This document shows positions 1-64,000 of a stretch of DNA of 64,000 bases, in pieces. Below the pieces are notes generated by a model, which saw nothing but the letters and a program-made list of their open reading frames with translations, was not told the origin of the DNA and did not search any database. The position numbers and the translations under genes were made by a program. Origin of the DNA: Chiloscyllium plagiosum (Eukaryota); contig NC_057718.1 in assembly GCF_004010195.1 (NCBI RefSeq), forward strand, positions 66,597,351 through 66,661,350, in the 5' to 3' direction. Numbering within the stretch: position 1 is the stretch's first letter; every line of letters begins with the position of its first letter.

Positions 1-106
1 GAAAAATAAGCCCAAAGGAATAGGAACAGTTCCAAAACTCCGCAAAGGAGGTTCAAGAGATTGATTAAAGAGGGGAAAATAGAGTACAAGGATAAGCTTG
101 CAAGGA

Positions 107-304
107 GCTGAAAATGTGTTGCTGGAAAAGCGCAGCAGGTCAGGCAGCATCCAAGGAACAGGAGAATCGACGATTCGGGCATAAGCCCTTCCTGAAGAAG
201 GGCTTATGCCCGAAATGTCGATTCTCCTGTTCCTTGGATGCTGCCTGACCTGCTGCGCATTTTCAGCTTTGATCTCCAGCATCTGCAGCCCTCACTTTCT
301 CCTC
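107..304. mobile_element. Short fold-back Penelope-related non-autonomous element with 14-bp TSD and hammerhead-like core
   Basis: Inverted arms. TSD taagcttgcaagga at 93-106 and 305-318. CTGAAGA-a-GGGC-ttat-GCCC-GAAA at 192-215. Confidence 0.8.
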
Positions 305-547
305 TAAGCTTGCAAGGAACATACGACTTGAGTAAAAACATTCCTGTTGATATGTAAAGAGAAAAAGATGGGAAACTAATATGGGGGATTTACATTCAGA
401 AATGGGGGATTTAATAATAAAAGGGGGAATGAAGAAATGGCTAACAAACTAAATTTGTACTTCTATCTTCACAAAGGAAGACATGAATAATGTACCATAA
501 ATGTTAGGGAACACAACTTAGCTGAGGGGGAGGAACTGAAGCAACTA

Positions 548-670
548 GGAGAAAGTGAGGACTGCAGATGCTGAAGATCAGAGCTTAAAAAGAAGGGCTT
601 ATGCCCGAAACGTCGATTCTCCTTCTTGGATGCTGCCTGACCTGCTGCGCTTTTCCAGCAACACATTTTT
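548..670. mobile_element. Truncated copy of the same fold-back element, 14-bp TSD
   Basis: TSD aggaactgaagcaa at 531-544 and 671-684. Conserved terminus ggagaaagtgaggactgcagatgctg. Confidence 0.8.
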
Positions 671-924
671 AGGAACTGAAGCAAATCTATATTACAGAAA
701 TGACATTGGAGAATTTGATGGGATTGAAGGCTAATGAATTCCCAGGGCCTGATAATCTACATCTCAGAGTATTTAAGTGGCCCTAGAAATAGTGGATGCA
801 TCGGTAGTCAACTTCCAAAATTCTTGACTCAAACAGTTCCTGCAGATTAGACCTTAAGACACAAGAGCAAAAATTAGGCCATTTGACCCATCAAATCTGC
901 TCTACCACGCAATCATAGTTACTG

Positions 925-2690
925 ACAAAAGTACTTTGGATCCAGCCTCCGTGTAAGTAAGCAGGAGGCAGGAAGAACACAGCAAGCCAGGCAACATCAG
1001 AAGGTGGAGAAGTCAACTTGTCAGGTATAACTCTTCTCCAGGAATGGAGGTGGGGGTAGGGGGAGCTGCAGATAAGCGGGGAGGAGGGGACATACTGACA
1101 GATGAATACAGGTGGTTGTTAGGAGGAATGAATCCTGTTGGTAGCTGGTGGAAAGGGTCGGTTGGAGGGATGGGAGGCAGGCCTGGGAAGGGAGTTGGGG
1201 GATGGGTGGGAAGATCACTTGAAATTGGAAAACTAAATGTTGAGTCAGAGTCATAGAGTCCTAAGCACGGAGAAAGGCCCTTCGGCCCTAACTGGTCCAT
1301 GGCGATCAACATGTCTACCCATGTTATCCCAGTTTCCCGGCACTTGGGCCCATATCCTTCTAAATGTTTCCTATCCACTTAAAAGGCATTTGGACAAATA
1401 AATGTTGTTAATGTACCCGCCTCAACCACTTCTGCTGGCAGCTCATTGTATGTACATACTATCCTCTGTATAAAAAAAGTTGCTCCTCAGGTTCACTTTT
1501 ATTCTTTCCTTTCTAACCTTAAACTGAGTCCCTGTAGTCCTCGATTACTCAACCCTGTGAAAACATCCTCTGTATTGTAGGCTGCCTAGGCGCAAGATGA
1601 GGAGTCATTCCTCCGATTTGCAGTCTGATTCACTGTGGCAATGAAGGAGACCAAGGATGGACATGTCAGAGAGGGTGTGGGAATAGGAATTGAAACAGGC
1701 AGTGACCGGGAGGTCAGGCTGGCCCTTAGCAGGCCTGGCTGAGATGCTCGGCGAAACATGCACTTAGTTTACGTTTGGTCGAACCAATACAGAGAAGATC
1801 ACATGAGGAGCACTGGATACAGTAATCTAGGGTGGAAGAGAGGCAAGTGAACTGCTTCACCTGAAAGGACTATTTGGGGCACTGGCTATAAGTGAGGGAG
1901 GTGATGTGGCATTGGAAGGTGCCAGGGAATGTGTGTGTGTGTGTGTGTTGGTTGGTGGGAGGGTGAAACAAACCAAGGAGTGGTGAAGGGAATGCTCCTT
2001 GCAGAAGACAGGGAGGGGAAGATGTTCTTGGTGGTGGGATCTAGTTGGATTTGGTTGACTTGTTTGAGGATGATATGTTGGACATGCAGACTAGTGTGGT
2101 GGCAAGTCCCACTGGGTGGGAGAACCCTGTCTTAATTATGTTTATGGAGGTGGGGGGTTTAAGAGCAGTAGAGTGGGGCATGGAGGAAGTGTGTGGAGGG
2201 CTGTCTGGGTGACAAAACAGGGAAAAGCACATTGTTTAGAAATAGGTGGACATCTGAAATACTTGAGTGTGCAATGTCTCTTCATCAGAGTAGATGTGAT
2301 GGAGATGGAAAAATGGGATAGAGTTTGTAGTAAATGTTAGTCTGTAAAATGTCGCTGGAGATGGAAACAAGGGGTCAAGGAAGGGGTGGGCGATGTCCAA
2401 GATAGACCAAATGAATTTAAGGACAGGGTGGAATTTGTTTGCAAAATCGAGGAATTGCTCCAGTTCGGCCTTGGTGCAGGATGCAGCACCAATGCAGTCA
2501 TTGGTGTAACGGCGGCCGAGTTGGGGAATGGTTCTGGATTAGTGGTGCTGGAAGAGCACAGGAGTTCAGGCAGCATCCGAGGAGCAGTAAAATCGCCGTT
2601 TCGGGCAAAAGCCCTTCACATCAGGAGTTGGGCAATGGTACCTGGCGCAGATCGAAATTGTCAGGTATGACATGGTGGGCATCATACAGA
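925..2690 (-). mobile_element. Degraded Penelope-like element (RT/GIY-YIG remnants), interrupted by a CR1 3' end (~1247-1565) and a short element (2533-2626)
   Basis: Minus strand at ~1570-1620 reads EE*LLILRLGSLQ, the GIY-YIG C-terminal motif. A degenerate hammerhead-like tail lies near 1010-1045. Confidence 0.65.
2533..2626 (-). mobile_element. Short Penelope-related insertion with ~15-bp TSD and degenerate hammerhead
   Basis: TSD gagttggggaatggt (2518-2532) / gagttgggcaatggt (2625-2639). Minus strand reads ctgatgtgaagggcttttgcccgaaacgg. Confidence 0.7.
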
Positions 2691-4489
2691 CTTTGCTGAA
2701 AGGGGATCAGGATTGGGAGCTGAATATTCAAGGATATACGTCCTACTGTAAACGACAGGCAGAGGGTGTGAGGTTGCTTAATTAGTAAGAAATAAAATTA
2801 AATCAATAATAAGAAACAAAGTAGGGCCAGATGGTGTAGAATCCATGTAGGTAGAATGGAGGAATCGTAAAGGTAAAAAAAAAACAGTTGGAATTACATA
2901 AAGGCCTCCAAACAATAGCAAGATACACCAAGAGAGGGAAAAGATGTGTCAGAAAGGCAAAGTTACAGTGACCGTGAGGGATTTCAATATGCAGGTGGAC
3001 TGGGAAAAATCAGATTGGTAGTGGTTCGCAAGAAAATAAATTTGTCAAATGTCTACAAGATGGATTTTTGGAGCAGCTTAAGGAGGAGCCCACTAGGGAA
3101 CAGGCAGTACTGGATTTAATGTTGTGCAATAAGGCAGACTTGATAAGGGTGCTTAAGGTGAAGGAACACTTAGGAGATAGTGATCATAATATGATTCATT
3201 GAATTTACTCTGCAATTTTGAGAGGGAGAAAATAGAATCAGAGGTAATGGTATTATAGCAGAATAAAGGCAAGTACAAAGGCATGAGGGAGGAGCTGGGT
3301 AGAATTGACTGGGAGAGGAACCTAACAGGAAAAAGACAGTTGAACAGCAATGGCAGGAGTTTCCGGGAGTAATTCAGAACACAGCAAAGATTCATCCTGA
3401 GGAAAATGAATCATGGTAGCGAGAGGATGAGGCAACCATGGCTGACGAGGGAAGTCAGGCATAGAATTAAAGCTAAACAGAAAGCATATAATGTGATGAA
3501 GGACCGTGGGAAACCAGAGAATTAGGAAGCTTACAAAGACCAACAAAGGACAACAAAATATGAAAGGAGGGGAAAGATTAATTAGGAGGGTAAGCTAGCC
3601 AGTAATATAAAAAAAGAGGACTGTAAGCGTTTTAGATACATAAAGGGCAAAAGAGAGGCAAAAACGGACACTGGACTGCTGGAAAATAATGCTGGAGAGA
3701 CAGTAGTGGGAAACAAGGATATGGCTGAGAAACTGAATGATTACTTTGTGTCAGTCTTCTTGGTGGAAGACACGAGTAATTTCCCACAACTTCAAGAGAG
3801 TGAAGGGGCAGAACCGAGTATGGTGGCCATCATCAAGGAGATGGTACTGGAAGGTTTGAAGTTGGATAAATCAGCTGGACCAGATGGGCCACACTCTAGA
3901 GTTCTAAGGGAGGTAGCTGAGGAGATAGTGAAGGTGCTAGTGGTGATTTTTCATGAATCACTAGAGTCAGGGAGGGTTCCAGAGGACTGGAAAATCACTA
4001 ATGAATTACCCCTCTTTAAAAAGGGAGTAAGGCAAAAAAAATGGAAAATTACAGACCAATTAGCCTAACTTCAGTCATGGGTAAGATCCTGGGATTCATT
4101 GTGAAGGACGGGATTTCTGAATCCTTGGAAGTATATAGTAAATTACGGCAAAGTCAACCTGGTTTCATCAAGGAGTGGTCATACCTGACAAATTGTCTAG
4201 AGTTCTTTGAGGAAGTAATGAGCAGGTTAGACCAAGAAGAGCCAATGGATGTTACCTACCTGGACTTCAAGAAGGCCTTTGACAAGGTGCCGCACAGGAG
4301 GCTACTGAGTAAGATAAGGGTCCATGGTGATAGAGACAAGTGTTTGCATGGATATAAGCTTGGCCGTCTGACAGAAAGTAGAGAGTGGGGATAAAAGGGT
4401 CTTACTCAGGATGGCTGCTAGTGACAAATGGTGTTCCACAAGACTCAGTGTTGGGACCACATTTCACTTTATACATTAACAATACATGA

Positions 4490-4780
4490 CCTGAAGGTGC
4501 CGGTGTTGGTCTGGGGTGGACAAAATTAAAAATCACAACTCCAAGTTATAATCCAACAGGTTTATTTGTAAGTACTAGCCTTCGGAGCACTGCTCCTTTA
4601 TCAGGTAGCTGTGGAGCAGAATCATAAGGCACAGAAGTTATAGCTATAGAATCCTTTGCCATAAATTGTGAGACTTATGATCATGTTCCATACCTACCTG
4701 ATGATGGAGCAGTGCTCCGAAAGCTTGTACTTCCAAATAAACCTGTTGGACTATAACCTGGTGTTGTGAGATTTTTAACA
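4490..4780. mobile_element. Second-family fold-back Penelope-related element inserted in CR1, with hammerhead core
   Basis: Inverted arms at ~4525-4610 and ~4693-4780. Shares its sequence with the Penelope 3' end at 37380-37490. Confidence 0.75.
4695..4729 (+). ncRNA. Minimal type I hammerhead ribozyme motif
   Basis: tac-CTGATGA-t-GGAGC-agt-GCTCC-GAAA-GC-TT-gta: conserved core, 5-bp stem II, palindromic stem III, tac/gta stem I. Confidence 0.65.
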
Positions 4781-5449
4781 TTAATGATATAGATGAAGGA
4801 ACCGAGGGCATTCTGGCTAAGTGTGCAGATGATACAAAGATAGTACAAGAACAGGTAGCATTGAGGAGACGGGGAGGCTGCAGAAGGATTTGGACAGGTT
4901 AGAAGAGTGGGCAAAGAAGTGGCAGCTGGAGTACAATGTAGGAAAGTGTGAGATCATGCACTTTGATAGGAAGAATAGAGGTGTGGACTGTTTCCTAAAT
5001 GGAGAGAAAATTCAGAAGTCTTAAGTGCAAAGAGACTTGGGAGTTCTAGGTCAGTATTCTCTTAAGGTAAACTTGAAAGCTGAGTCAGTAAATAGGAAGG
5101 CAAATGCAACGACAGCATTATTTTGAGGGGACTTGAATATAAGAGCATGGATGTACATCTGAGGCTGTATAGGGATCTGCTCAGAGCACATTTGGAATAT
5201 TGTGCACTGTTTTGGGCCCCATATCTCAGGAAGGATGTACTGGCCCTGACGCATGTTCAGAGGAGGTTCACGAGAATGGTCCCGGAGTGAAAAGCTTAAC
5301 TTGTGAGGAAAGTTTGAGGACTCTGGGTCTATACTCAATGGAATTTAGAAGGAAGAAACTTATAAAATACTGAGCAGCCTGGACAGAGCGAATGTTGGGA
5401 AGATGTTTACATCGGTAGGAGAGACTGGGACCCAAGCGCACAGCCTTGC

Positions 5450-7670
5450 TGTGTTCTTCCAGTCTACCCTGCCATTTAATGACCTGATATCTATAACCTT
5501 TTGTGGCAATGGGTTTCATGGATTCACTACTTTCTGGCTGAAGAAGATTCTCCATTCTAAATTATTTTTCCTTTACTCTAAGGCTGTGCGCTCAGGTCCA
5601 GTCTAATCTGCTAATGGAAACATCTTCCCAATGTCCAATCTGTCCAAGCAGTTCAGTATTCTGTAGGTTTAGATTAGATTCCCCCCATATTCTTCAAAAC
5701 TCCAAGTATAGATCCAGAGTCCTCAAATGTTCCACATATGTTAAGCGTTTAATTCCTTGGATTATTCTTGTGAGCCTCCTCTGAACCCGCACCAAGGTTA
5801 ATACATCCTTCCTGAGGTATGGGGCCCAAAATTGCTCACAATACTCTAAACGTTGTCTGACCAGATCCTTATAAAATTTCAGACGTACATCCCTGCTTTT
5901 ATATTCTAGTCCTCTTGAAATAAATGCCAACATTGTATTTACCTTCCAAACTACTGACTCAACTCAACAAGTTTACCTTGAGAAAATCCAGGACTAGGCA
6001 TCCCAAGTCCCTTTGCACTTCAGGTTTCTGAATTTTCTCCCTATTTAGAAAATAGTCTGTGCCTCTATTCTTCCTCCCAAAGTATGTGACCTCACTTGCC
6101 CACATTGTATTCCAACTGCCACTTTGCCCACATTTCTAACCTGTCTAAACAGTCTCCTCAACACTATCTTTCCCTCTACCTATCTTTACATCATCTGCAA
6201 ACTTAGCCAGAATGCCCTCAGTTCCTTCATCTAGATCATTGGTGTTTGAAGTGAAAAGTTATGGTCCCAACACTGACCCTTGTGGAACACCACAAGTCAC
6301 TGGCTGCCATCCTGAGAAGGACCCTTTTAAATGTCCACTCACTGCTTTCTGCCAGACATCCAATCCTCTAACTATATAATGCCTTGCCTCTAATACCATG
6401 GACTCTTACCTGATTCAGCTCCTGCACAACACCTTGTCAAAGGACTTCTGGAAGTCAAATAGATAACATTCATTTTCTTTCCTTTGTCTAACCTGCTCAT
6501 GACCTCTTCAAAGAATTCTAACAGATTTGTCAGGCATGACCTCCCCATGATGAAACGATGCTGACTTTGCCCTATTTTATCCTGCACTTCCAAGTATTCA
6601 TAATTCTTATCCTTCACAGTAAACTCTAAAATCTTACCAATGACTGAGGTCAGGCTAATTAGCCTGTAATTTCCATCTTTTACCTTACTTCCTTCTTAAA
6701 CTGGGGGGGGAAGGAAAGGAGGAGGAGACTTACATTAGCGATTTTCCAGTCCTCTGGGAGCCTCTTTGACTCCAGTGATTCTTGAATGATCACCACTAAC
6801 GTCTTCACTACCTTTTCAGCTATCTCCCTCAGATCCCTGGGGTGTAGTCCAGCTGGTCCAGGTGATTTATCCACCTTCAGACCTTTGAGCTTTTCTAGTA
6901 TCTTCTCCTTGGTGATGGTCAACATAACTCACCTTTGCCCCGCAACTCTCAAGTTTTTGGGATGCTACTTGTATATTCCACCATGAAGACTGACACAAAG
7001 TACTTGTTCAGTTCCTCTGCTATTTCTTTGTTCCCCGTTACTACTCCAGCGTCATTTTCCAGCAGCCCAATGTCCACTTTTGCCTTTCTTTTGTTCTCTA
7101 TATATTTAAAGAAACTCTTGCAACCTTCTTTTATATTACTGCATAGCTTCCCCTCATTTTAAATTTCTCCACCCCCATTTCTTTTTTTACTTGTCCTCTG
7201 TTGGTTTTTGTAAGCTTCCCAATCCTCTGGTTTCCTACTGCCCTTTGCCACAATATATGCTTTCTCTTTTGTTTTTAATGCTATCCCTGAGTTCCCTACT
7301 CAGCCAAGATTGCCTCATCCTCCCTGTACCATGCTTCGTTTACCTCAGGATGAATCTCTGCTGTGTCTCCCAAATTATTCCCAGAAACTCCTGCCATTTC
7401 TATTCCACTGCCTTTCCTGCTAGTCTCCTCTCCAAGTCAATTCTACACAGCTCCCCCCTCATTGCCTCTGTAGTTACCTTTATTCTGCTGTAATACTGTT
7501 ACATCAGATTCCAGTTTCTCCCTCTCAAATTGCAGATAAATTCTATCATATTATGGTCACTGCCTCCTAAAGGCATGTGAGATGAAGGAGCCCTTATCAA
7601 GTCCGACTCATTACACATCACTAAATCTACTACTGCCTGTTCCCTAGTGGGTTCCATCACAAGCTTCTCC
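5450..7670 (-). mobile_element. CR1 LINE, same family as 2700-5450, opposite orientation
   Basis: ORFs 5694..5933, 6390..6617 and 6680..6925 (KSPGPAGLHPRDLRE, LEYCEQFWAPY). Confidence 0.9.
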
Positions 7671-7679
7671 AGAAAGGGT

Positions 7680-8790
7680 TACATTAGCTACCCTCCAATT
7701 GAAAAGGGAAGTAGACAGAAAACAGGGAATTATAGGTTAGTTATTCTGATGTCAGTAGTGAGGAAGATGCTAGAGTTCGTTACCCAGAATTTTACAGCAC
7801 TTCAAAAAACAGTGGTAGACTCAGAGTCAGTATGAACTTACAAAAGAGAAATCATCTTTGACAAATCTAACACAATTTTTCGAGGAAATAACTTGTTGAG
7901 TTGATCATGAAGAGTCAATGGATGTGGTTTACTTGGACTTTCCGAAGGCTTTTGATCAAGTCCCACACAATAAAGTAATGTGTAAAATGGAAGTACATGG
8001 GATTAGGAGTGGTGCATTGTGATGGATAGAGAAGTGGCTAGCATTCAGGAAATAAGAGCAGGGAACAGTACTAAGACTCCAGCTATTCACAAAATGTTAA
8101 TAATTTACATGAGGAAGTTAAATGTAATATCTCAAAATTTGCAAGCAACACAAATGGCCTAGCCCTATCTTCTTTGCTTCTATTTGTAAATCTGTAGCAT
8201 CAATGGGAGAGCAGCAACAACAATCAGAAAAATGAAAAAGCACAATGTGTGAGGCACCAACAGTAGTTCAGCTGTGATACCAAAGCTAGCAGACTTTTAC
8301 TTCCATCAAGGCCTCATACACTGTGTGTATAGATTTGGGAGTGAAGTCAATTCACTGATGTTAGATCATGAATTGCCTACTTCCTATGACCGAGGAAATC
8401 CTGCCAAGGATATACTGTGGCTTTAGCCCTTTTGTTGAAACTTCTGACATGCTCCTTTTTGCCAGATAAATCTAAATCAACTTCAGCAGGGGGAGGGTTA
8501 CACAGCATTTGTTCAAAGCCTTTGGAAAGGTCGCAAATGATAGATAGACCGATAAAGATGGAAAAAGCACATGGGATCCAGGGTAACTTAGCAAGTTGGA
8601 TCCAAAATTGACTTTGTGGTAAGAGACAGAGTGTGGCGATAGAAGACAGTTTGTCTGACTGGAGGCCTGTTACACTTGTATATCACAAGGATCAGTGCTG
8701 GGTGCCTTATTATTCATGACATATATAAATAATATAGAAGAGAATATGGTGGGGATGATAAATTAGTTTGAAGATTGCTGGGTGGTTGAC
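7680..8790 (+). mobile_element. Fragmented CR1 RT pieces
   Basis: GNYRLVIL at ~7725 and DVVYLDFPKAFDQVPH at ~7920. Confidence 0.7.
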
Positions 8791-9362
8791 AGTGATATTG
8801 GCTATTCATTTCAAAAACCAGATGTCTGATGTCAAAATTAAATACAGTCTAGATGGGCAACTCTTTAGCATCAGTCACCTCTAAGCCAAAACCATCCATC
8901 TTAGTTATGCATGATGCAGAGATTGTGGATGAGCCCATTATCATAATTCACTCAGCACCACATCTGTAAGCCACACTCAATCTCTTGATTTCTGCATACA
9001 GGAAATACAATCTGCCCTTGAATGTTGCCAAGTTCACATCCATTCACACATTGAAGAGACGACTTTGGAACACCTTGAGCGCAGCAGCACGGACGCCGAG
9101 TTTTAATAAGATGCTCCCAATCTCTCAGTATACTAACGATTAGTCTGTCAAGCTGCAACACATTTTCAGTCCCAATATCTTATTGATGAGGCACAATAGT
9201 GGCAGAGAAGGAGAAAGTAAGCAAATCCTGCACTCCACATCCCACTACCTCATGAGACATTTGTGTAATGTATTACAATTGTTAAAATAATAATACCACA
9301 GTGATCAAATTACCTTAGTTATTACAAAAATAGATCATTGACAGATACAGGACTAGAACTTA

Positions 9363-9491
<129 letters not shown>

Positions 9492-9624
9492 CTAAACATC
9501 AAAAATTAGATTGCACAGATTACATTAAATACGCAAGAAAAACTACACTTAAAATGTCTCGTTTCAAAATGTTTCTTCTGGAGCATAAAATGGGCATGAT
9601 GGGTATATTCAACCTTTCTACCCA

Positions 9625-10790
9625 AGTGGATGAGGGCAAAGTGGTTGATGTGGTGTATATGGATTTTAATAAGGCTTTTGATAAGGTTCCTCATGGTAAG
9701 CTATTGCACAAATTATGGAGGAATGGGATTGAGGGTGATTTAGGTTTGGATCAGAAATTGGCTAGCTGAAAGACGACAGAGGGTAGTAGCTGATGGGAAA
9801 TATTCAGCCTGGAGTTCAGTTACTAGTGGGGTACTGCAAGGATCTGTTTTGGGTCCACTACTGTTTGTCATTTTTATAAATGACCTGGATGAGGGCATAG
9901 AAGGATGGATTAGTAAATTTGTGGATGACACGAAGGTCGGTAGAGTTGTGGATAGTGACAAAAGATGTTGTAGGTTACAGAGAGACATAGATATGCTGCA
10001 GAGCTGGGCTGAGAGGTTGGAAATTGAGTTTAATGCGGAAATGTGTGAGGTGATTCACTTTGGAAGGAGTAACAGGAATGCAGGGCACTGGGCTAATGGT
10101 AAGATTCTTGGTAGTGTAGATGAGTAGAGAGATCTCTGTGTCCAGGTATATAGATCCTTGAAAGTTGCCACCCAGGTTGATAGGGTGTTAAGGCGGCACA
10201 CTGTGTATTAGCTTTTATAGGTAGAGGGATTGAGTTTTGGAACAGTGAGATCATTCTGCAGCTGTACAAAACTCTGCTGCGGCCACATGTGGTGTATTGC
10301 ATACAGTTCTGGTCACTGCATTATGGGAAGGATGTGGAAGCTTTGGAAAGGGTTGAGAGGAGATTTACTAGGATGTTGCCTGGTACGGAGGGAAGGTCTT
10401 AGGAGGAAAGGCGGAGGGACTTGATGCTGTTTTCATTAGAAAGAAAAAAGGTTGAGAGGTGACTTAATTGAGACATAAGATAATCAGGAGGGTTACATAG
10501 GTTGGACAGTGAGAGACCTTTTCCTCGGATGGCTAGCATGAGTGGACATAGCTTTAAATTGAGGGATGACAAATATAGGACAGATGTCAGAGGTAGTAGG
10601 GTCTTTATTCAGAGTAGTAGGGTCATGGAATGCACTGCCTGCAATAGGAGTAGATCTGACAACTTTAAGGGCATTTAAATGGTCATTGGATAAACATATG
10701 GATGAAAATGGAATAGTGTAGGTTAGATGGGCTTCAGATTGGTTCCACAGGTTGGCGAACATCAAGAACCAAAGGAATAATCTATGTTCT
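9625..10790 (+). mobile_element. 5'-truncated CR1 LINE (RT C-terminal half to 3' end)
   Basis: [25 protein letters not shown] and FVDDTK in ORFs 9449..9769 and 9849..10127. Confidence 0.9.
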
Positions 10791-12057
10791 AACTTGATAT
10801 TATTAAATATGACCTCAACTCTTTACCATGTAGCTGATCGTGTATAGACTGCCAACCGATTATACAGTTTTGACCAAAGTAACCCTGTTGATTTTGAACA
10901 TGCTAAGCCCAGATCACATGGTACTCACAACCGTAGACATCCTTAATGGTTTCTAGACCATTCTTTTAGTCACAGAATCAAAAGTAAATTAATTTGCATT
11001 GTAGAGTATAAGCAATACACATGGATCCACAACTCAAAAGGCCCTCCAATCATCTGTCTATATTCCACCAGGCAATGAATGGGGTCCTCACAACACTGGA
11101 TCGGTGCTTCGATAAAGACACTCTGCTGCAGCATCTCCTGATCGCTTTTAAGATCAAGAGTGGGCATTATGAAGAACTAGCCTATCTTTTGGAAGTGCTG
11201 CAAAGTACCAGTCAAGGTTAATTACAAAACGACGGGCTGGATAATTAGTGATCCAGTATCAGTGACACGCCAGTTGTCAATGTCAGAGGATTGACATGCT
11301 GTGATGGCCAACAGACCCCTACTCATGAACATGAGGGATATCAGGAATGTTTTAAGGCTCTTTCATTACTATCAGAATTTTATCCCTAATTTCACATCAT
11401 TGTAGAGTCTGCAGAACATTTGGCAAAGGGAGGATTTGCCACTTGAGAACTGATAGAATCAGACAGGAACAGGAAAAGGCATACGAAGGTTAAAGAGTGC
11501 TGAATATGGACAGACTATTCATTTTGGAGATATTACAATGCTGTCCTGAAGTAGTGGCATAGTGAACAAAGTGGTCTATTATGCCACCCAAAGGTCTGTG
11601 CTAACTATTGATTAATGAGCCAGTGATGTCACCCTAGATACCGGTCATGCTTTGGTGGAACTGTTAAATGCAGGCAAACTAAGATCAGTAACAACAGTAG
11701 AAGAACCAAATGGGAGATGGCTTGATTCCCAAAGACAGGTTTGAGCAAATACTGCATCCCTAATACATGACTGTTCTGCCTTCATCGTAGCAAAGTTCCT
11801 GACAGAATTAATACCAAATCGGGGAATGCCTCTTCAAGGAGACTCAGATCATGGGACTCTCGAGTGGGAAAGTAATGAAGAAAATACTTCAGTTGTCAGG
11901 AATAGCATCCATATCATCCCCAGAGTTGAAGCATGGTAAAACGAATGAACCAAACATTACAATCTGCCACAGCAAAGGTCATAAAGCATACAGGGAGATA
12001 ACAGGTGGGTATCCTCCATAACATGACATACAGCAATTCAAACTGGACAACTGGACA

Positions 12058-12345
12058 TTTTTTATTCATTCATGGGATGTGGGTTCACCAGCTAGGACAG
12101 CATTTGTTGTCTATCCCTAATTTCCCAGAGGACAGTTAGAGTCAATCACATTGCTGTGGGTCTAGAGTCACATATAGGCCAGACTAGGTAAAGCACAGCA
12201 GATTTCCATCCTAAAGGATATTAGTGGACCAGATAGGTTTTTATGACAATCAACAATGGTAAGCTCCAGATTATTCTAGAATTTAAAATTGGAATCAAAT
12301 TTCACTGTGTACCATGATCCTGGAACTTTGGCCTGCAATTCTGGT
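12058..12345 (-). mobile_element. SINE-like insertion within the ERV
   Basis: Interrupts the integrase region. The tttttattcattc end looks like a minus-strand 3' tail. Confidence 0.5.
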
Positions 12346-12751
12346 TTCCCATCACCTCCTTACTAAGACCAATTGAATTAATGGCTGGAAAAGCAATGAA
12401 AATCGCCATCTCTTGTGCTCTCTCCCCAATTCTAATTATCTTTTCCTCAGAGGATGATATGTCACGGGGCATGTAATGGGTATCTGATGCTCACAAGTGG
12501 ATGAATTAATACATCATATATCATTATACCCAGAAGGATGAACTGCAAATAATAAAGATGCAGTACCACAAAGAGTGAGAAGCTATGTGGTAGAACTATA
12601 TTAGCAGTTAAATGAATTGAGGAAGTAAGGATTCACAGAAGACTCAGATCATGGGACTGAAGGAGAATGGCTTATGACAAAATTGTGTGGCTGGCTTGGG
12701 TTCGCCATAAGATGAAACTTTCTAATCAATCCGTTCAGAGGGATGCTAACA

Positions 12752-14867
12752 CACAGGAGCCTCGATTATCCGGTTGATGGGTGGGTAGCTTTTCATTTGG
12801 GTAATTGATTATTCAGATAATTGATTTAATTTTAAAATGAAGAAAGCCGTACTGCACATGTGTTAAAAAGCACGTTTACAGAGTTTTATTTTATTCAATC
12901 GCTAAAATTTGTACAAATTCTGGAAATTGCTTAAAAATTCATGACACTTTACAAATCAAATCACTTTTTGTGTACACGTACAGTAAATAAAATTCAATGA
13001 GGTGGAGGCCGGCTACTATTTCCGAAGAAAATATCCAGTTGCTGTTGCTTGAGGTGCTGCTGTCTTTTTTTTGTCAACGACAACATTTGGTGAAGAATAA
13101 TCAACTTAATGGCATCGACTTTGTGTTGTGCTTTGTACCACTCCATGAAAAGTCGCAAACTCTCAATATCTTCATTAACAGGGACTGGAGGTGGTGTTGG
13201 TATCAGATTTTCCTTACCATCCACAGCGCCTGTACTTTCCCACTGTTCTTCTGTGACAACGGTGACTATCTGATCATCGCTGAGTGTCTGTTCCGATGTT
13301 GCCACAGTTCACCCAAGCATTGAAAGTTTCCTAATCCTAGCTGACTGCAGTTTTTGGTGATATCACTGGTCAGCCTTTGATCTGGACGGGTGTCCACTTC
13401 ACTGGCATAGCTACCAACGTGCACGCCATTGTACCAACATGCCGTGACTGTCGATGGCTTGATGCAGTCCTAAGATTCAGCAATCCTGAACGAAGCATTC
13501 TTGATGGTGAATGCCTTCTTAATTTCCTGCACTCTTTTCTCTGCATTGTCTTCACGCAACAAAACGTTAATATTTTTTCATTTTTGCGATGATTCTCTGA
13601 TCCAGTGGTTGCAATCTTGAATTGGGTGGTAAAAACAAACACTTGACAGCTCCGTCTGTTGATTCTAACTGGCTGCCTTTCAATGTATGTGCCTCGGTGT
13701 TGTCAACAAGCAAAAGGGAATGTTGCTCGAGTCCAGTGCTTGCAAAATGTGATCTGACAGCAGGTACAAAATCTTCATGAAAGTGGATATGTCATTCATG
13801 CCTTATTTTGTGCTTTGTACGTCAAAGGAAACGAGTCCTTGAAGCAACATGGATTAGCATATCGCCCTATGCAGACAAGCGGTAATTTATGAGTGCCGAT
13901 GGCATTGACACAAGGGAAAATCATGATGCGATCCTTCTGCACTTTATGTCCTGACACCTGCTTTTCTGCCAAGGATGCAATTGTTTTGTCTGGCATTGCA
14001 AACCAAAACATTCCACTTTCATCAGCAATGTACAACTGCACAGGTTCATACTTTCCTTCATGAATGATGGATTGCAGTTTCTGTCTGTAGCCTTCCACCA
14101 TCCTTTCATCCACGGACTTCTGCTCTCCAAGTGACGATGTTTGAAGCGCTGTAACTAGCCCAATGATACGCAGTGTTCAGACTCACCGGTGTGGAGGAGT
14201 TAATGGAAACTGGCAGCTTTTTCGAGTAGCATCGGGCCAGATACTGGAATCCCCTTGGAATCCCTTTTTCATGCTGCTGTGAAAACCACAAAAACACAAC
14301 TTGGTCGAATTGCTTATCCTTTACTGGCTTCATGTATTTTCTTTTCAAAGCATTTGAGGTGTCACTTTGGCTGATGGATTTCTCAATCGCCAGTCTTGCT
14401 TTCCTGATGTCGGACATGGCCTTTATTTCATTGTTGTACTCCTGTGCAATCTTGGATGCCTTTTCACCCCTATCCAGACGCCATTAAATCTCTTTTCTGT
14501 TCAATTGTCACTGCAGTCTGCTTTATCTTCACAGACATGGTAAGTACATACAATAAACTCGATCAATTATGCCAGATAAGAATTCGGAACAAAGACGTGG
14601 GGGAATGAAGACACCACTGATTTTCAACACTGTGACAATTGATTAAGATTGTTGCACCAGTGTCATTAATACCTCTTTGCTGCAACGTTTGCACATCTTC
14701 TTCAGTGCAGGTAACCCTCATTTATCCTTGTACTGCAAACAAAATACACAATTGTCACACCATGTCAGTAACACCACTTTGTTCTAACGGTTTCACGGGA
14801 CCCTTAGATCCTGTTCAGAAAATCTGTTTTTCGGATAATTGATGGTCAGATAATCGAGGCTCCTCTG
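12752..14867 (-). mobile_element. Tigger/pogo (Tc1-mariner superfamily) DNA transposon with frameshifted transposase (ATG 14538, stop 12994)
   Basis: TIRs cacaggagcctcgattatc (12752) and gataatcgaggctcctctg (ends 14867), followed by TA. Transposase fragments: CENP-B-type HTH (DQVVFLWFSQQHEKGIP), LYIADESGMFW, KDRIMIFPCVNAIGTHKLPLVCIG, LLVDN, KQQQLDIFF. Confidence 0.9.
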
Positions 14868-15205
14868 TACACATTTCTGGAGTAGGTGGGTCTTAAACCC
14901 AGGCTTCCTGGTCAAAAGGTAGGAAACTACCACTGAAACACAAGCGTGCTGATGGCAAACGATACATATTTTCCAATCAACCTGTTCAAAGGTGGTATTA
15001 CACACCTCTTGACTTGAGCCCAGGTCACCTAACTCAGAAGTAAGGACACTATCATTAAGCCACAAGAACCCTGATGCTGAAAGATAGATATTTTCTAATC
15101 AACCTGTTCAGTGATGTTGTTACACATCAAGAGAACGTGGAACTTGAACCCAGGCTTCCTGGCTCAGAGGTAGGGATACAGCAACCGCGCCACAAGTACC
15201 CTGAT
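14868..15205 (-). repeat. Three tandem ~130-bp tRNA-derived SINE-like units; the first is split by the Tigger, with its other half at ~12715-12751
   Basis: Repeating ttttc(c/t)aatcaacctgttca...cttgaacccagg...cacaag. The minus strand has A-box (tggcgcggttg) and B-box (ggttcaagttc) motifs. Confidence 0.65.
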
Positions 15206-17389
15206 GGTAAAATATATGAGGTGATTGAAGACCAGTGGCATTTGCATGTGTCTAGACATGGCAAGCAACAGAAAGAGAAAACGTTGGATACAGGTCAAAT
15301 CTAATAACTCTCAATGTCATCCTCTTAACTATTTTACTTTGGACTATGCAGGCTAATGACAGAGAATCGTCACCGCAACCTCCATCCAATAGTGGACAGC
15401 CACATCCATAGCTAAGAAAACCATAATGGAAACTCTCAGATGTGTGCCAGCCACTAGAATGTATAGCAACAATGCAGTACTGAGAAGATGAAAGATCTTT
15501 CGACAGAAGGTGGAAGCTCCCTTAACGGTTAGTTATTAGTATACTAAATGTTACCGTGGGATGGACTAATTTACTCCCATTTCTTTGGGAGCCATGATTA
15601 CAGGCACAATATTGTCAACAGCAAAATACAGTTGTTAATCAGTTTTGATATACTGATGTATGATGTAATAATTTATCTACTTGTAGTAGAGACCCACTAA
15701 GTGCTCACCAATGCATCATCTAAGGTTGGGATAATTAGAATTGGGAAACATCACAGGGAGCACAGGAGGACGGTAATTCACAGTCCAGGGTACAGAATAT
15801 ACTCTTACAATATATGTGCACGGAGAAGGTATAAAAATTATTCAAACTATTGTCCTAGGTCACTATTAAAATCACTGATCCTAGTCCAAGCAATGTGGCA
15901 CGTTGGCTCAGAATTTAATGTTCAATCATATATTGGTGATATAAGATTTGGAACTACATCTCGCACATACATCAAGCTGTAAAAACATTATATCTTCTTG
16001 ATCAACTTCAGGAGAGATGGGAAATAGGTGCCAGGCCACAGGCTGTTTGAGTGAGTGGTGAATGTGAGGAACATGAGCAAGTTCCTGATGGTTGTAAGTA
16101 GAAATATGCAAATGAAAACCTTAAGTGTTTGGGTCTCTGACCTGGTTCAGGTGAAAGATCTTGGGGAGTTGTGTTACAATCCATTCCCTAGGTGTAAAAC
16201 GCATCTTCCAGATGGCAAGAGAAATTTGCACCAAAGCACAGCACCATACCATCTACTCCTCTCATACCCTGAAACCCCATCAGTAGTAATTCTGACTCAG
16301 CCAATCATCTTGGAAAGTTTGAGGCAGTTCAAACTTGCCCTGCCCAGGGCTATATTCTGAGGAACAGGATGATATACGTATAAGCAAGATTGGAATGTGG
16401 CAATGACCACACCTTCTGTACACATTGACTGACTCTTTTACCATGCAAGACTTTTACCTCATGGTCAGGGCCTTCACTGGTCATGTGGAATCAAACAGCA
16501 ACAAGACCCTGGAAACGTAGTCCACAAGGTAGTGGAAAGGGTCTTAGCCACGAACAACACAACTATTGAGAACAGCTATCAGGCAATCACAAGAAGAAGA
16601 CTCCATATGGACATAGCCAAAGGCATGGCAAAGTTGTTGGAAGACTATGGTAGCGATTAAGCCAAAGTGGCAAGAACACCATTTGACCACTGGAAATGAG
16701 ATTACAACAATCACCAAAGGTTCATGATATTCATGACGTATACAAATAGTGATAATGTAAAATAGGACATATACTATCATGTAAATATACTACATAATCC
16801 TCCACAGTTAACACACTCCAAGGGAAGGAAGGATAGGATATCAGAGGAGATTTTGAAATTTGAATGAGAAAAGTTTCAGGTTTAGCCCAGGTCATCAGGA
16901 CTTTGGGGACACCAAGTCTGTATGAGATCTGAAGTTGGTCAAACACCAGTAGGATCCTCGAGGTAATGGGGCATGGAAGGTCTTGGTGAATGTTCTGCCT
17001 GTCATATTGGCCTAAACGTGGGTCCTAAGGTGTGAATATAAGGGGACATCAGGGGAAGGTAACATTAGATGTTGATGGTAATGTTTGGATGTAGTGCTTT
17101 TGAAAAATGCAAAACTGTGTAGTTGAGCACAGGACTGCCTGAACAAGTTATACATACAAGTTGTAACAAGTTGCAGAGCTAGTAGAATGGAGCAAGCTCT
17201 CAGACTGAAACATATGCCACTTTGTTTAAATGCTTGAAATAAAAACTCTTGCTTACTTGAAACCTGCAGACATGAGAACGGTCTCTTTACGGATAACAAT
17301 GATGAGTTTACCAATTTAAAAAAGTGAACTGGTGACAACAGTTCAGCATTGATCACTGAACATGAACATCTGAATGAGCGTTGGAGAAC

Positions 17390-18200
17390 AGAAAACATAG
17401 GGGCAGACGTAGGCCATTCGGCTCATCGATTCAACTCCCCTGTTCAGTGAGATCATGGCTGATCCACCATTCCTAACTCCACTTTCCTGCTTTATTCTCA
17501 TTAGAGTTACTTATAGAAGTATAGAAAACAGGAGCAGGAATGGGTCTTTTGGCCCTTTGAGTCTATTCAACCATTCAACATTATCAGGGCTGATCATCAA
17601 CTCAGTATCCTATTCCCGATAACTCCCCAAATCCTTTGATCTTCATAGGAAAATCCTTCCATAACCAGGATCAAACTAGTGCTTCCAATAATCAGTAAAT
17701 CTTTGCTGAAATAAAAGGGACCGAAGCTTTTCTGAGTATTCCAGGTACAACACTTCCCAATTTTTAATACTCCATTCTTTTTGAAAAAAAAGCCAACATT
17801 CTATCTGCCTTCCCCATTACTTGCTGAAGTTGGATGCTCACCTTTTGCTATGGTTTAGCATACTCAAATCCCTTTGTGCTGCAGTTTTCAGTGGTCTTTC
17901 CCCATTTAAATAATATTCCAACTGTAGTTATTTTTCCCATTCATTTAACCTGCCTATATCTCTCAAACTCCATGCGTCATTCTCACTACATGCCTTTCTA
18001 CTAATTTTTGTGTCAGCCACAAACTTGGAGATAGTACACTCAATACTGTGATCCCAGTTAACATATATTGTAAATAATTGTGATCCATTCCCTTTACCTT
18101 GACTCATCTTTAGTCAGTCAATCCCCTATCCATGCCAATATACTACCCCGAACACCTTAGGACTTCGATGTACAGTACTTTACCGAATGCCTATGCAGCA
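17390..18200 (-). mobile_element. Old CR1 fragments including two 3' ends
   Basis: Reverse-complemented CR1 3' terminal motifs (aggccattcggctcatcga...atcatggctgatc). Confidence 0.6.
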
Positions 18201-20004
18201 ATGTAAAGGAGAAGGAATTCTTGATGAAAAATCAGAATAATTAGTTGAATACAGAATTAAAAGTCAGATTAATGAACAATTGGAATTTTGTTGTCAAATG
18301 ATGTCTGAAATCTGATACAGTCTGGAAAGACACTGCAGCTCTTGGAGGGAACTGCTGCAGACAATGAAGATACAGACCACTGAGAGAATGCATTGGAAGG
18401 TATGTGATAGCATTGTGTCAAAGGGATTAAGGGCCAAGATACAGAGAGCAATAGGATATAACGTGTCAGGAAGGAGAAAGGGAAGCAAACAGTCACAAGA
18501 TGTGCAGAAGTCAACAAAGAAGGTTTTGGTAAAGAAGTGTCTGGAAGACCTGGGTTCACCTTAAGATGGCAGGCGAATGTTTTACTGTTCAAACTTTGAT
18601 AGTTTTTTTTTGCTTGCTCAAAATTGTGGAATCTAGTTGTTTTATTCTTTTTGTAAGTCATTGGGATCTTATACTTTGCTTTAAAAATGTTACTGGTCCC
18701 TATTCAGACTGTCACATCATTTTGGTGGTTTTGTCTAGGATCAATACAAAGCTGCAGTTGTGTAGAGAAGTGGAAACCTCACCAAGGGCATAAATTTCAG
18801 GTGAAACAACATATTCAAGTACCCGAGATGAAAAGAAGATTGGCAAGTTACGAGGACAGTTGATAGTTTTTTTTTAAAGGAGATAGCTGTACCTGGCAAT
18901 CTGAAGGAGAGGGGGATGGTGTTTGAAAAGAGAGAACTGTTAACAATATCAATTAATATTTTAGACCAGGAATAGCTGGTTCAACCTTTCTCAGTCATTT
19001 GTTAAGAAACTCAGCAGTTTAGGAAGAATAATGTCCATCTTTACAGCCTAGGAATCCTCTTCAATTTCAACTCCTTACAGCCATGTGGCCATATTTTTAC
19101 TTAACAACAAGCTGTCTTCACACTGAATAGTTTTGAATTTCATATTTATCAGCAGTATATTCCATTTTCAACAGTTTTTAAAGAAGTTGCACTTTATATT
19201 GTGTTCACAACATTTCCCAATGCAACACTAAATTAAAATTTTAAAAACACTTTTCAAATATAAATGCTACGTGACATGAGAATTTTTATGCACCAGAAAA
19301 CCTATAATTAAAAATATATCATAAAATAATGGACTAAATAAAACAAACTATTTTATTAAATTTAAATCATAGGATCCTAATACCTTAGAAGGTATTCAGT
19401 CCACTTTGTCTGAACTAGTTCTTTCAAAGAATAATCTAGTTAGACCTCAAAACCTGTTTTTTTAAATCCCCCATAACCCTACATTTTATTTTGTCCTTCA
19501 AATAGTTATCTATTTTGCTTTTGAAATTTACAAATCGTTTTCCATTGCCCTGTCAGGAAATGCATTTCAAATCCTAACAAGTTGTTCTTCATGTTACCTT
19601 GATTTTTTCGTGTGGATCATCTTAAAACTTCTGGTTATCAAACCTTCAGCTGCTGGAAACAGTTCCTTTATTCACTCTTATCAAATGTCTACTTCGCATT
19701 CTCTACACTAAGCAACTTTGCATCCTCAGCAACAGTGCTGCTTTTGAAAATAGAAATTTATACAGTACTACTAACTGTTCAGTTAATAAACTAAATACTT
19801 TTAATCAATTCTGATGTACTGCCTGTGATTGGCTGTTTGTAATACAGCATTGAAAGATTTTTTGTATCGTTTAAACTTTGTGGCATGTTTTCTTTTATTA
19901 ATTAAATAGGAAGAGAGCAATAAGTTTTCTCTTCATCTCTGTCTGGGTTAATGGATGTTAAGTAATGAGCCAATTTCATCTCTCACCACTTATGTACTGT
20001 TTGT

Positions 20005-20230
20005 AGAGGGTTGGTTAGCTAAGTTGGCTGGATGGCTGGTTTGTGATGCAAAGGAACACCAACAGCATGGATACAATTTCCACACCACCTGAGGTTACCC
20101 TAAAGATCCACCTTCTCAACCTTGACCCTTGCCTGAATTGTGATGACCCTCAAGTTAAACTCACCACTAGCTGTGTCTCACTGATAAAAGAGCAGCCTTC
20201 TGGTCTTCTAGAACAAAGGCAACTTTGTTG
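20005..20230 (+). mobile_element. tRNA-derived SINE-like element
   Basis: Head ggttggttagctaagttggctggatggctgg resembles an A-box; the B-box is degenerate. Confidence 0.45.
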
Positions 20231-20486
20231 TTTGTAGATGTGTGGTGGTGAGCAATTTGTCCACACTAATTATACTAACCCTGGCAACTTTTGTTTGAAT
20301 TACTGTGTCTAATACTGGGCATCACCTTTTAAGAAAAGTGTTTAGATTTATTAGAATCATTCCAAGATGAAGGTCATGGCAATGAAGGTCATACAGTTAT
20401 AGACTGTATTTGGATTAATACAGATATGATGACATATGTCTCTAATAATGTAAAATATTAATTCGCAAAAAGCATTATTAGACAAA

Positions 20487-20627
20487 TTTGGCCATGCTAA
20501 ATTGCCCGTAGTGTTAGGTAAGGGGTAAATGTAGGGGTATGGGTGGGTTTCGCTTCGGCGGGTCGGTGTGGACTTGTTGGGCCGAAGGGCCTGTTTCCAC
20601 ACTCTAATCTAATCTCTAATCTAATCT
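20487..20627 (+). mobile_element. 5'-truncated HE1-type SINE
   Basis: ttggccatgctaaattgcccgtagtg...gggccgaagggcctgtttccacact followed by a (ctaat)n tail. Confidence 0.85.
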
Positions 20628-22759
20628 GAACACCAAATATTTGAAGTGAACAGTATAGATACACTTAATGAAAAATTAGGTAAACATATAAGAATTAGGA
20701 GAATTAAAGGTTATGTTGACAGGAGTTAAATGAGGATGGATGGGAAGTGGTTTAAGTGGATTATCCACTGTCATGTATTGATTGGGCTAAATGGAGTGAT
20801 GCTATCCAGTGTATCCTTGTGTAATGCTATATAAAATGGAGTACATATTAGTAAACATGGAAGCTTCCTTTTAAAAAAAAAGATGCTTACTTTTGACTTG
20901 TGATCACTAGTCAATTAAATGTTTAGGTTAAATAAATCCAGCAGGCCATTTTATTAAAATAACTCTCCAGGCTAACACTGAAAAGGAATGCTTATGTATT
21001 TTTCCTAATTAGATGACAGTCAACCTATAAGCAGGAACATTTTCAAGATTAATGAGTATAATAGTACTTTAACACCTTGTAATTCTCAGCAAAACACAAT
21101 TAGAGGAGATATGAAGATAGATACAGTACAACTGAAAAACCAACAAAACAACAAGGCACAAATTAAGCTTCACAGCCTGCATTCCCTACTAATGCAAACA
21201 CATTTTGCTGCAGTGCTTCACTGTTCAATTAAAAAGTGAGCTCTCCAACTGTCCACTTCATTATTTATTCTCAACACAACTGTCCTTTCTTTTCAATCCC
21301 TGCTTTTAACTAGTTACAGAAGTTTTCAGGATACATCTTTACTTTCATATATTTGCCTTCAGACCTGCTGTTACCATTTATGGCACGTAGCTGCAATTTT
21401 CAATCAAGGCTGTCTGGTATCATTTCAGGGTGTAAAGATCAAAGAAGAATTATAAAAAACAGTATCTGAATAACTTTATTTCAAAACTCCAGCTTTTTTT
21501 CCCGTCCCCACCACATAAATTGACCACCTCCAACACCAACCACCACCCTCCCAGTGTACTCAAGTTTTACAGAAATTATCTGTGCGGTGGCTTACTTAAG
21601 AGCTTTTTACAATTATGACATACTATATTTCATATGGTTCAAACACATTTTGATTACATCTAAGATTCTACACAGCTGGAATGCTACAAAGGAATTTCAA
21701 TTCATAATGCCATCCTCAGTATTCATTTCAGTGAATGTACTTATATTACATTTTAAAATATTAGTCAACAGTGTAATTAGTTTAAACTGAGCTTTGTTCA
21801 GTCAAGTTGCCAACAAAATGTTCCTTTAAAATCAGTTTTTGTGGGTAAGAACATTCAAGCAATAAAGCAGCTGTCTACCAAACTCTTAAAAATGCTAAAA
21901 TATTTTCATCACTTCAGAAATAAAAGATTTACACATGAACATACAAAAATGGTTGAGAGCGACAGATCAAGAGGTTCAACAAGCCTTGTCCAGACAATAA
22001 CACTGAAACTGCATCATAAACCACACACACTATCAGTCATGTATATCAGAGAAGTAAAACCTTCCTCAACTACAGCAATAGACAACATAGTTAAAAGGAG
22101 AATCATTTTGTAGCCATACAACCTGAAAGAGGGCACAGAAAGTTAAAAAGGCAGTTAAGTAAGTATATGGGATACTTGGCTTCGGATACAAACACTGAAC
22201 GAAAGAAGCAAGGATGTAACGTTACACCTTTGCAAGCCATTGATCAGTCTCATCTGCAGTACAGGTATCATGTAAAATTCTTGGCACCATACTTCACAAG
22301 GATTATGCCCTTCTGGTATGTGCAGAAAGATTGCTAGAGCTATGGTTGTTTTGCTTAGAGGACAGATTTAGACCTTCCCTTATACATCTATAAGTAGTAC
22401 TCAAAACTGTCAGGGGTTTTGATACAGCAAGTCAGTCAGCATTCAGAGGTCATAAATTTAAAATTCTGTAAAAGAACTAGAGTAGAAATAAAGAGAAATT
22501 ATTTTACAGTGTTCTATGATCCAAAATGCGTTGCAGGAAGAGTAAGAGAAACAGATTCCACTGAGCTTTGAAACGACAATAGGACATGAAGTTGAAAAAT
22601 ACTAATTTGCAGATTTAAGGAGAAAAAAGCTGCAGTGCTGTAGGAATAAACAGACATCTCTTTCAAAGACCTTGTACAAGTAGGAAGGGGTAAATGACAT
22701 CTTTGTGTTGTAAGATACTATAAAATCTGCACCTGATAGATTAAATAAACTTGAAATAT

Positions 22760-24897
22760 AAAGCAAGGAGTGCACTTCTAACCACCTCCGCAAGGCCATT
22801 AGATACACTAAAAAGCAATAGCAGGCTAAGTTAGAAACCCAAATTACCCACACGGATATCCACCGCTGTGGCAAGGCGGTGGATATAACATAACGGAATA
22901 AAAAATGAAGCAGGACAGAATAACAGACAAAAACACATCCCTCCCTGATGTGCTCAATGCTTTTTACATTCGGTTCAAGCAGAATGCCAGTGGAATGGTG
23001 TCACCTGTCCCACGAGCACCCGACACACCCGATCCTTCAGACACCACTGCGGCCATTAGGCTGGCTTTCTTGACAGTGAGTGCAAGGAAAGTGCATGGCC
23101 CAGATGGAGATCCACTCAGATCCTTTGTGGACCAGCAGGCAGGACTACAGGCTGACATCTTTAACCTCTCCCTGCTACATTCTGAAGTCCCCACCTGCTT
23201 CAAGAACTTCACCACCAGCTCGGTACTAGGGCGTCACCGTGGCTCAATGGTTAGTACTGCTGCCTCTCAGTGCCAGGAACCCGGGTTCGATTCCAGCCTC
23301 AGGCGACAGTCTGTGTGGAGTTTGCACATTCTCGCTGTTTCTTCATGGGTTTCCTCCCTCAGACCAAAGACGTGCAGGTTGGGTGAATTGGCCACGCTAA
23401 ATCGCCCATACTGTTCAGGGATGTGTAGGTTAGGTGCAACAATCAGGGGAAACGTAGAGCAATAGAGTAGGGGAATGGATCTGGGTGGGTTACTCTTTGG
23501 AGATTCGGTGTAGACTTGTTGGGCCAAAGGGCCTGTTTCCACACCATAAGGATACTACATAAAAAAAATTAAATACACACAAAATGCCTCAATTACTAGC
23601 GTCCGGTGGCTCTGACCGTCATAATTATAATCAAAAGTTTAGTCCTAGCTCACATCATCTCTCGTCTCCCAGCCTGCCTCAATCCTTTGCAATTTGCCTA
23701 TCAGCACAACAGGTCCATAGCAGATGCTATTTCTTTAGCTCTATAGTCATCCCTGAATCATCTGGATAACAAGGATACCTACGTCAGGCTTCTACTTATC
23801 GACTGCAGCTCCAACTTCAACATTATAATCCAACCAAACTAATCTCCAAACTCAGAGCTCAAACTAATCTCAGACACAGGTCTCTGCGCCGCCCTCTGTA
23901 ACTGGATCCTCAACTTCCTGACCCAGACTGGAATCAGTAAAGGTAGACACATCACCCCTGTATGACAATCCTCAACAACGGTGCCCTGCAACGATGCGTA
24001 TTCAGCCCCCTACTGTACTCCCTGTACACTCATGACTGTGTGGCCAAATTTCGTCCGAACTCCATCTAGAAGTTCGCTGATGTAGACTGGATAGATGAGA
24101 CCGAATACAGGAAGGAGATACAATACTTGGTGATGTTAATCAAAGATAACAATCTCTCCCTCAATGTCAGCAAAACTAAACAGCTGATCAGGAAGCAAGA
24201 AGGAGGACATGCGCCTTCTACATCAATGGAGCTGAGATGGGGAGGATAGACAGCATCAAGTTTCCTCGGAATGACGATAACCAACAATCTCTCCTGGACC
24301 ACCCATGTAGATGCAACTCAAGAAGGCACAACAACAATACCTCAAATTGCTCATGAGTTAAGGAAATTTGACATTTCCATAAGGACTCTCATCAACGTTT
24401 ACAGATTACCACATAAAGCATGCATCCAGATAGAACAACGGCTGGGTACAACAACTATACAGTCCAGGACCGTAAGAAACTACAGATAGTCACGAATACA
24501 GCTAACACACAAGCCAACCTCACACCCATTGAGTCCATCTACACTTCTCTTTACTGTGGAAAGACAGCCAACATTATCAAAGACCCCTCCCAACCTGGTT
24601 ATAACCCCTTCCAAACTCTTCCATCAGGCAGATGATACAAAAGCTTAAACATGTAGCACCAGGTTCAAGAATAGTTTCTTCCCAGCTGTCACTAGACTGC
24701 TGAATGGACCTCTCAAAGTTAAATCTAATGTTGATCGTGCTTTTGTACACTTTCTGTGTAGCTGTAACTTGGTATGCCTCATTCTGTTAAATCACCCTAT
24801 GATCTGTATGTCCTTGTATGTTGTGATCTGTCTGTACTGCAAAGCTTTTCACTGTACTTAGGCAGATGTGACAATAATAAATCAAATAAAATCAATC
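22760..24897 (+). mobile_element. Rex1/Babar-like LINE (degraded RT), ending ~40 nt from the TFB1M exon 5 donor
   Basis: SLPDVLNAFYIRF, GPDG, DIFNLSLL.SEVPTCFK, WILNFLT, GALQRCVFSPLLYSLYTHDC, KFAD, NIIKDPSQPG; short aaatc-type 3' tail. Confidence 0.75.
23228..23549 (+). mobile_element. HE1-type V-SINE (tRNA head) inserted in the Rex-like LINE
   Basis: gtggctcaatggttagtactgctgcctc...ccgggttcgattcc...ctgtgtggagtttgcacattctc (V-domain) with a CR1-like tail. Confidence 0.9.
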
Positions 24898-24925
24898 CCA
24901 CACTCAGGACTCTAAACATTAGTTA

Positions 24926-25111
<186 letters not shown>

Positions 25112-26614
25112 TTATAACCAGACTGTATATGAGCATAAAGTGAGTTCACGAACAAACAAAACAGTCACTGAGTTACATTGTCTTCAGTTACAATGAGTGA
25201 AGGCATCTTTAATTTTATTTGTATCAGACACTGATTGCAGTTATTTCATTTTTTCATAAGCAAAAAACAAAGTCACTGAATGATACAAGTTTAATTTTTA
25301 AAACAAATTTTCATCCAAGAAAACAAACGAGCTCGGCTTTGCAAAGGCATGTGGTTGCTGTCTTTCTGTCAGCATTTGCCCTCTAAAACTGACCTCAACT
25401 TCAGGATGTCAGTATTTATAGATATGTGTGGAAATCCTGATTGATGCAGTCTGCCATTAAAGCTCCACAACAGTATAACATGTTTCAGCCTCACAGCCAA
25501 TCATTGAAAATAGCAACAGTTTCAACATTGCTGCTTACAAATTAGTGTTGGAAAACCCACATCTCTCAGTGTGGCTTACTTTATAGTTTGACCTTCAGCA
25601 GTGGAAATTTAGCCAATTAGGTCATGGTACCCCTTTAACTGAAAAAAACCTATGCAAAACTGTTTAGCATAATTGAACAGAAAATGGCAAAACTAATTTT
25701 AACAACATTAGTACCTAATCATTTAGTTAACACTGTCAGACTGAGCTGGACAAAGTGTAGGGATCCACAGGGTATTCCAAAATGTAGGAAATCCCAATTA
25801 GACCATCAAAACAACTGATTTGCCTGACTTTTGCTATTCAGGAAAAAATCAATTCATATCAGCTTTCATCATTAATGGAAAATTACTATTCTTTCTAACA
25901 CTTAATTTTAACCACAGACAAATAGAAGAATATGCAACTGAAACCATATCCTTCAAAACCCCTAAATATACATATATTCATGACTGAAAAGAACATTTAA
26001 CACAGTTACTATAGTGGAAAAATAACAGAGGGTAAACAAATTCTGAAGATCACAAATCAAGATTAAATGCAAGTTACATTTTCCCATACTGTGCTTTTAA
26101 TTTTTAACACTGATGACACACTGTTGTCCACAGAGTGATGGCTGTTCTTTGTTTTGATAGTTTGTTTTAGGTTGTTTGATTTGAGAGACGGATAGACATA
26201 CGGAGATAGAGACAGACAAGAGTTGGGAGTGAGGAGAAGTGTGGATGTTTTCAATTTGCAGAATGTTTCTCGGTATTACCCTGGCACCGGCCGCTCTTTA
26301 ACATTCTGCATTCCAACCGCAGGGCTGTCAACTGGCGCATTTTTCTTTACTCCTGGGACCACTCAAAGGGAGAATTCTCCCCTTCAGTGGTTTAAAAAAA
26401 GCAACATGGCATTGCAGAACTCAAATATATGCAGCACTTCATTTTCAAGTTGCAAAACTCTCCTGGTATTTCAGTTACATAGCAATTTCGGCTTATTGTC
26501 CCAAAAAGAAAGAGATGGGGTCTTAAACACATTCTGATAGTGTTGTTTTAAAACAACAAACTAGTACTAACAAATCAAGCAAAATTAATTTGATTTGAAG
26601 ACCATTCAGTTGTC

Positions 26615-26917
26615 ACACGGTGGCACAGTGGTTAGCACTGCTGCCTCACAGCACCAGAGAGCCGGGTTCAATTCCCGCCTCAGGCGACTGACTGTGTGGA
26701 GTTTGCACATTCTCCCCGTGTCTGCGTGGGTTTCCTCTGGGTGCTCCAGTTTCCTCCCACAGTCCAAAAATGTGCAGGTTAGGTGAATTGGCCATGCTAA
26801 ATTGTCCGTAGTGTTAGGTATAGGGGTAAATGTAGGGGTGTGGGTGGGTTGCGCTTCGGCGGGTCGGTATGGACTTGTTGGGCCAAAGGGCCTGTTTCCA
26901 CACTAAGTAATCTAATC
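26615..26917 (+). mobile_element. HE1-type V-SINE, full length
   Basis: cacggtggcacagtggttagcactgctgcctcacagcacc, followed by the V-domain and a taatct tail. Confidence 0.92.
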
Positions 26918-27404
26918 ATGACAGCAGTAATGCTTTTGAGCACAAAAAAACAAAATTAGCTAATCTGACAGCCCATTAAGCAAATACTTGACAGCCACTT
27001 AAAAGGGTCCTGTAGCAAAAACAGAATCTTCAAAGGAAATTTACAAAACTAAATTTAAATATGAAGCCCAGGCCATTGCTGCATTTTAGCCCTGCAGCAG
27101 CTACATAGCATGTAAAACCCAAATACTAGTGGCCAACACATGGACGTAACAATGGAAGAAAGGCAGATATATAGGTATAATAACCCTCTCTATTGCCTGC
27201 TGCCTGAAACAAGATCAATGGTCACCTTGACCAGGCTCAGGGGCTGACCCACGAGGAGGTCCTTCGATATATCCTCCACCCTGCTCCACTCTACTCTGGA
27301 TGACTAAAGATTAGGAACGTGGGGCTGAAATGCAAATAAAACTGAGCAGCAATCCCCTGAAAAAGTGAACTGGTAATGTAACCTCACTTAACCTGCATAA
27401 CCCG

Positions 27405-27718
27405 TGGGCACAGTGTCTCAGTGGTTAGCACTGCTGCCTCACAGCACCAGGGTCCCGGGTTCGATTCCAGCCTCAGGTGACTATCTGTGTGGAGTTTGCA
27501 CATTCTCCTAGTGTCTGCGTGGGTTTCCTCCAGGTGCTCCGGTTTCCTCCCACAATCTAAAGATGTGCAGGTTAGGTGAATTGACCATGCTAAATTGCCC
27601 ATAGTACTAGGTGCATTAGTCAGAGGGAAATGGGTCTGGGAGGGTTACTCTTCGGAGGGTTGGTGTGGACTTGTTGGGCCGAAGAGCCTGTTTCCACACT
27701 GTAGGGAATCTTATCTAA
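27405..27718 (+). mobile_element. HE1-type V-SINE, full length
   Basis: Same head, V-domain and tail as the copy at 26615. Confidence 0.92.
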
Positions 27719-30700
27719 AAAACTATAGAACATATGCTCCTTAAGGGATTACAGACATCCCAATAATCTACTTAATCAATGGCAAAACTCTGTAACCACG
27801 GACTTGCATTTTTCATTGGTTATGAACTCATTAAGTTGTCCAATACAAATCACTGCATCCTGATCACTGACAACTCTTTCTGTCAAGCATATCAGACACT
27901 GGCAGTACACTGAAGAAAGAGGGCTAATTTAACATATCATTTTTATTTCTAGCAGACCATTTGAATCAATTTTATGGCCTATACGTCCATAATGCAATGC
28001 AATAGATTATTCAGTGGTCTAAGAGCGACATACAGAAATGGTAAAGGCCTTCTATTAGTTGATCATATCTAATGGATTATCTACTTCCCTTTTAATGTCC
28101 ACAAACATCACCTCCTTTTGGAACAATTTTCCACCACATTTCAAATCACACTTTGATTACTAAATTAATCATTCTAAAATTCCTCGTGGTAAGCAGCTAT
28201 AATTACATTTTTTGCATAATTATTTAGTTTTTAAAAACAAATTCCATTTGACATTGGATGAAACCTTCGGCTCATGCTGAGACTGAGCTTGAAGGCAGAA
28301 CGAGCATTTCATTTGGGGGTACAATGGCATACCCCGGTGCTGCTGCTTTAATGCCTCTGCCATCATTTACCAAAGGAAGCCCCGTGGTCAACCTTGCACA
28401 CCGCAATTACCCTCCTTCTATCATGCCAACTGAGGCCCTTAAGTAGCCAATTAATGATCATTTAAGGGCCTCATCCCAACACTGGTATTAACCTAGGGCA
28501 AAGGGCTTTTCAGTATGGCTTCTCACCACTGGGGTATTTGAGGATGGGTAGGGGGACGGGCAAGTGGAAGGGCACTCAGGGCATGAATGGGGAAATGGAT
28601 ATTGGAAAGAAAGGATCCTGCTAAATGCCACCCCTGCACTTGCTTCTGAAATCCATCCCTCTCCCAATGATCCTGACAACCGAGCTCAATCTACATTACT
28701 AACCTGCAGCCTGGTAAATGCTTTTCCTGCAGTAGCCACCACATTTGCTGTGGCACAAGAGCTGCTGGCCTGTGATTGGCCAGCAGCCCTCAGGTGGCAA
28801 GACCTGCCGCCCAGGGTCTTCAGTCAAGGGGAAGGCCCGCCATTGTCTCAACACTGTCTGATTGGCTTATTGGCTAAAAAGTGGTAGCATGGGCCTCTTG
28901 TCAGTAACATCCATGCTGTCCATTTTCTCATTGAAGGAAATTTATAAATGCTTAATGTATGGTCGTTGACATAGTTCAAAATGGCATGATTTAATTGACC
29001 AAAAGAAATACCTTTTTTGACTTCTGAGTGTTTTAACTTCAAGGAATAAGCCTCACACAAATCCTGCACTGTCATTGAAACTTATAACTTACAAGGATGT
29101 CACTATGCCTATGAAGGAGTTATCCAATCAGTTCCACTTTCAGACTTTCTATACCCCTACAACTTTTCCATCTTCAAGTTGTCTAATTTTCATTGGAAGT
29201 TACGACTTTATCAGCTTCTACTATCCTTTCAGGCAGTACAATTCTGATCATAACTCATGTGGTAAAATAATTTCATCATACCCTTTGTTCTTTTGCCAGT
29301 GCTCTTTTATTTGTATCCTCTGGTTATTGATTCTCCTGCCTGGAAAAGTTTCTCTCTGGTCAACCAAATGTTTTCTAATTTTGAACACCTCTATTTAATA
29401 TCTATGTATCTCAGCTTCTCATAGAGGCTAACTAGGCTACTGCTATTCTTAGTCTTTCTACAATACCACATCACTCATCCTTGTATCAGACTAGCATACT
29501 TTTCTGTATAGAAATAATGAAGATTAACCAGAATGATGCCATGAGTTAAACTAATAAGTCAGGTTGCATAGATTAGGCATGAACTCCACTGAGTGCAGAA
29601 GATTACAAGAGGATCTAATGAGAGTGTTTACCTCAATTATTCCCCTGATTACAACTAGTTTAAATTTGATTATCCTCCCCAACTGTATCTTTCTTTCATA
29701 TTATACTTTTCACATTGTAACTTATGTCTTTGCTTCAAGTTTTGTCGATTTTGTACTTTCTAACTGCTTTCATCCTGCCCTCCTCATCCTTTCCCCAAAC
29801 CCAACTTCCAAGTTTAAATGCCTTCCTATACATCAATTTTGCCCATTCATTAACTCCTTCCTGTTCAAATAGAGCATCAATCTTCTCTAGGACTGATATC
29901 AATCTCCAATAAAATGAAACTGTCTGAAATACTCTTCTTATAAATAATCCTCTAGTGACATTCAGAACACCTTGATTTTCAAGTAAGTATCAAGCAGTCA
30001 ACTGCAACATTGAATGATGGTCAAAAGTTTCCAATTCCCAGAAAGGGGCAGAAGCCATGACCTGAGCTCCTAACAGCCAGAGCCTAGAAACTCCAATTAT
30101 CACTTTCCAGCCCTTTAGCTGTGAGCTCGCCATTGACATCACCAGTGATACTACAGCCATCAATCATTCCATTTTTAGTTGTGATTTACATCCCATTGAG
30201 GGGAACACAGCAGGCAGCAATTTTAAACTGTAACACTGACTTATTTTGTCCTTCCTGCCAGTCAGAAGATACTGACCAAGACCGTAAAACATGGGAGCAG
30301 AAATCAAGCCATTCAGCCGAGCGGGTCTGCTCTGCCATTTAATCATGGCTGATAGGTTTTTCGTTTTCTCCCTGTCCAAACTTTCTTTTACAAACTCACT
30401 CCAGGTAAGTGCTTCATTTGCTTCTGGCTTTGGAGTCAACACTGCAGATGGAAACAGAGAAAGCTATATAAATGGTTCCTTTTACAATAATAAAACTAAA
30501 AATGAGTGTTGAGAGAATGCTGCCTCAATTCAAGCTCTATGCTTGACACTAGAAATATCAGCTTCACTGTTTTTAAAAAAAACAAGCAGTTAGCCAGGCA
30601 TTTCTCAGTTTAAAAGAGTAAGCAGTGAGCTGGGGAGTCAGTGGTGAGCCAGGGTATGAGCACAAGGCAGAGCCTTGGTGCTGAAGTCACAATTCCCAGA

Positions 30701-30929
30701 GAGAATGAGGCAAGGACAACTTTATTAATGTTCATATTGTTTTATATGATTTTAATACTTTTTATGCTGTTTTTAGTGTTGATAGTTTTGAAAGTCTTAT
30801 TTTTGTTTTAAAGTACACAAGGGCTTTAAGTTCAGTGATCCAAAGTAGAAGGGCCCTAGAATTAATATTGTGTGAATTCAAGAGCAATCTATGCATTTAA
30901 GTCAAAGGTTTAGAAGATAGAAGGAAAAC

Positions 30930-32160
30930 TAAAGGCCATGGTATGCTCCTCCTGCTCCTTGTGCCTACAGAACATTTTGCTAGTCAGAGTAGAAATAGCA
31001 GGATATATCTGACGGATTTGTGGTTGATGAGGTAGTGCTACAGGGAAGAGTTTCAGTTTCCTCAGGTATTGAGATCGGTTCTGGGGTAGTGGCAGCTATA
31101 CACGCTGGACAGATTGGACCTGGGCAAGAACAGAATTGATGTCCGAGGGAATATATTTGCAAGTTTTGGCAGGAAGGATTTAAATTAAAATGGAAGGAGG
31201 ATAGGACTGTATACACGGAGACAAATGACAGGAAAATAAGGACTAAAACAGACGACAGAATGGGAAATAAGAAGATAGGCAGTAAATTCAAGGACTATAA
31301 TTGAGCAGGGGCACAGTGAACAGGACTAAGAATGGTAAAAAGACAAGCATTAAGGCCTTGTGACTTAACACATGGAGAATTTGCAACAAAATGGACAAAC
31401 TGTACAAGAGATCTAAATGGATCTAAATGATATAGTGCAGATTACAGAGATGTAGCTGCAGGATGCCTGGGAATGGGAACGGAATATCCAGGATTTTCAA
31501 TTTTTAGAAAAGGCAGACAAAAAGGAAAAGGAAGTGGGATAGTGCCGCTGATTAAAAAAGAAATTATTGCCTTTGTAAATAATAATATTAGCTGTGGTGA
31601 TGTACAATCGATGAGGACTGAGCTGAGAAACACCAAGGGAAAGAAAACAATAGTAGGGATTGCACAGAGCTTCCCATGTTGTAGTAGTAATATTGGGGAT
31701 GGCTTAAAAAAAGATAATTAGAGATACAAGTAATAGAGGTACAGCAGGAATTCTGGGTGACTTCAACCTGATTATCAATTGGGCATATCAAATCAGATGG
31801 GATTGGAACGGTGATACTAAAGAGGAGAAAGTGAGGTCTGCAGACGCTGGAGATCAAAGCTGAAACTTTATTGCTGGAACAGCACAGCAGGTCAGGCAGC
31901 ATCTAGGGAAATTTAGAGGCAGAGAGCTTCTTCAAGGAAGGCATCTTTGTAAGAGGATTCGCAGTAGGTTCTAGATTCCCTAGATGCTGCCTGACCTGCT
32001 GTGCTGTTCCAGCAATAAAGTTTCAACGGTGATACTAAAACCGATTAGTTGATAGAGAGGAAACAGTCCTCAAGGAGTAGGAACAAATTGGTCTTTTCCT
32101 GAGTGGCAGGTAGTGCCTAGAGGGGTAAAGCAGGCTCAGTTCTTGGACCTCATCTATCAT
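30930..32160 (+). mobile_element. CR1 5' part (ORF1/endonuclease remnants)
   Basis: YPGFSIFRKGRQKGKGSGIVPLIK, ELRNTKGKKTIVG, ILGDFN. Confidence 0.7.
31822..32024. mobile_element. Fold-back Penelope-related element with 15-bp TSD
   Basis: TSD aacggtgatactaaa at 31807-31821 and 32025-32039. Inverted arms at 31861-31910 and 31976-32024. Confidence 0.85.
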
Positions 32161-32849
32161 TAATTTTCATGATATAGAAGAAAACATTAACATTCCCAGA
32201 CAAGGTGAAAGAGAGTTAAAACAGATGCTGGATATCCACGTGAAGGTACAAGGTTTGCACAAAATTAGATTCAACAGAGAAGTATCTGCTTCTATACTGC
32301 CAAAGTCAGAAGTCACACAACACTGGGTTATAGTCCAACAGATTTATTTGAAACCACAAGCTTTCGGAGCGCAGCCCTTTTGTCAGGTGCAGTGACAGAG
32401 AACAGACCACAGACACAGAGTTCCTAGGCAGACAGAGGGAGATCAAGGGCATAGAGATCAAAAGATCATATAACTGGTTTGGGTGGAGTTAAAGAAATAA
32501 AGTCTCTGCATATGACCAGGTGTGTTAGACAGCGAGTTAAGTATTGACAGCTGAATAAGCAAAGGGATGACCTATAATCCGATAAAAAGAGATAATTACA
32601 AAAAAAAAATTTAAAATAAGGTCGCGCTGGAGACAAACTAAATGACTGATTTTACAGATACAGAAGTGTAGTGGGGTCACATGTAGCACAGCATGAACCC
32701 AAGATCACAGTTGAGGTTGTTGTCATAGGTATGGACCTTGGCTATCAGCCTCTGCTCAACGATTCTGCCTTGGAGGACGCATACCCAAAGATCAGAGACC
32801 AAATGCCCTTGGCTGCCTGACAGTTAGCCATGATTGATGTCTGCAAGGG

Positions 32850-33965
32850 TCTCACAAACTTGATTGAGTTTTTTGAGGAAGATTGATGAGGGCAGAGCAG
32901 TAGATGTGATCTATATGGACTTCAGTAAGGCATTCGACAAGGTTCCCCATGGGAGACTGATTAGCAAGGTTAGATCTCATGGAATACAGGGAGAACTAGC
33001 CATTTGGATACAGAACTGGCTCAAAGGTAGAAGACAGAGGGTGGTGGTGGAGGGTTGTTTTTCAGACTGGAGGCCTGTGACCAATGGAGTGCCACAAGGA
33101 TCGGTGCTGAGCCCTCTTCTTTTTGTCATTTACATAAATGAATTGAATGCGAGCAAAAGAGGTACATTTTGCAGATGACACCAAAATTGGAGGTGTAGTG
33201 GACAGCAAAGAAGGTTACCTCAATTCACAATGGGATCTTGATCAGATGGGCCAGTGGGCAGAGGAGTGGTGGATGGAGTTTAATTTGGATAAATGAGAGG
33301 TGCTGTATTTTGGGAAAGCAAATCTTAGCAGGAATTATACACTTAATGGTAAGGTCCTAGGGAGTGTTGAGTTGGGAGGTCATGTTGCGGCTGTACAGGA
33401 CATTGGTTAGGCCACTGTCGGAATATTACGTGCAATTCTGGTCAGTTTCCTTCGGAAAGATGTTGTGAAACTTGAAAGGGTTCAGAAAAGATTTACAAGG
33501 ATGTTGCCAGGGTTGGAGGATCTGTGCTAGAGGGAGCGGCTGAACAGGCTGGGGCTGTTTTTCCCTGGAGCAGAGGCTGAGGGGTGACCTTATAGAGGTT
33601 TACAAAATTATGAGGGGCATGGATAGGGTCAATACGCAAAGTCTTTTCCCTGGGATCGGGGAGTCCAGAACTAGAGGGCATAGGTTTAGGTTGAGAGGGG
33701 AAAGATATAAAAGAGACCTACGGGGCAACTTTTTCACGCAGGGTGTGATGTGTGTATGGTATGAGCTGCCAGAGGAAGTGGTGAAGGCTGGTCCAATTGC
33801 AATATTTAAGAGGCATTTGGATAGGTATAAGAATAGGAAGGGTTTGGAGGGATATGGGCCAGGTGCTGGCAGGTGGGACTAGATTGGGTTGGGATATCTG
33901 GTCGGCATGGACGGGTTGGACCAAAGGGTCTGTTTCCATGCTGTACATCTCTATGACTCTATGAC
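32850..33965 (+). mobile_element. Young 5'-truncated CR1 LINE
   Basis: ORF 32864..33178 has [13 protein letters not shown]...[13 protein letters not shown]. The 3' end is ctatgactctatgact. Confidence 0.92.
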
Positions 33966-34274
33966 TGGAATAACGATGGGTATAAGAAGTGCATGCCAAG
34001 GGTCCAACCAAAGTAATAAATAATTCAAAACTGTACAAACTAAGGTAGAGAGATCATAATTTATCAAGGTGATGGTATCAAAACTGGACAGTAAAGATGA
34101 TTTTACAGATACAGAGCAATGTGGTGGGGTCATCAGCATGAAACCAAGATCACAGTTGAGGCTGTTGTCATAGGTACAGACCTTGGCTATCAGCCGCTGC
34201 TCAACGATTCTGTGTAGTTGTGTATCTTGAAGTCCGCCTTGGAGGACACATACCCAAAGATCAGAGGCCAAATT

Positions 34275-34430
34275 TAGGTGAATTGGCCATGCTAAATTGC
34301 CCATAGTGTTAGGTGAAGGGGTAAATGTAGGGGAATGGGTCTCGGTGGGTTGCGCTTCGGCGGGTCGTTGTGGACTTGTTGGGCCGAAGGGCCTGTTTCC
34401 CCACTGTAATCTAAATCTAAAAAATCTAAA
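34275..34430 (+). mobile_element. 5'-truncated HE1-type SINE
   Basis: ttaggtgaattggccatgctaaattgccc...gggcctgtttcc. Confidence 0.85.
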
Positions 34431-35642
34431 TGCCCTTGGCTGCCAGACAGTTAGCCACGATTGATGACTGCAAGGGTTAGATCAGCTAACTTCAAGGTTC
34501 AGGGCATGCAGATCTTCAGGTGCATGGTCAAATCACCATGAAATTTAGTCAGTAAAACATTATATATGTTGAGGAATCAGAATATCTCATTGTTGAGCAG
34601 AAATAAATATATTTGATTTGATCTCTTAGATAGTGTGGATTCCAAAATTATTCAAAGGCTTAGGTAAACAGAAACAAGATTTCCACATTGTTTGCAAGAA
34701 GATGATACTAAATCCATCTGCTTAAGTCTCCCTCGGAAAATGTCTCATTCTTTGATGGGAAGAGTAGAATCTCAGTTAGTCAGCGTAGTTGAAATTGGCT
34801 TAATAGCAAGTGATAAAAAAAAAAATTGCACAAGGGCACTCAGAGATGGTAACTGTTCCCAAGGTAAATAGAAAACTGTATGGATCTCAGTCAATTAAAT
34901 AAAGATTAAGAAGAAAGTCCAACATATTGTCTGTCAATAATAAATTAGCAAAGGTGGCAAAAGCAAGTTTTTCACAAAATTGGATGCCAACAGTCTGCTT
35001 GGATAGATACTGTTACAACTGAAAGTCAAAATCACTACATTTATTACATTTCTAGCAGAATTGCTTCTATCAATTATCATTTATGATCTCCTCTGTACTA
35101 GAGGTCTTCCAAAGGTTGGTGTCTAAAATTCTGGAAGTTAAAGGGGGAAGCATTACAACATGGATCTTAGTGCATACTGTAGTGAAAAGGGAACACAATT
35201 AGCAGATCAGGGGCATGTTAAAGGCAACACAGAATGGCAAATGCAAATTCTTGAGAATGGCACTAACATTTCTAGAACACATCATTCAACAAGAAGTGAG
35301 TCCAAGGAAGACAAGAACCATAGGTGAATTTTCAGCAAAGTGCATAAATAGTGTACAGTGTTCTTGGTGATAAAGTGGGAAAGTTTAACCCCACCTTAGC
35401 CAGTCTCATTCAACACATAAGATAGCTGATTTAACAAAAAAGGATCACAGTGCTACTAGAACCTGGAGCCACTCATAGCTTTTGAAAGAATTAAAGAGGA
35501 GGTTACGTTCTATTGATGTCTAAGCATATTGCAATCTAGGCTTGTTCACTAGATTGCTGCAGCAGCCCTTATTCAAGTGTATATTGGTTGAAACTAAAAC
35601 TCAGTATATTTCTGAAACCAAAAGAGAAAATGCTGGAAAATC

Positions 35643-35757
35643 TGAGAAGAGAGAGAGAGGAGAAGAGAGAGAGAGAGAGAGAGGAGAAGAGAGAGAGAGA
35701 GAGAGAGGAGAAGAGAGAGAGAGAGAGGAGAAGAGAGAGAGAGGAGAAGAGAGAGAG
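35643..35757. repeat. Compound (AG)n/AGAGGAGA purine microsatellite
   Basis: Directly visible. Confidence 0.95.
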
Positions 35758-35759
35758 GT

Positions 35760-36953
35760 CTGTGTGAGAATCTCTCAGACTATGTCAAAGGCATCTTGAA
35801 ACCCATTGTACAGGGGTACCCCAGCTTCTGTCACGACATTACAGATTTCTTACAGAAACCCAGCATCCACGGACCAATCAAACCGGGAACATTCCTCGTC
35901 ACAATGGACGTTTCCGCACTCTACACCAGCATCCCCCACAATGATGGCATCGCAGCAACAGCCTCAGTACTCAACACCAACAACTGCCAATCTCCAAACA
36001 CCATCCTATAACTCATCTGCTTTATCCTTGATCACAACTTCTTCACCTTTGACAACCAGTTCTTCATCCAGACACATGGAATAGCCATGGGGACCAAATT
36101 TGCACCCATATTAAAACAGCCATCCCCTATGGACAAGCCCTACTCGTACATCGGATCTGTTCAGATGAGGAGGAACGTGACGGGCACCTGGAACTACACA
36201 GGGATGCCCTCATAAGAACGAGGTACGATGCTCAACTCATCGACCGCCAGTTCCAACATGCCACAGCAAAGAATGGTAATGATCTCCTCAGGAGACAGAC
36301 ACGTGCTGCAAACGACAGGGTACCCTTCGTTGTTCAGTACTTCCCAGGAGCCAAAAAACTACGCCATGTTCTTCGCAACCTGCAACACATTATCAATGAG
36401 GATGAGGAGGAGCACCTCACCAAAACCTTCCCCACACCTCCACTGCTCGCCTTTAAACAACCACCAAACCTCAAACAGATCATTGTTCGTAGCAAACTGC
36501 CCGACTTTCAGGACAACTCCATGCAACCCTGTCATGTAGCTGCAACATGTCCACATGTTGGAGTGTGGACATGGATACCACCATTACGCATAGGGGCACC
36601 TCCCACCATGTATGTGGCAGGTACTCATGTGACTCAGTCAACGTTGGCTATCTTATACGCTGCAGGCAAGGATGCCCTGAGGCATGGTACATTGGGGAAT
36701 CAGAGCAGAGGCTACAGCAACGGATGTATGGGCAACAATCAACAGACAGGAGTGTTCCCTCCCAGTTGGAGAACAAATTTAGCGACCTAGGACATTTGAC
36801 CACGAACCTTCAGGTGACCATCCTCCAAGACAGACTTCGGAACAGGCAGCAGCGAAACGTGGCCGAGCAGAGGCTGATAGCTAAGTTCGGTACCCATAGG
36901 GAGGGCCTCAACAGAGACCTTGGGTGTGATCACCTGTAGTGTGATGGTGATCA

Positions 36954-36992
<39 letters not shown>

Positions 36993-37491
36993 TCCACTTG
37001 CATATATACCTTTGTGGGGTGAATTTGTACTTGCAGAGTTACATTGTAGTTTGTTCAAAAACTGCATGAATCCCTGTAAGACTCTTAACTCATTTTTTAG
37101 ATTAGAATCAATCTAAACATTATGGTACAGACAACAGAACACAGGGGACTAACACCTTCAACATCTTATCTGGCTGACACCTATTGCTAAAGTTAACCTG
37201 AGAATGTAACTTCTAAAAAGAGTCTTGTGATTTACATATGAAAGAAGTGAAACTATCATGGTCATTCTAACAGATGAGAGACTTAACAAACAATCAAGGT
37301 ATTTTTCAATGCATAATTTCAGATACATCACACTGTAAACTTTTGCTATAAATTCTGTGTCTTACAATTGTGTACTCCACAACCACCTGAAGGAGCAGCT
37401 AGTGCTTCCAATTAAACCTGTTGGACTATAACCTGGCGTTGTATGATTTATAAATTTGTACACCCCAGTCTAACACTGGCATCTCCACATC
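35760..37491 (+). mobile_element. Penelope-like element: RT and GIY-YIG remnants plus 3' tail with (CA)n at 36955-36990
   Basis: LVTMDVSALYTSIPH, QTHGIAMGTKFAP, YLIRCRQGCPEAWYIGES, EQRLIAKFGTHREGLNRDLG. Confidence 0.9.
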
Positions 37492-37707
37492 GAGATTGAA
37501 AGAAGTCTCAAAAAAGTAGCTCCATGCAAACAAAGATTCAGGCTTAGGCTGACAAAGCACAAACATGATTTAGTCTATGATGTAGGCCAGGCACAAATAC
37601 AGATGCATTCTCAAGAACAGAAATGGATCGAGCAAAATATTAAAACTTTCTTGCAGAAGAGTTTACAGCGATAACCAACAGCTGCAGTGCACAAACATCA
37701 GACAATA

Positions 37708-37882
37708 GCCCAAAGATGTGCAGGTTAGGTGAAATGGCCATGCTAAATTGTCCACAATGTTCAGGGACGTGTAAGTTGGGTGCATTACTCAGCAGTAAAT
37801 ATAGGGGACTGGGTGGGTTACTCTGCTGAGGGTTGGTGTGGACTTGTTGGATTGAAGGGCCTGTTTCCAAACTGTAGAGATT
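37708..37882 (+). mobile_element. 5'-truncated HE1-type SINE
   Basis: cccaaagatgtgcaggttaggtgaaatggccatgctaaattg. Confidence 0.8.
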
Positions 37883-37904
37883 CAAAATAAATACTGTCTA
37901 CACG

Positions 37905-38980
37905 GAGGTTGAAATATAGTCCGGAAGACCAAGTACAGAGACGTTACCAGAAACGGAATCTACACTTAATTATAGGAGACATAATGGTGTATGAACATTT
38001 AATACCAAAGTTCATTGTGAAGAGAAATCCTACTGAAACTCCATCTGGATATTTAGGGAGTCACACAGAACAGAAACAGACCCTTCTGCCCAACTCATCC
38101 TTGCCAACCAGGCACCCTAAACTGAACTAGTCCCATTTGTCTGCATTTCGCAGTTAGGTATCATGAAGTGCAGAACAAGAACACAACAATCAGTGTGACG
38201 GCTAGGCATATAGGACTACATTGCCTCATGCCAAATGTGCCGTACACAGCCAAGAGCCTACAGAACCAATGATTTCATCAAGATTTCCACAAAGGGCATG
38301 GAACGGACGAGAAATGGATTTGCTCAATTTTATAGGGAAGATGTATTTAGCAGGAGTGAGCCATTATTCAGGATGAATTGAAGTGGCAAGACTTCATTCA
38401 GCCAGAGCATGCACTAATCTGAGCACTGAAAAGGATCTGTACAATACATGGTTTCCCAGATGAATTAATATTGGAAAACAGACATCAATTTGTCAAAAAG
38501 AATTTCAGGTTGTTTATGTTGGAGGTCGGCATCAACCAGGCGACAAGTTCTCCACTCAATTCTTACTCGAACAGAGAAGCAGAAAGTACAGCCAAGGTCA
38601 TGAAGTCACTGAGAACTCTTAAGAATCCAGACTGGGAATTAGCTCTGCTTAGTTACAGGACACCACCACTGAATAGCCAGAATTGTTAATAAACAGGAGG
38701 CTAAAAACAAATGTACTAGTTGCAGAACAATTTCAGGCCAAATATAGCCTCGAGACCGAATGAACTTAAAGGAACTAGAACAAAGCCACAGCAAAAAGGA
38801 GCAGAGTCGGTACAGCCTTAGACAGAAGACAAAATTTTGTCAACCTTAAAGCCAGAACAGAGGGTTAGGTTCAGGAGCAGAAATTCAGTAACCACGGTCA
38901 TTAGAGAAACAGACCATCCAAGATTTTACATTGCGAGAATGCCTGAAGGCATATTCAGTGGAACAGGAAGGCATTAATTT
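37905..38980 (+). mobile_element. Gypsy/Ty3 integrase remnant
   Basis: LGIMKCRTRTQQSV*RLGI (HHCC region), HGFPDELILENRHQF, SSPLN..SNREAE, LALLSYRTPPL. Confidence 0.7.
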
Positions 38981-38989
38981 TAGTAGGAG

Positions 38990-39580
38990 CCAAATTACTG
39001 CAAATGCTGGAGATCACAGTAGATCGGACAGCATCCATGGTGAGAGAGCAAGCTTACATTTCAAGTCTAGATAGGTCTTCATCACCTGCTGTGATCTCCT
39101 GCATTTGATGTTAGGTTCATGTGATTAGTTGCATTGTCAAGATTTATGTGAATCTTATTACATCTGATCTTCCCACAAAATTTCTCTCTACTTGGTTTAC
39201 ATTATTCTAGTATTCTCCAATTAGTTAGTTGCGCAGTATGTGTTATCACTAACATCCCCAGCCCGAAGTCCAAATCTCAAATGGTGAGATGGATCTGGAG
39301 CTCTGACTGGATGCCCCGGTCTGGTTTTCTTGAATTCAATGCTAGGGTGTCTTGTATGTGCAGCAGTTGTAGCACTCTGTACATTGGTCTCATGTAGCTT
39401 AAATATAACTGTCCCACATCCTGTAATAAACATGCTTGGCCCCATTTCTTAGTTCAAGGGACAACAAATGCAAGAGATCACAGCAGATCACAGAGAGCTA
39501 TCTCGACTCGAAATGTAAGCTTGCTCTCTCACCATGCATGCTGCCTAACCTGTTGTGATCTCCTGCATTTGTTGTTTACA
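38990..39580. mobile_element. Two short Penelope-related fold-back remnants (~38990-39110, ~39460-39580)
   Basis: caaatgctggagatcacag / ctgtgatctcctgcatttg inverted ends, with a degenerate TGATGA...GAAA core. Confidence 0.55.
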
Positions 39581-39648
39581 AGCACACTTAAGGATCTGAG
39601 ATACTCAGTTCAATATCTCAATATGCAAGCAGCAAATGCCTTATTTCA

Positions 39649-39837
<189 letters not shown>

Positions 39838-40049
39838 TCAAAAATTTAAAAAGATAAATATACTGTAAGTGACTGAATATGGCTAGGACCCAAATGCTCA
39901 ATTTGATGCACCATCTTTCAGAAGTGAAAAATCAATGAACAATCCATGAAAAAAAATTGCTCTCCTATCACTGGAAGACAGAACGATTCCTTAAAAAGGA
40001 ATAACCAGCAGACACAAGACAAGGTCAGCTGCTGGGTCAGTGGTAGGCA

Positions 40050-40870
40050 GAGGGAGAAACCAACAAGAGGGGAAAAACCACACTTAACCTCAAATTGTAC
40101 CAATCTGCCAGCTGCAGATGCATCTGTCCACAACAATATTGGTAAAATGATCATTCAGTACTTGAAGAGATGACTGTCTTCACACTGACAATACACTCCA
40201 TCGTGCTGTATGGTACTATCACCGTGCTAAATGGGATAGACTTCAAACAAATCCAGCAGCTTAGGATTGGGCATTCATGAGATGCTGAGGGCCATCAACA
40301 GCAGCAGAATTGAACCTCAGTGCAATCTGTAACTTCATGGCCTAGCTTATCTCTCACTCAACAATTATCATCAAGCCATGGGATCAAACTTGCTTCAGTG
40401 GAGAGTGCAGGAGGGCATGCCAAGGAGCAGTAGCAGGCATACCTGAAAATGAGATGTCAACCAAACAGGACTATTTGCATGTCAAACAGCATAAGCAACA
40501 AGTCACAGGCAGAGCTAAGCAATCCCACAACCAACAAATCAGACACAGGCTCTTCTTGCCACATCCATGAATGAGATATCATCTAAGAATTGCCCACTGA
40601 CATTCAGTGGTGTTACCATCACTCAATCCTCCACAATCAACAGCCTGGGGGGTTCCATTTACCAGAAACTCAACTGAACTCACCACGTAAACAGAGTGAC
40701 TACAACAGCAGGTCAGAGGCTAGGAAGACAGCTTGATTCCCCAAGTCTTGTCCACCATCTTCAAGACAAAGGTTAGGAGTGTAATGGAATACTCCCCACT
40801 TACCTGGATGGTGCAGCTCCAAGAAGTTTGACACCATTTAGGACAAAGCAGCCTGCGTGATTGGCATTGC
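40050..40870 (+). mobile_element. Old, internally deleted non-LTR retrotransposon (CR1/L2 group)
   Basis: Remnants such as STIFKTKVRSVMEYSPLTWM and DTI*DKAACVIG. Confidence 0.55.
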
Positions 40871-42994
40871 ATACATAAGTTGAACATTCACTAGTTAACT
40901 CAAAGGAGTATCCTGTTCCTAGAAGTTATGTTTCCTGATCTCTGAACTTTCTCTAGGTAAGGAAAAATTGATCAGAATAGGGCCACAAGCATTTCTCTGG
41001 AATATTTGAGTGTATCCTTTGGAAACTGAACTGAAGGAAAATAACACAAGTACAAAGCTGATTCTCCTCGCCCCAATTATAACACGGGTGTGGGCGTTGA
41101 GGTTGACAGCCAGATTAACACCCTCAAAATAGTATTAAATAAAACCAGACAAGTTGAATATTTTTGGTGATTTTGGAACATATAAAAGGATAAAGTACTT
41201 AAATCCAAGAAATATGATCAGAAACTGCTGGAAATATTCAGTAGGCCAGACAGCATCTATAGAAAGAGAAATAGAGTCAACACTTCAGGTCTACAATCGT
41301 CACTAGTTCTGACCAAATGACCTTTGTTTCTCTCTGTACAGATACTGCCAGACATGCTGTGCTAAAACTACTCACTTGCATTAGAGTGAAAAAAATCCTT
41401 TCTGCTAGCCTTCCATAAAGTACTCAGAGACAGCCTGTGAGTACTTGATTTCCCAGCAGCCTGAATCTAGTTTGGTACAATATTAAATATCAATGTCAAA
41501 AGAAAGAAAAAAAAACCATGTAAAAACATAAAAAAGCTGCAGAGCAATTTAAAACATAGAACAATAAAGCAATAGCTGATAATTTTTTAAAAATAATTCA
41601 CAAAAGTGATCTTTATAAAGTGCCAAGCAGCAGAGCTAAATAATAAAATCCTTTTTTGCCCTTTTACCCGTAAGCAGCAGAGTTTGACAGATAGATTCAG
41701 CTTCAAGTCCAGATCATGAAGGAAGGACTGGAGCAACCTAAGGAGTTAGGGTACCTTTACCTCTAGTGGGGCACACCATGAGCTTGGTTGGAATTCACAC
41801 AAAAGTGTAGCCAGTCAGAAGCAGTTAATTTTCAACATGGGTTTCCCTTCTCTCCTGAGGTGGATTAGGATATGGGCCTCTCTGCCCAGAAATCACTTGC
41901 GCAGAGGCAGGAAAGCATCAAGCACAGCCTATCTAATTTTCCAGAACTCCTTCCTTGCCTTCTATATGCCCAAAACATTCATCCCACACTCACCTTCACT
42001 TCCTTACACTCATATACCCTGGTTCTAGGAGGTTTGAAAATCAATACCCCAGAACAGGAGTTCAGGGTTGTTGTGAAGATGGGAAGACATTCACCCTCAG
42101 CACTCCAACCCTCTAGCTATCACAAGTCTTTATTTTGCTGCAACTCCTGCTCCTCATGGCCTTCCTGATTTGTTCTGCTATCTTGACTCCCACAGACCTC
42201 CAGGGAATCTGCACGTGCATGGGAGGGAGAGAAAACGTGGCCTCAAGCGGCAATGATATGAAGCACACATTTTAACTGCTCAAACACTTTAGCACAAACA
42301 CGGTGGTAGTACCAATAAAGGCAAAATATGTAAGGTGTGTTTGAGCATCCCTAAGGCATGGACCCAGCGCTCAACATCTTTTTTAGCTCCATTCTCCCTG
42401 ACCTTTTCTTCCTCCCTATCTCCATGCAAGCTGCTACTCACTAACAGATCCTCCTCCACAAATCCCTTGGTAGCCTCTCTATCACAAGCCCCTCATCATC
42501 CCTATTCTCCAGCAGAAAGCCTCTGCCTTCAATATCCCACACTATCCTCCAGGAGGTACTCTCTCCCAATGTCTCAGTCAGCAACCTTCCATTTTAAGCC
42601 TCTCCTCCCCTTCTCAGACATGTCACAGTCATGACTTGAGCATTGAGGGTTCAGGCTGAATGAAACCTTCACATGCTTACTGTTTCTCCAATCACAGCCT
42701 ATTTCTCTACCATATGGCAGTTTATAAGGTCACCAATGAGCCAACAGCAGCAAAATTAGAAGGGAACTGCCCTGTGATTGGAGGATCACCTCCTTTCAGA
42801 ACCTGTCATTTCAACTTTCCTATATTTTGAGCATTGGTTCCGAACAAATGTTGGATAACCCAGGTCTAAATACATTTTTTGTAGTGACTGTAACAAGGTC
42901 AGCCAAGTGGACCATTTAGAATAGGAGTGCCCTGACTGGGGCTGTTAATCTGGTCCAAACAGTGAGCCCTAATTGACAGAAAAACAGGAGTGTC

Positions 42995-43220
42995 CTCCCC
43001 TTCACTGTTTTGATAACACAGTGATGTGAAGGGCACTGCTTGTCACTGGCCACTCAGGTGTTTTCCCATCTTTCTGGTGGTGGAAATTGAATAAAGATTT
43101 GTGCACCTCGTGTCTTTCACTGTGTCTCACACCTATACACACACACCATGGGTACTGGGGAAAAAATAAGCACTACCGCAGTTAGGTGGTAGTGTGGGGG
43201 AAAAGAAAAAGAAAAAAAAA
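42995..43220 (+). mobile_element. Short non-autonomous Tx1-associated element (5' head, 3' hairpin tail, poly-A) inserted in the Gypsy 5' LTR
   Basis: Its head closely matches the 5' end of the LINE at 43228. Hairpin cactaccgc-agttag-gtggtagtg at 43171-43194, then an A tract. Flanked by ggagtgtc and gaagtgtc. Confidence 0.65.
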
Positions 43221-43227
43221 GAAGTGT

Positions 43228-46200
43228 CTCCCCTTCACTGTTTGATCACGCAGCATTGCTCTTTGATGTGAAGGGTACTGCTTGTCACTGGCCACTCAGG
43301 TGTTTTTCCCTTTTGAGAGTTGGATCAGTGTGAGTGTGCACACGTGCAAGGACTCTCCTCCTTGAAGGGGACTAGCTGCCCCACATCGGGAGAGAGAGGA
43401 AAGAAGAAGGAAGAGGAGGAGGAAGCAGAAGGAGGTGAGAGCTTTTGAGTCTGGGGCCTACTTTTAGAGCTACAGCCTGGGTCTCACCCAGGTCAAGGGA
43501 GTGTTGCTGCTGACCTGGGGCCCACTCCCACTGCTGGTCTCTGGGACCCCGCCCGACCTGCCTCAGCTGTTGCTGCTTGGGGCCTGCCTCACTGCTGCTG
43601 CCTGGGACTTGCCTTGGGGACCCTCCCCAACAGGCCTGCCCCCACCGTTGTGACCAAGGGCCTGCCTAGGACTTGCCTGAGGCCTGCCTCCACCACTGCT
43701 GCCTAGGACTTGCCTTGTCCCCTCCCCAGGACCTCCACCACTGCCACTGCTGGAGACCCACCTCCACTGCTACTGCCTGGGACTCGCCTTGGGCCCCTCC
43801 CCACAACCTCCACCACTACTGCTGCCTGGGACTCGCCTTGGGGACCCTCCCCAACAGGTCTGCCCCCACCGCTGCGACCAAGGGCCTACCTGGGACTCGC
43901 CCGAGGCCTGCCTCCAACGCTGCTGTTGCCTGAGGCCAGTCTCTACCGTTGCTGACTGGGACTCGCCTTGGGCACCTCCCAGGACTTCTGCTGCGGCCAG
44001 AGGCTCACTTTCACCGCTGCTGCCTGGGGCCTACCAATATCCAGCAGCAGAGTATGGCGAGCCCGAAGGTCGCAGGGCCCAGCCGCACCTACGCCGGGGT
44101 AGCCGCTGCCTTAGGCTCGGCTGTCGCAACCCCCTTCCTGCAAGAAACCCACATTACCCTGGGATACGAAGCCATCTGGCTCCTGGAGTGGCGCGGGGGG
44201 GGGGGTCTACATGAGTCACCTCACCCGCAGATCTGGCAGGGTGGCTATCTTGTTGGCCCTGCATTTTCAGCTGGAGATCTTGGGGGTCAGAGAGCCCGTG
44301 CCAGGCGATTTGCTTCACCTGACGGTTTGGCTGGGGGGCGCGGTGCTTCACTTGGTGAACATCTATGCTCCCCTGGCCGGGCCGAGGCAAGCGAGCTTCT
44401 TCGGAGAAGTGTCCAGTCATCTCATCTCCGTTGACGAGAGCCAGTGCATCGTCCTCGGGGGAGATTTTAACTGCGTCCTCAAGGACAGGGACCACGGTGG
44501 TGCCCGCACCGGTTGGGCGTCAGGGAGGAGGTTGGGGACTTGGTCAAGTGCTTCGATCTGGTGGATGTCTGGTGGAATCTCCATCCCAACTCCATCGCCT
44601 TCACCTTCGTGTGGCCTGGGTCGGAGCGTCCAGAATCGACCGTCTGTACGTTTCGCAGGCGTACGCCTCCTGCTTTCCGATGGCCTCCATGCGGCAGGTG
44701 TCGTGCACGGACCATCACCTGGTGTGGGCAGCACTCCTTCCATTCGGTGCCAGGCTCGGCTCGCGTTCTGGCACTTTAACAACCTGCTGCTGGAGGACGA
44801 GCGGTTCTGGGACTCGTTTTGTCATTTCTGGGCCAGCTGGAGAAGGAAGCAGGGAAGCTTCCCCTCCCTGAGGCCATCTTGGAACAGGGCGGTCATCGCC
44901 CTGCTGCCAAAGAAGGGGGACCTTCGTTCTTTGAAGAACTGGCATCCGGACTCTTCCCACCCCCCCCCCCCCAGCATGGAATACAAAATCTTCGCCAGGG
45001 TGTTGTCTTCTCGCCTGGCTTCTGTGCTGGCCCACATGATTCACCCGGCCAAGTCCTACACGGTCCCAGGCCTGAGGATACACGACAACATCCACCTGGT
45101 CCGAGATCTGATCCATTTCTGTCGACGGGCTGGTCTGCCAAGCGCCTTTCTGTCACTCGACTAGAAGGCGTTCGACAGGGTCGATCACTAGTACCTGCTC
45201 AGGACTCTGCAGGCATTAGGGTTCGGGACGCAGTTCGTCACCCAGATCTTTTGTACGCCGCCGCAGAGTGTCTGGTTAAAGTTAACGGGTCCCGGATGGT
45301 GCCTCTTCGCTTTGGGAAAGGAGTAAGTCAAGGCTGCCCGCTGTTCAGCCAGCTGTATTCCCTGTGCGTGGAGCCTTTCCTGCGCCTCTTGGAGGGGGTT
45401 GTCGGGGCTGGTTCTGCGCAGCGCAGCGCGCGCACGGTGGTGCTCCTCACTTTCACCGACCCAGCTAACCTGGGGAGGATGCGCGAGTGCCAGGCCATGT
45501 ACTCGGCAGCGTCTTCCGCCAAGATCAACTGGGCCAAATGTTCCGGATTACTGGTCAGTCCGTGGTGGGTGGACTCTCTGCCAGAGGAGTTACGGGGGCT
45601 CAGCTAGAGTACCACCATCTCCTCTACCTGGAGGTCTACCTCAGCCCAGCTGAGGAATCCTGGCCGGCCAACTGGCAGGAGCCAGAGGCCAAAGTCTCTG
45701 CTTGCCTAGGCTGTTGGACAGGACTATTCGGTGCTATCTTACAGGAATAGAGTGCTGGTCATAAACCAGCTGGTGACTGCCATGCTGTGGTACAGGCTGG
45801 TCACTTTGGAACCCTCCTGGCTTTGTCACTGACATCCAGAGAATGTTGGTCAACTTCTTCTTGATAAAAAGATGCACTGGGTCACTGTGCAGGTTCTGAG
45901 TCTCCCTATTGAGGAGGTCGGTCAGTCACTGGTGTGCGTCCGCACCCATGTCACGACACTCCGCCTTCAGACCTTGCAGTGATATCTTTACGCGAGCCTC
46001 CTCCTAAGTAGTGTGCCCTGGCAACGTATTTTTTCCACCAGGTATGTAACCTCAACTACGACACGCAGCTCCTGTTTGTCGATCGTGACGGTTTGGAGGT
46101 CGCCCTCAAGATGCTACCTATCTTTTATCAGGACCTGATCACTGTCTGGAACGTGGTCAAATCGCGTCGCGCCTACCCTCCGGCAGGCGTAGCGGCTGTC

Positions 46201-47172
46201 GTCAGGGAGCCGTTGCTCAGGAATCCGCACCTCTGTACACATGGGTTCGAGTGGCTGTCAGAGGGGAGGGCCATGGCTGGGAGGGTGACCAGGTCAGGGA
46301 CGTGCTGGGTGCCAGGGGCCTGGGCTAGATGCTGCCACAGGACATAGCGAGCAGGGCAGCGGTGGACGTCCAGTACGTGACCACCGCCATTCGACGCCTT
46401 AAAACAGCAGTGCTCGGACCCGACGTAGTGCACCAGTTGGAGGATGCTCAGGTGTGCGGTGGGATCCCGTCTGCGCTCACCCCAGCCCGGCCAGAATTTC
46501 ACATTGGCCCCAAGGTCCCGTACTTCCTGCGGGAGCCTGTGTCCCACAACCTGAGCCGCCTCTGGAATTTTAGTTTTGTCCCTTTTTAAGGATGTAAAAA
46601 GGAGGGCCCTGTAGCGACTGCTGCTGCACACAGTTCACCTCTTCTCCCTCATCCTGTGTCCGGACGCACCTTGGCGTGCCCATTTGCCACCGGGCGGTGG
46701 GGATCCCCAGTGGAGGGCTCTCTATGCGGGAGTCCTCCCCATTTCTCTCAGGGATCTGGGGTGGAGGGTGCTGCACGGAGTGGTCCCCTGCAACCGCAGA
46801 TTGCGGTGGTACACAGACTCCCAGCACAACTGCTTGTTCTGTAGTGCTTTGGAGTCTGTGAGCCATGTGTATATTGTTAGTGGGTGTTTGCACTCCCTTT
46901 TTGATTTTCTTAAAAACCACCTCCTCTGCTGTTGGTTGCACTTCAGTCCCACGCTACTGATCGTCGGACACCCGGTACACAGGAGGGAGGGCAAGTCTGA
47001 AGACCTCCTCACGGGGCCTGCTCCTGGGCCTGGCCAAATTGGCCATAAACATGTCCAGGCAGCGGGCCGTGGAGGGGGTCGTTAAGGCCGACTGCCTGCC
47101 CCTCTTCTGTGGTTACGTTAGAGCCCGGGTGTCCTTGGAGAAGGAGCATGCGGTCTCCACCAATACCCTTTG
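43228..47172 (+). mobile_element. Tx1-clade (L1 group) LINE, GC-rich, internally deleted ORF2 (APE endonuclease, RT, zinc finger)
   Basis: LVNIYAP, CIVLGGDFNC, SRIDRLY, TDHH, WHFNNLLL, ALLPKKGD, YKIFARVL, LSLD*KAFDRVDH, GVSQGCPL, DLGWRVLHG, CLFCSALESVSHVY. Confidence 0.85.
43560..43990 (+). repeat. Imperfect GC-rich tandem repeats in the 5' region of the Tx1 element
   Basis: Recurring ctgctgcctgggactcgccttggg and cctccaccactgc units; one ~100-nt block recurs (43590-43700 and 43815-43930). Confidence 0.75.
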
Positions 47173-48334
47173 AGTTGAGGTAAACACTTCTAGCATCATA
47201 CTGCTATTTGGGAAGCTTAAAGATCATTCAATCCTGCTAAAGACTGGGCCCAGTACATGAAAAGAGTGCACTATTTTTTCCAAACAAATGACATTGTGGC
47301 AGATAAAAAGCAATGAGTAATGCTCTTGACAGGTTGAGGACCTGCAGCTTTTTTGGTTATGAAGAGCCTAACTTTCCCTGAGGTACCAGATACTAAAATC
47401 TTTCAAGAGCTGGCTATTTAGTAAAGAAATATTGCAACCCCAAGCTTCCTCTAATTTTGAGATGTTAATTTTACCTGGCAATTCAAGAACCAGGGGAATC
47501 AACACTGGGATTTTTGACTAGGTATGACTTTGGTTTAACACTTAATAAGCTGCTGACTTACTGTTTGGAATGTGGGATTAATGACGCAACCATGCAGAAA
47601 TGCCAACAGTGAAGTCCAGTTGGGCTTCAACAGGCACTACAACTTGCTTTATCATTGGAAAATGCAACAGGTGGAGCATAAAAGTTGCTGGGTATTCCAA
47701 TGGAAATCAACATTGTCAATAGTCCGACTAAGCTCAGGGAACACTACTTGAGTGAAGGCAACTGCATAGCCCCACTCAGGACAGAAAACAGAGGCACTCT
47801 AGATCAGCACACAATCAAACCCCAAAACAAAGCCAAGCCTTAACATTTTCTTCACGATCCGGGCCAGCAAGCCGTTATAGATGCTGCCAACTCAGGAGAG
47901 CAAAAAGTCCCACAAGACCTGAATTGAGTAATAGAACTCATAGGCCAGTATCCAAGAAAGTGCACAACCTGGAAAGTCCACCGACATCTTGTTTGTAACA
48001 GTTAAATTGCTTTACAACATTCAAATTCAGAACCAATTAAAATAAATGTCTGGTTAAACTGTCACTAATTTTAAATGCAAGTAAATACTGGCACAGCCAT
48101 TTCAGTGCTGCAGAACCAGTCTTAAACAAAATTCATTCTGGACTTCAACCCTTAAGTTTGCACAAGACCTGAGCTAGACTGAGAACTTACACCGGGGAAT
48201 CTTTACAGCTTAAAAAGGTACAACTTCAGTTCCAGTTTCTTCTGAGAAGCAGCTGATTCAGTAACCAGCAATTAAAGTAAAAGGCTAGATTGGCTCAACA
48301 TTTTTCAATTTCAGAATGGATGCCAAATTAAATA

Positions 48335-48697
48335 CAGTAGCGCCTCGACTTACAAACTTAATCCATTCTAGGACCTGGTTCGCGAACCGAAAAGTTCTTG
48401 AACTGAATCAATTTTTCCCATTGTTCGGATAGCGTAAGAATGCTTGGACGTAGCAACGAACGCTGTTCACAGCGCATGCGCCAAAGACGAACTGAATGAG
48501 ATCACGTGGGACCCAAGAGCTTTTGCGTTCAACAAGTGCGTAGCAAAGCAGAACAATGAAACCACGTGGTCACACACGGGCTTTTTGTGTTCGTACCTTG
48601 AATTTCTTACGTATGTTAAAGCAAAATTTTACATACAATCCTGTTCGTAAACAGATTTGTTCATCAACGGGGTCGTTTGTATGTCGAGGCGCTACTG
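48335..48697. mobile_element. Tigger/pogo-type MITE
   Basis: Perfect TIR CAGTAGCGCCTCGAC / GTCGAGGCGCTACTG with TA on both sides. Confidence 0.92.
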
Positions 48698-49102
48698 TAT
48701 CTGGAACCTTTTCAAGAAGTTCTAGGGCCTATCAAAGGAGCCAAGTGACCTTGCATGTTGCCCAAGAACCAGTTCAACAATTCAGTTTCGTCGACTCAGT
48801 GTCATTCGCTTTACGGGCAAAAGTACAGACAGAAACCAGAAGGCTGAAAAGCGAAGGAATCATCAAAACAATCTAGTTTGCGGAATAGACAGATTGTGAA
48901 GTTGCACGGGTCAGTTTACCTTCGCTGGCATTTTAAGCAAACTGTTTCTCGCAGATGAATAAATACCTAATCCCTTGCACAAAGGAGTGATCTGCAAAGC
49001 TGGCAGGCTGGGAATTGGCAGGGAGGGGGGTGTGTTCCCTTCATGAAGTTGGACTGAGCACGCATACTTGCGATTGGGGATACATGAGGATTTCCAGAAA
49101 TA

Positions 49103-49337
49103 GGAGAAAGTGAGGTCTGCAGATGCTGGAGATCAGAGCTGAAAATGTGTTGCTGGAACAGCACAGCAGGTCAGGCAGCATCCAGGGAACAGGGGAATTG
49201 ACGTTTCGGGCATAAGCCCTTCTTCAGGAACTCAGGAACATTTCCTGAAAAAGGGCTTATGCCCGAAACGTCGATTCTCCTGTTCCCTGGATGCTGCCTG
49301 ACCTGCTGCGCTGTTCCAGCAACACATTTTCAGCTCC
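49103..49337. mobile_element. Well-preserved fold-back Penelope-related element with 14-bp TSD and two opposed hammerhead motifs
   Basis: TSD gatttccagaaata at 49089-49102 and 49338-49351. ~95-bp inverted arms at 49135-49230 and 49242-49336. Confidence 0.9.
49197..49230 (-). ncRNA. Minimal type I hammerhead ribozyme motif (intact core, same sense as the TFB1M pre-mRNA)
   Basis: Minus strand reads ttc-CTGAAGA-a-GGGC-ttat-GCCC-GAAA-CG-TC-aat. Confidence 0.6.
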
Positions 49338-49889
49338 GATTTCCAGAAATATGCCACAATTAATACCCATAAAGATTTGTACCAATATGTGAGACTGCCA
49401 AGTGGGGTATCACCAGCCTGGCCAATCTTTCCGCAGATGATGGAGAAATTTGATAAGGTCCACCACAGGTCGTCATTTATCTATATGAGTTGACCCAGTG
49501 GAGAAGAACAGCAAATGCATCCAGGACTTTAGATACTGTAAAGCACAAATATGCCCAGACAGAGGATGGTTTGGTGGTCATATTTGGAGTCGGGAAGTTA
49601 CACTAATACCTTTACGGACATAAATTTAAAATAATAATGGAACACAAACCCCTGCTCCGTCTACTTAAAGAGGTCAAGGCCGTGTTGCCCATAGCCTTAG
49701 CATTATAGCCCACAGCTGAATTCATTCTAAGTGCATATAATTACAAGCTAGCACACCGTCCTAGAGGCCAAAAAGCAAATGCAACTGCAGTGAGTCACCT
49801 CCTGCCGGCAGATACACCACCGGTGATACTGCCACGGGAAGAGTCTGTAATGGTTTTAAATCTTTATGGAAACACTTTCTCTCACAGCT

Positions 49890-50127
49890 GAACAGGAAAT
49901 GACATTGCCATAGGAAATTACATCACCAATGGAAATAACATCACCAATCCAAAGAAACCCGAACATATAAATAGAAAGTAGGGCTCATCAGCAGTGCTTC
50001 ATCTGGAGGCTCACTGAAGAGGTTACCTAGTATGGTGACGAAACGTCTGAAAATAAACTTGTAGTTCAGTGAGCAAACCTACATCCAGAATCTCAACCTG
50101 AGCTACAAATCTTCTCAAAACTCGCTA
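49890..50127 (+). mobile_element. Penelope-type 3' terminal fragment
   Basis: Contains a hammerhead and the terminus aacctgagctacaaatcttctcaaaactc. Confidence 0.6.
50011..50050 (+). ncRNA. Minimal type I hammerhead ribozyme motif (third family)
   Basis: tca-CTGAAGA-g-GTTACC-tagtat-GGTGAC-GAAA-CG-TC-tga: 6-bp stem II, GUC triplet, tca/tga stem I. Confidence 0.7.
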
Positions 50128-51342
50128 AATTGATTTAGTTTTTTGAAAAACTGATGAAGATTGATTGATGAAGGCAGAGCGGTTGACGATATCCGTACAG
50201 TCTTCAGGAAGGCACTTGACAAGATTCCGCATGATAGACTGGCTAGCAAGGTTAGATCACGTGGAATCCAGGGAGAGCTAGCCATCTGGATATAAAATTG
50301 GCTTGAGGGTGGTGGTTGAGGGTTGTTTTCAAACTGGAGGCCTGTGACCAGCAGTGTGCCACAAGGATCAGGCTGGATTCACTGCTTCCTTCATTTGTAT
50401 ATAATGATTTGGATGTGATTATAGGAGAAATAGTTACTAAGTTTGTAGATGACACCAAAATTACTAGCGTAGTGGACAACGAAGAAATTTATCTCAGAGT
50501 ACAATGGGACTTTGACCAAATGGGCCGATGGGCTAAAGAGTGGCAAATGGATTAATTTAGATAAATATGAGCTGTCGCATTTTGATAAGGCAAATCAGGG
50601 CGGGATTTATACACTGAATGGTAAGGTCCTGGGGAGTGTTACTGAACAAAGAGACCTTGGAGTGCAAATTCATAGTTACTTGAAATTGGAGTCATAGATA
50701 AACAGGGGATGAAGAAAGCGACTGGTATGTTTGCCTTTATTGGTAGTAACATGGAGTACAGATGTTGAGATGCCATGACGCGGCTGTATGGGACATTGGT
50801 TAGGCCACTTACAGAATATAGCGTTCAATTCTGGCCTTCCTGCTATAGGAAAGATGTTGTTAAACTTGAAAGGGGTCTGAAAAGATTTACAAGGATATTG
50901 CCAGAGTTTGAGGGCTTGAGCTTTAGGGAGAGGCTGAATAGGCTGGGGCTGTTTTCCCTGAAGCGTCAGAGGTTGAGGGGTGATCTTATAAGGTTTATAA
51001 AATCATGACGGGCATGGGTCAGGTGAATAGCCAAGATCTTTTTCCCAGGGTAGGGGAGTCCAAAACTAAAGGGTAAAGGTTTGAGATGAGAAGGGAAAGA
51101 TTTAAAGGGGACCTAATCAGCAGAAGGGGGTGCATGTATGAAATGAGCTGTCAGAGGAAGTGGTAAAAGCTGGTACAAATACAACATTTAAAAGTCATCC
51201 AGATGGATACATGAATAGGAAGGATTTAGAGGGATATGGGCCAAATGCTGGCAAATGGGACTAGATTCATTTAGAATATCTGATTGGCATGGACAAATTG
51301 GACTGAAGAGTCTGTTTCCGCGCTGTATAACTATATGACTCT
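50128..51342 (+). mobile_element. 5'-truncated CR1 LINE nested in the Gypsy element
   Basis: KFVDDTKI, LYGTLVRPLTEYSVQFW; 3' end tatgactct. Confidence 0.9.
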
Positions 51343-52538
51343 AATTTATGTCTGATGATCAGGAATAGTGTAGACATAGCTACGTTGGTGGGGCAGTGCC
51401 CAGATTGTTAACAAAAAACAAAAATTACTGCCCACAGCTCACCACATTCATATAAACTGTGGATCTGATTGCATGCCAATTATATAGGCCCTTTCATGGG
51501 GTCAATGTTCGTAGTCATTATGAACACACCAATGTCGCTGGGTGTGCACAGAGTTCATTGTCAATTGCAAGGACAACGATAGAAAACCTGTGCAGATCTT
51601 TTGCAATACGTGGACTCAGAAGTGTTGGTTACAGATAAAGGGCCATTTTTTACCAGCAGTAAATTAGAGTATTTCCTAAAGTCGAATGGTATTTGACAAT
51701 ATAAGGACAGCTCCGTATCATCCATCATCTTAACAGTCCAGCAGAAACAGCAGACCAAACTTTTAAGGCAGACTCAAAGAAACAGCCTACAGCTGCACTA
51801 GATAATAAACCGTCCCACTACTTCTTTGATTATACGACCACACCTCACGTAATTACAAGGATTACTCCAGAGTTGCTAATGGGGATAAGATGCCTTGCCA
51901 GGTTAAATTTGATCTCCCCATACGTGGGAGGGGGTGTGCACATGTGTGCGAAGGTATCAGGAATGCAATTGCTGAACACAAGACTCTGCTAAGCAAGAGA
52001 GACCGTTTACTTCAAGGGATGAAGTTTGGTGTAAAACTATGGGAACAGCCACGACATGATCAACCTGAATTCAGGCCCAGTGACATGACATTCAGGCAGG
52101 TACAATGGTCCTGAATAAGCATGTGGACCATATGAAAGCTGAAAATTTGCAAACAGCGTGGGATCAAAACCTGCATTATTCCTCTTGCCCTTGATTGATA
52201 CTGAACCCATGGGTCCTCTCTCTCCATTATGTGTTGAGGATATCTCTGAATCGGAAATATACACAGCGACGGTGCTGCTTTGATGCCTTTGCTGCATGAA
52301 GAAAAGAATGAATTTCTTCTGAAATTATGGGAACACGAGGCGAGCTACTGTGTATTACACACCAACCACATCAGACACAGAGTTGGAGGAACCCAGAAGG
52401 GGCTACAAAAAGAGAGGGGGGGGGATGGAGACAGAGAGTTGTAATGAGGCCAGCCAGGTGGACTTCATAGAATATATGAGTCCGCTGACTGGGTTGTTAA
52501 TCTGGTCCAATCAAGGAGCCCTGTCTGACAGATAAAAA

Positions 52539-52785
52539 GAGGACAGTTACCGCACTTAGGTGGTAGTGTGGGGGTTTAAAAAATAAATAAATAAAACAGG
52601 AGTGTAAGGGCAGTGTTTGTCAAAAAAAAAGAGGACAGTTACCGCACTTAGGTGGTAGTGTGGGGGTTGAAAGAAAAAAAAAACAAAAAAAAAAACCAGG
52701 AGATCCCCTTCACTGTTTTTGATCACACAGCACTGCCCTTTTAAAAAAAATAAACCGAAAAGAAAAAGAAAAAAAAAAGGACAGT
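52539..52785 (+). mobile_element. Cluster of Tx1-associated head/tail fragments with A tracts in the Gypsy 3' LTR
   Basis: Two copies of the hairpin tail ggacagttaccgcacttaggtggtagtgtggggg plus A tract. Target aaaacaggagtgt at 52593-52605. Head ccccttcactgtttttgatcacacagcactgccc at ~52705. Confidence 0.7.
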
Positions 52786-53845
52786 CACTGGACTATTGGA
52801 TGACACACTAAAGAGGCTCCATCAGCTCTTTCAAGTGTGAGAAAAGATTTTTTGAAGATTGCGGCTTCTTGATGCTCCGGACAATATTTATCCCTCAACT
52901 GACATATCTGAAATGTTGGACTTTGAAAAATCATTTGAAGTGCCATATATCAGACTGTAGCAAATTGAAGACCATGGGATTAAAGGGCAGTGACACTAAA
53001 CTGTTTGCAAAATAGACATTAGTTGTGGACAACAATTTCTCTGGCTGGACGCAAGTAAATATTGGTGTTCCCCAGGCACTGATATCAGGAATACTGTTGT
53101 TTTTGATATAATATAATAGAAACTGCACTTCAATAGCACTGTATTGTCCATTACGATTACAAAAAATCGTAAGAATAAGTTATTTTTAAGGCCATATCAA
53201 CAGCAACATGTGATGAGAGATTAACCAGAGCGTTCTTATCATAAAGCCATTAACTTAACTACTTGCAAGAAACCACAGTTCTTAACTTAATAATGAACCT
53301 GCTGTATAGTCACAATGAACATACTTATAATTTACCTCCTCCCTACTCAAATAAATATCTGAACTGACTATCAGACAAGCATGAATAGTTGCAAGTTGTT
53401 GCTGTCTCCTCCATAAGAAGGAGCCCTATTAAGCAGCCTAACAGTGAAATCAGACTTTAGTTTGACTATTTGGAGGATCAAAGTTAGTGGAATTCAGGTT
53501 CCATAATAGCCAGGGTATTTGTTAAGTGTTATCTTTCTACATTACTTACCAGTTTAAGAAACAATGTGGCTCATTCATTTCATCCTTCTGTTAATTCTGT
53601 TTGTGAGTTACATAAACTATTTAAGATTAGCTTCAGGTTTACAAATATTTTAATATGTTATTTTATATGTTAGAAAATCTGACCTCATCAAGAACTTGCA
53701 TTTTATAGGCAAATCATTCACTGGTTTAAAGCATTAGAAACTTACAGTACTTCTGTAGCACCTGGCACACGGTTTTCACTCAATACATGTCAACAGAGAG
53801 ATCACACTTTTAATTATAGTTGAAAAAGTATTGTATTCATAAACA

Positions 53846-54268
53846 AGGCTGAACAGGCTGGGGCTGTTTTCCCTGGAGCGTCGGAGGCTGAGGGGTGACC
53901 TTATAGAGGTTTACAAAATTATGAAGGGCATGGATAGGATAAATAGGCAAAGTCTTTTCCCTGGGGTTGGGAACTAGAGGGCATAGGTTTAGGGTGAGAG
54001 GGGAAAAGATATAAAAAAAGAGACCTAAGGGGCAACCTTTTCACGCAGAGGGTGGTACGTGTATGGAATGAGCTGCCAGAGGATGTGGTGGAGGCTGGTA
54101 CAATTGCAACATTTAACAGGCATTTGGATGGGTATATGAATAGGAAGGGTTTGGAGGGATATGGGCCGGGCGCTGGCAGGTGGGACGAGATCGGGTTGAG
54201 ATATCTGGTTGGCATGGACGGATTGGACCGAAAGGTCTGTTTCCATGCTGTACATCTCTATGACTCTA
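53846..54268 (+). mobile_element. CR1 3' end
   Basis: RVWNELPEDVVEAGTIATFNRHLD; ctatgactct tail. Confidence 0.9.
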
Positions 54269-54574
54269 AGTCTTTTTCTTTTCACTTTCTACGTCTTATT
54301 TACCAATTTGTCATGAATTATTTTTACTGTTGTATTATACATCAACTTTGTATTATGATCGGAGTATGACATTTAAAATAACACTAAGTCAATGACTAAT
54401 CTTTGAAAAATTGAATTATTCAATAACTTATAGCGACAATGAAGCATCATTGACATTAGGTAGAACCAACTAGCATCCTGAATTCATATTTTGCATATTC
54501 TTTCATTAAAGCAATGAAGTTAAAATAAATTCTAAGGAGGAAAAATTCTCAGATCAACTAATTACTGAAGAATC

Positions 54575-54960
54575 ATCCAGTGAAGCTTTGTGGGTGGAGC
54601 TAAGAAATAAAAAGCAGATGGTGACGTTATTGGGGTTGTACTATAGACACCCAAATAGACAACGGGAATTAGACAAACAAATATGCAGGGAGATTGGGGA
54701 GACTTGCAGAACAATTAGGGTTGTCACAGTGAAGGATTTTAATTTTCCTAACATAAACTGGAACTACCATAGCATTAAGAGTTTAGATGGGGTGGAGTTT
54801 TGTTAAGTGCTTCAGGAAAGTTCCCTCAAGCAGTATATAGAGGATCCTTCTTGGGAAGGGCAAAACTCAACTTACTCTTGGAAAATAGGGTAAGATAAGT
54901 GACTGAGATGACAGTGAGGGAGCACCTTGGGACCAGTGACTATAATTCTTTTAATTTTAA
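54575..54960 (+). mobile_element. CR1 endonuclease fragment
   Basis: WVELRNKK..LLGLYYRHPN..DFNFPNINW. Confidence 0.8.
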
Positions 54961-57290
54961 AATACTTATCACAACACAACGCCATCCATGCTCTCAAAAC
55001 CAATCGCAACATTGTCATCAAACCAGCAAATAAAGGAGGCGCCATTGTCGTTCAGAATAGAATGGACTACTGCAAGGAAGTATACCGACAACTGAACACC
55101 CAGGAATGCTACAGACAACTACAGGTCGATCCAACCAAAGAATACACCCGTGAACTGAACACATTGATCAAGACTTTTCATCCAGTCCTTCAGGGTTCCC
55201 TATGCACCCTCATCCCATATACTTCTCACATAGGGGACTTCTACTGTTTTCCAGAGACACACAAAGCCAACACCTGCACATCCCACTGTATCAGGCAATG
55301 CGACCCTGTGTGACATCCTTTCTGGCTACATCAAAGGCATCTTGAAACTCATTGTAGTGGAGACCTCCAGTTTCTGTAAGAAGCCCTACAGATTTCTTAC
55401 AGAAACCCAGCACCCACGGACTAGTCGATCCGGGAACATTCCTCCTCACAATGGATGCTTCAGCACTCTACACCAGCAACCCCCACGATGGTGGCATCGC
55501 TGCAACAGCCCCAGTACTCAATACCAACAATGCCAATCTCTGAGCTTATCCTACAACTCATCCACTTTATCCTCGACTACAATGTTTTTACTTTTGACAA
55601 ATAGTTCTTCATCCAGACACATGGAACAGCTATGGGGGACCAAAGTAGCACCAACATGCCAACGTTTCATGCACAGATCTGAACAAGACTTTTTTGCTGC
55701 ACAGGACCTGCGCCAACTAACAATACACCAGATATTTTGATGACATTTTCTTCCTCTGGAACCATGGCGAGGAGTCACTGCAGCAACTACACAGTGATAT
55801 CAATGAGTTTCATCCAACCATCAGACTTGCCATGGACTACTCTTTAGTATCTGTCTCATTCTTGGACACATGCATCTCCATCAAGGATGGGCATCTGAGT
55901 ACCTCACTCTACTGCAAACCCACAGATAACCTCACATTGCTGCACTTCTCTAGTTCCACCCTAAACATATTAAAACAGCCATCCCCAACAGACAAGCCCT
56001 ATGCATACACAGGATCTGTTCAGATGAGGAGGAATGTGACAAACACGTGAAGGTGCTCAAAGATGCGATCATAAAACCAGGGTACGATACTCAACTCATT
56101 AATCGCCAGTTCTGACATGCCACAGCGAGAAACTGTAATGACCACCTCAGGGAACAGACACAGGTTGCACCCAATAGGGTACCCTTGATTATCCAGTACT
56201 TCCCGGGAGCCGAAAAACTACGCCATGTTCTTTGCAGCTTGCAACACATTATCGACAAGGATGAGCATTTTGCCAAGAACTTCTCTACCCTCCATTTCTC
56301 ACCTTTAAACAACTGCCAAACCTTAAACAGACAATTGTTTGCAGCAAACTACCTAGCCTTCAGGACAACATCTAACAACACCATACAACACTCTCATGTC
56401 AACCACTGCAAGGTGTGTCAGACTGTCAACATGGATACCACCATTACCCGTGGGACACCACCCACCGTATATGTGGCAGGTACTCATGTGAATCAGCCAA
56501 CGTTGTCTATCTCAGACACTGCAGGCAAGGGTACTCTGAGGTATGCTAGATTGGCAAGACCAAGCAGATGCTATGACAACAGATGAATGGACACTGCGAA
56601 ACAATCAACAGACAAGGGTAATCACTCTCAGTTGGGGAGCAGTTCAGCGGTCAGGGACATTCAGTCTTGGATCTTCGAGTGACCATCCTCCAAGGCGGAC
56701 TTCAGGATAGGCAACAATGCAAAGTGGCCGAGCAGAGGCTGATAGCCAAGTTTGGTACCCATGAGGATGGCCTCCACTGGGATCTTGGGTTCATGTTACA
56801 CTATAAGTGACACGATACATTCTCTCTCACACAGGCACTCTTTCATACTCATACACTCACGCAGAACCTCTCTCTCTCAGACACGCACCCCCACACCTTC
56901 TCACAGGCTTAAACTCCATTACACACCCTTTACCAAGCTTTTACCACACACTCTCTCATACACACACACAAACTTTCTCTCATGCACATACACACAAGTG
57001 TATGGGGTGAATTTGAATTTGCAGATGCATTCTATTTTGCTCAAATAATGCACAATCTGCAAGTAGTCAATGCAGGCAGTCAATACATTTAATATTTTGT
57101 AAATTCTACTTTGGAAACAAAACCAATCTGACTCAACATTGGGATACAGACAGACTCTGACTTCACCCCTCTAATGCACTGCCTGAGCTGAGATGTCATC
57201 TTTTGTTATAAAACCTTAAGTTATCTTGAGAATGTGACTGAAAAGAAGTTCTGGGATTTATGTATTAATGAATCGAAACATGCAATCCAT
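54961..57290 (+). mobile_element. Penelope-like element (RT and GIY-YIG, frameshifted)
   Basis: NIVIKPANKGGAIVV, SVSFLDTCISIKDGHLSTSLYCKPTD, VTILQGGLQDR..EQRLIAKFGTHEDGL. Same family as 35760-37491. Confidence 0.9.
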
Positions 57291-57294
57291 TCTA

Positions 57295-58230
<936 letters not shown>

Positions 58231-58809
58231 CTACATGAATACAAAGTGATAATTATGTTACAAAGTTCTTGTCTTTTATCCACACCTTCCAAGTGAAAAT
58301 GTGATTAATACAGAATTCAGTATAGTGACTTCATAGTTTATTTACTTAAAAGATAAAAGTTGGGACATCAAGATGGAGGCAATTCTACTTCAAAGTATTC
58401 CACACATGAATAGAATGAAGTTTACAGTAGTTGGAGATGGGAAGGCTCTGCATAAGTATTAGAACAACATTGATAGTGTTTAGATCTTATATAAGAGGTC
58501 TATTTTGGTGAAGGGATCCAATATTTGCCTCAAGATAATGATGATTTTCAAATACAATTTTACATGAAAAACACTTCTGTTTATTTTGGGAAATTGCTAC
58601 TAGAGCTCAAACAACTTGAGTTTTGTGTAACAATAAAAACTGAGTAAATATCAGGTTAACTATTTGAAGCCAAATCCAAATAAGCATTAAAAAAACTAAG
58701 ATCATATTTATACTGACTGTTTTACTCATTTTCCCATCATTGTCTTGGCTGCCTTTTCAGCTTGTAAAGTTTAAATCAAGCCACCTTTCAATACTGCTTA
58801 TTTACATTA

Positions 58810-59040
<231 letters not shown>

Positions 59041-60477
59041 TCATCAAATTACATTATATAGATTGAACAGAAAAAGAGAGAAACAGACTCCGGAGTGTAG
59101 AATACAGGCCTCTTAAGAGTCAACTATATCTAGACATCGTTAAGGGTCAGAAACAGGAGGGAAGTAATAGTAGCAGACTTCAACCAACCTAGTAGTAGCT
59201 TGGATAAGATCTGTGTTAAAGGAGAGAGAGCACAAAATCCTTAGAATGCTTCAGAAGATCATTTTGTAGCCAGAGTTAAACAAATCCAGCAAGAGAATAG
59301 ACAATTCTGAACTTAGGGTTTTTGAAATGAAACAAAAAAGTACGGAGTGCTTCCTGGTGGTAATAATCATAATTCAGTTAGATTTCATGCAGTGTAGATA
59401 ATATTAAATAGAAGCCTACAGTAAAAGTCTGATTTGGGAAAAGGTTAATGTTATGTAGTAATGTGTTTTGGCAAAATTGCTACTTAAAGGTAAATTAGTG
59501 TCAAAAGCAATGTGAGTCAGTTTCTCAATCTCAGAAACAGATGGAGAGAATTCAGAACACATATTTCCTCGAAGAAAAAAGTGGGGATGGTTGGGGGCTT
59601 GTAAATCTGGACTCGTCCTCAGACCTTGATCTCAAAGAGCATTTGTGGTAAGACAAGGCAAAAAAGGGAAGCTTTAGTCAGTTGCAGAGAGCTCAACACT
59701 GCAGAAATTTCAGGGGAGTGTGGAAAAATGCAGAGGTGAAATTGAAAAGAAAATTGTCAGTGTAGGTATGAAATTATACTGGCAAGTAAATCAGAGAAAA
59801 CACAAATATGTTGTATAAACATACTAAGAGTAAGAAAGTAACCAGGGAAATATTGCAGCAGAAGGATCAACAGGATGTTAAAGAAAAATATTTTCTTCAA
59901 AAGGATCTTCAAACAACTGCTGTTTTTGATGTGACCTGGTCCTTGGTGTATTGTGCATAATTTCAAGATTTCAAATGAAATTAAACTGGCAAGTATAGTA
60001 CAGTGCAGAAAATAATAACATACATTATAGATATTGGTGAAATCGGCCAACACATAACAGATGAAAAATTAATGTTGAACAGTCTGATACATCTATTATT
60101 CAAACACACTATCAAAAAAGAATTAATTTGTAAAAGCCATTTATGAAATATTACAGCACAGGAGGCCTTTCAGCACACTGTGCCTACATCATTACCTAGA
60201 GACAATCTCTTGCCTTTGAATAATTATTTAGATAAAATAATATGCAATGTCCTCGAGAGCCTCAATTGAACCTGCCTCTACCACAATTCTAGGCAGTGCA
60301 TTCCATACCCTAAATAGTCGCTAAATGAAAACGTTTTTTTTCCCCACACTTCATCCTTGTTTCTTCAACAGATCACTTTAAAAACATCCCTTGTTCTTGT
60401 TCCATTTATAAAAGGGAATCATTTCTTGATGTCTGTTCTATCCAGCCTACTCGTGATTTTGAAAATCTGGATCAGAT

Positions 60478-61620
60478 AGAGTCATAGAGCTGTACAGCAT
60501 GGAAACAGATCCTTCAGTCCAATCCGTCCATGCCGACCAGATATCCCAACCCAATCTAGTCCCACCTGCCAGCACCCGGTCCATATCCTTCCAAACCCTT
60601 CCTATTCATATACCCATCCAAATGCCTTTTAAATGTTGCAATTGTACCAGCCTCCACCACATCCTCTGGCAGCTCATTCCATACACGTACCACTCTCTGT
60701 GAATAAGTTGATCTCTTCTTAGCCTTCTTCTCTCCAAGAAGAAGTCCCAACTTCTTCAACATATCCTCGTAACTGAAGTTTCTCATCCTTGGGATCATTC
60801 TTGTAAATTGCTTTTGTACTCTCTCCAACGTGATCACATCGTTCCTATAGTATAGTGTTCAGAACTGTACTTAATATTTCAGTTGACATCCAACAAGTTT
60901 AAGAATCTTAAAGAAGTTCAATATCACCTCTTCACTCTTGTACTCTATGCCCCTATTATTAAGGCCAAGGACTCTGCTTTTACAGCTCTTACCATATGTC
61001 CTGCCACTTTCAATGATCTGTGCACCTTTAAATCTTGGTCCACTCACTAGCCCCTTCCCCCTTTGTAGCCCCTACTTTATATTGTCTTTCAATATTCTAC
61101 CAAAATACATGACTTCACAATTCTCTGCATTCAACCCAATTTCCACCTATCTTCCCACTCCACAATCTTGTCTATGTTCTTCTCACCATTTACAATTTTT
61201 GTGTTATCTGCTAACTTTGAAACTGTCTCCTGCACACAAAGATCTGGATCATTAATAAATACCAAGAAAAGTAAGGGTATCAAAACAGTTTCCTGGTGAA
61301 CACTACAAACTTTCATCCAGCCTGAAAAATATTCGTTGTCTGTTGTTTGGTTTCTTATCAAACAGTCAACTTTGTATCCATGTTGCTACTGACCCTTTTA
61401 CTTCTTCAAAATCTCTAACTTTCCTCACAAGTCTGTTGTTATGTGTATCTGAATCAAATATCTCCTGAAGGTACATGTTCACATCAATAGCGTTACCCTT
61501 ATTGAACCTTTCTGTTACTGCTGCAAAAGACTACAGCAATTTAGTTACAAGACAATTTCCCCTTTGGAAATCCATGCTGACTCTTGCCAATCAACCCATC
61601 TTTTGCTATGTAATCTAATA
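60478..61620 (-). mobile_element. Young CR1 3' end (60478-60700) inserted in an older CR1
   Basis: ORFs 60556..60837 and 61131..61361 (LERVQKQFTRMIP, KLADNTK). Confidence 0.8.
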
Positions 61621-61629
61621 ATTTTATTT

Positions 61630-62222
61630 GGAAAGGCAAGGACTGATTAGGGATAGTCAACATGTCTTTGTGTGTGGGAAATCATGTCTCACAAACTTGA
61701 TTGAATTTTTTGAGGAAGTAACAAAGATGATTGATGAGGGCAGAGTGGTAGATGTGATCTATATGGATTTCATAAGACGTTCGACAAAGTTCCCCATGGG
61801 AGACTGATTAGCAATGTTAGATTTCACGGAATACAGGGAGAACTAGCCATTTGGATACAGAACTGGCTCGAAGGTAGAAGACAGAGGGTGGTCATGGAGG
61901 GTTATTTTTCAGACTGGAGGCCTGTGACCAGTGGAGTGCCACAAGGATCGGTGCTGGGTACTCTACTTGTTGTCATTTACATAAATGATTTGGATGCGAA
62001 GTACAAGTAGTAAGTTTGCAGATGATAACAAAATTGGAGGTGTAATGAACAGCGAAGAGGTTTACCTCAGATTACAACGGGATCTGGATCAGATGGGCCA
62101 ATGGGCTGAGATGTGGCAGATGGAGTTTAACTCAGATAAATGCAAAGTGCTGCATTTTGAGAAAGCATATCTTAGCAGGACTTATACACTTAATGGTAAC
62201 GTCCTAGGGAGCGTTACTAAAC
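61630..62222 (+). mobile_element. CR1 RT fragment
   Basis: [34 protein letters not shown]. Confidence 0.9.
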
Positions 62223-62910
62223 ATTTTTAAGGGGAAATTTGCAGAGCTATGAGGAAAGAGCACATGATTTTTCTTTTAATGTAGTTTCTAATAACTTTTA
62301 ATGATCCTACTTCAATTCAAATAGCATTCCACAGCAGGAAGTAAACTAGGAAACCATATCATCACTGACTAAATTAAATTTTGGTTCTCAATTGTGAATT
62401 GACAAAAGCCAAAAACTGCTACAGTTTCATCTACGTATTTACTTTAAGCAGACTGATTCTCAAGTGCCAAGCCATTGTCTCAAGAGCCAAGCCATTGTCT
62501 CAAGATTGAGTGAAGCAGTTCAACTTTTGTTCCATCCAAAATATAACATTATCTGAAGATTGTTTTGAGAAATTCTCTTTCAGGATAGGGTTATAATGAA
62601 ATTTAACATTAAATATAATCTGGATTATAATGTATATACATTGGAATTTTATTCTGAGATGTTTTCTCAATTTTATTTTAAAATATTAATATACAGATTT
62701 ATCATTAACTCTATTTATTAAATGAAGTACACATAGTTCACAGTAGTAACATGTTTAAATAACTGAGTTCACTGATTTGTACATGACGATTTAATCAAAC
62801 AACATCCTAGTCACAGACATGTAAGAATGAGAAGATGCACTGATAAAATGTTGATGCTTTAAGTGTAAAAGTAGAGAGTAAAATCTTAAATCTAATATTT
62901 AAAATGTTCA

Positions 62911-63057
<147 letters not shown>

Positions 63058-63063
63058 TTACAT
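63058..63063 (-). promoter_or_regulatory. Minimal uORF (ATG TAA start-stop) in the TFB1M 5'UTR, 12 nt upstream of the main ATG
   Basis: The exon reads ag|GA ATG TAA AGA GCT TGC ACC ATG ACA. Confidence 0.6.
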
Positions 63064-63749
63064 TCCTGAAAGAATAGAATAATAAGTTACCAAACAATAC
63101 ACTATTACAGGAAAGACTTCTCAAATTCATAATGTCTTTTAGATTAAATTGGGAATTGCATTGGCATTTACTTATTAGTGTTTAACAACTGTTGAGCAGC
63201 CAGAGGTTACTGGCATCAGTTCGTCTGGGTTGGACCCCTCAGATCAATTTTGCAGTTTACCAATATCAGATGGAGAAAACACTTCAATATATGGTCGATT
63301 ATAACATTTAATTATATTATTCCACAGGCCATCTAACAGGTTATTAACAACTATTCATATTGTAGCGTTGTTGATATATTTCACCCCGAGTAGTATGCAG
63401 ATGCACATCATTCCACAGGGTACCTGCACAAAATCTGACTTCACAAAAAACTAATGTAATTTGACATTGATTTTTGTCAGTACCACAGTACATTTCAAGT
63501 ATAGACGTGCAGAAATTCCACATTTCCTAACAGCTTCTCACTGCAGAATACGTGATCATGAGGCCCAAGAAAAATGATGGCATACAGCAGCAACTCATTG
63601 GTGCCATATTTTGGATCATGCAATGTATCTTTTCGCCCATTTCTCACACAGCAGTGCCACATTACACAATGAATAAAATAGGTTACAAGCACTAAAAAAC
63701 TTTAAAATGGCCTAAAATGTCTGCTCAGAATAGACTGGTAAGAAAATAA

Positions 63750-64000
63750 GAAGTAGGAGCAGGAATAGGCAATTCTAGCCCTCAGGGCTAATCTGCTATT
63801 TAATATGATCATGGCTGATGTTGTCTCAGCCTCAACTCCACTATTGCATGCTTGCCATAATCTTTCAACCTGTTACTAATTAAAAATATATCTATCTATC
63901 TCCTCCTTAAATATTTAGTAAGTGTCCCAGCAACAACCCACTCTGGGGTGGTGAATTCCACAAATTCATGACCCTTTGAAAAGAATAATTTCTCATCTGT
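63750..64000 (-). mobile_element. CR1 3' end fragment
   Basis: ataagaagtaggagcaggaataggc...atcatggctgat...gaattccacaaattca. Confidence 0.7.

Follow-up and report, generated by a model that had tools for sequence, protein, structure and literature searches.

A Tx1-clade LINE that probably prefers a TATA-like site in Gypsy-type LTRs of the shark Chiloscyllium plagiosum

A stretch of 64,000 nucleotides from Chiloscyllium plagiosum (contig NC_057718.1, positions 66,597,351 to 66,661,350), referred to below as the window, contains a decayed LTR retrotransposon in which both LTRs give way to short LINE-derived pieces. The question raised by this locus is whether a LINE family selects a particular position within the LTR as its target, or whether the pieces came to lie there by some other route. 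The original prediction proposed an LTR-targeting retrotransposon of the Tx1 clade equipped with a non-autonomous partner, and the coordinates that it gave for the LTRs and for the individual pieces were found to be correct (Table 1).

Table 1. Features of the LTR element and of the inserted LINE pieces (positions are those of the window)
Feature	Position	Strand	Basis
Upstream LTR, 5' half (starts TGT, ends with target)	42889..42994	+	79% identity to 52440-52538; present in multiple copies in contigs of three organisms
Target, probable target-site duplication, AAAAACAGGAGTGTC at TATA-like box	42980..42994	+	Whole copy; empty LTRs diverge after target; partial copies behind each poly(A)
Piece 1: whole Tx1 3' UTR, long type	42995..43220	+	Preceded by ORF2 end in 181 RNA reads
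Target copy, degenerate, separating pieces 1 and 2	about 43216..43228	+	Alignment
Piece 2: first 80 bases of 3' UTR, 3' side cut off	43229..43309	+	82% to piece 1
Long Tx1 copy, 5' region with GC-rich internal repeats (43464-44035; D2, D3, D5)	43310..44053	+	Contig joins
Piece 3: decayed Tx1 coding region	44054..47172	+	Tx1L ORF2 and turtle homologue as tblastn queries; Pfam; tree
Gypsy-type LTR element, decayed internal region, broken up by other repeats	47176..52439	+	Pfam; RNase H then integrase
Gag-like start	about 47195	+	Weak lead only: <0.9 for 31-residue piece (atlas)
RNase H	about 49500-49670	+	Pfam RT_RNaseH E 6e-7, above cut-off
Integrase	about 51350-51900	+	Pfam rve E 0.02 at about 51620-51700, below cut-off
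Purine run	52408-52439	+	Sequence
Downstream LTR, 5' half, last letters TATA-like GATAAAAA	52440..52538	+	blastn/alignment to upstream half
Piece A: short-type tail only and A tract	52539..52596	+	Five A shared at LTR joint
Target copy AAAACAGGAGTGT	52593..52605	+	13/13 identical to 42981-42993
Piece B: 16 bases of 3' UTR followed by A tract, tail and poly(A)	52606..52695	+	Alignment
Degenerate target copy	about 52691..52703	+	Alignment
Piece C: opening 40 bases of 3' UTR, then A-rich tract and opening 9 bases of short-type tail; truncated there	52704..52787	+	87% identical to piece 2 (38 bases compared)

The host is a Gypsy-type (Ty3) LTR retrotransposon, with RNase H ahead of integrase between the LTRs. 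Alignment of the two LTR 5' halves revealed identity at 75 of 95 bases (∼79%; blastn E 2e-15), with the similarity stopping in both at one homologous TATA-like point, as had been predicted. Since the 3' half is missing from both LTRs, no insertion in the window is flanked by LTR sequence on both sides, and since the primer site and the right end are absent also, a common origin of the two LTRs cannot be demonstrated.

Five or six poly(A)-type pieces, all on the same strand and with target copies between them, follow the two LTR halves, in agreement with the predicted number of about five. Piece 1 has the highest read depth of the whole window and ends with a terminal hairpin (43170-43195; z -4.8, 0 of 200 shuffles) followed by poly(A) (43201-43220). 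Poly(A) lies behind the hairpin in pieces A and B also, and alignment showed that the 5' ends of pieces 1, A and B differ, and that the 3' UTR is of the long type in the upstream LTR and of the short type in the downstream LTR. The tails of pieces A and B are identical at 38 of 39 bases, and given this near-identity part of the array may represent a local duplication. The starts of pieces 1, 2 and C, by comparison, differ by no more than 2 bases and lie just ahead of an 8-pair stem; random truncation does not explain this agreement. No LTR 3' half is present after piece C. Exact copies of the 15-base motif termed the 'head' in the original prediction lie at 42996, 43229 and 52704; when as many as two mismatches were allowed, five matches were found against 0.33 expected, the extra two, at 26378 and 30558, both having two mismatches. 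Exact copies of the 25-base tail lie at 43175, 52549 and 52641 (0.00 expected with up to three mismatches), and the tails, head and target copies anticipated in the downstream LTR are all present. Searches with blastn and tblastn revealed no further head, tail or Tx1 body copies in the 64-kb window.

The head proved to be something other than the 5' head of the LINE, as which it had been interpreted. In 181 reads from a raw RNA run labelled as this species (a poly(A)-primed library), the 30 bases ahead of the head encode S-N-S-I-L-I-stop, matching the C-terminus of the full-length turtle homologue P0076 (P-S-G-S-L-R-L-T-L-stop), and the head begins 8 bases past this ORF2 stop. The head is therefore the start of the LINE 3' UTR, its reading as a 5' head being rejected, and the short pieces are thus LINE 3' ends as opposed to a demonstrated head-plus-tail partner. 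A search of Rfam with 42800-44100 returned no small-RNA head of note, the only hit being a chance match (E 0.51), and the proposed partner is not supported on either count. The upstream unit of ∼225 bp is present as described, but with a 3' UTR start where a head was envisaged. Similarly, the motif at 43229 is exact, but it is 3' UTR sequence and probably not the opening of a long LINE, and the LINE itself is decayed. At 43305, 82 RNA reads depart from the window sequence and continue as 3' UTR sequence; piece 2 is less likely to be a module from the 5' end of the long element than a cut-off 3' UTR.

The long LINE has lost almost the whole of ORF1, some 215 codons of ORF2 and its 3' end. Within piece 3 the start of ORF1 is fused to the ORF2 endonuclease, followed by the RT and a C-terminal zinc-binding region, with internal deletions near 44140 and 44880, and contigs from other copies diverge from it after 44133 and 47169. 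The ORF1 remnant amounts to about 28 codons from 44054, with no domain match. Ahead of the RT, residues 57-287 of Tx1L match the APE endonuclease region at 44205-44885 (tblastn E 1e-23), and Pfam did not detect an endonuclease at the shark LINE; of the remaining domains, RVT_1 scored above the Pfam cut-off (E 3e-8) and zf-RVT below it (E 4e-4). No target copy lies directly before 43310, where the 5' region of the long copy starts. Contigs of run X12 join 43358/43373 to 43567/43570, and the interval from 43310 to 44053 therefore occurs in the 5' region of other copies also.

The LINE is a member of the Tx1 clade, as predicted, on the Tx1L branch. Its RT falls in an eight-row clade with Xenopus laevis Tx1L (P14381) and turtle, sturgeon and whale-shark rows (support 100/99), and shares 60% identity with Tx1L over 232 residues versus at most 45% with rows outside the clade. 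The tree comprised 35 of 149 homologues, these being 30 from the first search minus P0001, together with six that were picked (four turtle, sturgeon and Tx1L), and was built without Keno, Kibi, Koshi, Dewa, Mutsu or crocodilian rows. A homologue search with the frameshifted C-terminal piece of the LINE gave no match, the RT protein identified no related loci in viral and GTDB contigs, and nothing was found when metagenome contigs were scanned for the tail pattern, metagenome and GTDB contigs for the 3' UTR motif, or viral contigs for the LTR motif.

Public reads permitted empty and filled LTRs to be compared. The empty form, in which other letters follow the target, is present in 107 contigs of run X12, and because other LTR copies read differently after the target the pieces represent insertions into the LTR and do not belong to it. 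A further contig of this run, from another organism, connects LTR base 42958 with Tx1 base 47113 by way of 39 letters, the last of which form a target variant. Since this truncated copy derives from another organism, and since the 5' ends differ and the 3' UTR types differ between the LTRs, the pieces are considered to have inserted independently at the LTR site, as had been proposed. The numbers involved are small, with independent 5'-truncated copies at the LTR site comprising pieces 1, A and B and the contig truncated at 47113, and with one LTR-to-LINE junction among the 15 joints listed.

In runs X1, X9 and X12, respectively, read depth at the ORF2 3' end is 25x, 7x and 4.5x that of the endonuclease region, and it amounts to 26 to 38 times that of the Gypsy gag bin, a pattern that fits independent 5'-truncated copies and not sequence carried along by the Gypsy element. 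Reads of at least three organisms contain the family in abundance. Summed depth at the 3' UTR start exceeds that of the LTR half, empty LTRs included, by 6.4x, 3.9x and 5.0x, although depth does not equate to copy number and rows at poly(A) were skipped in mapping; the excess reflects either long arrays, or diverged LTR subfamilies that were missed, or many copies elsewhere. The 3' UTR is 1.6 to 1.9 times deeper than the ORF2 end.

It seems likely, on this evidence, that an abundant shark LINE of the Tx1L branch inserts by TPRT with a strong preference for the TATA-like box of Gypsy-type LTRs, and in the direction of the LTR. The LINE endonuclease, from which the site preference would derive, would nick the T-rich bottom strand at the LTR site, with the poly(A) tail of the LINE priming at the nicked strand and about 15 bases (AAAAACAGGAGTGTC) probably being duplicated per insertion. 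Each insertion would thereby furnish fresh target copies, at which later copies could stack head to tail. Most copies would be 5'-truncated, the short pieces representing LINE 3' ends with either a long or a short type of 3' UTR, the latter of presumptive composition, and later deletions would have trimmed the pieces further and removed both LTR 3' halves. An improbable elaboration of this scheme is that, having landed in sense behind the TATA box, the inserts are transcribed by the LTR promoter, such that promoterless 3' ends become the masters of a short non-autonomous element that always starts at the stem-loop of the 3' UTR. Full-length copies may, in this scheme, carry the 80-base module at the 5' end. 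If this were true, then target choice, transcription and SINE birth would be one mechanism.

The degree of specificity could be questioned, in that an abundant family without a specific target, drawn to T/A junctions much as L1 is, might have met the LTR site as one hot spot among others, with arrays growing via earlier poly(A) tails and local duplication. The bottom strand indeed has a T-tract junction of the L1 type at the site (the L1 consensus is given as TTTT/AA in PMC1950540), the summed depth of LINE 3' ends is 4 to 6 times that of the LTR half, and the near-identical tails of pieces A and B would be explained. However, the window contains 95 TAAAAA sites and 20 runs of at least eight A or T, six of the latter inside the arrays, and the other 90-odd sites and 14 other long runs are devoid of any piece. 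Moreover, the G-rich part of the target, and not only A, lies between pieces, and the same LTR-LINE junction was found in another organism. The chance of two independent first hits falling on both LTR sites among 95 is roughly 2e-4, a value that has to be read in the knowledge that the window was picked for its pattern and that the upstream site has lost a T. A generalist is accordingly considered unlikely. That the pieces are a fixed part of the LTR, or one old insertion copied to both LTRs by Gypsy replication, is very unlikely and already largely refuted: empty LTRs exist in the 107 contigs, and although both LTRs end at one point, and pieces 2 and C start alike with roughly LTR-level likeness, the arrays differ in piece number, 5' ends and 3' UTR type, the depth of the LINE 3' end relative to gag is too great for a passenger, and another junction with a different truncation point exists.

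The common start of pieces 1, 2 and C ahead of the stem is in favour of an unlikely reading, a corrected form of the partner proposed originally, namely that the 3' UTR alone constitutes a separate non-autonomous retroposon with a fixed start, and that the long element opens with the same 80-base module. The position of piece 2, which has a target copy before it but none after it, where the 5' region of the long element follows, would be accommodated also. Nevertheless, the stem or a 1-base microhomology could steer truncation to the shared start, the reads reveal no position at which many molecules start, 181 RNA reads cross from ORF2 into the head, 82 pass from piece 2 into ordinary 3' UTR, and no small-RNA head was evident in Rfam. 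The step in depth from ORF2 to the 3' UTR might be ascribed to such an element, but is consistent with an ongoing truncation gradient. Likewise, the 3' UTR is the most RNA-covered part, with 432-449 first mates on the minus strand versus 9-15 on the plus strand, but in a poly(A)-primed library intronic genomic A tracts can mimic this bias, and it was rejected as proof of element transcription since priming on genomic A tracts yields the same result.

The principle that a Tx1 LINE homes to another transposon and stacks there is already published. Kojima 2015 (PMC4494074), in which a Tx1 family is deemed target-specific if >20% of its flanks are of one sequence type, describes Tx1 relatives that target other transposons, LTR elements included, and tandem insertions that enclose the target duplication. 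Two crocodilian families, Tx1-8_Crp and Tx1-4_AMi, insert preferentially into LTR retrotransposons, the same class of target as in the shark, as far as can be compared by description; Tx1-4_AMi has a U1-derived head in that text, whereas no small-RNA head was found in the shark pieces. The novelty is thus smaller than originally suggested; no report of an LTR-targeting Tx1 family in sharks was found in the literature. The same text describes Tx1-Mar with SINEU-3 in crocodilians, short poly(A) elements in tandem around a target duplication inside a transposon, much like the shark array, but SINEU elements have snRNA-derived heads, no matching LINE tail and a Mariner target, whereas the shark short pieces are the LINE's own 3' UTR. 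Tx1L (P14381, P0130) shares with the shark LINE its branch, an APE endonuclease and a single site in another transposon. Its target, however, is the DNA transposon Tx1D and not an LTR, and its endonuclease specificity was demonstrated in vitro, according to PMC1950540, whereas that of the shark LINE is putative. Like human L1, as characterised in that same text, the shark LINE would nick at a T-tract/A junction and produce a duplication starting with A, but L1 is dispersed and the shark pieces are restricted to one longer motif.

The locus adds the LTR TATA-like box as a target, and sharks as a lineage, to the site-choosing Tx1 LINEs. An abundant family offers many natural insertions in which to study how an APE endonuclease gains specificity near the generic L1 site, a matter that bears on the engineering of site-specific retrotransposons. 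For the host elements, repeated hits on the TATA box may disable many LTR promoters.

TGT-initial stretches at the two LTR starts, identical at 75 of 95 bases over an alignment of ~100 bases, cease to resemble each other at a TATA-like run, and both LTRs lack the 3' half. The original observation that both LTRs break at one homologous TATA-like point, bearing same-strand pieces found nowhere else in the 64 kb, is upheld by this match, by motif scans and by blastn and tblastn, which detected neither the LINE body nor its head or tail anywhere else in that stretch. The pieces behind each LTR half are assembled from a 15-base motif, the head, and a 25-base hairpin motif, the tail. Exact heads start at 42996, 43229 and 52704 (five matches at ≤2 mismatches, versus 0.33 expected in the window), and exact tails at 43175, 52549 and 52641, none being expected in the window. 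The tail of piece 1 folds into a 10-pair stem (z −4.8), the other two folding less strongly (z −2.1 and −2.3). In the piece alignment, every poly(A) with a further piece behind it is followed by a whole or degenerate target copy.

Features of the window (window coordinates)
Feature	Position	Remarks
Upstream LTR half	42889-42994	
Target	42980-42994	AAAAACAGGAGTGTC; end of upstream LTR half
Piece 1	42995-43220	Complete long-type 3' UTR
Early 3' UTR ends	43142-43166	
Piece 2	43229-43309	Second 3' UTR, cut off; long copy follows
Long LINE copy, 5' region	43310-44053	
Repeats in Tx1 5' region	43464-44035	GC-rich, internal; number varies between copies; many joints skip or step back
Long copy, coding (piece 3)	44054-47172	From 44051: CpG observed/expected 0.62, GC 59% (left flank 0.12, LTR half 0); differences from other copies chiefly C>T and G>A
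Gypsy-type internal region	47176-52439	
Inverted-repeat element	48332-48700	369 bases; 26-base terminal inverted repeats, 96% complementary; within Gypsy pol region
Near-perfect palindrome	49098-49346	105-base arms, 94% complementary, 11-base spacing; family also at 104-303, 543-672, 2542-2617, 31819-32033
Fragment of different LINE family	50121-51344	Relatives at 32849-33971, 53846-54269, 57300-58090, 60476-60710, 61686-62223
Downstream LTR half	52440-52538	
Piece A	52539-52596	
Piece B	52606-52695	
Piece C	52704-52787	
Decayed RT-like element, two copies	54918-56790; 35760-36925	75-82% alike; ORFs presumably Penelope-type
Inverted pair, LINE-like	3065-7675	1.4 kb and 0.7 kb; 75-77% alike

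Homologue searches with the window LINE returned Tx1-type ORF2 proteins, Xenopus Tx1L (P14381) being alignable from the endonuclease to close to the C-terminus. A 36-row RT tree, from which named Keno, Kibi, Koshi and crocodilian sequences are absent, pairs the window RT with a whale-shark predicted protein (66% identical, support 98/85) inside an eight-row clade (100/99) of window and whale-shark rows, Tx1L, sturgeon and four turtle rows; identity to rows outside it is at most 45%. A shark is thus the likely host. The proposed Tx1-clade assignment holds. The long copy itself is dead, because ORF1 and ORF2 are fused (the ORF1 start at 44054 passes directly into ORF2 sequence; other copies go on differently past 44133, with loose ends in 11 and 13 contigs), ~215 codons are gone at 44880 and the 3' end is missing from ~47172, where 61, 54 and 66 records of X1, X9 and X21 continue into ORF2.

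These records come from four public runs aligned to 42800-47400 at 80% likeness, namely DNA contigs of three organisms (X1, X9, X12) and raw poly(A) RNA reads under the same species label (X21); the best share among 24 candidate runs was 0.32, so that the aligned sequences represent relatives or paralogous copies. Of the 931 joints, 15 enter the evidence, as do 24 of the 5191 loose ends; poly(A) rows lie outside the alignment and the downstream LTR outside the aligned interval. The head had been assigned with the tail to a separate non-autonomous partner; this is not supported, since 181 X21 reads identify it as the start of the LINE 3' UTR. They reach it from 30 bases read by eye as S-N-S-I-L-I-stop plus 7 bases, while the X21 continuation past 47169 translates as E-L-F-R-E-R-W-A-P and the turtle homologue P0076 ends E-R-W-A-L-S-G-V-L-C-S-V-T-P-S-G-S-L-R-L-T-L. 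Together, the reads and the fit to P0076, which bridges ~8 intervening codons, place the head at the 3' UTR start, 8 bases past the ORF2 stop. RNA reads over the 3' UTR are ~430-450 deep on a single strand; this was rejected as proof of transcription, since A tracts in the genome, primed by oligo-dT, would give the same picture. Poly(A) follows position 43166 in 47 RNA reads, and one X12 contig has an A-rich, target-like junction past 43142; additional 3' end variants may exist.

An empty form of the LTR exists: 107 X12 contigs depart from the window at 42970, cross the target and continue with non-head letters. Among the joints listed, one X12 contig passes from LTR base 42958 through 39 letters ending with a target variant to LINE base 47113, and is a further truncated copy at the same site. 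Depth rises along the LINE, the 46958-47111 bin exceeding the endonuclease bin 25-, 7- and 4.5-fold and the Gypsy gag bin 38-, 28- and 35-fold (X1, X9 and X12, respectively), the pattern of many 5'-truncated copies arising independently of the Gypsy element. Copying of a single insertion by the Gypsy element is also argued against by the different 3' UTR types in the two LTRs, the downstream pieces, which have in common an A tract, then AGGACAGT, then the hairpin, probably being of a shorter type, to judge from the piece alignment. The stacking may partly be local duplication, since the tails of pieces A and B are identical at 38 of 39 bases. The starts of pieces 1, 2 and C agree within 2 bases, directly 5' of an 8-pair stem that is retained in pieces 1 and 2, and piece B begins inside its 3' arm; these shared starts could stem from structure-biased truncation, from duplication within the array or from a short element of defined extent, and no peak of molecule starts was found in the reads on 42800-47400. 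Piece 2 could be the 5' end of the long copy, as originally proposed, because no target copy immediately precedes 43310; no contig among the rows listed spans that junction. Depth at the beginning of the 3' UTR exceeds that of the LTR half 6.4-, 3.9- and 5.0-fold (X1, X9 and X12); summed depth does not measure copy number and the LTR copy is diverged, but many LINE copies may lie outside this LTR family. Metagenome contigs (tail, 3' UTR motif), GTDB contigs (3' UTR motif, RT) and viral contigs (LTR motif, RT) gave no matches.

The host retains an RNase H domain between the LTR halves (Pfam RT_RNaseH, E 6e-7) and, downstream, a weak integrase match below the cut-off (rve, E 0.02), which is the Gypsy order; a purine run precedes the second LTR. 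Its gag-like start is a weak atlas lead, and the gag assignment leans also on what we take to be likeness to such proteins. The internal region is decayed and broken up by other repeats, among them a fragment, presumably CR1/HER1-type, between RNase H and integrase; the inverted-repeat element in pol looks like a non-autonomous DNA transposon, which we assume to be Tc1/mariner-type. Both LTRs likely derive from one integration, although the primer site and right end have been lost.

PMC1950540 describes the Tx1L endonuclease as sequence-specific and gives the L1 consensus TTTT/AA, which the shark insertion site resembles. The accessible text of PMC3747384 and PMC4640811 adds no shark case, and no report of LTR-targeting Tx1 elements in sharks was found in a literature mostly excluding subscription papers and Repbase, where annotation is possible. 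Target-primed reverse transcription would most likely start at the TATA-like box, on its T-rich bottom strand, inserting in the LTR's direction and duplicating ~15 bases; every event would thus leave new targets, allowing copies to stack. Of 95 TAAAAA sites in the window, none of the others bears a piece, nor do other long A/T runs, so target recognition goes beyond the T tract. The LINE is most likely a site-preferring family whose target is the TATA box of the LTR.
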